A stretch of DNA of 64,000 nucleotides from Hypanus sabinus (taxonomy: Eukaryota). Position numbers and translations under genes: made by a program. The stretch lies in the NCBI RefSeq assembly GCF_030144855.1, contig NC_082706.1:13020001-13084000 (forward strand), written 5' to 3'. The notes beneath the pieces are model-generated. The model made no database searches. It was not told the origin of the DNA and was given only the letters and a program-made list of their open reading frames with translations. This document shows positions 1 through 64,000 of the stretch, piece by piece (the stretch's first letter is position 1; the number at the start of each line of letters is the position of its first letter).

Positions 1-545
1 CTGCAGGCAAGCCAATTCTGAATCCACCTGGCCAAACTTCCCTGGATCCCATGCCTTCTGACTTACTGAATATTTTCAAATGCCTTACTAAAAATCCATG
101 TAGATCACGTCCACTGCACTATACCCTCACCTATACCCTAGTCACCTCCTCAAAGAACTCTAGCAGGCTTGTTAGAGTTGATCCCTGATCAGACCATGAT
201 TTTCTAAATGCCCATAGATACTATCTCTAAGAATCTTTTCCAACAGTTTTCCTACCACAGCCGTAAGGCTCACTGGTCTACAGTTACCCAGACTATCCCT
301 ACTACCTTTTTTGAACAAGGGGGACAACATTCGCCTCCCTCCAATCCTCTGGTACCATTCCCGTAGACAACGAGGACATAAAAACTCTAGCCAGAGGCTC
401 AGCAGCAATCTCTTCCCTTGCCTCGTGGACCAGCCCGGGGAATATTCCATTAGGCCCTGGGGACTTATTCGTCCTAATGTATTTTAACAACTCCCAACAC
501 CTCCTCTCCCTTAATATCATCATGCTCCAGAACATCAACCTCACT
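1..545 (-). mobile_element. CR1-type LINE ORF2 fragment (linker/RT N-terminus), decayed
   Basis: Minus-strand frames read KSPGPNGIFP, GMVPEDWREANVVPL, KKGSRDSLGNCRPVSLTAVVGKLLEKIL, which are typical CR1 ORF2 motifs; frameshifted. Confidence 0.85.
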
Positions 546-1529
546 CATTGTCATCGCCGTCATGAGGTTAATTGGTCATTGTAAATTGGCCCGTGGTTAG
601 GCTAGGATTAAATCAGGGGATTGCTGGGAGACACAGTTCAAAAGCCCTGTTCCGTGCAGTCTCTCAATAAATATGTAAGAAAAATTGTCAGAGGAAAAAG
701 TGCTGACTAAAATGAAAAGCGATAAAGGGGAACAAGTTGGCGCTGTCGACACATGGCAACATTTTGCGGGCTGCTCACGAATGCCTACAAGAAAACGAAT
801 CCCAGGGTTGTACGTGCTGACATATACCTAGATAATAAATTTACTTAGAACTTTAATGGTTTGCAGCCCAAGATGGAAGGCAGTGATAGTGACGGATGGG
901 TGTGTTGGCTGTTGTGTGCATATAACTAGAATGTTTATGGATAACAACCTGCACAAAATGCTGGAGGAACTTAGCAGGGCAAAGAGAAAACATTCAACGT
1001 TTTAGGCTGAGACCCCGCATCGGGACTGAAGAAAAATAGATGAGTCGGAGTAGGAAGGTGGGGGGAGGGGAGGAAGAGTTGAAGGGCAGCAGAGATCAGG
1101 GGGTAACAGTGAGAGAGGATTTCCAACATCTGCATATTTTCCCTTGTTTTTGATATTTATAGATCTGTTTCAATGACATTATTTCCAGTGTGGTTAGAAT
1201 GCCTGAATGGGATGACTGAAGTGACCTGGGTTGACCTCTGGTGCTGTTTGTATGTGGCTTGCACGTCCTCTTCAAATGAACTTCATTAGGGGGATTAATG
1301 TTGTCTTAGTTACTGAGATAAGAGTGAAAATCTGTTCCTGCACACCTATCATACAGACCAATTCTTTAAAACATTGTATCAAGGTAAAATAATTTCTGGT
1401 TACCACTTCCAACTATCTCTCTCCCCCCCCCCAAGTTTCTTGTTTGCCCTATTCTGCTGGCCCTCTGGCACCCCCTTCTCTTCTCCACCACTGTCATGAC
1501 CATCCTCTGGTTTCCAACCTCCATCATTG

Positions 1530-2000
1530 AACACTATAGCACAGCAACAAGCCCTTCGGTCTATCTAGTCTGTGTGGAACCATCGATCTGCCTTCTCCCA
1601 TCGACCTGCATCTGGAGCACAGCCCTCCATACTCTTTCCACCCATGTACTTATCCAAGTTTCTCTTCGAGGCTGAAATCAAACCCACACCCACCACTTGC
1701 ACTGATAGCTTGTTCCACACTCTCACCACTCTCTGAGTGAGGAAGGCCCCCCTCAACTTCTCCTTAAACATTTCACCTTTCACCCTTAACCCATGACCTC
1801 CGATTGTAATCTCACCCAACCTCAGAGGAAAAAGCCTGCACTTACCCCATCTATACCCCTCACATTCTAGAGAATAAAGTCCTAACCTTTTCAACCTTTC
1901 CCCATAACTCAGGTTCTCAAGTCCTAGCAAAATCCTTTTAAATTTTCTCTGCATTCTTTCAATCTTACATCTTTTAGAGCATGTTTTGCTTCGAGGCAAT
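1530..2000 (-). mobile_element. CR1-type LINE 3' end fragment
   Basis: ORF 1565-1999 contains LSYGERLKRLGLYSLE and FLTQRVVRVWNKL, matching the CR1 ORF2 C-terminus. Confidence 0.85.
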
Positions 2001-2091
2001 CGAATACCACTGACTAACCTTTACAGTCATGAAAATAACTCCTTTAAGTCTACTGTCCAAAATTTCACACGCTGGACTAGTGGGACGGATT

Positions 2092-2604
2092 GTTGCATCA
2101 TTCTGCTAGAGTAAGGCCTCAGCTAGCCAACTTGAAATGGAAACCGATCTTAATCCTTGAAGACACCCAAGTCTCGCAGCCAAAACCGGTAGGGCTGATT
2201 AGCGAACAATCGAGATAAAGGCGCGAACGGACACAACACTGCAACTTTAGTTATAAACTCCTGCGGCAAGTTACTTCAGAGCAGATGGAACACACGATTA
2301 TATTAGAGAGGCAAGAAAACTGGCTGCAAGTCTGGCGCGAAACCAGAGAGAAACAGAATCCGGAAAGATACCACTCCACTCACTGAGTTAAATGCATTTT
2401 AAAATGCAGCTGATAACTGGAATGAGAAATGAAGCGAGATGGAAATTTCAGTCGGGCAATTTAATCACAGTTAACTGAAAGTTCAGCTCTCGGTTAACCA
2501 TATTAATGTCATCGTCGCTGTTTGCATTGCAGAGGACCCTGCTTAGCAACAACAGACAATGAGCAGGTTTCCCTGTCACGTAAGCGGCGCCAGATATTTC
2601 ATCA
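2092..2604 (-). promoter_or_regulatory. Candidate C/EBP-ATF (CARE/AARE) sites in intron 1 of the MTHFD2-like gene
   Basis: On the minus strand: TGATGCAAC (2100-2092), TGATGAAAT (2604-2596) and TTACGTGAC (2583-2575), in non-repetitive CpG-containing sequence. Confidence 0.4.
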
Positions 2605-2634
2605 GATTCCCAGCCGGGGCACACGAACCGGCAG

Positions 2635-2910
2635 AGAGGAGAGAGAAATGAGAGAATTGAGAAATTAGGTAGGGGGGAGGAAAGAAAGGAAGATGAGGTA
2701 GATTGACGAAGGGGAGGAGGTGCAGGGCAGTTAAGAGGGAAAGGAGGAAGGGGAAATGGGAATAGGGAAGGAGAAATACAAAGAGGAAGGGAAATGGGAA
2801 ACAAATGAGGGAAAACGTGGAAGAAGGGGAAATGGGGCTTGAAGAAGGGAAGGGAGGTGAAAAGGAATAAAGGGAAAGAGAGAATAAGGGTGAATGAGGA
2901 GACAAGTGGG
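2635..2910. repeat. Purine-rich (GA) low-complexity tract
   Basis: About 270 bp almost entirely G/A on the plus strand; it explains the Pro/Ser/Phe-rich spurious ORFs at 2448-2905. Confidence 0.9.
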
Positions 2911-3008
2911 ACTATGTGGGAAATAAACCGAGTCTGACTAAAGGGGAGATGGGCTGAAGACCCCCATCGCTCACTCCAGGCTCTCCCCCCTTCCCCCGGT
3001 TGTCCTAC

Positions 3009-3091
3009 CTCGGGGCGCTGGTGTGTAGGCGACAGACACTGACTAGACCGGCGCTGAAGGTGCGGAGCGAGTTACCAAAACCGGGAACCAT
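3009..3091 (-). CDS. MTHFD2: First coding exon of a mitochondrial protein, probably MTHFD2 (MVPGFGNSLRTFSAGLVSVCRLHTSAP-R)
   Basis: Strong Kozak GGCGGCGGC-ATG-G at 3091; 83-nt exon ending AG|GTAGGA (phase 2). The peptide is an acid-free, Arg/Ser/Leu-rich presequence ending RLHTSAPR. Human MTHFD2 exon 1 also ends in a phase-2 Arg and is divergent from MOB1A. No catalytic exon lies in the window, so the gene name rests on synteny. Confidence 0.65.
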
Positions 3092-3099
3092 GCCGCCGC

Positions 3100-3295
3100 C
3101 GATGAACGCTGTGGAAAGCGAGGCCGCACGGCCGTCTGTACCTGCCTTTTACAGTCGACCGGGGGCCGGGCACCCTCTTTCTTCTTCCATTGGCTGCCCG
3201 GGGATCCAGTAACGGAGCTCTTTAACTGGCGATTGGCCAAGTGGCTGTCAATCAGCGGTTGCCGCGCTACGAGTTGACGTCACGGCGGAAAATGA
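3100..3295 (-). promoter_or_regulatory. CpG-rich promoter of the MTHFD2-like gene
   Basis: CCAAT boxes (ATTGG at 3189-3193 and 3232-3236), a full CRE palindrome TGACGTCA at 3275-3282 and an ETS-like CGGAA, all directly upstream of the ATG exon. Confidence 0.7.
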
Positions 3296-3489
3296 GCTCA
3301 CACAGAATACTGGAGAAACTCACTGGGTCCGGTAGCATCTATGGGGGGGGGGGGGATGCAACAAAGAATCGACGTTTCAGAATCAGAGTTATAGCACCAG
3401 CATGTCGTAAAATTTGTACAGCAGTACATTGCAATACATACTGAATTACAGTAAGAAATATATAATAGTTAAATAAGTAAAAAAAACCA

Positions 3490-3810
3490 GAAAATAAGTG
3501 CAGGAGTAGGCCATTCGGCCCTTCGAGCCCTCACCGCCATTCAGTATGATCATGGCTGATCATCCAACTCAGAACCCTGTACCTGCTTTCTCTCCATACC
3601 CCCTGATCCCTTTAGCCACAATGACCATATCTAACTTCCTCTTAAATATAGCCAATGAACCGGCCTCAAATTTTTCCTGTGGCAGAGAATTCCACTGATT
3701 CACCACTTTCTGTGTGAAGAAGTTTTTCCTCATCTCGGTCCTAAAAGGCTACCCCTTTATCCTTAAACTGTGACCCCTCGTTCTGGACTTCCCCAACATT
3801 GGAAACAAGT
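3490..3810 (-). mobile_element. CR1-type LINE 3' end
   Basis: Family 3' tail (ggagtaggccattcggcccttcgagcc ... gatcatggctgatc); related copies at about 6215-6560, 28500 and 43800. Confidence 0.75.
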
Positions 3811-5009
3811 AGCGTAAAGTAGTGCAAAAAAGTAATAAGGTAGTGTTCATGGATTCAGGGTCTAATCAGAAATTGGATGGCAGAGGGTGAGAAGCTGTTC
3901 CTGAATCATAGAGTGTGCACCTTTGGGCTTCTGTACCTCCTTCCTGGTGGTAGCAACGAAAAGAGGGCATGTCCTGGTTGCTGGGCATCTAGAAAAGGAA
4001 TGATGATTTCCATCGGAGCTACTCACTGAGTCAGCTTAGTGGCGCCCAGGTTTTGGGCCGTGGCGTTGCATCAGAACTGGAACGGGAGGGGAAGGAGGCA
4101 AAAAATAACGGGAGCGGTGTGGTGGAAAAAGAGGATTCCAAGTGGGCAGGTTATAGGTGAAACCAGCTGGGTGGGGGTGAAGAGGGTAGGTGGGTAGATT
4201 AATGGGTAGTGGGAGCCATGGAAGAGGTAAAAGCTTGGAGTAGAAGGAATATGATACCAGAGCACGGCACACCTTGGGAGAAAGGAACCAGATAGAGGTG
4301 ATGGGCAGGTGAGGAGAATAAAAGGCGTAACCAGAATGGGAGAAGGAAAATGAGACAAGGGGGGAGAAATCGATGATCATTGCATCAGGTTGGAGGCTAC
4401 TCAGACAGAATATAAGGTGGTGTTCCTTCAGCCTGAGTTTGGCCTCATCATTTCTGCAGAAGAGCCCATGGCCAGACTTCTCAGAATGAGAATGGGAAGT
4501 TGCTCAAGATTTCCAGCATCAGCAGAATCATTTGAGTTTATTGGGTGGGGCAGGGGTGTCAAAGAAAAGGCTGTTAAGTCCCAAATGTCTAATCTGCACC
4601 ATATTCATTAACTGCAATGCATATTGGCATTTGAATGGGAGGACCTTAGGAAGTACTGCAGGATAGAACAACCTTGGTGTATATGTCCAATGATCCTTGA
4701 AAGTAGTAACACAAATAGGTGGTTATACAGGCAAGGAAGTTATGATACAAATCAGAATCAGGTTTTTTTTAATCACTGATTTGTTATTTGGAATTTATTA
4801 TTTTGTGGCATTACAATGCAGACCTGAAATTTCTATATGTTACAAAAAAATTCTATAACTTACAAAAAATATTAGTGCAAAAAATCATTAAATGTAATGT
4901 CAGAGGTGAAGTTATTCCTGAAATGGGTGTGGACCTTCAGGCTCCAGAATCTGCTGGCAGTAATGAGAAGAAATGCACTCCACGGATGGTGACGGTCCTT
5001 AGTGATAGG

Positions 5010-5290
5010 TCAAACACGAGGAAATCTGCAGATGCTGGAAATTCAAACAACACACACAAAATGCTGGTGGAACACAGCAGGCCAGGCAGCATCTATAGGG
5101 AGAAGCACTGTCGATGTTTCGGGCCGAGAGCCTTCGTCGGGACTAACTGAAAGGAAAGATACTAAGAGACTTGAAAGTAGGAGGGGGAAATGCAAAATGA
5201 TAGAAGACCGGAGGGGGTGGGTTGAAGCTAAAAGCTGGAAAGGTGATTGGCAAAAGTGATACAGAGCTGGAGAAGGGAAAGGATGATGCA
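5010..5290 (-). mobile_element. Penelope-like terminal-repeat fragment with decayed hammerhead motif
   Basis: Recurrent unit gaaatctgcagatgctgg ... cagcaggccaggcagcatctat ...; hammerhead-like core at 5108-5145. The same unit follows the GIY-YIG remnant at 58208. Confidence 0.65.
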
Positions 5291-5659
5291 TTCTTGAGGC
5301 ACTGTCTTGAAAAACACTGTGTAAGCATTGGTTAGACCACTGGTGAGGACTTGTGTGCAGTTCCCTTCACTGCACTAGAAGAAAGTGAAAATTAAAAAAC
5401 ATAAAATCTGCAGAGGTGCAGGAATTAAAAACAGAAAATGCTGGAGAAACTCGACAGTTTAGGTGCCACCTATGTAAAGGGAAAGTTGATATTTAGATCA
5501 ATTACCTTCCAGTGGAATTGGAAAGAGAAAATGAAAAAACAACTTCAGCTAGTGACACAAGAGAAGGCAGGTGCTAGAATCTGGAGCAACAAACTATCTG
5601 CTGGAGGAATGCAGGAGATCAAACATTAGTGTGCAGGGAGGGTTTTGTTGGGAGAACGT

Positions 5660-6210
5660 ACATATATACAGTACATTCAAATTCATTTTCCTGTGGGGAT
5701 ACTCAGCAAATCTATAGAAAAGTAACTATAACAGGATCAATGAAAGATCAACCAGAGTGCAGAAGACAACAAACTGTGCAAATGCAAATATAGATAGCAA
5801 TAATTAACGGGAACATGAGATAAAGAGTCCTAGAAAGTGAGATTATTGGTTGTGGGAACAATTTAATGATGGGGCACGTGAAGTTGAGTGTAGTTCAAGA
5901 ATCTGATGGTTGAGGCGTAGTAACTTTTCTTGAACCTGGTGATGCTAGACCTGAGGCTCTTGTTCTTTCTACCTGATGGCAGCAGTGAGAGAAGAGAGCA
6001 TGACCTAGGCGGTGGGGGTCTCTGATGATGGATGCTGCTTTCCTACAAGTATTTCATGTACATGTGCTCAATAGTTGGGAGGGCTTTACCCATGATGTAA
6101 TGGGCCAAATCCACTGCTTTTCATAATTTTCCATTCGAAGGTATTGGCGTTTCTATACCAGGCCGTGATGCAGCCAGTCAATACGCTCTTCAATACACAT
6201 CTTTAGAAAT
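5660..6210 (-). mobile_element. Rex1/Babar (L2-group) LINE 3' fragment
   Basis: Same family as 46760-47350, 51550-52030 and 54430-55100, whose frames read ILANFYRC..ESILTGCITAWHG; shared 3' tail. Confidence 0.6.
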
Positions 6211-8001
6211 TTAGACCATAAGAGTTAAGAGCAGAATTAGGCCAACTGGCCGATCAAGTCTGCTCTGCCACTCAATCATGGCTGATCTTTTTTATTCTTC
6301 TCAACCCCAGTTCCCGGCCTTCTCCCCTAATCTTTGATGCCATGTCCAATCAAAAATCTATCAATCTCTGCCTTAAACACACCTAATGATCTGGCCTCCA
6401 CAGCTGCATGTGGCAACAAATTCCACAAATTCACCCGGGTGCCCCTCTATCCTGGGGCTGTGCACTCTTGTCCTGGACTCTCCCACAATGGGAAACATCC
6501 TTTCCACGTCTACAGTCTAGGTCTTTCAACATTCAGAAGGTCTCAATGAGATTCCCCACCCCTCTTTTTTCCCCATAAGAAAATGTCTAGAATTTATTAT
6601 CTGTTCTCAGTAAATTGAATACATCAGATTGGTGTCCATGAGCCAAAACTTGCCCCTTTTCATCTGGCCTTCTTCCCCAGATTTTTGCTTGCTTCCCACT
6701 CTGAGAATCACCCTCTTATGTAGATACACTGGTCAGCTGGATGGGAACTGGGAATGAGTCCACATCACAAGCATAAACAATGAGTGCAGATAAAGGTCGA
6801 GACTGAAGCTTAGAGGAAACATCACCCACTCTTTTGTCACACTTCCTCATTCCCACAGCAAGTGAACCGTGCTTGGCTAAGGCTATTCTGAAAAATGAGC
6901 AATCCTGCTCCATTTTCACACACTTCTCCATGGGCAGGCTGACCTAGTCTGGCTGGGGTCACTTAGAAATCAGGTGAGAAATGAGCCAGCAGACACCAGT
7001 TAGCTGCTAACTCTGGGAACATTATGGCTGAGCCCAGTGTGGACTTACAACATATAAAACATTTTTGCAGATGCAGTTTCTTTCATGCCCGCATTTACAC
7101 AATCATGGGTACAGACTCACAAGAATTTAAGTTTGATTGCTTTTGAATTGACATGTCAATCTCACACAGACACACAGTCTGACCTGCTTCTCCCACCTCG
7201 GCATTCACATGTCTGTACATTCACCTGCCCTTACAGATTTGTCATTATATGGGCTATTTCTCTCCCACCCACCCCCCTTCTCTCTCTCTACCTCCCCCTA
7301 TCTCTCTTCATCTCCCCCATCTCTACCTCTCTCACACACTCACATTTCCTCCCTCCCTTTTTCTTTCATGCACACAAATTTGTCAGTTTTAGATGTCATG
7401 CCAAATTCCTGCATCTTCTAAGGAAGTGAGAGGCACTTACGTGCTGGGTCCAGGACAGGTCCTCTGAAAAACTAACACCCTGAATTTAAAGTTGCTAACC
7501 CTCCTCATCTCTGGTCCTCCAATGAGGGCTGGGTCATGGACCTCTGGTTTCCCTCAAGTCTATAATCAGTGTTGATGTTTCAGGTGGAGACCATGTAATA
7601 TGCTTTCTCAGTTTGCAACAGAACAGGCCTGTTTGTGCTGTAGTTTTCTATGACTGATAGATTCTGCAAATGCTGGAACTCCAGAGTAACACACATTCGG
7701 AATTCTGGAGTATCTTAGCAGTTCAGGCAATATCTATGGAAAGGAATAGCTTTACATCAGTTTCTGATGCTCTAAAGTTAAACTCAAATTTGTTGGCAAA
7801 TGCACAGTACATGTATGCAGTTACAAAAGGTGCAAAACCAAGATGTCCAGGCTCTCTTTGTTGAAATGCTTCATCACAGGCACCATTTTCCAGGTTTCTT
7901 TTTTTTGTTTTGGACATCACCTTTGTCTTAAGTGCTTGTAGGTAAGAGTTGCCTTGCCGAAATCTATTTGTTTATTTATAAATACACACACACACACATA
8001 C

Positions 8002-8787
8002 TGTTACGCCTGCAGCCCCCTCCTTTGTGAGAATCGCAAGATCACTATTGATTTGGGTCAGGAGACCCAGGAAATGAGAGAGAGACGTGCGGAATGTCTC
8101 GTTCCCCGGCGATATAAAGCTACGGGACACAGCCATTGTCTCTTGAAGACGAACTTGTGGATTGCAATACTGCATTACGTGGAAGCCCTCAGGCAAAGTG
8201 GGCTGGTTGAGAGAGGGATTGCATCACCCCAACCTGATTGACATCTCCGACCCTGTGAGTCAGGATAAAAGAGGGTCTGTGGGAACAGCCCCTCAGACGC
8301 ACCAGAAGAAACGCTAGCGATCCCGTAATAGTGGAAGCCATTGGAAGGAGGCCACGTGCGTTTGGTTCCATTTGCCCGGAACTGGTGGCTTTTACCACGG
8401 AAAAACGGCTCTTAGCTAACAATGGGGAAACCAACTCCCAAAAAGACTCAAAGGATTGGCTTCATCAAAGAACTGGGCAAGTTTAACCCGTCTCTCTCTC
8501 TCAAACCTGAAACGCTGCAGCTTGAACGAACTAACAGTGACTTTTATATTTCCATTGGACAATACATTATCCCCTAGACAACGATAGAGCTATTTCTTCT
8601 TATTATTATACCCGCGCTTTTAGATTTAGTATTGACAGCGTATATTATCTGCATGTTTGCATTGATCTTATTTTTGTGCCCCTTTATCAATAAATACTGT
8701 AAAAAATAGTACCATCAGATTTCAACGGACCTCTCTATCTTTGCTGGTAAGTGACCCAGTTACGGGGTTCATACCAAAATCGTAATA
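8002..8787 (+). mobile_element. Solo LTR (Gypsy/ERV-like), about 786 bp
   Basis: Starts TGTTACG and ends CGTAATA (inverted terminus, one mismatch); TATA-like GATATAAAG near 8111; AATAAA at 8689-8694; flanked on both sides by the same (CA)n microsatellite. Confidence 0.65.
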
Positions 8788-8797
8788 CACACACACA

Positions 8798-10391
8798 CAA
8801 ACCCCATTTCCAGAAAAGTTGAGGTATTTTCCAAAATGCAATAAAAACAAAGATCTGTGATATGTTAATTCACATGAACCTTTATTTAACTGACAAAAGT
8901 ACAAAGAAAAGATTTTCAATAGTTTTACTGACCAACTTAATTGTATTTTGTAAATATACACAAATTTAGAATTTGATGGCTGCAACACACTCAATAAAAG
9001 TTGGGACAGAGTTAAAATAAGATTGAAAAGTGCACAGAATATTCAAAATAACACCGGTTTGGAAGACTCCACATTAAGCAGGCTAATTGGTAGCAGGTGA
9101 GGTATCATGAATGGGTATAAAAGTAGCGTCCATCAAAGGCTCAGTCTTTGCAAGCAAGGATGGGTCGTGGCTTACCCCTTCGTGCCAAAATTCGTGACAG
9201 AATTGTTAGTCAGTTCAAAAGGAACATTTCCCAATGCAAGATTGCAGAGAATTTAAGTCTTTCAACATTTACAATATATAATATTGTGAAAAGATTCAGA
9301 GGCATCTCAGTGCGTAAAGGGCAGGTCGGAAAACACTGTTGAATGCGCGTGATCTTCAAGCCCTCAGGCGGCACTGCCTAAGAAACCGTCATGCTACTGT
9401 GACAATTATAGCCACCTGGGCTCGGGAGTACTTTGGAAAACCATTGTCACTTAACACAGTCCGTCGCTGCATCCAGAAATGCAACTTGAAACTGAATTAC
9501 ACAAGGAGGAAGCCATACATCAACTCTATGTAGAAACGCCAGCGAGTTCTCTGGGCCCGAGCTCATCTCAGATGGACCGAAAGACTGTGGAACCGTGCGC
9601 TGTGGTCAGATGAGCCCACATTTCAGCTAGTTTTCGGAAAAAATGGGCATTGAGTTCTCCATGCCAAAGATGAAAACGACCATCCTGATTGTTATCAGCG
9701 AAAGGTGCAAAAGCCAGCATCTGTGACGGTATGGGGGTGCATCAGTGCCCACCGCATGGGTAAGTTGCATGTATGTGAAGGTACCATTGACTCTGAGGAG
9801 TATATTAGGATTTTAGAGACATACGTTGCCATCAAGGCGACGTCACTTCCCAGGACGTCCATGCTGATTTCAGCAGGACAATGCCAGACCACGTTCTGCA
9901 CGGGCTACAACAGCGTGGCTTTGTAGACACAGAGTGCGTGTGCTTGACTGCCCTGCTGCCAGTTAAGATCTATCTCCTATTGAAAATGTATGGCGCATCA
10001 TGAAGAGGAGAATCAGACAACAGAGACCACAGACTGTTGAGCAGCTGAAGTCTTATATCAAGCAAGAATGGACAAAATTTCCCAATTGCAAATCTACTAC
10101 AATTAGTATCCTCAGTTCCAAAATGATTAAAAAGTGTTATTAAAAGGAAAGGTGATGTAACACAATGGTAAACATGCCTCTGTCTCAACTTTTGTTGAGT
10201 GTGTTGCAGCCATCAAATTCTAAATTTGCGTACATTTACAAAATACAATTAAGTTGGTCAGTAAAACTACTGAAAATCTTTTCTTTGTACTTTTGTCAGT
10301 TAAATAAAGGTTCACGTGAATTAACATATCACAGATTTTTGTTTTTATTGCATTTTGGAAAATATCCCAACTTTTCTGGAAATGGGGTTTA
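8798..10391 (+). mobile_element. Full-length Tc1-family DNA transposon with long (IR-DR type) TIRs
   Basis: About 214-bp terminal inverted repeats (8798-9011 and 10178-10391) with repeated AAAAGTTG-G motifs; TA on the right flank; internal transposase. Confidence 0.95.
9160..10171 (+). pseudogene. Tc1 DD34E-type transposase, inactivated by frameshifts and stops
   Basis: Paired-like HTH (ISQCKIAENLSLSTFTIYNIVKRF), WSDEPTF, VTVWGCIS, FQQDNA and DLSPIENVW spread over several frames. Confidence 0.9.
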
Positions 10392-10408
10392 TATATCTAT
10401 ATATACAT

Positions 10409-10441
<33 letters not shown>

Positions 10442-10460
10442 CACACACACACATACACAC
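10392..10460. repeat. (TA)n/(CA)n microsatellite
   Basis: Read directly; continues the (CA)n remnants at 7983-8001 and 8788-8797. Confidence 0.95.
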
Positions 10461-11499
10461 AGCCTCAGGAAAATTATATACATCTGGTACCCCTTCGCAA
10501 TATTTGCATTGGGAATAATGCAGCCAAGTTTCACCAGACTGATTCCTGGAGTGAGAGGTATGTAGGAAAATCACTTACAGGAGTATCTAAAATAGCCAGC
10601 ATGGTAGCATAGAAGTTAAGACAATGTTTTACAGTACCGGCAACACAGGTTCAATTCTCACCACTGCCAGTAAGGAGTTTGCACATTTTCCCTGTGACCT
10701 CATGGGTTTCCTCTCATAGGCCAAATTCATACCGGTTGATATGTAAATTGTCCTGTGATTAGGCTAGGGTTAAATCAGGAGTGGGAGGTTTGCTGGGCAG
10801 TGCGGCTCCTGCATCTCAACAAATAAATAAGATGGTGACCAAGGATTGACAAAGCAGTTTTCTGGGGATGAGGTTTCCCCTTGGGTGGGATGACTGGTTC
10901 TCATCTCAAAATCGGCCATCAGCAATTCAAAACAGATGAGAAATGTCTTCTTCGGACCACAAGTCTTTAAAAGAGGGCTGTGGAGGTCACTGAGAATATT
11001 GAATAACGGATATGGAATTGGGCATGATGTGTATTAATATTTTCCAATACATCTCTCTTAGCTGCAGTGAAGGAACATAATTGATTTGGTGCGTGACCTC
11101 AGGGCCTGGATGGGCTAACAGCAAACACCAGGAGCAGCCAAAAGCTCAGTTACTGGAAGGAGACCATTAGACAATGTAGAACCTAGCAGTGGTTTGATAA
11201 TGCAGAATTCAACAATTCAACAATGCAACAATTAGCACTTTTGATTCATACACTGGGAGCTGGCCATATGCTGAGGATGGGATTCCCAGGAATCAGCATT
11301 GCTATCACTGAGTGCTGCACTAGCTGGAACCTAAAAGAAATCCTACAATGATTCACCCATAGCTCAGTGTGAAGAGGCTGCCTGGGAAAACTGATGCTGG
11401 AGATGTAGTAGTCTTTGTGGTGTGAGGGATCTAAACTATTGCTGGTAACTACTTTACATGTTGAAATGGCTGGATTCTACAACCACTTTCTCCACTATT

Positions 11500-11790
11500 C
11501 AGTTTTACTTATTCAATTTAGAGATACAGTGTGGAGCAGGCCCTACCAGCCCAACAAGCCCCACTGCCCAGCAGCTCTATTTTAAAACTAGCTTAATCCT
11601 AGGACATTTTACAATGAACAATTAACCTATTAACCAGTATGACTTTGGAGTGTGGGAGGAAACCAGAGCACCAGTGGAAACCCACATGGTAATGGGAAAA
11701 ACGTACCAATTCCCTCCAGCTGGTGCTGGAATTGAACTCCAAAGTTTTGAGCAGTAATAGTGTCATACCAACTGCTACACCACCAGTCTC
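11500..11790 (-). mobile_element. V-SINE/HE1-like tRNA-derived SINE
   Basis: The minus strand carries the core GGGTTTCC..TGGTGCTCTGGTTTCCTCCCACACTCCAAAG; related copies near 10600-10830, 35530-35715, 38660-38790, 49960-50250, 52645-52850 and 63610-63750. Confidence 0.65.
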
Positions 11791-12721
11791 CACCTCTGGC
11801 TACACAGCTCACCATGCCCCAATTTCTTTTTGGTAAGAAGTCAGATGTGATCACTGGCAATTGGGAATATGCAGTTAAACATGAGGAGGAAACATTAGTT
11901 TCCACCTCATCTGTCCTTTTGAATTTCCCACCAAGCCTCCTCCTCCTGTGCTGGATCCCTCTAGCACTCAATTCATTGATCTTTTAATTAACAGCCTTCC
12001 AGGTATCAGAATTCGAGATTCACCAGCCTCTAAAATCATTATACAAACTATATTTCATGGTTCTCCCACCAAAGGTTGATCTTCAGGCATTTACACATTA
12101 TACCTCCTCGGGATCTTAAAGGTTTCAATAATCTCTCATTCTTATAAGCTCTAAGGCGGCATCCAAATTTACGATAGGACAATTCTGATTCCCTAGTACT
12201 TCAGGAGCAACCATCACCATGTACATTTATTATAATAGTTTAAACTCAAACACCATAGCAAAAGCATTTAAATGGGCGGTAAAGCTTGAGGGTGTTGATA
12301 TATGGAGCAAAATTTCAAAGTTATAAAGTGATTGTTGTGGCTTTAATATATTCAGAACAGCCCTGGTCATAATGGTAACTAGAACAGGCTCAAGAGGATA
12401 AATAACCCATTGCCACCACCATTTAAAAATTAGTCCCTTAAGAAACCCTTAGGTTCCTCTATTTACTACTGCCAAATCAATCCCCAAACCCAAAATCACT
12501 TCCATGAGTGAATCTCCAAAATTTGCAAGCCCCCCTCCCCAAAGCAAGCACTAAATTTGTGCAGATAGCATTGCCACACAAGCTGTGCCAGTTTCACCAT
12601 GACAAAGTGCAGAAGATTCCCTGTGCAAACTTTTGCGTAGAACTATAACCAGTTCACTAGAGCAATTTTCCTTTTCACACCATGAACAGACATTGGCTAT
12701 GCCAGAGTTCTGAAATTACAC

Positions 12722-12834
12722 TTTATTATATTTACCATTAGAAATGTACAGTAAGTAATCTTTCACAGATGTTTGACAAAATGTGCACATTTCAGAAACT
12801 GCACATTGAAGTGCCAAAGGCAATGAATTTTATT
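12722..12834 (-). terminator. Candidate polyadenylation signals of the hnRNP H3-like gene
   Basis: AATAAA on the minus strand at 12834-12829 and 12727-12722, about 1 kb after the stop codon, at the end of a repeat-free AU-rich 3' UTR. Confidence 0.55.
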
Positions 12835-13812
12835 TGTCAAACAATAGTAACCCAAAAAAGCACCTCTTGTAGAAAGGTACAAATATACAGTTCTCTTTTT
12901 AAAACTACATTGCTAACAATCAAAAAATGAATCAGGTTAAAATTCCAAGTGAACCAGACATATTAAAAAATTAACATAGCAACTGTTGGTAAAAACATTT
13001 GCTGAAATCCAAATGCTAAACACTGAAGAATCCACTGAAACAACTGGATGGGTGACAGCTCATATCTCAACACCTGCTCAATTTGAACATTAGAGCATTC
13101 AAGGAAGTCACAACTGGATGAAAGCCCTGCAATGGAATGGGCCAGGAGCTGCCCCATTTCAATCCAACTGAGTACCATGACTGCATGACTAGAGGATAAT
13201 GGAGACAAAAAATAAACAGGATGACAAGAAAAAAAAACAAACAGAACATGGAACAATACCGGCCAATACGGTAAAAAATAAACTTCCAAAGTCATGTTTA
13301 CTAAATGCTCATTATTGCAGCATAACAACACTGAGCAGATTAAACATTACAGTGGTTGAGCTTCTGGTTGTCTGCATGTAAAAAGACCATGAACCTCACC
13401 ACATATCAAATAGTATCCAAAGTGTAAGATTGTATACAATCACACAACTTGCTCCATTTGAATTTTTAAATGATCCAAGTTGGATTTAAAGTAACAAAGC
13501 AAGTTCAAAAGAAGCTTTGCATTAGATGTTTACTTTGATTTGCCACATTTACTCAAGTCAAAATTTCAAAAATTTCTCCCTTTCACTATCAGGTCAAATC
13601 CCGATGCTTCAAATTATGTTACCCAATATTGGGCAATATTTCAAGATTTTTTACACCAAAACCTGTAAAAAAAAATAAAAAGAACTGCAAAGTAGCTCTA
13701 TTAGTAAAAATATTACTGCTTGGAAGAAAACAGTGCTGCTGCATTGGTCATTCATTATGTGGCAGTCCTAGGGTTCTTGAAGCTTCTGATTCATAGCCCA
13801 ACCACTAACAGT

Positions 13813-13901
13813 TCACATTCTCCATCCAGTCATGTTTGCGTCCACGTTACCCATTCCCATGGTCTGATTGTTGGAATATCCTCCTGCCACAGCACCATAG
13901 C
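13813..13901 (-). CDS. hnRNP H3-like coding exon 11 (last; GYGAVAGGYSNNQTMGMGNVDANMTGWRM*)
   Basis: Acceptor TTACAG, phase 1, TGA at 13815-13813; the GWRM* end resembles the HNRNPH3 GWRGMY* end. Confidence 0.88.
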
Positions 13902-14111
13902 CTGTAATTTAAACAGCAAATCTTGTTTTAAAAGTATCAATTTCTTTGTCCGTAATTGTCATACTTGTTCAGCTTGATTTACACAATGCCCGCAAAAGTA
14001 GAGGGGTTATGAAATGTTCTGAAGTTAATTGTTTCATCCCTATTTAAGGTTTTATTATAACTGGCAGCCAATGACTCCCCAAAGCAGCGTTCAAGTCGGA
14101 ACTTCACTTAC

Positions 14112-14219
14112 CATATCCACGTGCATTTGCAGAATTTCCATAGCCCGCATAATTATTTCCCATGTTGCCATAGCTATTTCCCATACCCTGATCATTATGC
14201 CCATAGCCTCCTTGATTAC
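14112..14219 (-). CDS. hnRNP H3-like coding exon 10 (GNQGGYGHNDQGMGNSYGNMGNNYAGYGNSANARGY)
   Basis: 108 nt, CAG/GTAAGT, phase 1-1, GY-rich; NQGGYG..GMGNNY matches HNRNPH3. Confidence 0.9.
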
Positions 14220-15040
14220 CTGTCAGAAATAACAAGAAAAAATACACCTGATTATCCTCACCCTATCTTCAGTAGAGCAATCACCATTTAGCCGCTGATA
14301 CGCACGCCATTTAAACAGCAATGTCCCTGCATAAAGTTATTCTATTTGTGAGTACAATAAACAAATGCAAAAAATATCAAGTATTAGCTATCTCTACTGA
14401 AGACTTTCAGCATACCATGAAACACAGGAACAGAATTAAGCCATTCAGCCCACCAAGTGTACTCCACCATGACTGACTTATTTTCCCCAGTGTATAGTCT
14501 AACATAGTGGTCACCAACCTTTTTAAGCCCAAGATCCCCTACCTCAGCCTCAGTGAAAGGCAAGATCGACCTACTAAATCATTTAGAGAAAAAACAGCTG
14601 AGACTGTACTTCCAACTTGAGGCCCTTTATTTGGGCTAATTGTATTTTAATTACACAAGATACTTTTGTCAAATTCTCAAATTAATTCAACCAAGAAAAC
14701 ACTAACTAGCCTATCAAACAGGCCATAACGGCATCCAGCTCATCCAATAATGCCTTGCTGAAGTGCTTTTGCTCGAATCAAGTTTATCAGTTTGACCACC
14801 AGTGTCATTACATGAGAAAAGTCCAAGACCTTCCCAGCCAAGGTCTGCTGATGAATCACATGGTGATAATCCAGGAAGTCAGGAAAATCAGGATCATTAT
14901 GGCACAGTGCTATAAAAAACCAACGTGCACACGGCTCATTGCTGGGCATCAGTAGTAATTGCTACCAGTTTATGAATGGGGATGTCATTTTCACAGACTT
15001 TTTTTTTAAACTCATTGCAAATATCCTCACCTCTTGTTCT

Positions 15041-15667
15041 TATTGGAGCATAAAAGTTGCATTGTAACCAAAACTATGTAGTCAGCTTTGTGTTTACTAT
15101 GCATGTATCCAATTTAGTAGGAGAATGAAATCTTAAGAATGTAGAAGATAATGGTGTGTTAATGAGAGGTTAGCTAAGAGATGTAGATTATGTAGTCAGC
15201 TTTGTGTTTGCTATGCATGTATCCAATTTAGTAGAATGAAATCTTAAGAATGTAGTAGACAATGGTGTGTTAATGAGAGGTAGCTAAGAGATGTAGATGA
15301 TAATGGTGTGTAAATGAGGTAGCTAAGAGATGTAGATTATAATGGTGTGTTAATGAGAGGTAGCTAAAAGATGTAGATTATAATGGTGTGTTAATGAGAG
15401 GTAGCTAAGAGATGTAGATTAGAACATGATTAAGTTAGTGGGTAGAAACAATAGTGGCTGATGTACTTGTGATACACAACTGTAGATCGAATGGATATGC
15501 TAATGCAACTAAACCAGGAGATTGCTATAAAAAAATGCTATGTACAAGGTGGGCAATCAGCAACTAGCTCAATGACTGTCTCAGCTTTGATTTGCAAACT
15601 AAAGTTTAACCCTTCTTGAAGAATCTTGTGTCTCCTGGTCGGTTGTGGGGCAGGAGAAACCACGACA
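15041..15667 (+). mobile_element. Solo LTR nested in the hAT transposase
   Basis: 4-bp TSD TTCT (15037-15040 and 15668-15671) splits the LKER/TRGEDI coding sequence; ends in CA; TATAAAA near 15526; tandem repeats upstream of the TATA. Confidence 0.75.
15150..15421 (+). repeat. About 41-bp tandem repeat (about 5 copies) inside the LTR
   Basis: Unit AATGGTGTGTTAATGAGAGGTAGCTAAGAGATGTAGATTAT; the first copies belong to a duplicated unit of about 113 bp. Confidence 0.9.
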
Positions 15668-17513
15668 TTCTCTCTTTTAAGTGCAAAAGAGTGAGCAAGT
15701 CCTCCGCTGTAAAATCCTGGAAAGCCATTCTGACAAATACAATAAGCTGAGCTGTTTGCATTACATCCAGGGATTCATAGAGTGACAAGTCCTTTAACAC
15801 TTGTCGATCCACGTCCTTTGACCAGCATGTTTGATGGGCCTTCAACCCTGATTTCAGCTCCTCAACTTTCCTGGTATTGGTAAACTGTTACTGAGATACT
15901 AGTATAAGTTTCAGAGGTAAGCAAGCTAATGAGTCCACTGTTTTTGTTTCCCATTTCTTTTATATTTGGGGAATGCTGGAATTTAAAGGGGGAGAAGTGT
16001 TGTAATGTGAGCATTATAAAGTTAATACCAATTAGGACTGTGGCAATTTAGCAATACTCCTGCTATGGAAAGCTGTTTGTAAAGAGAAATTGTTTCCAGG
16101 GTTGCGGAGTTTTCCTTACAGGTTTTTCTGCCCGGTGTGCATTAGTGAAAACCTCTATGTGAATATCGTTTTACCGTCCTAGATAGAGTTGCTCCTTTTG
16201 GGCATGAAGTTGTCGAGTGGTCCTTTTCCAAAGTAGAAGTTACTACATATTTGCATCAACAGGTTTATCAGGGTGGGTGGGTGGGTGGGGGTGGGGGTGT
16301 GTCTGTGTCTGTGTGTGTGTTTACGAAGTCTCAAAGATCAACCGGTCGGCAACCACTAGTCTAACATATGCTGTTTCAGACAACACAGGACCCCTCCATC
16401 CTGTCCCTTTGGAAACTAGTCATCGTAGCATTTTTCAAACCTGGTTTAAGTTAAACATGACAAACTAACTTTCTTAAACACCTCTACAACCAAGTAAATC
16501 TTTAAAATGTATTGACAACTCAATAGCCCATTACACATCACCCACTGATTGAAAAAAAATGTTCAAACATGATAAAGGAAACCACCTTTCAAGTTTTCCA
16601 AGTGGCTCAGCACCTGGATCTCATTGTCCCTTTAAACTCATTGGTTTCAGTGTAAATTTACAAACAGCAGTATACAAGAGTACTATCAAAGTTTAGAAAA
16701 TCTACCAACAGAGCACAGCCCTGAGGGTGCTGGATTACTGTACTTTTACTGTCTGTCCTCTTAAAATTGACATCCTCAATTACTGAGACTGGTAATTTTA
16801 CTTCAAAAATTTAATTTTTATTAGAAAGAATTAATTTGAAAACTATGACAGAAATCATTTATGTTAAAAAGGAAGCTTGATGACAATAATACCATTTTAA
16901 TAGTCGACATTTCAGGCTGAGGCCATTCTTCAAGATCTGATGAAAGTTCTTGGCCCGAAATATCATTGTTTCCTCCCTTTTATAGGCACTGCCTGCCTGC
17001 CTGACCTGTTGAGCTTCTCCAGGCAATATGTGTGGATTTCCAGCATCTGCAAAAACTCACGTTTGCACTGCCTGCCTGCCTGACCTGTTGAGCTTCTCCA
17101 GCATTGTGTGTGGATTTCCAGCATCTGCAAAAACTCATGTTTATATTGGCCATGTCAATGAAATATACTTTAGCTATCATTTGTCATCTAAAGATTTAAG
17201 TACATTCGGTTAAAACCAGTAAAATAACTGTCCCATTCAAATTTGTGCCCAATTCTAATGCTTTTCAATTTTTTTTGCGTGTTCCTGTGCTTGAAACCTG
17301 CCAGTTTACTGTCTAGTGAAAAGAACTGACTGCCTCTAAATAATGTTAATAAGCTGACAATCTGAGAAAGTTGGCAGTGATCTCCAGACATCCATTTACA
17401 AATGTGCTAGTTGTCAGGACCACCTATCTAATGGACAGTTATTGAAAACCTTCACGTTTTACCAAATTAAGTTAAATGATGAAGTTAGAAATCAAGTCAA
17501 AACTGATAATCAC

Positions 17514-17621
17514 CTCCATATTGATCCATACCCATATCACCCATTCTATGTGCTCCATAGCCACCAAAGCCACTTCCCATATTGGCAGTGGAGTCGAGGA
17601 AAAGCTCAATATATCGATGCT
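17514..17621 (-). CDS. hnRNP H3-like coding exon 9 (QHRYIELFLDSTANMGSGFGGYGAHRMGDMGMDQYG); donor position ambiguous
   Basis: Acceptor TTTTTTCAG at 17622; end of qRRM3. Three phase-1 donors are possible (exon ends at 17541, 17532 or 17514). Confidence 0.85.
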
Positions 17622-17999
17622 CTGAAAAAAACAATTAATAATGCACAATTTCTCCTTACACAGCAGTTTCAGTATGAACAATGTGGTCAAAATTAATGAG
17701 CACAAATTTGAATATTAACATCTTACAATAGGTATTAGAAAAGTTGCAGTGGACCAAATACACAAAATAGAAACTAAAACTGAATCTACAAGGTACAGAT
17801 TTTACAACCAAAGAACCTAAAATCAGATATGCAGCACTAGTCTAATTTTCATTAATAAACCTTAGATGATAGGTTATATAGATTAAAGGCTGCTGCTCAA
17901 GATAGTATGTCCAAGTTGATGTTGATCACATTTAAGCACAATATACCTTTGATAACGTTTGATCAGATATGCACTTACAGAACTAGACAAATTACTCAC

Positions 18000-18135
18000 G
18001 CATATGTGCTTTGTCTTTAGACATGGCTGCAACAGCATCTTCATGAGTAGCAAACTCAACATCAGCTTCTCCAGTCAGGCGCCCATCTGAGCCATATTCA
18101 AAGTTGATCTTTACAGGAATCAGTGGTGAAAAGAA
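18000..18135 (-). CDS. hnRNP H3-like coding exon 8 ([45 protein letters not shown])
   Basis: 136 nt, TAG/GTGAGT, qRRM3 core. Confidence 0.96.
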
Positions 18136-18192
18136 CTATTGGGAAATAGAAGTGATAATTGTCAACAAGCAATGGTTACTCCCACCCACGAC

Positions 18193-18930
18193 AGAACATA
18201 ATATAAATGGCAAGACTCTTGACGGTGTGGAGGATCTGAGCAATCTTGGGGTCCATGTTGACAGGACACTAAAAACTGCTGCACAGGTTGACAGTGTTGT
18301 TAAGGCGGTGTATGGTGTATTGGCATTCATCAACTGTGGGATTGAGTTCAAGAGCCGTGAGGTAATGTTACAGTACTTTAAGACCTTGGTCAGACCCCAC
18401 TTGGGAGTACTGTGTTCAGTTCTAGTCACCTCACTACAAGCAAGATGTGGATACTATAAAGAGTGCAGAGAAGATTTACAAGGATGTTGCCTGGTTTGGA
18501 GGGCGAACCTTATGAGAATAGTTTGAATGTACTTGGCCGTTTCTTCTTGGAGCAACAAAGGATGAGAATTGACCTGATCAAGGTGCATACGAGGGGCATT
18601 GATAGTGTGGATAGCCAGAATCTTTTTCCCAGGGCTGAAATGGTTAACATGAGGGGGCATAGTTTAAGGTGCTTGGAAACAGGTACCGAGGGGATGTCAA
18701 GGAAAAGTTTTTCACCAAAATAGTGGTGGGTGCGTGGAATGCACTGCCAGCAGCAGTGGTGGAAGTGGATTCAATAGTCTGTTAAGAGCCTCTTAGATAC
18801 GTACATGGAGCTTAGAAAAATAGAGGGCTATGCTCTAGGGAAATTCTAAGTAGTCTCCGGAATAGGTTACATGGTCGGCATAACATTATGGGCCGAAGGG
18901 CCTGCAATGTGCTGTAAATTTCAATGTTCT
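18193..18930 (+). mobile_element. CR1-type LINE 3' fragment, intronic, antisense to the host gene
   Basis: Frames read LGVHVDRTLK, FKTLVRPHL and QRRFTRMLPGLE, followed by the family tail. Confidence 0.9.
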
Positions 18931-18934
18931 AAGT

Positions 18935-19097
18935 CAGTGATCCCCAACCACCGTTCTAAGTTAAAGGAAATCATTCTTACCATCAATGCTCAAGGAACTG
19001 GGGCCATCACCACTCCAAAGCATGTGCTACCGGGCTGCATCATTTCCTCGCGGCCCAGTAGCATATGCTTTGCTGCCCTGGTGGTTGGGGACCACTA
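18935..19097. mobile_element. hAT MITE containing a copy of its own right flank
   Basis: TIRs CAGTGATCCCCAACCAC / GTGGTTGGGGACCACTA; 8-bp TSD TTCTAAGT (18927-18934 and 19098-19105). Confidence 0.8.
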
Positions 19098-19496
19098 TTC
19101 TAAGTTAAAGGAAATCATTCTCATCACCAGTGCTCAAGGAACTGGTGCCAATATAGAGTATAGCCAGTTAACATTCTTAGCCAAGCATAAAACAATACAA
19201 TACTTCAAAACTCAACTTAAGAGCTAACCAATTTACATATCAGTGCTAAATAGAGTCATGTTCTGAGTTGTGGCTGCTTGACATGACAAGAGCTTCCACC
19301 AAAATTCAGCTTGAGTTGTTTCAGATGAAAACTTAGTTTTAGTGCTTCTTTTCTACTTTTTTTTGTTTAAGAAAGTCACAGGTGTATCTATTTGGGAAAT
19401 AAAACACTCAGATAACAAAGGTAATGAGACCCTTCCTGATCATTTCAAATTTAGGTTAAATTTAGTGAGGAATACAATTCTCAAAATTCCACTTAC

Positions 19497-19618
19497 ATCA
19501 GCAACATCACTTTCTGTAGCTCTAAATGGTAATCCTCTCATGTGTACATAATGACCTGCACCATTCTGATAAAGTGGGCTGGCATCTCCTGCTCCACCAT
19601 AACCACGGTTACCCATCC
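19497..19618 (-). CDS. hnRNP H3-like coding exon 7 ([41 protein letters not shown])
   Basis: 122 nt, CAG/GTAAGT; GYGGAGDAS and [10 protein letters not shown] are HNRNPH3-type. Confidence 0.95.
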
Positions 19619-20228
19619 CTGTAAATTTTCAACATTGATAGAAACATGAGGGACTAAACCCAGGATGTAAAGCAAACAAATTTAACATATAATGCAACAA
19701 ATTAAAAGTACAAATCAAATAATCAATTATATCTATGCAGGTCTCCAGAGAGGAGCGTTTCCATCATGCTACAGGGCCGGTACTGTGTTATACTGTTTTA
19801 AATTTCTTTAAGACCCTTAGAGTAATGAACTAATTTATTCTTTGAAAGAACTTTTCATAAAGCCCAAAATTTAAAAAAAACAATGCAAGTTTCACTTTGG
19901 GGTAATCTAGTATGACGCAACTCGTAGAGCTGCTGCCATTGCATCACCCCCAGCTCCAGCAATCCTAACTTCCTTTCTCATTCAATGCTTTGCTTTCACA
20001 ATGCAAAGGCAAGCCAGTTGGTAGGTTCTTTTGGCCAGTTGTAAATTGCCACTCTTATGGAGTAGTTGCAGATGGAGAATAACACAGGATTATAAATAAT
20101 GGCTACTGTGGGCTAAAAGACCAATTCCCATCCCATGGTATATGCTATAACTCCCCGTTCATATAGCTTTATATAACTATATGCTTCAATGTACCTACTA
20201 GGGAAAAAAGCCAAACTGAGTTTCATAC

Positions 20229-20339
20229 CTCTATCCATCATTCCAACTCCTCTCATATTGTGTCCAAATCCATCACGTCCATAACCATAGCCATAAGCAT
20301 AACCATCATTATAACCATAGTCCTCAAAATTGCCATAAC
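20229..20339 (-). CDS. hnRNP H3-like coding exon 6 (GYGNFEDYGYNDGYAYGYGYGRDGFGHNMRGVGMMDR)
   Basis: 111 nt, TAG/GTATGA, phase 1-1, GYR domain. Confidence 0.92.
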
Positions 20340-20592
20340 CTAGAATAAAAGGAACATTTTACAATATGACCTAAAAATAAGTTGTGGAACTAAAAGTCCT
20401 TTAAGATATTACTGAAAACCTGTGAGTGGTGAAGACCCAATTAGAGAGCATCTTGTTTGCCTAGACACAAACAGCACATGAATTCTAGAGGCACAAGCTA
20501 ACAGGAGTAAATTCACACAAAATGAAACTCATGCCGATTGATAATTAACACAGCATTAATTTGTAACATACCGAATAAAAAAAATCACTTAC

Positions 20593-20780
20593 CACCACCA
20601 TATACAGAGCCCCGCCGTGTACGGTCATACATGTCTCCTCTCATCGGACCTGGACCACCATAGCCACTTCTTCCACCCATTGGTCGGTCATAGGGCCCTG
20701 GACGTTGTCCCATAAACCTTCTTGGAGGATCCTGATAAGTTCGAATCTCCCCTCTACTGCTTCTGAAGATTTCAATATAC
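20593..20780 (-). CDS. hnRNP H3-like coding exon 5 (RYIEIFRSS ... QRPGPYDRP ..., PY-NLS)
   Basis: 188 nt, CAG/GTAAGT; end of qRRM2 and the RPGPY nuclear localisation motif. Confidence 0.96.
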
Positions 20781-21603
20781 CTGAACAGCCACAATTAATA
20801 TTATTAGCTTGGGATTATGACATCTTAAAAACTGAGTTACAATGTTAATGGCACAACTGTGGATTTCTCTGGTGAAAAGAATCACAAAACTCCCATTGTT
20901 CATTTTTGGCTACATTGCCCTAACCCACTTTTAAACTGACAATAAATCACAACTACAAAATATTCTCAATGTGCACACTTAACATTAGAAAAAAAAATCT
21001 TGTCCCCAATTCAAGTGGATAGTCCTTGTCATTCTTCATTACAGAAACCATCTAGAACGTCGTACCAACATGGTTCAAGATAAAGTATACTTGACTCCCA
21101 GTTTGTGGCATTACTATACTTTCAGATTGTGCGTGATAAACTAATGGCACTTAGCATTAGTTAACAGAAGTTATGAAATTTTTAAAAAGGTGCTCATCAT
21201 TTACAACATTCAAGTGGAAATAAGAGATCTTGGAACATTCAAGATCAGTAACAGACTTGTTAATTAGAAGGAAAGTGAAAACATGGTTAACTTTTCACCA
21301 GAGCAATCAATCTACTTTGTCTTAGCATGGTTAATATTTATATTGAATAAATACAATAGCCATAAAAATAGCTGATTTCCTTTAACAATAAATCTATTAG
21401 ATTAAATGTCTGACTTGTTACAACACATTGGAACCAAGGGAGTGAATAGCTAAATTGAAAATTAGAGGTGGATTTAAGAGGCATGTGTGCTCTTAAAGAC
21501 AGAAGAAGAAATCCACTCAAGGTTAATGAAAGTCACACAAGTGAAGGCCATTAAGCACTCTTCACCACTTAATATGATTATGGCTGCTCTGATGATTGTC
21601 CAC

Positions 21604-22012
21604 TAGTGGTCGCCAACCCGTCGATCACGATTAACTAGTCCATCTTTGAGACTTTCCCAGTAGATCCCGAAAAAAAGAAAATACACTGAGAGCCGTGAAA
21701 ACTAAATTGCAGAATAGACTGGACATGAGGAATCTGCTTCGAGTATCGCTGTATTCCCATCTTGTTTAACACCCCACCCCCCCGTCAGCCGGTCAGCAAG
21801 AATATTGTCAATATTAAACCAGTCTGCAGTGCAAAAAAAGGGTAGGCACCCCTGGTGTTTATACATTATTTCTACTTCTGGATTGCAGGGTTTTACTTAT
21901 GGTCTTTTCTGCCGCGGTGCGCATGTGTGTAACTAATTGATCTGGGGTCGATCTTGCCTTTTATTAAGGCCAAGGTAGGGGATCTTGGGCTTAAAAAGGT
22001 TGGTGACCACTA
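21604..22012 (+). mobile_element. hAT MITE, same family as 14505-16358, opposite orientation
   Basis: TIRs TAGTGGTCGCCAACC / GGTTGGTGACCACTA; TSD TTGTCCAC / CTGTCCAC; shares terminal sequence with the longer copy. Confidence 0.88.
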
Positions 22013-23586
22013 CTGTCCACTTTACTAACCAACTCCAACAATCTTTAGTTCTGTGGTTCAACAAACTCTTGTTTTTGAATGTCTGTCTATAAACTGTTGG
22101 AAAGCATTCCCAAAGAATTTGTCAGTTTAGTGGTCCTTCCACCCCACCCCAAGACCATTCCAGCAAACCCTACATTGCCTCGTTGAGGTATTATCTTTAC
22201 ACCTATTGTGCTAAGGCATCCAGAAATAACAAGATCACCTTGCATTCATCTAAATGTGAGTGTACAGGCCAAGTTTACAGTTTTCCTCCTAAGACAACAC
22301 CCTTTGTCTTGTGAATCAACCGAAATGAACCATCTTTTCCACCATCTTCAAGGTAACTGCATCTGCAAGGACATAAAAGCTCACTGGCAACGCTTCCCTA
22401 CTTTTGTTCTATATGGCTGTTGTGATAGACATTTCATGAATAAACAAGATGCACTTAAAACCAAAGAGAGCAAGTATATTCTCCAATGGTATTGTAGCCA
22501 ATTTCAAATTGCAAGTTAGAAATCTGGGAGCAATTCATCAGCTGGACATTCAGAAAAATCTTAAGTCAATTAATCTTAAGTTAAAAGGTCAGCATAACAT
22601 CATGGGCTGAAGGGGCTGTACTGTGCTGAAATGCTCCATGTCCTAACACTACTCTCCATAGATGCATTGCAAGATCAGCTACACTCAAACTGACGGCTGC
22701 AGATAAGGCTGTTGTGTTGTTTCTAATAAGCCTCAACTGTTCAGAGTTCTACTCAAATTTTAAAAATCATTATGAAAATTTCACGTCCCTCTCTAAAAAT
22801 ATGAATGTTAATGTTGTGACCAATTTAGTTTGGCCACAAACAAAACAGGCCTAGCAACACTAATGTGATGAGACTCCCAAGTTGTGTTAAGCACCAAGTC
22901 AGACATTTTGCTTCAAACAAAGCTTAGTGCAAGGTTGCGAAGTACACATAAGGAAATGTGACGAATTTCATCAATTGGGCATTAGCACCGACGCTTAAGT
23001 ACAAATTCAAAAACTGATTTCAATCCAATGAAACATTGCATTCTCCAGTTGAATTGAATGCAAATCAGCAAGCTGTCTAGTCATCACCTTCCCATAGGTT
23101 AAATGATGACTGAAGCCTGCAGTGCTGTGCGTTTCATGCACTAAAATGAGAAAACAGAAGTTTTGCAATGTCATAATGGTTTGTAAATGTTACAAAAAAT
23201 GTAATTTTATATAATTTAGTTAATCCAAATGTAACAAAATTATTTAAAAATCAAATCAAATTTAAACAATTGAAATTTTAGTGTTCATATCTATGATAAT
23301 CCTAAACTGTAGAGCCCTCTGGATTTCTGAAATTATACAAGTTTAATATTGAAAATTAAAAATACACAAGTATAAATTCTGGCAGATTACATTTACCATT
23401 AACTTTCAACTCTGAGGGACCTACAGTTTAGGACATCTTTACACAATTCAGAAAAATCAGTTGAGTCCCACTGTTTTCCAAAGGCATGTGGGTGGTTTCA
23501 CTATTTTCTCTTCAAGAATGAATGAATTCTGTAACCTGAACAAGTGGGCTTAAAGACATATCAGCCACCCTTCCGTCCATCCCCAC

Positions 23587-23725
23587 CTGTGCCCTATTCT
23601 TTCCTTGTGTTTCCCCAGTGCTTTTTCAGCTATCTCCTTTGATGCAAACTGCACGAAGGCTTCCCCCGTGCTTCTCCCCTGGTAGTCCACCGGCAATGTT
23701 ATCCCATTTGGCACGATTTCCAACC
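23587..23725 (-). CDS. hnRNP H3-like coding exon 4, the 139-nt autoregulated exon ([47 protein letters not shown])
   Basis: Atypical acceptor CCTTGGGTTGAAG and donor AG|GTGGGG; 139 nt, so skipping shifts the frame; qRRM2 core. Confidence 0.97.
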
Positions 23726-26569
23726 CTTCAACCCAAGGACAAATACCCCACAAGGGGAACAATATTAAAAATTGAAACATTCCTACTCTTATACACATAC
23801 TACAGCATATCAAATGGCGAGTACGGATATCAGAATTGACTAAAGAGGCAAGAGGCAGTATAATGCTGTTTAAATAAAGCAAAGATAAATACAGGATTTC
23901 AATTAAAAACAGGCATGCACAGAATGTGGATGTTTAATCTTACCCCAATAGAACATGGGACATGGTTTAATTTATATGCCTGCAAAGACACCGTCCTTGC
24001 AATACTCCAGCTGACTTTTAACATTACATTAACAAATGTTTGAGTAACCTAAACACAGATAAAAGTTCATAAGAGGTGATTAATGTGTATTAAAAAAATA
24101 GGAAGGAGGAATACATCAAGTCCAGTATTTGTGTCACACTGCTACCAAGGCAATGGCATTCAGCTTGTACTGCAGCAGACTACTCTGCTGCTGGATGAAG
24201 TTCAAGGATTTCAATACGATGAACGAATAGTAAATCAGGGTCGCATGAGACGGAGTGAAACCTAAGTGGAGTTTCTGTACTCCTGCTCATAGTTGATCTT
24301 GGATTAAACAAAATCATTAACTAGACAATTTTATCTGGTTGTGAGCAATCAAATTCCAGTATTAGAGATTTGAAACTAGCTCACAATGACACCAATAGGT
24401 CAATGATACTCAACTGGAATGGACCACAGAAATTAAACCATCACACATTAATTCCATACCGAGTGACTGAATTTTTTAATCATTTCAAAATTAAAGGCAT
24501 CAAGGTTTGCTTCTTAGGGTTGTACAATAAACCCAATCCAGATCCATTTGCTTTACATAATCAGCATCATACAGATAGTGAATGCATTTACCAAGCAAAC
24601 TGTGTCAAGATAAATTTAGCATGGTCTTTAAATACAAGTGTTCATTTATACTGTCAGCTGCAAGTTACTGAATGTGAAGAAACAGCAAGGATTAGACCAG
24701 CTACCAGCTCAATAATCATGTGACTTGACTACTGCCCCAACCATATTTACTTGCTCATCTAGCTGATTTGCCTAGCATTTATTTAGGATTAAAATAATTT
24801 CAGTAAAATGTTTAACTGAACTAAACCACCCAATATCTTAAAATAACTGCATGGTAGCTTGTAGAAGCAATCAATTGCCTGCCGAGTCACCGAACCCCAA
24901 AAAGCCGATTTGTTATTACCAGTCTCCGTTAAATCACCACTTCTATGCCACAATTCCTACTCTTACCACCCAGTTATCCCTATGGTACTGCAAGTAGCGC
25001 TTTGCTATATCACATTGGTTGAAAATATTTACTGATTGTTTTGCACCTGAAATGTAACCACATGAGTAAAGAACCACCGACATGAAACTTAACTCAAAAT
25101 GGTTGGCACTTTCAGGGGGGGGGGGGGGGGAAAGTAAACAACAAAAGCTTTGCAACACTCCTGGAAGAACTTAGATAGTCCACCAGTTGTTGAAAATGTC
25201 TGAATAATACTACTTTTTGTTATTACCTCAGTCTGTTCATCCTGTAAAAATTCTTCACAGACAGTAACTGAGACATCAGCAGCAAAGTAAAATGTTACAT
25301 TCTTTTCGAAAGGATAAGTTGTAAACCAAGAATCTAAGCTAAGGGAGAACCACTGTATAATCATCCCTTTTGAGCTTCCCCACTTTGGCACAAGCTTGAA
25401 GGGTTGAGGGAACATTCAATGCATCTCTGTAGCAGACAGCTATAAGTGCATTATCCCAGTTTACATTTCCTCTGTTCAGAGTAAGTGCCCAACATTTGGT
25501 AGACACTTGCCCTACACTGGCAAAGCTGGGTTTGTAAATGCTCAGGACTGCAGACACACAACTGCATCTACTATCCTTCAGCGCAACTCTTTAGATTTCA
25601 AATTTTAGCACTACTGTACTGCCTGTACCAAGTGACCCAAACCTTAACTGGACTAACACTTGAGAAGGAATAGTTTAGAATAACAGCACCATGTTCAAAT
25701 TATGGCTTGCATTGTAGTATGAATTCTAAACTACCAATGCTTATCGATAAATAAAGTGGTACAAGCCTGAATTTGTTGGATGTAGTTGGTAAAGTGAAGT
25801 ATAGAATTCTGCCCTGCAAAATACATTTAGGCAATACTGTTGAAAAATTAACATAATGGGAATAGTTTTCTAAAGTATTCCTTCAATTAATATTAAGACA
25901 CTATTGGTTCACAATACTGGACTCAAGGATTGATATTTCAGAAATCAGAACATCTTTAAATGGAAGCATGGAAAAGCAATGTTACAATTTTGTGATATTG
26001 GCCCCAGTTACGTCAAAGAAACTAAGTTACTATTTAGGCAACGAATCTAACCTATACTTCCAAAAATAACTTAACACTCCACTGTAAAATACAAATGTGC
26101 CTTAGAAACATGGTCCAATACTTCTTGCTGGAACTAAGCTAACTTGTGGGCTTTGTTCTACTATACATCCCAAATCTTCTTGTTCTTTAGCACATACATT
26201 TATGCCAATTGCATAAAACGTTGCCAAGACAACAAAAAGTGTCTTCTTTGTAAATCACTGCAATAAATTGTGAATTTTAGGAATCCTATTCAAATAAAAA
26301 CCCTTGTGCCCAATATTATGTGCCACACTATGGAGTAAAGATTATAATGCTTCACTATCCCATCCCACCCCCCCCCCCAACTGATACAACACTGAATAAG
26401 CCTTGTACATCTATACCAAACATTGATCATTATTGCACAGCTTATGAATAGTCATTTATGAATATTCCCAATCCTTTCCCATTAAAAAATCTGCTTTAAC
26501 ATTATGACATTTAAACCCCATGTTCAAACATACGGCAGTCCAATACTGGAGGAAATAAACAATAAGTAC

Positions 26570-26713
26570 CCGTAAAAAACTGTAAAATTTCCTCTTTGCT
26601 GCATCCAAATGGTAAGCCTCTAAGGCGTACAGTTCCATCACTTGTTGATTCTGTCTGACTTGGGTTAACGTGCTTTAGCACCCAGTCCATTTCGGTGGCT
26701 TTAGTCTCAAAGA
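26570..26713 (-). CDS. hnRNP H3-like coding exon 3 ([48 protein letters not shown])
   Basis: 144 nt, CAG/GTACTT, phase 1-1; qRRM1-qRRM2 linker. Confidence 0.96.
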
Positions 26714-28120
26714 CTGCAAATACAAATTGAAATACTGAAATCTAAACAAATTATTCTTTGCAATGACAAGAACTATACCTGAATCAACAATCCAAGCATT
26801 CCCATTTTAGTGTACATTACATTTGTCTAACAGACAGCAAATACATTTAGCATAGAAAATAAATCCTTACAAATTTAAAATTTATCAAAAATTTATGCAT
26901 GATTTATAATGCTAAGATTCATCTGACAATGTTCAAACATTGATTTTTATCTATATTGAACAGCTCAAGCCTAAAATCTATACTTGGAATTTTCCATTTC
27001 ACCAACAATCCCTTCCTGCACCTGTGCCAAACAAATTCAATGGGATCAATATCACACTCCACCTACAGACAACTTTTATTACTCATCCCACCACCAGTGC
27101 AAAAGCTAATTCTATTGACATGTACACCCAAACTTGAATTGAACCTTACTTAATTTATGATTTCAATACCAGCTGCTTAAATGATCAAAACATTATATTT
27201 TATTACAGAGGTAAGCAAGGGGCTAGCTAAAATCTAGGTTCTCTGAAGGTTAAATACAGATTGTATAATCATTCATAAGCCCTCCTCCCCACTAGACTCT
27301 GCAATAGGCATTTCAATTCTTTTGCAATGTACTGCAAATTAACTAATTATTCAATAAGCATTCAGGACTTATGCCAAATCCTGAGGTACTCATAGGCCAC
27401 AGTTGCAGTTGTTTTAACAGAAACATCTCAGGTTTCCAGCTGGATCACTAATGTATGCAAGTACATGTATCATTTTCCTTTGTAATTAAATTCCATTACA
27501 TGTTCCCCATATTTCAACAGCAGATAAATAGTACCATGCCTTTTTATAAACAGCCAGCACCTCATCCACAATCACAAGGCACCAGTTACACAAACATGCG
27601 GAAAACAGAACATTAGATTAAAACAACGGGGTTTAAGCAACATAGAAGAAAGCCTGTCATCTAAATTAATCTTGATATCTATGAACAATCATTCCACTGC
27701 GCCCCCCCCCCCCCACCACACGCAAAAAAAAATTCTCCCAGCAGAATGAAAGGCATTGAGGCTAGAAATGGAGACATTATTCATCTGGCAGCATCTTGGG
27801 CTGGAAAAGGTAAAGAAAGGAGGGGCAAGAGCTTTATTAAAAGTTTTGGATTCAAACTAAATATGCAGAAACCACTGTAAGTCAAAGAGTATAGAAGGAT
27901 GAACTGGATCTAGTGAAAGTTAGGAAAAAGTCATGGAATTTAGAAAATGGGAGGACAGTCAGATCATTGAAATAAACAATAGTCCCACAGCACTCAAGTA
28001 TTTACTGATGTGTCAAACAGAAATATTGTTTCACTCATTACTTCATTAAGCACAAGGAATTCAGTAAATGAAACACTTGAGCTTGGGCTTTGGCAAGCCT
28101 ACAACTTAAGATAAGCTTAC

Positions 28121-28276
28121 CTTCAATGTATCTATGCCCCATGCTTTCTCGATCTTTTGCAAGGGCACATTTTATATCATCCTTAGATTCTAGCTGAATG
28201 TAAGCTTCTCCACTTGGACGGCCTTCTCTCAAATAAGTGAAATGAATCCCAGCAGTTCCATTTAATATTTTGCAAT
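28121..28276 (-). CDS. hnRNP H3-like coding exon 2 ([52 protein letters not shown])
   Basis: 156 nt, CAG/GTAAGC; qRRM1 core. Confidence 0.96.
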
Positions 28277-28499
28277 CTGTAAACAATGAATTACAGGCTT
28301 GTGATTTTAGGAAAAGGCAACATGGAAACAAGATAAAACATCAAATAGCATTTGGAGTAAAAAAAATCAAAAGCAAAGGCCATTATGGAAACTCTGAATC
28401 TACACAAATACTGGTTATTAACCAGCCTGCTGGCCTCTAATATTGAATATAGTCATAATATACAACCAAAGGTTGCAGGTAGTTGTAAAACGGAGAAAA

Positions 28500-30188
28500 A
28501 TAAGACCACAAAACATAGGAGCAGAATTAGGCCATTCAGCCCAATTCTGTTCTGGCATCCCATAATGGCTGACTTATTACTCCCTTCAACCCCATTCTCC
28601 TGCCTTCTCTCCAGAACCCTTGATGCCCTTGCTAATCAAGAACCTATTAACATCCTCCTTAAATATACCCAATGACTTGGCATCCACAGTTGTCTGTGGC
28701 AATGAATTGCACAGATTCATTAACCTCTAGCTAAAGAAATTCCTCATCACCACTATTCTAGGATATGTATTTCTATTCAGAGGCTATGCCTTTATGTCCT
28801 AGACTCCTCCACTACAGGAAACATCCTCTCTATGTCCACTCGATCCAGGCTTTTCAACATCCAACAGGTTTCAATGAGGAACCCCCCCCCCCCCCCCCAC
28901 AATTCTCATAGGCTCAGAGCCATCAAATGCTCCTCATCCCCAGGTTCATTTCATGAACCACCTCTGGATGGCAGCATACCCTTTCTTAGATATGGGACCA
29001 GAACTGCTCACAATACTCCAAGTACACGCTGACCAATGCCTTATGAAGCCCCAGTTTTACATCCTTGCTTTTATATTCTACTTTTCCCAAAATGAATGCT
29101 AACATTGCATTTGCTTTCCTTACTATCGACTCAACCTGCAAGTTTATCTTCAGGGAATCCTGCATAAGAACTCCCAAGTCCTTTTGCACCTTTGACTTCC
29201 TCTGTTTAGAAAATTGTCTACACCTTTGTTCGTTCTACCAAAGTGCACAACCATATACTTCCCTATGCTATATTCCATATGCCACTTCTTTGCCCATTCT
29301 CCTAATCTGTCCAAACTTCTGCAGACTCCCAACTTCCTCAACACTATTTGCCCCTCCACCTTTGTATCCTGCACAAACCTGACCACAAAGCCATCAATTC
29401 AATCTCTCATCATTGAGATGTGAAAAGAAGCAGCCCCAACAACTATCCCTGCAGAACTACACTAGTCACTCACAGTCAACCAAAAAAAGGCCCCCTTTAT
29501 TCCCACCCTTTCCCTCCTGCCAGTCAACCAATCTTCTATTCACCTCTTTCCTACAATACAATGGGCTCTGATCTTCTAAGGCAGTCTCATGTGCAGCATC
29601 TTGTCAAAGGCCTTCTGAAGATCTAAGAAATCAACATCCACTGACTCTCTCCTTCGTCTATCCTGCCAGTTATTTCCTCAAAGAATTCCAACAGATTTGT
29701 CAGGCAAGGTCTAAAAACGATGCTGACTTTCTGTCTCTAAGTAACCTCACTGTGTGCATACATCTACTGCTACTTCTGGACACATCATCAGTGATGTTCC
29801 TGGAATCATCGGGTGTTTCGGGTCTTTCAGCATCATACACCCTTCTCCAGGTGACCCAGCTGGGGCTGATCAGACCCCAGCTTGTGTCCAGATGGCTAGC
29901 TATACATGACTCCATGGCTCCCCCCTCTTGAGCTACAGCCACCTTGAGGCCCTCCCTGCCGCATCGGTGGTACCGCAGATGGCTCTCCTCTTCCTCTCTC
30001 CCTCGATGCCCATATTGCTGTAGGCTCTGGCTAAGGAAGAGCCAAAACTTTATCCTTAATATTGGACTCCAACATCTTCCCAACCACTGAAATCAAACTA
30101 ACTGACCTAAAATTTCCTTTCTTCTACCTCCCTCCCTTTTTAAAGAGTGGAGTGACATTTGTAATTTTCCAGTCCACCAGAACCATTT
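28500..30188 (-). mobile_element. CR1-type LINE remnant with deletions and a nested insertion
   Basis: Frames read QKDLGVLMQDSLK, KANAMLAFI and LDRLGEWAKKWHMEY on the minus strand; family tail near 28500. Confidence 0.88.
29749..30043 (-). mobile_element. HERO-like (REL-endonuclease clade) non-LTR retrotransposon 3' end nested in the CR1
   Basis: The minus strand translates to SLARAYSNMGIEGERKRRAICGTTDAAGRASRWL*LKRGEPWSHV*, resembling HERO C-termini from memory; GC-richer block that interrupts CR1 sequence. Confidence 0.65.
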
Positions 30189-30475
30189 CAATTATAATTA
30201 CTGGCAAGTATGATTGGAAAAAAAGTAGATGTAAAAAAAAATCAGCTTATAAGATAGGAGAAAATGGTTGGGCTACATAGAAATAAAGAGGGAGAATGAC
30301 TTGTTGAGAATGCAGAGCATCAGGTGTTTGACAGGCCATAAGGCCTCATCCAGTATTGGTCCAAAATCTCAGTATTACTGTCCAAATATATATTAAACAT
30401 CCAATTAAAATTTTTGAGCAAACTTCAGATTCCAAAATTTCAATTGCTGAACTGTTAAGAATAAATTCACAAAAC

Positions 30476-30554
30476 CTGAAAAGAATCGCAACACTTCATC
30501 TGCAGTGCAGGACCATGGAAGCCCACGAATTCTGACAATGTAATCTTCTTCCAT
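30476..30554 (-). CDS. hnRNP H3-like coding exon 1 ([26 protein letters not shown]); the exon begins at 30587
   Basis: Acceptor TTTTTTCTCCAG at 30588, CAAATGG start, donor CAG|GTTTT, RGLPWSC motif of qRRM1. Confidence 0.94.
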
Positions 30555-32107
30555 TTGAATGCACGACTCTGATCAATTAAGAAACGTCTGGAGAAAAAAG
30601 TTTTCGTTATCAGCTGCACAATGTTTCTAAAAATCAAGATATTAAAAGCACTTTTTAAAAATGGCTTTAAAAATAGCCCTTTTCCAAAACAAAGTGTTCA
30701 AAGTTGAAAGTAAATTTTATTGCAACACACACAAAGCACTGGAGGAACTCAGGTCAGACAGCATTAGACCAAAAGCATTCTTCAGGACTAAGAAAGGAGG
30801 AAGATGTCAGAATAAAAAGCTGGTGGGGAAGGGGAAGAGGCTAGCTGGAAGATGATAGGTGATGGCAGGTGAGCGTGGAAGGTCAAGGACTGAAGAATTT
30901 TATTATCAAAGTACCTAGGTTAGAACTCTGTGATTCATTTCCTGTTGGGTATACTTTTAAAAAATCTATAGGAACAATTGAAATGCAAATAAAAACTCTG
31001 GAGAACCAAGGCATTATAACTGTCAAACTGAACAAGAAGATAACAACTTAATAGAATTTAAAAGAATCCATAAACACCTCGTGGCCTGACAAATAACACA
31101 AAATTTTAAGATGGTAAATGTTTACCAAGGTAAAAAGTTTGGGCCAAGATTAAACTGCTTTACTTCAGTTCCAGATTGTGCTGCAGAAACACAATTTTAA
31201 TGCGCACAGCCAGTGTCTTAATATTTTTGATTTTAAAAAGGACTTCCATGCATGAGGAAGAATTTTTAATGTAAAGAAAATTCTAATTTAAAATTCTAAG
31301 TCCTAATGCGATCGCTCAGATCTGCACATACAGAGCAACCAAATTCCTGGAACGAGAAAGGAAAGATCGCCCAAAAGAGTTAGTTCCTATATTCATTCAC
31401 AAGAACTAGGGTCGAATTAACTAACTTAGTCTAGAATCGCTAGACAGTTCCAAAGAACAACAAACGTGGGGGAAAAAAATCGTCATCAGGTATGATCCCC
31501 AAAATCCGAGTCTCGGGTTTTAAATACATTCAAAAGTGGATTTGTAGATATTCCAGAGGAAAAGAGATTTAGAGCTAGCCAAATCGAGTTAAATATAATG
31601 GGGGGCCCAAACTACAGATTACTTGCAGGGCTAACACTGAAATCAATCCTGAACACAGAACACGAACCAACCTGAATCTGTCCAATTGACTACGGACGAT
31701 GACAGGCAGCGAAATAGTGGGGGCTTTTAACGTGAGTGGTGGTGCCACCCAGAACTAAAGATCGGATAGTTGTGATTGAACAGTAAGCGTTGCGGGGAAA
31801 CGCAAAAGCCTCAAGAAGAGGGAAGGCAGCCAAGTACTTATGTGTCATCATATGGAACCCTGAGATTCATTTATCTGTGGGAATATTCAGCAGATCTATA
31901 GAATAGCAATTATAACAGGATCAATGCGAGATCAGAGAGCACAAGACAACACAGTCCAAAAGCAAACTTCAAATAAATAACATTAAATTACTGCTGCAGG
32001 TAACCAAACCGAGCCGCTTTTCTGGCTGGCGCCCTGGGGAAAAGACTGGACGCGGGAGGGGAAAACTCGTCGAGGGCGCAAACCGTCCATTACACGGTGG
32101 CGCTCCG

Positions 32108-32119
32108 CAAAATGGCGGC
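32108..32119 (+). promoter_or_regulatory. YY1 consensus site in intron 1 of the hnRNP gene
   Basis: CAAAATGGCGGC within the CpG island. Confidence 0.7.
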
Positions 32120-32210
32120 CGCGCCTCACAACACAGCGTCCTGGTGTCCGGGCCCTCGCCACATCCACGCCCCCCACCCCCACCCCCCAGCCAGCCGGCC
32201 ACCCACTCAC

Positions 32211-32400
32211 CACCCTTCGCTCAGCCCGACCGTAACTTCAGCTGCTTTCTCTCCCTCTCCTCAGAATAAAAAACATGCTCGCTCCACCGCCTCGCGTCAG
32301 ACGGCCGGCCTGAAGCGGACAATTGAGAGAAAAGCTGAAAACAACACCCTACCTTTAGCGCGCAGCTCAACGTTTGCCCCACGCGCACAGCGTACTTGCG
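32211..32400 (-). other. Probable non-coding first exon(s) of the hnRNP H3-like gene
   Basis: CpG island; donors GTG|GTGAGT (exon end 32211) and AAG|GTAGGG (exon end 32353); TSS approximate. Confidence 0.55.
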
Positions 32401-33105
32401 TCATTACGTCGGAATGAAGCCCTACGCCGTCGTCAGTTACGGTTATTATTACGTTTTCTTTACATATACATAGACATATTCGGACTTTTATTTTAACTAC
32501 ATCTTTAGCTTAATATCTTTAGATGAAGCTTTTGAAACAATTTACAATTTTCTTCCCAAATATTCTCTTCATCAAAACAGTCGCCACAGAGCCCGCCTGA
32601 TTGGGGAGCACGTTTTTGACGTTTCATGTCAAAGTGTCAATCAACAGATCTGTTTTTGCTTTAACCACTTGACAACTTTTTTAAAAAAAATTTTCACTCC
32701 ATTCTTGAAAAGGGGAAAAAAGCACGCGGTAATAAACTCTCGTTCTGCGATTCTTGAGGGGATAAAAGTATTTTTCTAAACCGACTCCTGCTCCCCCTCT
32801 TGCTATTGGCTAAAAGGACACCCCGCCCGTTAGCTGGAGGGTATGCAGCTTCTGATTGGGTGCGTCGGGTGTCATTAAAAAAGCCTTGATTTGCATAATA
32901 ACTCGCTGTGGCAAGTTTCGCGAGATTCCGTGGCCTGTGGTGGGAGAGTTGGTTAAGTTTTTTTTTGTTTCTGACGGGGAGGTTTTGCAGTTGACGCTTA
33001 AAGCAGCTTTTGGTCTCCTTAAAGTGGTTCGGATTGGAATGTCTGTGCCAGATATATTTTAACCCGTCTTTTCTGGTGATTTTGAGTGGCACAAACTAGA
33101 AGAAA
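32400..33105. promoter_or_regulatory. Bidirectional promoter region (hnRNP H3-like / MOB1A), including the MOB1A 5' UTR
   Basis: Divergent first exons under 1 kb apart; CRE-like TTACGTC near 32404; ATTGG boxes near 32600, 32805 and 32855; ATTTGCAT at 32889-32896; TTTCGCGAGA (BANP-like, one mismatch) at 32916-32925. Confidence 0.7.
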
Positions 33106-33119
33106 ATGAGCTTCCTTTT
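33106..33119 (+). CDS. MOB1A: MOB1A coding exon 1 (MSFL-F)
   Basis: ATGAGCTTCCTTTT|GTAAGT, 14 nt, phase 2; the canonical MOB1 start. Confidence 0.93.
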
Positions 33120-36100
33120 GTAAGTATCTGTAGGCAGCTGTGACTCAGGCTGGCTCCTCCATTCTTCCTGTTCCGCTGCAGAACTGTGGTAACTTTGGGC
33201 CTGTATCTCTCTCTATCTCTTTCTCTTCTCGGGGCTTCTCTCTCCTTGCTGCCCTTAGTGAGGCTGCATCTCCTTCTGAGCGCCATACACCGGTTAATAT
33301 CCTAATCTATTGCCGCATTTGTCCCTTTGTTGATTAAACACTGTTTTAACTGGTAAAACTGAACTGGACTTCCCTATTTAAAACAAAAAAACCTTGAGTT
33401 TTGGAGCTCTGTTCTACCTGATTCTAATTTCACTTCCCTTGACACCAATATTCATAGTTTGTTTTAATCGCAAATCTAAATTTATCTTTTAAGTTTTGAA
33501 CTCTGATGTCTCTGGTCCCAGTTTCCACTTCTCATGTTCAACAAATATTACTGATACTCTTTTTTATGTCCAGAAAATACACTTTGATTTTGACTTTTGG
33601 TATTCTGATCCCAATTTCACTTCTCATGCTATTTACAGTTTGTTTTAAAGGGCGTTCGTTTAGCAATCTATGGTCGCAGTCTTATAGACAACAATTTGAA
33701 ATGTATTTTGTTTCTATTTCAATTTTGGTGAAGATGGGACAGCTACTTAGGAAGTATCACGTTTGGTTTCTTCATTTATATTCTTATATTATGTGCATAT
33801 TGGTGATGTGTTTGTTAAGAGTTCACCCCCAAAATAATGTGGCTTCCAGCTGCAAGTGTCCATTTCTGCTTCTTACTGTATTAATACACTTCAAAATAAG
33901 TTGCCTTGAGTTTCAATCATTGTTCTCTGCCATTTCTCCTTCCTGAAATTTACTTACTTTGACTTTGATGTCCTTTGCCTATTACTAATATTTTGTCTGT
34001 TTGCATTTTCCTGAGACCTCGGTACAGCATTCAGCCCATTGCCTCTGCTCCACCTTTCTATCGTGGCTGATTTATTATCCCTTTAAACCCCATTCTCCTG
34101 TGCCTACTCCCCATATCATTTGACATCCTTACTTGTCAAGGACCTCCACTTTAATTTCACCCCAGTGACTTGGCCTCCATAGCTGTCTGTGGCAATGATT
34201 TCCACAGATTCACCCCTTCCCAGTTGTGAGTAGGTGATATGTGTGGTTATAAAAATATTAAGTGCCTGGATTAGAGAGTCTGAATCATTAGGATAAGATG
34301 GACAAACTTGCATTGATTTCCCTGGAGCATCTGAAACTGAGAGGAGATCTAATACAATTTGAAAAATGAGAGAAATGGACAATCCAGAATCTTTACCTCA
34401 GGGTAGAAATGTCAAATGTCGGAGGACAATGATTTAAGATGAAGGGGACAAGCAGGGCAAGTTTTTTTTAAACACAGTGGTGGGTGTCTGGAACAGGCTG
34501 ACGGATGCGAGTGGGCAGTGGTGTTCAAGAGGCTGATGAGCAGGTTGGAGGAATGTGAATCATATACAGGTTGATTTGGCATTGTGGTCGGCACAGACAT
34601 TGTGGGCCGAAGGGCCTGTTCCGCACAGTTCTATGTTTGATGCTAATGAAGAGCAGATGATTCGCGTTCCTTAGAATTGTAAGTCCTAGCAAATATCTGT
34701 TAAAGTTTATAATAACAATTTTGAGATCCTGTTGAATCTAGAACTCAATTTTTTTTTGAATGTCAGAGTTTTGTTTAATGTATGTTTTTGTAGAGAAACA
34801 CAACTGAGGTCTGTGGAAAATGGGCAGTCCACTTTGTCATGACGACTCCTGACGATGAGAAATGCCTGAAATAACAGGCATGTTTTGAAGAAAAATGGGA
34901 TACCCACTTTAAAGATATTGTGCTTCTAAGCAGAGGATTACTTTTTCTGGTTTTGCAGAATGCTGTAGCCAGCAGTTAACCCAGTTCAGATGAAGTCTCT
35001 TAAGCTGTAGTCTGCTGTCCTGTGGTTGAAGTTCATGCTTGACTATTTTTAAGCGAAGAGGATGTCCATGTGTGTATAACGACCACAGGGTTTTGGCAAA
35101 CAGGAGATGAAGATGGTGGTGATATACACAATCAGTGACCACTGAGAGTATGTTCATGGTCTTCTGTTGTAGCCCATCCACTTCAAGGTTCGATGTGTTG
35201 TGCATTCAGAGATGCTCTTCTGCACACTGTTGTAATACGTGGTTATATGAGTTATAGTCGCCATCCTGTCAGCTTGCACCAGTCTGGCCATTCTCTGACT
35301 TCTCTCATTGATGAGATGTCTTCGCTCACAGATCTGCTGTTCATTGGATGTTGTTTTTTGCACCAGTCTCTGTAAACTTTGGACTTGTGTGTAGAAAATC
35401 CCACAAGAGCAGCACTTTCTGGGGTTCTTAAAATGGCATCTTCCTTCACATCAGTTGCAATGTATTTGGACAAAAAATAGTGAGGTAGTGTTCATGTGTT
35501 TGAATTTTAATATATATTTTTATTGCAGGCCCTTCGAGCCATGCCACTCATCAATCCCAGATTTAACCCAACCCAATCATGGGATAATTTGCAATGACCA
35601 ATGACCTACGGTCCTTGGGCTGTGGGAGGAGACCTACGCAGTCATGGGGTACAAACTCCTCACAGACAGTGGTGGGAATTGAACGCAGGCCACTGTAAAA
35701 TGTTGTGCTGCCCATGGTCTGTTCTGAAATCTGATGGCGGAGGGAAAGAAGCTATTCCGAAATGTTGAGTGTTTGTCTTCAGGGACCTACTTCTCTCTGA
35801 TGGTAGAAATGAGAAGAACACGTGTCACAATTGGTTAGAGTCCTTAATGATGGATGCCACCTATTTGAGGAATTGTCTTTTGAAAGTTTTCTCAGTGGTA
35901 GGGAGTCTAGTGCCGAAGATGGAAGATACTCAAGAATAATTGGATGGAGGTGATTTTCTGGAGAGCTGCAGTAGGAATTTGATATTGTTCACTTGTCAGT
36001 AAAAATCACCATTCCACTTCTGATCATTGATGATACTTTGGTTACCCTGAAGAAATGTTCTGAAGCAGAGACCCCCAACCCACCACAACAACCTTACTTC

Positions 36101-37111
36101 TACAAAGCATTTCAGTAACCAGTAAAGATTTTTTTCATAATTCTTTTTAACAAGGGCTCCCTGGTGGCACATTTGATATCAGGGACAGTGTAATAAGTTT
36201 AAGTTACTCAGGTTGTTAGGGTTAAGTTGCTTGTGTTTTGAACATAATGTTTAATTTGCACTACATTCTAACTGATTTCAGGCATTTCAATTAATAAATG
36301 AAGTCAATATAGGGAGAGACTCTTGTTATTGAAATTCTTTAAACTATGCTGGGAATAATTAGTTATGTTCAGAGGACCTATCATTCACATCAACTTCAGG
36401 ACTGACTAATTTACTGTCTCTGTTTTTCCTGTGTGTGTTGCTTTGATTTCCGGCATCTGCAGATTTTCTCGTCATCGTTTCTGTTTGGCTTTCTGGGTTG
36501 GGAATGAGATTTTATTTTCATTTTCCACGGCACATCATACATTATTTGTGTGTTCAGGAGTTACTGGAGAGCAGGAACAGGACCCTGCTGTAGTCGGTTT
36601 CTTTTTCTGAGTTCTGATGGCCCCCTTCCACTGCTGCCTGTCTGAACTTGTACTCATTCCAAGCCGCTTCATCGACTCAGTTCATTCTTGCTAAAGGGGT
36701 GTTATTTGGTGAATGATGTGGATTCAGCCTAATCCTATTCTTTCTAGGCTGTTCATAGTAAGGGTTTCCAGACTGGGGTCCACAGACCCCTCGGTTAATG
36801 GTAGGGCTGCATGGCATTTTAAACAAGGCTGAGAGCCCCTGCTCTATGGATTTCTCCTGTGCATTGGTGGCCCTACTTGTGCTCTTTGCCTGCTCTCACC
36901 CTGTCTCCAAGCTGTAAGAAAATTGCTTCCAACCTCCAGCATTTCTTTTTTTCCTATTGTCTATACCTGGTTATTAATCAAATTAACTGTGAGTCTCGAG
37001 ACAGTCTCTTTGACTGGTTTGCCCTTTTAGTTTTCCAGTAAAGATTCTGGTTTCTTCGTCTCAGGCACATCAATATGCCATAAATGCTGATTCTCTACTG
37101 GTAGTTGTGCA

Positions 37112-37636
37112 TACTCAGTGGCCACTTTATTAGGTACAATAGAGGAACCCAGTGTGGTCTTCAGTTACAGTAACCAATCTGCTTTGAGGTTTGACTTGCT
37201 GTGTATTCAAGGACACTCTTCTGCACACCACTGTTTGTAATGCATGGTTATTTGACTTACTGTTGCCTTCCTGTCAGTTTGAACCTATCTGGCCATTCTC
37301 CTGACCCCTCTCATGTGTTTTTGCCCACAGAACTGCTGCTCACTGGATGTTTTTTTTCTCGCACCATTCTCTGTAATCTTTAGAAACTTGTGTGTGAAAG
37401 TTCAAGGACGTCAGTTTCTAAGATGTTCAAAACCACCCTGTCTGTCATCAACATTCATTCCATTGTCAAAATCACTTAGATCACACTTCTTCCCTATTCT
37501 GATGTTTGGTCTGAACAATAACTGAACCTCTGGACTATGTCTGCTTGCTTTTATGCGTTGGATTGCTACCACATGAACGGCTAATTAGATATTTGCATTA
37601 ACAAGCAGTTGTACCTAATAAAGTGAACACTGAGTG
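37112..37636 (-). mobile_element. Non-autonomous Tc1-like element
   Basis: TIRs ACTCAGTGGCCACTTTATTAGGTAC / GTACCTAATAAAGTGAACACTGAGT; related copies near 35130-35430 and 53413-53935, the latter reading KKCDLSDFECGLIVG on the minus strand. Confidence 0.8.
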
Positions 37637-38191
37637 TCCCTTACTCTTTGCTCAACTTGTCTGAGTCTGAGTGGACTATAGCTCTTGTCCATTTTCTTCC
37701 TCTTCAGAACAAATTGATTTGTCTTTGCTTTCCATCCCCACTGCACTCTGCTGTTTTGCTTCCTCTAGCATGGTGCTTGGTGAGCTGTTTTACCCTTTGC
37801 CCTTCCTTTTCCATTCTTTAAAGGTGATTATTTCCCTTGATCTCTGCTTCCATTGAAGTCTTCTGTTCCTGGGCATCATTGTATACTAGGAAAGGGGCTG
37901 TGAAACACATCCCTTACCACTTGCCTTTCTACTGTCCAAGGTGCCTAACTTTTCTCCCCGGCAGTGGGGGGGTGGGGGGGGGGGGGGAAACAGTCATTTA
38001 TTTGCACTACTTTCACTTTGTGTCCAATATTTGCTGATCACAATGCTTTCTTCACGTTTGAGATTGTGGAACCGCTCCATTGACTTGTACAGTAAGTGTG
38101 ACTGAAGGTTCTGTTATCTGTGACTTTTAATTCTACATGTATCCATTAAAACCTATCGTCAGCAGTTTTTTACTTGCACCTTCTTGTAGAT

Positions 38192-38437
38192 TAGGGTTTC
38201 CAACCTGGGATCCGTGGGTCCCTCGGTTAATGTAGGGGTCCATGGCGTTTTTAAAAGTTGGAAACCCCCTGCTGTAGATCTATCCTCACATTCCTTGCCT
38301 CAGTACTATCCAGTTCCACATTGAACATTGTACCTCTTGTTGTTGATTTATTTAGAGCAGGGTTCCCAACATATTTTATGCCATGGACCAATACCATTAA
38401 TCGAGGGGGTCCTTGGATCACAGGTTGAGAACCCCTG
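38192..38437. mobile_element. Two 80-bp hAT MITEs in inverted orientation (38192-38271 and 38358-38437)
   Basis: TIR consensus CAGGGGTTCCCAAC; 8-bp TSDs TTGTAGAT/CTGTAGAT and ATTTAGAG/ATTTGGAG; further copies near 36759-36841, 41402-41480, 47922-47996 (TSD CTCTAGAA) and 56697-56776. Confidence 0.85.
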
Positions 38438-38563
38438 ATTTGGAGATGCAGCACAGTAACATGCCCACCTTGCCCTGTTCTGCTTACGTAACCGATTAAC
38501 CACTAACCTGCACAAAATGCTAGTGTAACACAGCAGGCCAGGCAGCATCTATCGGGAGGAGCG

Positions 38564-38601
38564 CTGTCGACATTTTGGGCTGAGACCCTTCGTCAGGACT
38601 G
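38564..38601 (-). ncRNA. Decayed minimal type-I hammerhead ribozyme motif (Penelope-derived)
   Basis: CAGTC-CTGACGA-AGGGTCTCAGCCC-AAAA-TGTC-GACAG: stems I and II and the CUGANGA box are present; GAAA is mutated, consistent with CpG decay. Confidence 0.55.
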
Positions 38602-38860
38602 CACCAGCATTTTGTGTCTGTTGTTTGAATTTCCAGCTTCTGCAGATTTCCTCATGTAACCACTAAGCTGAATGTCTTTGGCCCATGGGAGGAAATGGGA
38701 GCACCCTGAGGAAACCCTTGCAATCACGAGCAGTATGTATAAATTCCTCACTGACAGTGTGGAATTAATCTTGAGTCACTGGCATTGCAGCCTTCATTCT
38801 AAACATGCCACACAAAATTAAAGTGTGTGACATCTCTCTTCTGTTTCTTCAGTCTTTGTA

Positions 38861-39322
38861 CGAGGGGTGATTGATAAGTTTGTGGCCTAGGGTAGAAAGA
38901 GTCAATTTTAGAAAACCTAGCACATTTATTTTTCAACACAGTCCACTCCTACATTTACACAGTTAGTCCAGCGGTCGTGGAGCATATGGATCTTGGACCT
39001 CCAGAAAGTGTCCACAGCAGGGTTGATTGATAAGTTTGTGGCCTAAGAGTTGTACAGCTCTCGTTACATGCACGCGCAGTTCAACTCTTTGAGTAATTAA
39101 ACTGAAAGTTTGAACTTAATAACTCATCTTCTACCTTAGGCCACGAACTTATCGATCACCCCTGCTGTGGACACTTTCTGGAAGTCCAAGATCCGTATGC
39201 TCCACGACCGCTGGACTAAGTGTGTAAAATGTAGAAGTGGACTATGTTGAAAAATAAATGTGCTAGGTTTTCTGAGTTTGACTCTTCCTAGTGTAGGTCA
39301 CAAACTTATCAATCACCCCTCG
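38861..39322. mobile_element. Mariner-type fold-back MITE, 462 bp
   Basis: TA TSDs; termini CGAGGGGTGATTGATAAGTTTGTG / CACAAACTTATCAATCACCCCTCG; inverted arms of about 190 bp; the terminal motif is repeated internally. Confidence 0.9.
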
Positions 39323-42300
39323 TATCTGTTTGAATCCAGTTAAATCTCTAACTTTTCCCAATTCTGTTGAAAGTGTATCAACTGATCTATGAATTCCTGG
39401 CTTTTAATTCCAAGTTCTCAGCATCTCTAGCACTGAATTCTCTACTTTTCCCTCTTCTTACTTGCACCAATTACCTAGCCCCAATTGCCATTAGAAAATT
39501 CATTACTTAGTTGCCTTTTGCATTATTTTTAATCTTACACATTTAGCAAAGGAAGGGCTATAATAGGAAAATGATGATGGCATCACTCTTGCAAGCTTCT
39601 TTCTCTGCAAACAAACTTGCTGTGTATCCTCCTGTAGTCCTTGGTTGTTTCTTCATTACAGTTGATTTGCAAGAATTGTTCTGCAGTTCCTGCTTCTTCC
39701 AGGCCTTTAAGCGACAAAGTTTAATGTAATTTGAGGGGCCAACTGAAGACAGTTGTAAAGTTTACGTCATCCATTTTATAAAACATAGAACAATTGGTCA
39801 CATGGGTGTGATTGGGTGGTGCAGAACGGAAGGGCTTGTTACCATGCTATATCTCTAAATAAATAAATAGAGGTTGTGCTGACCTTTTAATCTAAGATCA
39901 ATCTAACCCTTCCCTCTACATAAACAGAAAAATCTAAGATTATTTATTTAGAGATTCAGCATGTTAACAGGCTCGTACATCCTGCACTGCCCAATTATGT
40001 CCTTATGACTAATGATTTTGTGTTCTGTGAAATGGATGATCAAGCTGTCAACAGATGGGGTCTCAAGTTGCATTAGAATACATAACTCTGTTTTATTTAT
40101 CATTCACGTGCTTCAGAGTTTCCTAAATGCCCCGGTGTGTCCATCTCTGCCACCACCCCTGGCAACGTGTTCCACACACCCATCACTGTTTTTTTTAAAG
40201 AAAATGTGCCTCCGACATCTTATTCCCCCCCCCCACCCCATTATTTCCTCCAAGCACCTTTAAAATTGTGCTTTAGTGGATTTGCAGAGTGGTATGTTGC
40301 TGCCTATATCAGCAAGTCGTATAAGGGTTGTCGAACTGCATCTATTGAAAGTTTTTTTTCACTCCTGCTTTTTGAAAATGCTATTATTTTTAATCAAGTT
40401 TTAAAATGGCTTTCGTAGCGCAATCTACGCACAATTGTAGCAGTACTGCTTATTACATGATGCCACCATCATTAAATATGGTTTGTAGCCTTGTATCGTC
40501 ATGAATCTTCTGGCACATTTCTTAAACAAAGCATTCTTTTTCTAACAAGTTTGCATAGTGTTAAGGTTTGTCCTGCTGAAGGCCAAGACTCGGAGCTCAA
40601 CAAGCCACGTGAACGGAACCAGTGAGGATAAAAAAAGACACTATTATCGAAGCCCTTTTCTGAAGTGGTGTTCAACTTAATAAATCTCAGTGCAATTTCT
40701 GGCTCACGGCAGAAGTATTGGATGTCTTGTCTTCAGTTTCTGATACTTTGGGTAGCAATTCTAACTATAATTAAAGCTAGGGTGGTGTGGCAGGTAGTGC
40801 TGCTGACTATGTACTGTCTGTGATTGTGTGATATCCCACCACTACAGGGGCTGTGGTTTCTATCTTTGTCCCACAGACACAGGTTAAATGACTACTGTAA
40901 ATTGCCCCTAGTGTGAGCAAGTGACAAAACAAAGAGTTGATGGTCATGGGAGGGGAGATTAATTGTAAGGCAACAGGGAGCTGGGAATGGAACTAATGCG
41001 ATTGCATTGCTAGAAGCTGATATGGATCCAGTGGGCAGAACAGCCTCCCACAGTGACATAAGTCAATATTTTAAATGCACTGTGAAGAATTATGAAAGAC
41101 GTATTGTTCAAGAACCTCAAACTCAAAAGTAATATTTATTATCAAAGTGCATATATATCACTATATACTACCTTGATATTCATTTTTTTGTAGGCATTAA
41201 CAGTAGAACAAAAATACAATAGAATCAATGAAAAACTACACACACAACCAATATGCAAAATGAAACAATGTGCAAATACACAAAAAAAAAACTGGGAACA
41301 AGTGTTGTATGGTCCTTGAAAGTAAGTCCATGGGTTGTGGTGAGTGAAGTGTAATAACTGTACTTGAACCTGGTGGTGTGGGACCTAAAGTCCCTGTACC
41401 TCAGGTGTTCTTAGTCTTTTTATGCAATGGACCAATGCCATTAAGAATGTGGTCTGTGGACTCCCAAGTTGGGGCTCCTGCTATACTTTCTTCCTGATGA
41501 CAGCAGTGAGAAGACCCTGGATGGTGGTTTCTTGATGATGGGAGCTGTTTTCTTTGTGGCAGAACTCCTTGTAGTTAAGCTCAATGGTGGTTTCTTTTTT
41601 ATACTAATTTATGAACTTTAATAATTTTTCATTATACTTTTGAGTGATCTAAAATAACGAGTTGTAAAGCCAAATCTTTTCAGGGTAAAAAAAAACTTTT
41701 AATTGAAAGCTCAAAGGCTTAGGAAATCACATATACTGATAGAGGTGCCCTTAAGACCCAGGACTGTTTTGCTTTGATTATAAGCCTGCTGTAGCTGGTG
41801 TCTGTCACAGTGCATCCATAAGCACTGATCACAGATTGTACACCTGCCTTCTTGAAGGGTTGGGGATGGTGAGGACTAACTGAATCTCATTTGCACCTAC
41901 TCCAGGAAGCATTAAAAATGGAGGTGGATAAGTACTTAATAATCAGGAGATGGAATGGTATAGAGAAATTTCCCAGAAGGTGTTGATGCCAGCATAGATT
42001 AGACAAGATCTAATGTTCCTCTGTTCTTGTTATTTGTGCGAGGGACCACAAGACTGGGAATCATAGAGCACTACAGCATAAAACCAGACCTTTGGCCCAT
42101 GTAATCAGTGCTGAACTATATTCTGCCTCGTTCTATCAATGTGTACCTAGATCAAAGCCTCCTTCCCATCCAAGTACTTATCCGAACGTCTCTTAAACGT
42201 TGCATCAAACCGGGGTATCCACCACCACTTCTGGCAGCTTGTTCCACACTCTAGTTGAAGCTCCTCCTCATGTTTCCCTTAAACATTTCGCCTTTAACCC

Positions 42301-45300
42301 ATAACCTCTAGTGCTAGTCTCACCCAGCCTCAGTAAAAAAAAAGCCTTAAAGTCAATAGAGATTTTTTTAAAAAATCTGAGCAGGCCAATTTGCCTTTTG
42401 AGCCTCCTCTGCCATTCATAGCAGATCTTAAACCTCAGTACTATTTTCACCAACAGCATCCGTAGCCCATGAGGTAGAGAATTCTAAGATTCATACCTAC
42501 CAAGTGAAGAAATTTCTCTTCATCTCAGTCCTAAATGACTTCCTTATTATGAAATTGTTTCCACTAGTCCTGGACTCTTCTGCAAAGGAAACATCTCTGT
42601 CCCCAGTCTGTCAAGCATTATAAGAATTTTGTTTTGATAAGGTCTGTTCTCATTCTACCGAATTTTAAAGAACCTCAGCCCAGTATACTTGATCACATCT
42701 CATCCAGCAAACCCTGGAACCCAAGTTCCGCGAGGTTTCCTGGGTACTATATAGTCTGGGTGCTGTCCCACCGAGGCCCTGTACACTTTCAATGTCTTCC
42801 TTACTCCTGTATTCAAATCTTCTCATGATGGCAACATAGCTTTCACCTTGCCAATCACTTGCCCTACCTCCACCTTGGCCTTAAGTGACGTGTAAGGGCA
42901 TATATGGTTAGTGTCTTTGAATGTTGTCCCAATTACTTGGTGTTCAAAACTCTTCTTTTCTGTTGTGTGCACTAAGGTCAATGACTTGTGTTTTTCCACC
43001 GTGTATTCCACCTGACATACCCTTACACAATCACCCAGCTTTTCCCTATTAACAAACTTGAAAAGCCCGTGTAATTTGTACACTTCAGCTAGATTATGGA
43101 TGGTGAATAGTTTGAGCCCAAGCACTGATCATTGAAATATTCCACCCTTCCTACCTGAGCAAGTTACATTCATTCCCATTCTTTGCTTTCTGTCTGATAA
43201 GCATTTTCAGTTAATGGCTCTGTTATCCCCCATTTCATGCACTTTAAACTTTTTGACTAGCTTCTTCTCTGGGACTTTATGAAAAATTTCTGAAAATCTA
43301 AATACAACACATCCACTGGTTTTCCCCTTATCTATTCCACCAGTCATATCCCCATAGGTCCATTTGGTTAGTCAAATGCAAATTTCATTTTGACTTTGCT
43401 CATTGCAACTATTCTTACTGAGATGTTATAGATTATAGAAAACCGGACAGTACAGCACAGTTAGTTTTGATACAAAGATGAATGGAGGGGCAGATAAGCT
43501 GCAGAAGGAAAATTAGTAAGAGAAGTGGCACTGTTGGGAAGTGTATGGTCATGCACTTTGGTAGAAGAAATAAAAGCAGACTGTTTTCTAACCAGAGAGA
43601 GAATTCATCAATCTGAGATGATAAAAGACTTGGGAGCACTCATGCAGGGTTCCCTAAAGGTTACTTTGCAGAAAGTTGGTGGTGGTGGAGGCGAATAGCT
43701 TCTTGATTAGTCAGGACTTGAAAGGTTACAGGGAGAAAAGGAAGGAGAATGGGGTTGAGAGAGTGGTGGATCAGTCATGATGAAATGGTGTAGCAGACTT
43801 GATGGGCCAAATGGCCTGATTCTGCTCCTATGTCTAATCATCTTGTACAGGCCTTTGACTCATGATGTTTTGCTGATCTTCTAATTGCTCTTAGAGTAGG
43901 TTTAATCTTTCCCTTCTACATTGCCCTCCATTTTTCTTTCATCCATGTGCCTATCCAAGAATCTCTTAAATCTACCTCATGCATCTGCCTCTACCACCAC
44001 CCCAGCAGCAAGTTCCACAAAAATAAAGAAAGAAAAACCTACCTATGACATCCCACCCTCCCATACATTCCTCTAATCACCTTAAAATTATCCCCCCCCC
44101 ACCCCCCTTGTATTAACAATTTCTGCTCTGGAATAAAATGTTATAGTATAATACAGACAAACTCATTGATGGCAAACATGTAGTCCACCTGAGCTAATCC
44201 TGTGTGGCCCATATTCTTTTATCCATCTAATGATCTAAATCTCTTTGATATGTTACTATTGTGCATGCTTCAACCACTTCCTATGGCAGTTTGTTCCATA
44301 TCACACAGTCCTCTGTGAAGGAATTGCAACTCTGGTCCATTTTCAGTCTTCTCTCCCCTTCCCTCCCCCCCCCCCCCCCCACCACTTTAAACCTATTGAA
44401 CTTTTGGTTCCCTTTCCCTCAATAAAAGGCAGTGTGACTGAATGCACATAGTCAGAGAACAATACATCATGGAAACAGGCCCTTCCTGTTCTGAACTTGT
44501 TTCCCTGTCCCTGGGGAGAAAATCTGTTTGCATTCACTCTCTCTGCCCCCTCACAATTTTATAAACCTCTATAAGGTCACCCTTGGTCTCCTACTGCACT
44601 CCAAGGAATAAAGTCCTAGCCTGCCCATCTCCCAATAACCCATGTCCTTGAGTCCTGCCAACATTTTTGTAAATATTCATGGCAGCGTTTTTCATCTTTC
44701 CTCTAACCGGGTGATCAAAACTGTAAAAGATGTTATGTTATTACACCCTTTGTTGTGGATTCCAACTTTTTGCCTACTTTGACTAGCTTAGAGCCTAGAA
44801 CAATACAGCACAGGAACAGACCTTTCAGCCCACAAGGTCGTGCCAAACTAGCTAAAAAGTAAATCCAAAAATGAATCCCTCCTACCTACACAATGTCCAT
44901 ATCCCTCCATCTTCCTCATCCCTATTCCTATCTAAATGTCTCTTATAAGCCTCTAATGTATTTGCCTCTACCACTATAGCAGGCAGTACATTCCAGGTAT
45001 CCACCAGTCAGTGTAAAAGAAACACACTTGCCTGTCACATTCCCTTTGAGCCTCTCACCTTCAATGCATGCCCTTTGGTATTAGACATTTCTACTCTGGA
45101 GGGGGAAAAGGATACTCCCTACTCTCTCTCATTGCTTCTCATAATCTTGTAAATCTCTTATCAGGTTTCCCTTCAGCCTTAAATGCCCCCTAAACCTTTT
45201 ACTGCCTCTGTGTGTGCCTGTATCTCTTTTTCTTAAATAGTGGGGTTATAATTATCACTTTCCATTTCTAAGGAACATATTATGAAATCTACAGAACTTT

Positions 45301-45682
45301 GGAAGATAATAACCAGAACATCGACTAAGTCAAAAGCCATTCCTTTCAAAACTTTGGGATGTAAACTATAGGGACCTTTGGCTAGAGTTAGAATTTCTAG
45401 GGATTACAGTTTGGGTCATTTCTTAATTCCGCCAGTTTCTCATACTTGCCAGGCCCTTAATCGTAGACCTCTGAGGACTGACATAAAATTTTATTTCCTC
45501 AAAGTGGTCTTCATTTGATCTCGCTAATCTCTTGCTTTTTGTGTAAAGTTTTCAGTCTGCTTTTATACTTTTTGCCACTATTTTGTCTTTTATCAATTTT
45601 TTTGTTCTTTTCTCGATTCTAAAATATTCCCATTCATCAACCGTGTTGTGTTTTTTTTAGCAATTTAAAACACTGGTTTTAA

Positions 45683-45966
45683 AGTGTGGCATGTGGCCAA
45701 GTGGTTAAGGCATTGGACTAGCGATCTAAAGGTCGTGAGTTCGAGCCCCAGCTGAGGCAGAGTGTTGTGTCCTTGAGCAAGGCACTTAACCACACATTGC
45801 TCCAGTCCACCTGGCTGAAAATGGGTACCGGCAGAATGCTAATACACTGGCGTCCTATTGGGGGGGGGGGGGGGGGCGGGGAGTCTTGTACTTTCAGTCG
45901 CTTCACGCCATGGAAACTGGCATAAGCATGGGCCTGGTGAGCCTATAAGGCTTGGGACAGACTTTA
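45683..45966 (+). mobile_element. tRNA-headed SINE with target-site duplication
   Basis: A box TGGCCAAGTGG, B box GTTCGAGCC; 11-bp TSD ACTGGTTTTAA (45672-45682 and 45967-45977). Confidence 0.85.
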
Positions 45967-46759
45967 ACTGGTTTTAATACTTTGAATTTCTTCATTTAGT
46001 CATTGATGAATTGTTTCTCCCATTTGTGTTTTTTTTTGTCTTTGTATATATATGTAAACAATTTTTGCATTGTTTCTTAAATGCCTGTCCACTATCGCAC
46101 TTTCCAATGTATCTTGCCACTCAATTAGGGCCAAGGCGCTTCTCTTCCTTCATATTTGCCTTTGTTTATATTTGAACAGAATTTTTTAGAAGCTCCATTG
46201 AGAGTGTCCTGACAAATTGCATCCCCATCTGGTATGGGAGCAGCAGGGCATCGGACCAGAAGTCCCTACAAAGGACTGTGAGGATCATAGGGGTCTCCTT
46301 ACCTTCCATCGGGGATATTTATCAGGAGTGCTGCTTATGCAGGACCCTTAGTATTATCAAGGTGCCTCCCTTCCATTCAGCATCTGCAGGAGAATCTGCA
46401 CAAAAGCAAGAATGATCAGAATGGAAAACACTTTATTCCCTCAAGTCATCTATACCTTACAATATTCAATTTATGCTCTTTACTTTGTTTATGTGAAACT
46501 CACCTTTATCCTTGCTTTCCTCAGTTATTGTGTTTTATGTGTACTATTGTGCTCTTCACCCTGGTTCCGAGAAATGTCATTTGCCGGTATGTATACATGT
46601 ATGTAATTCAATGACAATAAACTTGATTGTAGTGGAACCAGATGTATTCAAATTCTACCACCTCTTTTCACTGCGTGAGAGCAAACGTACAATGCTAGCA
46701 CGTGAGTGCCATTACAAAGAAGTCAATGCAGTGCTTTTGCTTTGTTGGAAATTTGTGCA

Positions 46760-47350
46760 GATTTGCATGGCCTCCAAAATATTAGCAAACTTCTATAGAT
46801 GCAGTGGAGAATATCCTGACTGGTTGCATCATGGTCTGGTCTAGAAATACCAATGCCCTGGAACAGAAAAGCTGACAAAGTAGTTGATAGCCCATTCCAT
46901 CACTGATAAAGCCCCCTCCTCCAATAATGCACATCTACAAAGAGCACTGCCACAAAAAAGCAGCCAGCATCATCAAAGTCCCCCACTATACAGGCCATAC
47001 TGTCTTCTCACTACTACCATCAGATAGAAGGTACATGACCTTGGGTCCCACACCAACAGGTTCAGGAACAGTTATTACCCTTCAAACATCAGGCTGCTGA
47101 ACCATCATGGATAACCTCGCCTCAACCTCTGGACTGATACCACAACCTGTGGACTCCCAACTTACTATTATTATTTTGTTTGTATTAGCACAATTTGTCA
47201 CTTTTGCACATTGGTGGTTTGTCTGTGTGTAGTTTATTATTGATTCTATTGTATTTCTTTGGTCTACCAATAATGCCTTCAAGAAAATGAATCTTGGGAT
47301 AGTACATGGTGACACGCGTACTTTGATAATAAATTTACTTTGAATTTTGA
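46760..47350 (+). mobile_element. Rex1/Babar LINE 3' fragment
   Basis: MASKILANFYRC motif and the family tail ACTTTGATAATAAATTTACTTTGAA. Confidence 0.7.
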
Positions 47351-48344
47351 AGGCTGCTTTCAATGAACCCTTTTTCAGAGTGCGAAATGAGATCTTTTTC
47401 CCTAGGGGTCAGAGATTGAGGTGGAGGATATTGTGAGTGTATGGGACTGGGGGTATATTCAACACGGTGGAGTTCAAAGAGGATGATGAAGTTCAGTTAA
47501 ATTAAAGGAATAGGCTTCAAGCAGATATGTCTGGGTTTTTTTGCTCTCTGTTTTGAATGTGCTGTGTATGTTTTGCACCATGGCCCAAGAGGAACACTGT
47601 TTTGTTCAGCTGTGTTTGTGTATGGTTGAATTTGAACTTGAATTTGATTTGATCTGAATTTGAGGATGCTGGATTGGTGCTTGGTCGGGGGCAGTCTCCT
47701 ATCAAATAAAGTAAACTGCAGAGGTATCAGAGCTATGAATATGCCTAGTGATTGTAGCTACTAGGAGCAATGTGGCCAAATGTTCCAGTATTGTAATGCA
47801 CATGTGACTGATTCTGAGAAGGCCTTGTTGATGGCTATCTTGTGAATGGAAATACTGCATCAACTTTCCAGAGTTGCTGGCTTCCTCCTGAAAGTGGTTG
47901 CAATTACACAACCCTCTAGAACAGGGGTTCCCAAACTTTGTTTTAAATGCTGTGGACCACACTGTTAACCCAGGGATCCCAGGTTGGGAACTTCTTCTCT
48001 AGAAACATAAGATTCTGCCAATGCTGGGAATCTAGACTAACACACACAGAATGCCAGAGGAACTCGGCAGGTCAGGCAACATCTATGGAGAGGAATAAAG
48101 AGCCAAATTTTCGGGGTGAGATCCTTCATCGGGACTGAAACGTCAACTCTTTATTTCTCTCCATAGATGCTGTCCTACCCTGGTGAGTTCCGGCAGTATT
48201 TTCTGTGTATTGCCCTCTAGCAACAAGTATTTTAACACATTTTTCACTGTTTCCAAGTCCTTCACTCTTTCCTTCTGCTTCCCATTGGGCAACTGTCCTA
48301 TCCATCTCCTGCATCAGGAATAACTTGTTCCAATTTCATTTCAG

Positions 48345-48511
48345 TGGGAATCGAAGTAATAGAACTTTCAAACCGAAAAAGAACATTCCAGAAGGTTCTC
48401 ACCAGTATGAGTTGCTAAAGCATGCCGAAGCAACCCTGGGCAGTGGTAATCTTCGGCAAGCTGTTATGTTACCAGAAGGCGAGGATCTTAATGAATGGAT
48501 TGCTGTCAATA
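48345..48511 (+). CDS. MOB1A: MOB1A coding exon 2
   Basis: 167 nt, CAG/GTAAGT; TFKPKKNIPEGSHQYELLKHAEATLGSGNLRQAVMLPEGEDLNEWIAVN. LRQAV and EWIAV are MOB1A-type. Confidence 0.97.
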
Positions 48512-49479
48512 GTAAGTTTGGCATGTTTGTATTTTTTTTCTGTCTCCAACTCATCTACAGTAACATTACCTAGCTTGTGTGCCTAATTCTTTTGTACAGT
48601 AGTATATGTAACTGTACCATTGCAGATTATCTTCTCAGCTGCCAAGGCCCTAAGCTTTGGAATACTCTGCTGCCTGTACAATATTTAATGATATTGTCAT
48701 GTTGGAGGCAATTACAAGGCTACAGGAGAATGGGACTGATGGGATTGTTCTGCTGGAAGCTGGTATGGATCCAGTGGGCAGAATGGCCTCCAGTGCCATA
48801 AGTTAAGATTGCAAATACAGTCTGAAGAAATGTGAACAAACTTTCTACATTATGAACTTTAATATTTTTTTGGCTTGTTATTGAGTGTGCCCCAAATTAC
48901 GAGTTGAAAACCCAGCTCTTTCCAGGATTATTTTTTTATATATATAAGTGTTTGGTTATTTGAAACATTGTGGGCTTAACGGGTTCACCTTTGCTGAGAG
49001 AGTGGTTTAAAGACCCAGGACTGGTATGCTTTGATTGTAGGCCTGATATAGCTCTGGAATACTGTGCTGCCTGTACAGTATAACATTTCCTAAATGTGGA
49101 CTGAGTGCCCAATGATTGATTAAGTATTCCTGATCAATTCTGGGGCAAATTCTGGATACAGTGTTTTAAAGACACTTGTACTTGTTTTCCTGGAAGAGCC
49201 CTTCTGCCCATCTTGTCCATGCAGACCATCTGTACTAAACACATTTACCACCATTTACTTGATCCATGGCCTTCTCTCCCAGCTTTCTGGGTAGCTTTGA
49301 TTTTTTTTTCTCTCTGTTGAGTGTTTGTACAACTTGTATTGAAATGTCTTGTTGAAACAAAGTGGAATATGGTTCTATCTTAAACTGAGCTTCCAAATTG
49401 TATTCCTTTTGGGCTTGTATCACTGAAAGCACCAAAAGTGTTACAGAAATGAGTGTTTTTCTTTTTCCCCCTGCGTTTT

Positions 49480-49930
49480 TGAGGGATTGGAGGGGGTGTA
49501 GAGGAGATTTGCCGGGATGCTGCCTGGTTTAGAGAATATGGATTATGATCAGAGATTAAGGGAGTTAGGGCTTTACTCTTTGGAAAGAAGGAGGATGAGA
49601 GGAGACATGATAGAGGTGTACAAGATATTAAGAGGAATAGACAGAGTGGACAGCCAGTGCCTCTTCCCCAGGGCACCACTGCTCGGTACAAGAGGACATG
49701 GCCTTAAGGTAAGGGAGGGAAGTTCAAGGGGGATATTAGAGGAGGGTTTTTTGCTCAGAGAATGGTTCGTGTGTGTAATGCACTGCCTGAGTCAGTGGAG
49801 GAGGCAGATACACTAGTGAAGTTTAAGAGACTACTAGACAGGTATATGGAGGAATTTAGGGTGGGGGTTGTATGGGAGGCAGGGTTTGGGGGTCGGTGTG
49901 GCATTGTGGGCCGAAGGGCCTGTGGTTCTT
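49480..49930 (+). mobile_element. CR1-type LINE 3' fragment
   Basis: Frame reads MLPGLENMDYDQRLRELGLYSLERRRMRGDMIEVYKIL. Confidence 0.9.
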
Positions 49931-50550
49931 TGTTCCCTTCCCCTTTGCTCCTCTGCCCGATGGTACAATAGTGTAGTAGTTAGCACTTTTCAACACCAGC
50001 AATTGGAAGGTTTGCGTTCAATTCCTGCTACTGTCTGTAAGGAGTTCGTACATTCTCCCTGTGATTGCGTTTCTTTCCTCCAGATGCTCTGGTTTTCTCC
50101 CACATCGCACAGAGATACGGGTCAGAGTTGGTAGGTTGTGGGCATTCTATGTTGGTGCTGGATGAATGGCAACACTTGTGGCTTCCCCCAATATCAATGA
50201 TCCAAACAGTTGATTTCACTGTATGCTTCAATGTACAAGTGACAAATAAAGTTAATTTTATCTTAATTTATAAAGCTAATCTTTCACTTTCATTCTCCCA
50301 CAAAATAAAATACTGAATTATTTTGAAAGTATAAAATTGACATGTCTTGGTATTAAATGGTTAGTTTGCCAAACATGAGATTTAATTTTGGTGTTTAGAT
50401 CCTTGTTACTTTAGGTAAAGTTTTATAACAACATGGGGAGCAGTTCCTGTGGTTGTTTTAAGCTGGAGGCTGCTGTTAACAGTACATTTCAAATATTAGT
50501 TTAGTGACCTGAGGGTTAGTCATAGAAATGACATTGTTATTTCTTTTCAG

Positions 50551-50644
50551 CTGTGGACTTCTTCAACCAAATCAACATGTTATATGGAACAATAACAGAG
50601 TTTTGTACGGAGCAAAGCTGCGCTGTTATGTCAGCAGGACCAAG
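50551..50644 (+). CDS. MOB1A: MOB1A coding exon 3
   Basis: 94 nt, CAG/GTAGGC; [32 protein letters not shown]. Confidence 0.97.
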
Positions 50645-53600
50645 GTAGGCTGAAATGCTGTATATTTTACTATAAAAATTTTTATGAAGTTGCTGAATGA
50701 CAAGACAAATGACCTAATGGGGAAATATTAAAAGTTGAAAGTAAATTTATTATCAAGACACATAGTATACGTTACCTTGAGAATCATTTTCTTGAAGTTT
50801 TTACAGAAAAAAAGAGATAAATGTTCGAAGTACGTTTATTATCAAAGTATGTATACTATATACATCCTTGAGATTCATCTCTTTACAATAGAAACTATTT
50901 TAAACACACAATGAGCAGGGGTAAAAAAGCAAGTCATGCAAACAATAAAAGTACGCAAATAACATTCAGTACTGAAGTTTACGAAAGTGAGTCCGCAACC
51001 ACTACGTCAGTTATCACTGTAGCCGATTCAGGAGCCCATTAATTGCAGGCCACAGCCTCAGTTCAGCGCAGACAAATAAACCTTGTGGAGCAGTGAGCTG
51101 AAAATCAGCCTATCTCTCGCCTCCGGCCCCAACACCCTGACCTTCTCAATCTGGCCCAGCGTTTAAATTGGCCAAAGCTCGGGTCCTTTCTTGCTCTTAG
51201 TCTCGGGCCCTGCTGCTTTGATATGCCCTTGGGCCTAGGGCCTGCTGCCTCAATTTGGCCAGTATCTGAACTTTTCAATTCAGCCTGGTGCTTAAATCAG
51301 TCAAACCTCAAATTTTTTTCCTCTAACTCGGGCATCGGTTCTACTGCATCGAATTGCCTCCGAGTGCACTCCAACAATGGTCAGGCATTGGCTTATTCCC
51401 CTGCTGTCTCAATTCAGACCGTACATGCTATGCTACAACTGTCCTGCACCTTTGAGATTTCAGCTCACACCACAGAAATGCCAGGTCATACAGGCAGTTC
51501 AAAAGTTTAACTCCAGAAGGGTAGTTACAGGCAATTGATTGCAGTGATCAAAGTTCTATAGAGTCTGTGGAAAAACCACATAAAAGACTGGCAAGCCAAT
51601 GTGCAAAAGAAACCAAATTGAGCAAGTTAAAAGAAAAATAATTAAAACTGAGAACATGAGTTGTCAGAGTCAAGTGATTCTGTAGGTTGTAGAATCAGTT
51701 CAGAGTTGTGGTCAGTGAAGTTGTCCACACTGAAGAGCCTGAGGGTTGAAGGGTAATGTGTATTCCTGAATCTGGTGTGTGGGACTTCAGGCTTTTGTAG
51801 CTCCTAACCAACAGTAGCAAGAAGAAAGCATGTACTGGATGATGGGAATCTTTGATCAATGCTACTTTCTTGTGGCAGTGTTCCATGTAAATATACTCAG
51901 TGCTGGGGAGTTTTGCATTGATGGACTGGGTTGTATCTATCACTTTCAGTAGTCTTTTCCAGTCCTGGGCATTGGTGCTTCCATGCCAGGCTGTGATGCA
52001 ACCAGTTAAGATGCTGTGCAACTATCGAGTTGGCATGCCAAATTGAGTTTGCAGTAAATGTTTTCCAGGAGTCAATGTAGTATAATTTCACTTGATGTTT
52101 GGTATGAGGGATTGAACTGTGAGGAATGTTAGTGTCATTGTTCTAAACTTGAGGAAATGTAGACCAGTAAGCAATTTTATGGAAGCCTGGGGGATTTTGA
52201 ATGCGGTGATGGGATGTGTGCAGAAAGCAACACACACGATGTTGGGTGAACTTGGCAAGCCGAGCAGCATCTATGGAAAAGAGGATGGTCGACACTTCAG
52301 GCCAAGACCCTTTCGCAGGAGGAAAAGAAATGAGGAGTCAGAGTTAGGAGGTGGAGGGAGGGGAGGGAGAAACACAAGGTGATTGGTGAAACTGGTAAGG
52401 GGGAAGGGTAAAGAGTTGGGATGTTGACTGGTGAAAGACATACAGTTCTGGAGAACAGAAAGCCATGGAAGAAAGAAAAGGGAGGAGGAGCACCAGAGGG
52501 AGGCGGTGGGCAGGAAAGGAGTTAAAGGGAGTGGGGAATGGTCAAGAGGGAGGGGGCATTATTGGAATTTTAAGAAATTGGTGTTTGGCTGGAGAGTTCA
52601 GAGCTGAAAGGTCCTGATCTCCAGCTAAGAGGTTGGCCCTACAGATTGGGGCAGCACGGTAGCATAACCCTAATACAGTGCCATCAGCCCAGATTCATTT
52701 CCCAGTACTGTTTGTACGTCACCACATGGGTTTCCTTGGGGTGCTCTGGTTTCCTCCCACATTCCAAAGACACATGGGTCATCAGGTGTAATAGTGTGGC
52801 ACAGGTTCATTGGGCAGGAAGGTCCTCTTACTGTGCAGTTTGTCTAACTATAAACAAAGCACCAAAAAGCAGAAAACTTTATTTAGAGAATTGTTTGGAG
52901 TTTACTGTTTGAGAGCTGTGGCTGCTGGATTTCTGAATAATAAAAAAAGGCAAAAATGAATACAATTCATTTTTTGTAGAAGTCATGGTGATCTTGAAGG
53001 TCTTGGATTAATTTGTTTGTTATTTGCAGTATCATATGATGTAAGTGATCATTGTCTTTCCATGACCATGATTTTTCTACGGAAGTGGTTTGCCATTGTC
53101 TCTTTCTGGGCAGTGTCTTTACAAGACAGGTGACCCCAGCCATTATCAATACTCTTGGTATCAGTGATCGCATAACCAGGACTTGTGATATGCACCAACT
53201 GCTCATACGACCATCCACCACCAGCTTCCATGGCTTCACATGACCCTGATCAGAGGTGGGGGGTTGTGCTAAGCAGGTGCTACACCTTGTAGGGTGACCT
53301 ACAAGCTAGCAGAGGGAAGGAGTGCCTTGCACTTTGGTAGAAATGTATCCCTGCCCCACCACCTGGTCTAGGATTAGCCTCAATACAATATAGCTGAGTG
53401 ACCTGCAAGTGTGCGCTCAGTAAACAGTTTATTAGATGCCACCTATCAATAGTAAAGTGACTACTGAATGGATGTTTGTGGTCTCCTGCTGCAGTAGTTC
53501 ATACACTCGAAGGTTCGATGTGTAGTGCATTCAGAGATGCTCTTTTGCAAGCCACTGTTGTAACGTGGTTATTTTTGAGTTGCTGTTGGCTTCCTGTCAG

Positions 53601-55268
53601 CTTGAACCAGTCTAGCAATTTTCCTCTGACGTTTCTCATTTACAAAGCATTTTTATCCACAGAACTGCCTCTCACTGGATTTTTTTTTTGCCTTTGTCAC
53701 CATTCTCTGTACACTCCAGAAACTGTGGATCTCCTGGGATTTTCATGCACAACAGTTTCTGAGACACCAACAATCAATCCACATTCAAAGTCACTTAGAT
53801 CACATTTCTTCCTCATTCTGATTTTTAGTCTGAACAACTGAACCTCTTGACCATGTCTGCATGGTGTTATGCATTGGGTTGAAGCCACACAATTTGACTG
53901 ACTAGATATTTGCATTAATGAGCAGGTGTACATGTGGCTGTTGACTCTATTTTCTCTTGTGCTCACAGATATCTGTAGGAAACCCACAATTAAATGTGGC
54001 TAGAAATTATTGAAACCTTAAAGATTGATATTTCATTAGTTTTGAAAGGCTATTTAAAAAGAAAGTGCTAGAAATGCTTAGCTGAATGAGTAGCAGTCAT
54101 TGAGAGAGAAACAGAGTTAACGTTTCTGGTCAGTGATCCTTCAGCAGTTCTGAAATTCAGACACTTCACTGATGTTGCCTGACCTGTTGAGCATTCTTTA
54201 CACTTTGCTCCACATTTCCAGCCTCTTCAGTTTCTTTTTTTTTGCTCTTTTATTCTGGTGCGTTTGTCATCAATGCATATAGGGCAGAAACTGCTTAGTG
54301 GTAATCAAGGGAGCTACTAACAAAGTTTATTCTTGCATCTGAACTGAATTTGGGGTAATAAACACTAAAATTCTAAAGTAAGGAGTATTTTCTACTTCAA
54401 ACTTGATACTACAAGTTCCAATCCTAATTCAAAGTTCGAAGCCAATTTATTATCCATGTACTTGGTCATCCTGTGGTTCATTTTCTCACAGAGATGCTCA
54501 ATAAATCTAATAACTATAATAGCACCAATGGAAGAATGTACCATAACCAGTGTGCAAGTACAAATAGAAATAATAGTAAATCAATAAGCAATAAATTATT
54601 CAGGACATGAGATGAAGAGTCCTTGAAAGTGAATTCATAGATTGTGGGGACAATGTAGTGATATGGCAGTGTAGCACCAGTATCCCCTTTTGGTTCAAGA
54701 GCCTGATGGTTGAGAGGTAGTAACTGTTCCTGAACCTGGTGGTGAGTCCTGAGGCTCCTGTACTACCTTCATGATGGCATCAGCGACAAGAGAACATGAC
54801 TTAGTTGGGGGGGGTTTCCTAATGATGGATGCTGCTTTTCTGCAACAGTGTTCCATGTAGATATGCTCAATGGTGGGGAGGGTTTTGCCTGTGATGGACT
54901 GGGCCTTATCTATTACTTTTTGTAGGATTTTCAGTTCAAAGGCATTGGTGTTTTTCTAACAGGCTATAATGCAGTCAGTCACTATACTCTCCACCACATA
55001 CTTATAGAAGTTTGTCAAAGTTTTAAATGTTATGCCAAATCTTTACAAACTCTTAAGGGAGTAGAGGCGCTGCTGTGCTTTCTTCATAATTGCACTGAAA
55101 TAACTTATCCATGCTCTTTATCTTTTTTAAAAAAAAACTTTGTCACATTTACATCAAAATGTATAATTAAGTGCATTCACAAAGGAGAAAATCTGCAGAT
55201 GCTGGAAATCCAAGCAACATGCAAAATACTGGAGGAACTCAGCAGGCCAGGCAGCAACTATGGAAAAG

Positions 55269-55305
55269 AGTCGACATTTCGATTAGAGACTGTTCATCAG
55301 GACTG
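55269..55305 (-). ncRNA. Decayed minimal hammerhead motif with intact core boxes
   Basis: CAGTC-CTGATGA-ACAGTCTCTAATC-GAAA-TGTC-GACT: CUGAUGA, GAAA, GUC and stem I are present; stem II is degenerate. Confidence 0.5.
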
Positions 55306-56779
55306 GAGAGAAAAAGTTGGAGTCAGAGTTAAAAGTGCGTTATTGCTTGAGAGGTGCTGGGCGCATCCCCAGGTGTAGCCATGCTGCTGGTGCCAGTACA
55401 TCATGCTCACGACTTACTAGCACTAACCTATACATCTTTTTGAAATGTGGGAGAAAACCCATGCGGTCACAGGAAGAACATACAAATTCCTTGCAGACAG
55501 CGGTGAAAATTGAATCCCAATCTTTTGATTGCTGCTGCTATATTAGTGTCCTGCTGAACACCATACTGCCATGCTCTATCCACTGAATCACACCAGTAAC
55601 ATTCACAATGGCACAAATAAAATGTCAGTGTACGTCTTTTGAATTGCTGCTGAGTTTCCCTGCATGTAGGGATAAATGTAACTAATTTGGGAACTTGCAT
55701 GACCAGCTGTTTTAATTCTTGCTTTCGAATCAGTCTGAAACTATGGGTTCCACTGCTTTGTATGTGTGTGACATTCAACAGAAATAGGACAGCAGAGCAA
55801 TTGGTAGTTTTGGGTCAATGTATTGATTTGTTTTCTCTTGCCAACTCTGCTCTCTTTCCCCTTGTACCAATCGTCAAACTGTATTCAATTGGATTACGGC
55901 ACTTTGGTTGTTTCACAATATTCTTCCCTTATCCTGTTGCTTCTGTACGATCAAATACTTTGGGGCCTGAGGCATGGGAAGGCGTGCCTTTGGGTTGAGA
56001 GGGTCTGAGATCAAAAGAGATGTGCTGAGCAAGTTTGTTTTTTTTTACACAACTCCTGCAAGAGTGGGAGATTAGGGAGACTACAGGTGTCCCTGGTGAC
56101 TTCACCTGTAGGAAGTCCACCCAGCTGAATGAGGCTCCTGACTAACCACGTGAAGGAGCTGGCCACACTTGCGATCTTCTGTGACACTGAGGGCATCATA
56201 GACAAGAGTTTTATTAAGGTGGTCACAATACCATACCATCCAAGTCATACTCTCTTCTTGCTGGTGTCATTAGGAAGGGCATATAGGAGCCTTGGGCTTC
56301 ACACCACTACATTCAGGAGCAGTTATTACCCAAAAACCATTAGGCTCTTGAACCAACATTGATAACTTCACTCACCTCAGCTCTGAAATGAAGCTTTGGG
56401 GAGCATTCCAGTGAAGTTGGCCATGTGGATGAGTTTGAAAAAGGAAGCAGTAGAATGAATGGTTTCTGTAACAGAAGTTGAGGTATTTTTTTTAATAGAG
56501 GAGCATGTCTGGCTCAGTTGGTGGGGAGGATGTTTAAAGGAGGGGTTTTCTGCTTCATAATAAAATTGAGTTAGTTAAGTAGAAATGAAACAGGTGTACA
56601 GCAGGTAATACTGCTGCACCACTGCTCATCTCCTCACTAACTTTCAGTTCCCTTGTTCTGACCACCTCATTTTCACCGTGGATGTCCAGTGCCTATACTA
56701 TGTTCCCAACCTGCAGTCCGCAAACCTCTCGGTTAGTGGTCAAGGTCCATGGCATACAAAAGGTTGAGAACCCCTACTA

Positions 56780-58300
56780 TACACTTTATCTCCCATCGAG
56801 AAGGCCTTAAAGCTGCCCACTTCCTTCTCAATAAAAGAATCAACTAGTTTCTCTCCACTGCCACCCTCCTCTGACTGGTAGAACTGGTCTTCACCTTTTT
56901 CCTTCGGCTCCTCCCACTTTCTCCAGATTTGAAGGGTAGCCATGGGCCCCGGCTATGCTTGCTTTTTGGTGGCTACTTAGAACAGTCCATGTTCCAAGCC
57001 TTCCCCGGTAGTGTTCTGATGACTACATTGGTGCTGCTTCATGCACCCATGCTGAGCTCGTTAGTTTCACCAACCTTGCCTCCAACTTCTATCCCGCTCT
57101 TAAATTCACTTGGTCCATTTCTGACACTTCCCTCCGCTTCTCGATTGCTCTGTCTCCATCTCTGGAGACAAACTGTTGGCTGATATCTTTTATAAACCAC
57201 CTGATTCCCATGGTTATCTTGATTATAACTCTTCCCACCCTGTCTCCTGTAAAATGCTGTTTTTTTTTCTCTCTGCTGTATCTGTTCCCGGGATATGACT
57301 TTCCTTTCCAGGATGTCAGAGATATCCTTCAAAAAGCAGGATTTCTCTTCTACCACCATTGATGCTGCATTACCCGCGTCTCTTCCATTTCCCGAATGTC
57401 CCAATCAGTGATGGAGCTCCTCTTGTTCTCCACAATTTCGCCATCTTCAAAGGAGTCTTGCCAACAAACATATCTTTACCTCTTTTTTTTCCTCTCACCC
57501 TCCCCCCCCCCTTAATTTGTGCAGGGATCGCTCCCTCTATGATTCCTTTGTCCACTCGACCCTCCCTACTAATCTCTCTTTTGGCGCTCATCTCCACAAG
57601 CAGCCAAAGTGCTACACCTGCCATGCATCTCCTCCCTCACCTTTTATTCAGTGCCTCAAACAGTCCTTCCAGTTGAAACAACAGTTCACCTGCGGTGCTC
57701 CTGATGCGGCCTCTACATTGGTAAGACCCTTCGTAAATTGAGGGAAACCTTCATCGAGTACCTCCACTCCATCCGCCAAAAGTAGAACTTCCTGGTGGCC
57801 AATTTAGTTTCAATTCCCATTCTGTCACGTTGATTCATGACCTCATCTTGTGCCACGGTGAGGCTACCGTCAGGATGGAGGAACAGCACCTTGTATTCTG
57901 TCTGAGTAGCTTCCAACCCGATGGCATGAATATTGATTTCTCCCTCTGGGGTAGAGGGAATTCCCTACCCTCAGCTTCTCCTGTTCCCCACTCTGGCCTC
58001 TTAACTCTTACCTGCCCCTGGGTTCTCTTCCCCCCTCCCCAACCTCTCCCCTTTCTCCTATGGTCCACTCTCCTCTATCACTCTATCAGATTCCTTCCTC
58101 TCTTGCCCCATTACCTTTTCTACTCACCTGATTTCACCTATAACCTGCTAGCTATCCTCCTTTACTTCCTCCTCCCTTTTTATTCTGACACCTTCCCCCT
58201 TCCTTTCTAGTCCTGAAGTAGGGTCTCTGCCTGAAGCGTTGACTGTTTAAGCATTTCCACAAATGCAACTTAACCTGCGGAGTTCCAACATTTTGTGTGT
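56780..58300 (+). mobile_element. Penelope-like element 3' part (RT remnant, GIY-YIG endonuclease, terminal repeat)
   Basis: YIGKTLRKLRETFIEYLHS at about 57715 (GIY-YIG second motif); EEQHLVFCLSSFQPDGMNIDFS C-terminus; terminal repeat with a hammerhead-like motif at 58208-58245. Confidence 0.85.
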
Positions 58301-58643
58301 ACAGCATCAGTGACCCAGGTTTGGTCCTGACCTGAGTCCCTAAGGTGCTTGGGTTGCTAAAGATGCCCTGCTTGGTAGGGTAATTATTTGCTGTAAATCA
58401 TCCCTCATGCAGGTGGTTGTTAGAATAATTGGTGTAGAATTGATGGGATTGTATTGAGAGCTGGAATGGAATCAATTGGCTTCCCTCCATGTTGTTAGAA
58501 AATATAACAACATTTAAAATGGACTCGCAGTTCTAGCTAACTAATTATAGACTAACTAATTATATAACATCCTAAAAGTTAAACAGTTATTGTTATTTTG
58601 CTGCTAATGCATTGTTTTGCTTCCTTCCATTTCTGCCATTAAG

Positions 58644-58777
58644 ATACGAATACCACTGGGCTGATGGCACAAACATTAAAAAGCCAATCAAGTGTTCTGC
58701 TCCAAAGTATATTGATTACCTTATGACATGGGTACAGGACCAGCTTGATGACGAGACCCTATTTCCTTCAAAAATAG
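58644..58777 (+). CDS. MOB1A: MOB1A coding exon 4
   Basis: 134 nt, AAG/GTAAGC; YEYHWADGTNIKKPIKCSAPKYIDYLMTWVQDQLDDETLFPSKI. Confidence 0.97.
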
Positions 58778-61595
58778 GTAAGCCATTTTGATATCTGCTT
58801 TGGAATTTAATGGTGTGTATTGTAAATAAGATTATAACCTATTGTAGAACCTAAAATACTACAAGTACTCAATAGATCATACATTCTGTGGAGAGCGCAG
58901 TCTCTTTTTTAATTGGGTTTCTTTGTTTTGTGGTCTCCTGAAAGGGGACTGTAGCAGTTTCTTGAAAACAAACCAAAACCACTGAGGGGCAAAGCTGGGG
59001 TACTTGACAAATCAAAGAAGCTGCATTCAATCATTTATTACGAAACCAGTAAATATGAATGATCTTGAAGCAATAAAAAGACTAATGAAACTAAATGAGC
59101 AATATTACAGTCTGACTTGCAGTGTTAGCATTTGAATAGCATATCTAAATGTTCTGATAGCATTCCAATGATTTCCCCATTAGCAGTCCACAAAAAAAAT
59201 CATTCTCTGGCTAAATCACTGTCCACTAGACTAAGCTAAACACTAATAAAATGAGAATATATAACTATCTTAATTGCTTCTACCACACCTCAACCCATGT
59301 GACAGATCACCTGTATAATGCACCACAAACTACAATAGACAGAAAATGATACATATGACCATATAACATATAACCATATAACAATCACAGCACGGAAACA
59401 GGCCATCTCGGCCCTCCTAGTCCGTGCCGAACTCTTAATCTCACCTAGTCCCACCTACCCGCACTCAGCCCATAACCCTCCACTCCTTTCCTGTCCATAT
59501 ACCTATCCAATTTTACCTTAAATGACACAACTGAACTGGCCTCTACTACTTCTACAGGAAGCTCATTCCACACAGATACATGGCTCCTACAGAGATGAAT
59601 CTCGTGTATAGTATACATTGATAATAAATAAACTTTCAACTTTGAATTAACTAATAGTTTGGATTAGTGAATTGGGAAATAGTGTTAAAATAATTACTAA
59701 TACCAAGATGCAGAGAAAGTGGAGAGAGGAAGAGGATTGGAAGGCAACCGACATTGAACGACAGGGAGTGATATAGGAATTGGGAATAATGCATGGGTGG
59801 AATAATTGCATTAATTATTATACACGTGCTGTAATTGGAATAGGTAGAAGAGGTCAAGGCGTGAAGAGGAAGAAATCTTAACAGGATCTTAGTGGTGGTG
59901 GGGGCAGGTTTGGCAGGTTTTTAAAAACTCTTGGATAGGTGTGTGAATATGCAGAGAGGAGCATTTATGGACCATGTGAAGGCATGAAGGGATTGGGTGG
60001 CATTATTATTAGTTCAGAACAGTAGTAGCGTTCATCTGATTTGTGTTGCAGCAGATCGAAACACAAGTTCAAAGTACACTTATTAAAGTATGTATACATT
60101 GTACAACTCTGAGATTAACCTCTTACGGGTAGTTGCTAAACAAAGAAACCCATGAAAACCCTTTTTTTTTAAAAAAAAGCCATCTTAAACATTTAATATG
60201 GAGAGAGAAGAAAACCAAATCATGCAAACATTAAAAGTAAGCATATGGCATTCATGACAAAAGTGAGTCCTTAGACGTGAAGACTGGATCAGGCCTCAGC
60301 TCAGCGCAAAGCCAATTAAGTGCTGCAGAGCCCTCAGATACAGCCCAAGACAGCCAGAGCAGGCCACAGCCTCAGCTCTTCACTGAGCGGAGTGAGCTCC
60401 ATGGAGCTCGGAGCAGGCCACAGCATCAGCCTCGGTTCCGTGCTGAGCTGAGTAAACGTTATGGAACAGTGAGCAGAACTCCTACCCCCAGCACCCTTCG
60501 TGTTCTACTCGTCTGGTCAAGCGTTTAAATTGTCTAAACTTCAGGTCATTCCTTGCACTAGGATCCAGGCCCTGTGCGTCAGTATGCTCTGGGCTTGGCC
60601 CCCAGCTGCCACATTGCAGCAACCTTGTGAATCAGCAGACTTCAAGAATTTTAGTTAAATCAGCATTAACATACTTTTGTTTCTAGCATTTGTATTTTCT
60701 TCGAAAGTAATTTACAGAGTAATTTCATCTCCCATTCTCACCATTGAGCCCAGCAAAAGAATGTGAGGTGCTGATTCCAGGACCTCTGGTGTGTGTTTAT
60801 AGATCCTATGCCAGCTGCAAGCTTATTTGAATGTAAAATGTGCAGCAATGAAGAGGAAATGTTAGCATATATTTTAAAAAAAACTATTGAGTGATTTAGT
60901 TCTTTTTATTGCTCAGTACTAAGACAGAAGCAAGGCTTTGCAGTCTCAAGGTTTCCTTGCTGATTCTGTGGGTATGTCTTCCTCTAGCCCATCCATGTGC
61001 ATCCCTGTAGGACCTGACAGAATGGGAATAGGATAATCACGAACAACAGCTTTGTCATTGCACATTTAGTAAGACAAATGCAAATTTCAGTAAAATGTAA
61101 CCCAGTACCTGCTTCTGTCTGCATTGATGCCAACTGACATGCTGGGTATTTTCAACTTTCTAATTACTTAAGCCCATTACCCCTAATGGGGGATAGGCTG
61201 CGACAGCAACCCGCCAGAGTACTCCACCTTAGGCCAGTCCTTCAAGATGTCTCCGGGTCTAGCCCATCCTCAAGGATCCTTCCTCTCCCAGGGATGAGGT
61301 CTTCAGAGCTTCCTTGAGCGTTTGTGTAGCTCTTGGATTTTATGGGATGGGGTTGCTAGCTCCATACCCAACCCTCCTCCTTTCACAGCTGGGCTTGGGA
61401 CTGTCCATGACAGAGTTAGCTTTTTAGTACCTGCCATGTTTCGCTCTAGATTTTAGCTGTTTAAAAGGTTGTTCTTGAGTTCTGATGTCTCCTGAAATTG
61501 AAAATTTGCTTTTTTTAAAAATGATTTCAAAAAATGAGTCTAAAGGCTGTAAACTTTTTGATGGATTTTTGACTTGCTTTGTTTATTAATTTCAG

Positions 61596-61759
61596 GTGTA
61601 CCCTTTCCTAAAAACTTCATGTCTGTGGCCAAGACCATTCTGAAACGGCTGTTCAGGGTCTATGCTCACATTTACCACCAGCATTTTGACTCTGTGATGC
61701 AGCTGCAGGAAGAGGCTCACCTCAACACCTCCTTCAAGCACTTCATCTTTTTTGTTCAG
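61596..61759 (+). CDS. MOB1A: MOB1A coding exon 5 (exon 6 lies beyond the window)
   Basis: 164 nt, CAG/GTAAGA; GVPFPKNFMSVAKTILKRLFRVYAHIYHQHFDSVMQLQEEAHLNTSFKHFIFFVQ. DSVMQ is MOB1A-type. Confidence 0.97.
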
Positions 61760-64000
61760 GTAAGATATTCTCTGTTGCTTGCTTAAACTACTTAAAGTTT
61801 TGCAATTTATTAATCTTTTTAATAGATTAATCTTTTTAATCTTTATTAATCTTTTTAGGCTTGGAGCCTAACTTCATCAGTGACACAAAAATATATTTTT
61901 GATTGAAGAACAATGTATGATTTCATTGTCCCATACTTATAGACACCTGGAATCTTTAGTCATAGTCATGGAGCATTTCAGCACAAATGTCTTTGGCCAT
62001 CTGGTATGTGCGGAACTATTATTCTGCCTAGTCCCATTGTCCCATGGTATGAATCCCATTGGCCATCCATACCTCCTCCAATGTTGAAATCAAGCCTGCA
62101 TCCACCTCTTCCGCTGACAGCTCATTTCAAAGTTCAAAGTAAATTTATTATCAAATCAGGTATATGTCACCATATACTACCATGAGATTAATTTTCTTGC
62201 AGACATTTGCAGGAAAATGAACTACAATCAATTTATGAAAAACTATACATAGAAAATACTGACAAACATCCAGAGTGCAAAAATGAGCCAATTGTGCAAA
62301 GATATATATTTTTTAAAGTTGTTGAGTCCTTGAAAATGAGTCCATAAGTTGTGGAATCAGTTCAGAGTTGGGTGAAGTTGTGTATGCTGGTTCAGGAGCC
62401 TGATGTTGCAGAACTTTCTTGAACCTGGTTCAAGAAAACTGGGTATTCCTTTCCCTCTTATGTTTATCGGAAATTTGTCAGTCTCCTTCTTTGAGTTTTT
62501 ATACAATTTTTTTTTGAAGGGAAGTGTTGTTGGCAACACTCCCAAGACACCACATGTTATTCAAAGTTAATGATGTTCATTATGTTGAGTATCATTTTAG
62601 TTTCCAAATATCTGGCATAATGTACAATTGCCATCTTGCTTGAGAAATGAGAAGTGGCATTTCCATTTTAGTGAATCCAAGAAAGGTCACAGAATTAAAG
62701 TAAAGCTGAAAAATTTTAATCACCCTAACAGGTTTCTGTCCCCTTGAGGAGGTGTATCGTACTTTTACATTAAATTAACTGAGTTAAAGGAGCACTTAGA
62801 ATTAATTAGTGGCTACGTCCTTTAAAAGCAAGACATTTATTTTGCAGTGTACAGCAGAACATAGCCAAAATTTCCAGATCTTAATTCACTTGCTGTTCAT
62901 CTATCAATACTTTGGTCGTCTTAAAGGTGCATGCAATACTTCGGTAACACAGGAATGTGGTTTAGATGGTCGGGTTCCTGCTGCTGAACACCCTGTTGTT
63001 TGAGGCCTCTGTCAGTCAGGATCAATCACGGATAGGTATCGAGATGCACAAGCCTGGGCAGTGTGGCATGGAGAACAAGCTCCCCCTCTGATAAACCCAA
63101 AGGAACAGCAGAGACCAATACAGTTTAGAACCACCAGCATCACAGGAGTCGCCAGTCAGCGTTGAATTCAACGTAAACCTGCCTTAGGGACTTAAGCTCT
63201 GGATTTTTCCCTTGAGATTTACTCCTGAAGCATTCCCCGTGAGTGGGCTCAGCTGCACGGCAGCAGAGGTTTGAGATCAGAGTTTTTATTCTCTTAGGTG
63301 AGCTGACAAGCCCCATCTGCCCAAAATAACTGGTTTTAAGGTGCCAGTAACCAGCCAATGCCCATTCTCCTGTTAGTAGAAATGTTTCTGCCAGGCTTGG
63401 TAGCTAAGCCACATGTGAAGGCCAGGAGTTGGACTTGGTTGTTGGAGGCTATTTGAGGTGCACACTATTGGGAGTATTTGATGGTAGTGGGAGCTTGTCC
63501 CCATTACCTGCCCCCAGCTATAACAACCTTAAGGAACCACAAAACCCTGTGCTTGAACATAATAAGGGAGCACCATGGAAGTTCTGTTTTAATTGGGGTG
63601 GACCGGTAAAATTGCAGTTAGCATAATGCTATAGCAGTGCCAGCATCCCAGGTTCAATTCCCGCTGCTATCTGTAAGGAGTTTGTATGTTCTCCCTGTTT
63701 CCTCTGGGTGTTCTGGTTTCTTCCCACATTACAAAGACATGCAGGTTAGTAGAGTAGAGCTACCAGGACTTGATGTTTCAATCCCAATGATAAAGTCGGC
63801 ACTCTCAATGTTGGCAGTGGCTTGGAGTGGTGACGAGGAGGGTAGCTACGTCATCGGGGACATCAGGTGGGCACCCTCCTTTGACGTCTCGTTGATAAGC
63901 CCATGAGGTCTCCAGAGGGCTCAACGGTGCTACCTAGCTTCCCAGATACACACCCCCCCACCCAGTTCCGTACCCTCCTGACTTCATCTTGCAACCCAGT

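What the first reader, a model, noticed from the sequence alone, without database searches (positions are those of the whole stretch)
13813..32400. HNRNPH3-type gene between MTHFD2 and MOB1A: candidate whole-genome-duplication paralogue lost in mammals
Seen: an intact, intron-containing hnRNP H gene with H3-type residues ([42 protein letters not shown]), head-to-head with MOB1A and next to a probable MTHFD2. Known: human HNRNPH3 lies by RUFY2 (chr10), HNRNPH1 by RUFY1 (chr5), and GRSF1 is head-to-head with MOB1B (chr4). MOB1A and MTHFD2 are direct neighbours on 2p13 with no hnRNP gene between them. The 2p/8p and chr10 segments are sister paralogons (as for FGFR1/FGFR2). Inference: this gene is the fourth-paralogon copy, sister to HNRNPH3, kept in chondrichthyans; it would be an unnamed splicing regulator.
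Basis: partly seen in the sequence, partly recalled or inferred. Interest (0 to 1): 0.85.

Follow-up and report, generated by a model that had tools for sequence, protein, structure and literature searches.

The report
Shark-and-ray-only fourth hnRNP H gene
Between MOB1A and MTHFD2 this stingray carries an intact, strongly conserved extra copy of the hnRNP H family of splicing regulators; it is found in all cartilaginous fishes sampled, has no counterpart among bony vertebrates, and is most likely a leftover of the early vertebrate genome duplications.

Summary
On the minus strand at 13813-30554 lies an 11-coding-exon gene with GT-AG introns throughout. It encodes a 459-aa protein with three qRRMs, identical to RefSeq "HNRNPH3-like" of Hypanus sabinus. 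Its start codon lies 2.55 kb from that of MOB1A, head to head. Exon 1 of MTHFD2 lies 10.7 kb downstream.

The same genome also holds a true HNRNPH3 and an HNRNPH1-type gene, each tail to tail with a RUN+FYVE (RUFY) gene. Callorhinchus HNRNPH3 sits beside a PBLD-type gene, as in human.

The window's gene ("H3L") forms a clade of cartilaginous fishes only (support 100/100), under purifying selection (dN/dS 0.08-0.12). The order MOB1-H3L-MTHFD2 is kept in chimaera and shark. Descent from the cartilaginous-fish HNRNPH3 is rejected (p-AU 0.0085). The only H-type gene my searches returned from lamprey also faces a MOB1 gene, and zebrafish has rufy3-grsf1-mob1ba, so the MOB1-linked position is ancestral.

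H3L, H3 and H1 form an unresolved trichotomy, and the "H3-type residues" are ancestral states.

The gene is already annotated but has no name of its own, and I found no paper on its origin. It is a new member of a known family, of moderate interest.

The parts
13813..30554 (-). Coding span of the hnRNP H3-like (H3L) gene: 11 coding exons, 459 aa. Exons: 30554-30476, 28276-28121, 26713-26570, 23725-23587, 20780-20593, 20339-20229, 19618-19497, 18135-18000, 17621-17514, 14219-14112, 13901-13813.
   Evidence: Joined exons give one open frame with canonical splice sites. The product is identical to P0231 / XP_059820697.1. The same 11-exon layout is found in Leucoraja, Stegostoma and Callorhinchus orthologues, and in Callorhinchus H3 and lamprey H.
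28121..30554 (-). Exons 1-2, encoding qRRM1 (motifs RGLPW, GRPSGEA, HRYIEVF)
   Evidence: PDB matches to hnRNP H qRRM1-2 (6DHS, residues 5-188, 325 bits) and to hnRNP F qRRM1; one of three RRM_1 stretches.
20593..26713 (-). Exons 3-5, encoding qRRM2 (RGLPF, GRSTGEA, HRYIEIF) and the RPGPYDRP stretch (residues 199-206) of the Gly/Tyr/Arg-rich linker
   Evidence: PDB matches to hnRNP H/H2/F qRRM2; chain 8SGH_B of HNRNPH2 aligns to residues 99-215. That RPGPY is a nuclear import signal is from prior knowledge, not tested here.
17514..19618 (-). Exons 7-9, encoding GYGGAGDAS and qRRM3 ([23 protein letters not shown])
   Evidence: PDB matches to hnRNP F and H' qRRM3 (2HGN, 1WEZ, about 138 bits) against 107 bits for GRSF1 (4QU7).
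13813..14219 (-). Exons 10-11, encoding the Gly/Tyr/Asn-rich tail that ends GWRM, then the stop codon
   Evidence: The lamprey protein ends similarly (…GNWNM).
23411..23886 (-). The 139-nt exon 4 (23725-23587) with highly conserved intron flanks; probably a regulated cassette whose skipping shifts the frame (inference)
   Evidence: 87.5% identity over 481 nt to Callorhinchus, higher than any coding-exon match to Callorhinchus (72-87%). 83% over 1162 nt to Leucoraja and 75% over 1062 nt to Stegostoma. The exon is 139 nt in H3L, in Callorhinchus H3 and in lamprey H.
12548..13812 (-). Probable 3' UTR with conserved blocks
   Evidence: blastn: 13915-12548 aligns to Leucoraja, 12970-12708 to Stegostoma and 12812-12703 to Callorhinchus. 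The polyadenylation site was not mapped.
30555..33105 (.). Divergent intergenic/promoter region between the H3L and MOB1A start codons (2.55 kb), GC-rich around 31.9-32.4 kb, with a 26-nt block (32107-32132) identical in Leucoraja
   Evidence: The distance between the two CDS starts is 2.6-5.2 kb in Hemitrygon, Stegostoma, Callorhinchus and Leucoraja. Transcription starts were not mapped.
33106..61759 (+). MOB1A, coding exons 1-5 (33106-33119, 48345-48511, 50551-50644, 58644-58777, 61596-61759); the last exon is beyond the window
   Evidence: Splice-consistent join gives 191 aa. PDB scores favour MOB1A over MOB1B in both exons tested. A Mob1_phocein gene of 216 aa is head to head with H3L in four other cartilaginous fishes.
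3009..3091 (-). Probable exon 1 of MTHFD2 (presequence-like peptide, GT donor); the rest of the gene lies beyond the left edge
   Evidence: The pattern M…H[LT]SA.R occurs once in the window, at the place and on the strand where Callorhinchus and Stegostoma have exon 1 of their THF_DHG_CYH gene. MTHFD2 rather than MTHFD2L by PDB scores of the Callorhinchus exons.

Best explanation
The gene is a functional fourth member of the vertebrate hnRNP H / GRSF1 family, here called H3L. It arose before cartilaginous and bony fishes split, most likely in the two early vertebrate genome duplications. It still sits at the family's ancestral place, head to head with a MOB1 gene, on the paralogon that carries MOB1A and MTHFD2. 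Cartilaginous fishes kept all four copies: H1 beside a RUFY gene, H3 beside PBLD and a RUFY gene, GRSF1, and H3L beside MOB1A. Bony vertebrates lost H3L, which left MOB1A and MTHFD2 as direct neighbours. By inference from its sequence, the protein works like hnRNP H/F. It would be a nuclear RNA-binding protein whose three qRRMs grip runs of G in pre-mRNA and so steer alternative splicing and polyadenylation. Its own level is probably controlled through the conserved 139-nt exon 4. Which of the other copies is its closest sister is not settled.
For: Shown:
- Intact 11-exon gene identical to a RefSeq model.
- Three RRM stretches, with strongest PDB matches to hnRNP H/F qRRM1-3. The loop motifs RGLP[WF], G-x-x-[ST]-GEA and HRYIE-x-F are each present three times, and RPGPYDRP is present (sequence).
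- dN/dS is 0.08-0.12 between ray, skate, shark and chimaera. The exon layout is identical, and also shared with Callorhinchus H3 and lamprey H, so the gene is not a retrocopy.
- It forms a separate clade (100/100) made only of cartilaginous fishes, both among 202 family proteins and in the careful trees. In the search with a ray orthologue, the nine H3L clusters score 755-1055 bits and everything else scores 604 or less.
- The same genome has H3 and H1-type genes, each next to a RUN+FYVE gene. Callorhinchus H3 is next to a PhzF/PBLD-type gene.
- A clade of H3L plus cartilaginous-fish H3 is rejected (delta lnL 34.8, p-AU 0.0085).
- The order MOB1<-->H3L->MTHFD2 is conserved in chimaera and shark, and MOB1<-->H3L in skate and stingrays.
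- The one H-type gene my search returned from lamprey is head to head with MOB1.

From papers:
- Zebrafish gene order is rufy3(+), grsf1(-), mob1ba(+) (PMC9210284).
- A pig 100-kb interval holds only SLC4A5, MTHFD2 and MOB1A (PMC11812088).
- GRSF1 exists separately in Callorhinchus, elasmobranchs and cyclostomes (PMC6028389).

Inferred: origin by whole-genome duplication, loss in bony vertebrates, nuclear G-tract binding, and autoregulation through exon 4.
Against: - The order of branching among H3L, H3 and H1 is unresolved (75/33 for H1+H3; the alternatives have p-AU 0.19 and 0.107).
- No GRSF1 sequence could be put in the tree, because none could be fetched with these tools.
- The only outgroups are two long cyclostome branches.
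- Chromosome-scale synteny was not examined. Only the immediate neighbours were seen, because flanks are capped at 10 kb.
- MOB1A versus MOB1B rests on differences of 2.5-4 bits in two exons.
- MTHFD2 in this window is one short exon.
- Absence from bony vertebrates rests on annotated proteins and on lists cut at 120 hits. Unannotated relics or a very diverged orthologue would be missed.
- There is no expression or RNA-binding data.
Confidence: 0.72

Rival explanations
1. An ancient duplicate, but not from whole-genome duplication. A single-gene or segmental copy was made in the gnathostome or vertebrate stem, and its place beside MOB1A is either the original site or came from a segmental copy that included MOB1.
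For: The tree gives only an old, unresolved split. Chromosome-scale synteny was not examined. MOB1, MTHFD2 and the H gene could have been copied together in a segment.
Against: The neighbours MOB1A/MOB1B and MTHFD2/MTHFD2L are themselves two-copy paralogue pairs on the same two paralogons. The H-MOB1 head-to-head pair is seen in lamprey and in zebrafish grsf1-mob1ba. A family of exactly four in cartilaginous fishes fits two rounds of duplication.
Confidence: 0.14
2. A duplication within cartilaginous fishes of HNRNPH3 (or H1) that was inserted beside MOB1A and then diverged quickly.
For: The clade holds only cartilaginous fishes. It shares several residues with H3. Its stem branch is fairly long (0.22-0.25).
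Against: A clade of H3L plus cartilaginous-fish H3 is rejected (p-AU 0.0085). Elasmobranch H3 groups with bony-vertebrate H3 (97/90; Callorhinchus H3 falls outside that clade in the tree). The shared residues are ancestral. A position facing MOB1 is also the lamprey and GRSF1 arrangement. A clade with cartilaginous-fish H1 alone was not tested.
Confidence: 0.06
3. It is the little-changed cartilaginous-fish orthologue of GRSF1, since both lie head to head with a MOB1 gene.
For: Same local arrangement as grsf1-mob1ba. H3L falls outside H1+H3 in the best tree.
Against: GRSF1 is reported as a separate gene in Callorhinchus and elasmobranchs (PMC6028389). The neighbours here are MOB1A-type and MTHFD2-type, not MOB1B/MTHFD2L-type. 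The protein starts directly at qRRM1, with no room for a mitochondrial presequence. H3L is no closer to human GRSF1 domains than H1 or H3 are (107/94 bits against 113/97 and 109/98).
Confidence: 0.04
4. It is simply HNRNPH3 moved to a new place.
Against: A separate H3 next to a RUN+FYVE gene exists in the same genome, and next to a PBLD-type gene in Callorhinchus. Identity to that H3 is only 65%. The clades are distinct.
Confidence: 0.01

Closest known systems
HNRNPH3 (hnRNP 2H9)
   Same: Same family and the same 11-coding-exon layout (exons of 156, 144, 139 and 136 nt shared with Callorhinchus H3). Shares [18 protein letters not shown] and a Gly/Tyr tail. Neither meets the RNPHF zinc-finger model that H1 weakly matches. 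About 65% identity to the H3 of the same species.
   Different: Different locus: H3 lies by PBLD and a RUFY gene, H3L by MOB1A and MTHFD2. Separate clade. The shared residues are ancestral, not shared derived states. From prior knowledge, the mammalian H3 protein lacks qRRM1; H3L, like non-mammalian H3, has all three.
HNRNPH1 / H2 / F
   Same: Three qRRMs with the same G-tract-binding loop motifs, the RPGPY stretch and Gly/Tyr-rich regions. They give the best PDB matches (6DHS, 325 bits). The 139-nt exon 4 is also present in lamprey H and Callorhinchus H3.
   Different: About 60% identity. H1 has derived residues where H3L keeps the cyclostome state. H1 lies tail to tail with a RUFY gene. That H2 and F are later single-coding-exon copies is from prior knowledge.
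GRSF1
   Same: Family member that also lies head to head with a MOB1 gene (zebrafish rufy3-grsf1-mob1ba). It may be the paralogon partner of H3L.
   Different: GRSF1 is mitochondrial and much diverged (PMC6028389). H3L has no N-terminal extension and scores far higher to H/F domains than to GRSF1 domains.
Lamprey / hagfish hnRNP H-like gene (the only cluster per group returned by the search)
   Same: Head to head with MOB1. Same exon layout. Similar C-terminal end. Its best non-self hits are H3L proteins (561 and 541 bits).
   Different: About 57-62% identity. The scores to H3L, H3 and H1 overlap (480-561 bits), so one-to-one orthology is not shown.

Membership tests
hnRNP H/F (qRRM) protein family | Three quasi-RRM domains | tested here: met
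   RRM_1 with 3 stretches, 91.6 bits. PDB matches to hnRNP H/F qRRM1, 2 and 3.
hnRNP H/F (qRRM) protein family | Conserved qRRM loop motifs used for G-tract recognition (RGLP[WFY]; R/G-x-x-[ST]-GEA; HRY[IV]E-x-F) | tested here: met
   Each motif is present in all three domains of the 459-aa product. Their role in G-tract binding is from published hnRNP F-RNA structures (2KFY, 2KG0, 2KG1 are among the hits). Binding itself was not tested.
hnRNP H/F (qRRM) protein family | Gly/Tyr/Arg-rich linker with the RPGPY import motif, and a Gly/Tyr-rich tail | tested here: met
   RPGPYDRP at residues 199-206. HNRNPH2 chain 8SGH_B aligns to residues 99-215. GY-rich stretches at 207-290 and 375-459. Nuclear import was not tested.
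hnRNP H/F (qRRM) protein family | Intron-containing gene with the family's exon layout (not a retrocopy) | tested here: met
   11 coding exons. Exons of 156, 139 and 136 nt are shared with lamprey H and Callorhinchus H3.
HNRNPH3 orthologue group | Conserved neighbours PBLD (head to head) and RUFY2 (tail to tail) | tested here: not met
   The neighbours here are MOB1A and MTHFD2. The PBLD- or RUFY-linked gene is a different one.
HNRNPH3 orthologue group | Falls inside the clade of gnathostome H3 proteins | tested here: not met
   The H3 clade (97/90-92) excludes H3L. A clade of H3L plus cartilaginous-fish H3 is rejected, p-AU 0.0085.
GRSF1 orthologue group | N-terminal mitochondrial presequence and GRSF1-type qRRMs | tested here: not met
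   The protein starts [14 protein letters not shown], directly at qRRM1. GRSF1 domains score 94-107 bits against 136-325 for H/F.
GRSF1 orthologue group | Neighbours MOB1B and RUFY3 | tested here: inconclusive
   A MOB1 gene is adjacent, but it scores as MOB1A. No RUFY gene is seen; MTHFD2 follows instead. The GRSF1 locus of cartilaginous fishes could not be fetched.
2R ohnologue set (H1 / H3 / GRSF1 / H3L) | Duplication older than the split between cartilaginous and bony fishes | tested here: met
   H3 and H1 clades each contain cartilaginous and bony fishes and exclude H3L. AU test.
2R ohnologue set (H1 / H3 / GRSF1 / H3L) | Each copy lies on a different paralogon, with paralogous neighbours | tested here: met
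   Local level only. RUN+FYVE genes lie beside H1 and H3. MOB1A and MTHFD2 lie beside H3L. mob1ba and rufy3 lie beside grsf1 in zebrafish.
2R ohnologue set (H1 / H3 / GRSF1 / H3L) | Chromosome-scale synteny assigns the four regions to one ancestral linkage group | not testable with these tools
   Flanks are capped at 10 kb, and there is no whole-genome access to cartilaginous-fish assemblies.

The most novel reading that the evidence does not exclude
H3L is the least-changed descendant of the original vertebrate hnRNP H gene, still at its original MOB1-linked site, and is the second-round twin of GRSF1 rather than of H3. MOB1, MTHFD2 and (from prior knowledge) SLC4A4/5 and DCK/DGUOK each survive only on the H3L and GRSF1 paralogons, and the best tree pairs H1 with H3. 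Cartilaginous fishes would then preserve the nuclear form from which the mitochondrial G-quadruplex factor GRSF1 was derived.
Probability: 0.25. Interest if true: 0.55.

Novelty: new member of a known kind. Interest (0 to 1): 0.42.

Why it matters
It gives the hnRNP H / GRSF1 family a complete set of four copies in one vertebrate lineage. It also adds a well-documented case to the list of ancient duplicates kept by cartilaginous fishes and lost by all bony vertebrates. The family's history can now be tested directly: which copies are sisters, when GRSF1 moved to mitochondria, and when mammalian H3 lost qRRM1. Sharks and rays would carry one more G-tract splicing regulator than the species in which this family has been studied. 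The strongly conserved intron flanks of exon 4 suggest that an autoregulatory splicing switch predates the duplications. The gene is already in RefSeq under a borrowed name, and the protein is predicted to work like its relatives, so the gain is evolutionary rather than mechanistic.

Tried and rejected
1. Aligning the 11 exon translations to a full-length relative, to build a spliced query. MAFFT stacked the three qRRMs on one another, so the alignment was discarded.
2. The one representative search, run with exon 5 alone, returned mostly fragments. It served only as an entry point (P0001).
3. Exact look-ups of P0165, P0149 and P0211 found no gene on record. Other isoforms or members of the same clusters worked.
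4. GRSF1 of cartilaginous fishes could not be retrieved. No reference sequence was available and hit lists are cut at 120. As a result GRSF1 is missing from the trees and its locus was not inspected. I relied on PMC6028389 for its presence.
5. Motif scans of 1-13800 for later MTHFD2 exons found none. Only exon 1 is in the window.
6. blastn of the window's left end against Leucoraja hit only repeats.
7. Comparing H3L, H3, H1 and lamprey H with human GRSF1 domains in the PDB showed no special affinity.
8. The atlas search added nothing.
9. Literature searches for an hnRNP H3 paralogue in sharks or other cartilaginous fishes found no relevant paper.
10. The scan's own notes held nothing on RUFY, GRSF1, MOB1 or MTHFD2 in this genome.


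Full report
**What is there**

The window has no N and a GC content of 0.36-0.48. Eleven minus-strand open blocks between 13.8 and 30.6 kb carry hnRNP H-type peptides. They join through canonical AG/GT sites, with consistent phases, into a 1380-nt CDS of 459 aa. The product equals P0231 = XP_059820697.1, [quoted passage not shown], residue for residue. The window is therefore Atlantic stingray DNA, and my model reproduces RefSeq's.

**The protein**

- Pfam finds three RRM stretches.
- Against solved structures, the best matches are human hnRNP H qRRM1-2 (6DHS, 325 bits), H2 and H qRRM2, and hnRNP F/H' qRRM1, 2 and 3. These hits include the entries of the hnRNP F-RNA complexes. GRSF1 domains score only 94-107 bits.
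- The three loop motifs of qRRMs are present in each domain: RGLP[WF], G-x-x-[ST]-GEA and HRYIE-x-F.
- The linker holds RPGPYDRP, and both Gly/Tyr-rich regions are there.
- The protein begins directly at qRRM1, so there is no mitochondrial presequence.
- My reading is that it is a nuclear G-tract-binding regulator of splicing and polyadenylation, like hnRNP H/F. This is inferred from sequence; nothing here tests binding or location.

**Neighbours**

- *MOB1A.* Its start codon is at 33106 on the plus strand, 2.55 kb from the H3L start codon. Exons 2-5 follow up to 61759, and the last exon is outside the window. Two exons score slightly higher to MOB1A than to MOB1B (105 v 102.5 bits; 109 v 105 bits).
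- *MTHFD2.* On the left, the window holds only one short exon on the minus strand (3091-3009). It encodes a presequence-like peptide that ends …RLHTSAPR before a GT donor.
- *Why this exon is MTHFD2.* In Callorhinchus (L002) and Stegostoma (L003), the gene following H3L on the same strand carries THF_DHG_CYH domains. Its first exon ends …HLHLSAHR in Callorhinchus and …QLHLSALR in Stegostoma. The pattern occurs once in the window, at the matching place. Callorhinchus exons 2 and 4 score 89.2 and 93 bits to human MTHFD2, against 79.5 and 76.7 bits to MTHFD2L.
- "Probable MTHFD2" is therefore right, though the window itself shows only exon 1.

**Is it just HNRNPH3?**

No.

- A search with a sturgeon H3 and then with a ray orthologue showed two H3-like groups in cartilaginous fishes.
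- The window's protein is 78-99% identical to "H3-like/H-like" proteins of rays, skates, sharks and chimaera, but only about 65% identical to their "H3". Cluster members show the gene in more than 20 species.
- In Hypanus itself, H3 (P0108) lies on another chromosome, tail to tail with a RUN+FYVE gene. The H1-type gene (P0168) lies on a third chromosome, tail to tail with another RUN+FYVE gene.
- Callorhinchus H3 (P0266) is head to head with a PhzF-domain gene, which is what PBLD is. This matches the human PBLD-HNRNPH3-RUFY2 arrangement (the human order is from prior knowledge).

**Age and origin**

- A 51-protein maximum-likelihood tree gives an H3L clade (100/99), an H3 clade in which elasmobranch and bony-vertebrate H3 group together (97/90), and an H1 clade (100/100).
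- In a 202-protein tree, the H3L clade holds only cartilaginous fishes.
- Forcing H3L together with cartilaginous-fish H3 costs 34.8 log-likelihood units (p-AU 0.0085). This rules out a recent duplication of H3.
- MOB1<-->H3L->MTHFD2 is conserved in chimaera and shark, and MOB1<-->H3L in skate and stingrays.
- The search seeded with the lamprey protein returned one lamprey and one hagfish cluster, and that lamprey gene is also head to head with a MOB1 gene.
- Zebrafish has rufy3(+), grsf1(-), mob1ba(+) in a row (PMC9210284).
- In pig, SLC4A5, MTHFD2 and MOB1A are the only genes listed for a 100-kb interval (PMC11812088).
- GRSF1 is reported as a separate gene in Callorhinchus, elasmobranchs and cyclostomes (PMC6028389).
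- The simplest account is an ancestral RUFY-H-MOB1 arrangement quadrupled by the two vertebrate genome duplications. All four H-type copies were kept in cartilaginous fishes, and the MOB1A-linked copy was lost in bony vertebrates.
- Whole-genome duplication as the mechanism is inferred from local paralogous neighbours only. Chromosome-scale synteny could not be examined.

**What is not supported**

"Sister to HNRNPH3" is not shown.

- With lamprey plus hagfish as outgroup, the best tree joins H1+H3 weakly (75/33; with lamprey alone 93/90). Neither H3L+H3 (p-AU 0.19) nor H3L+H1 (p-AU 0.107) is rejected.
- I counted sites where the clade consensus is clear and both cyclostomes agree. At five sites H3 = H3L = cyclostome and H1 is derived. 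No site is a shared derived state of H3+H3L.
- Callorhinchus H3 is H3 by synteny but falls at the base of H1 in the trees. This also shows how short the deep branches are.

**Function is maintained**

- Pairwise dN/dS between Hypanus, Leucoraja, Stegostoma and Callorhinchus is 0.08-0.12, with dS 0.42-0.97.
- Exon number and phases are conserved. Exons of 79, 156, 144, 139 and 136 nt are identical in size. Sizes 156, 139 and 136 are shared with Callorhinchus H3 and lamprey H.
- The 139-nt exon 4 and its intron flanks are more conserved between stingray and chimaera than any coding-exon match to Callorhinchus (87.5% over 481 nt, against 72-87%). Skipping exon 4 would shift the frame. I read this as an old splicing switch that controls the gene's own output, but that is inference.

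**Novelty and verdict**

- The gene is annotated automatically in many species. The one paper I found that took in all Callorhinchus qRRM proteins (PMC6028389) does not single it out.
- My text searches found no paper that treats it as a fourth ohnologue.
- It is a new, unnamed member of a well-known family with a predicted family-typical function, and another case of an ancient duplicate kept by cartilaginous fishes and lost in bony vertebrates.
The sister-group claim is open, and interest is moderate.

Noticed in passing
window 22832-23940 (minus strand), around exon 4 (23725-23587): The intron sequence flanking the 139-nt exon 4 is highly conserved: 87.5% over 481 nt to Callorhinchus, 83% over 1162 nt to Leucoraja, 75% over 1062 nt to Stegostoma. 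That exceeds the coding exons. The block shared with skate and shark extends over the 23079-23160 stretch that another note calls a candidate poison exon; the chimaera match stops at 23411.
   Followed up: partly
L004 (Petromyzon marinus CM110123.1) 1-19836: The lamprey hnRNP H-like gene, the only one my search returned, lies head to head with a 216-aa MOB1 gene (7.8 kb between the CDS starts). It has the same 11-coding-exon layout (156, 139 and 136-nt exons) as H3L and H3.
   Followed up: partly
L005 (Callorhinchus milii MU249838.1); proteins P0111 / P0266: Callorhinchus HNRNPH3 is H3 by synteny (next to a PhzF/PBLD-type gene) and by the GYGGAGDAS motif, yet both careful trees place it as sister to the whole H1 clade (98/97), not with elasmobranch H3. 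Either it evolves very slowly, or its N-terminal half has been homogenised with H1.
   Followed up: partly
window 12703-12970: A conserved block about 1 kb beyond the stop codon is shared with Stegostoma (78%) and Callorhinchus (78%). It is probably a 3' UTR regulatory element of H3L.
   Followed up: no
window 32107-32132: A 26-nt stretch in the divergent H3L/MOB1A intergenic region is 100% identical in Leucoraja. It may be a shared promoter or 5' UTR element.
   Followed up: no
window 172-544 (-), 1565-2020 (-), 9127-10140 (+), 18104-18723 (+), 49517-49971 (+): Open frames that look, by eye, like reverse-transcriptase and Tc1/mariner-type transposase fragments are scattered through the intergenic DNA and the introns of both H3L and MOB1A. 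One repeat family at the left end has several copies in the Leucoraja locus.
   Followed up: no
protein P0001 (Acipenser sinensis, 'UNVERIFIED_CONTAM'): This sturgeon H3 model contains a tandem repeat of the segment YIEIFKSS…RPGPYDRP…. It looks like an assembly or annotation artefact, so I left it out of the trees.
   Followed up: no
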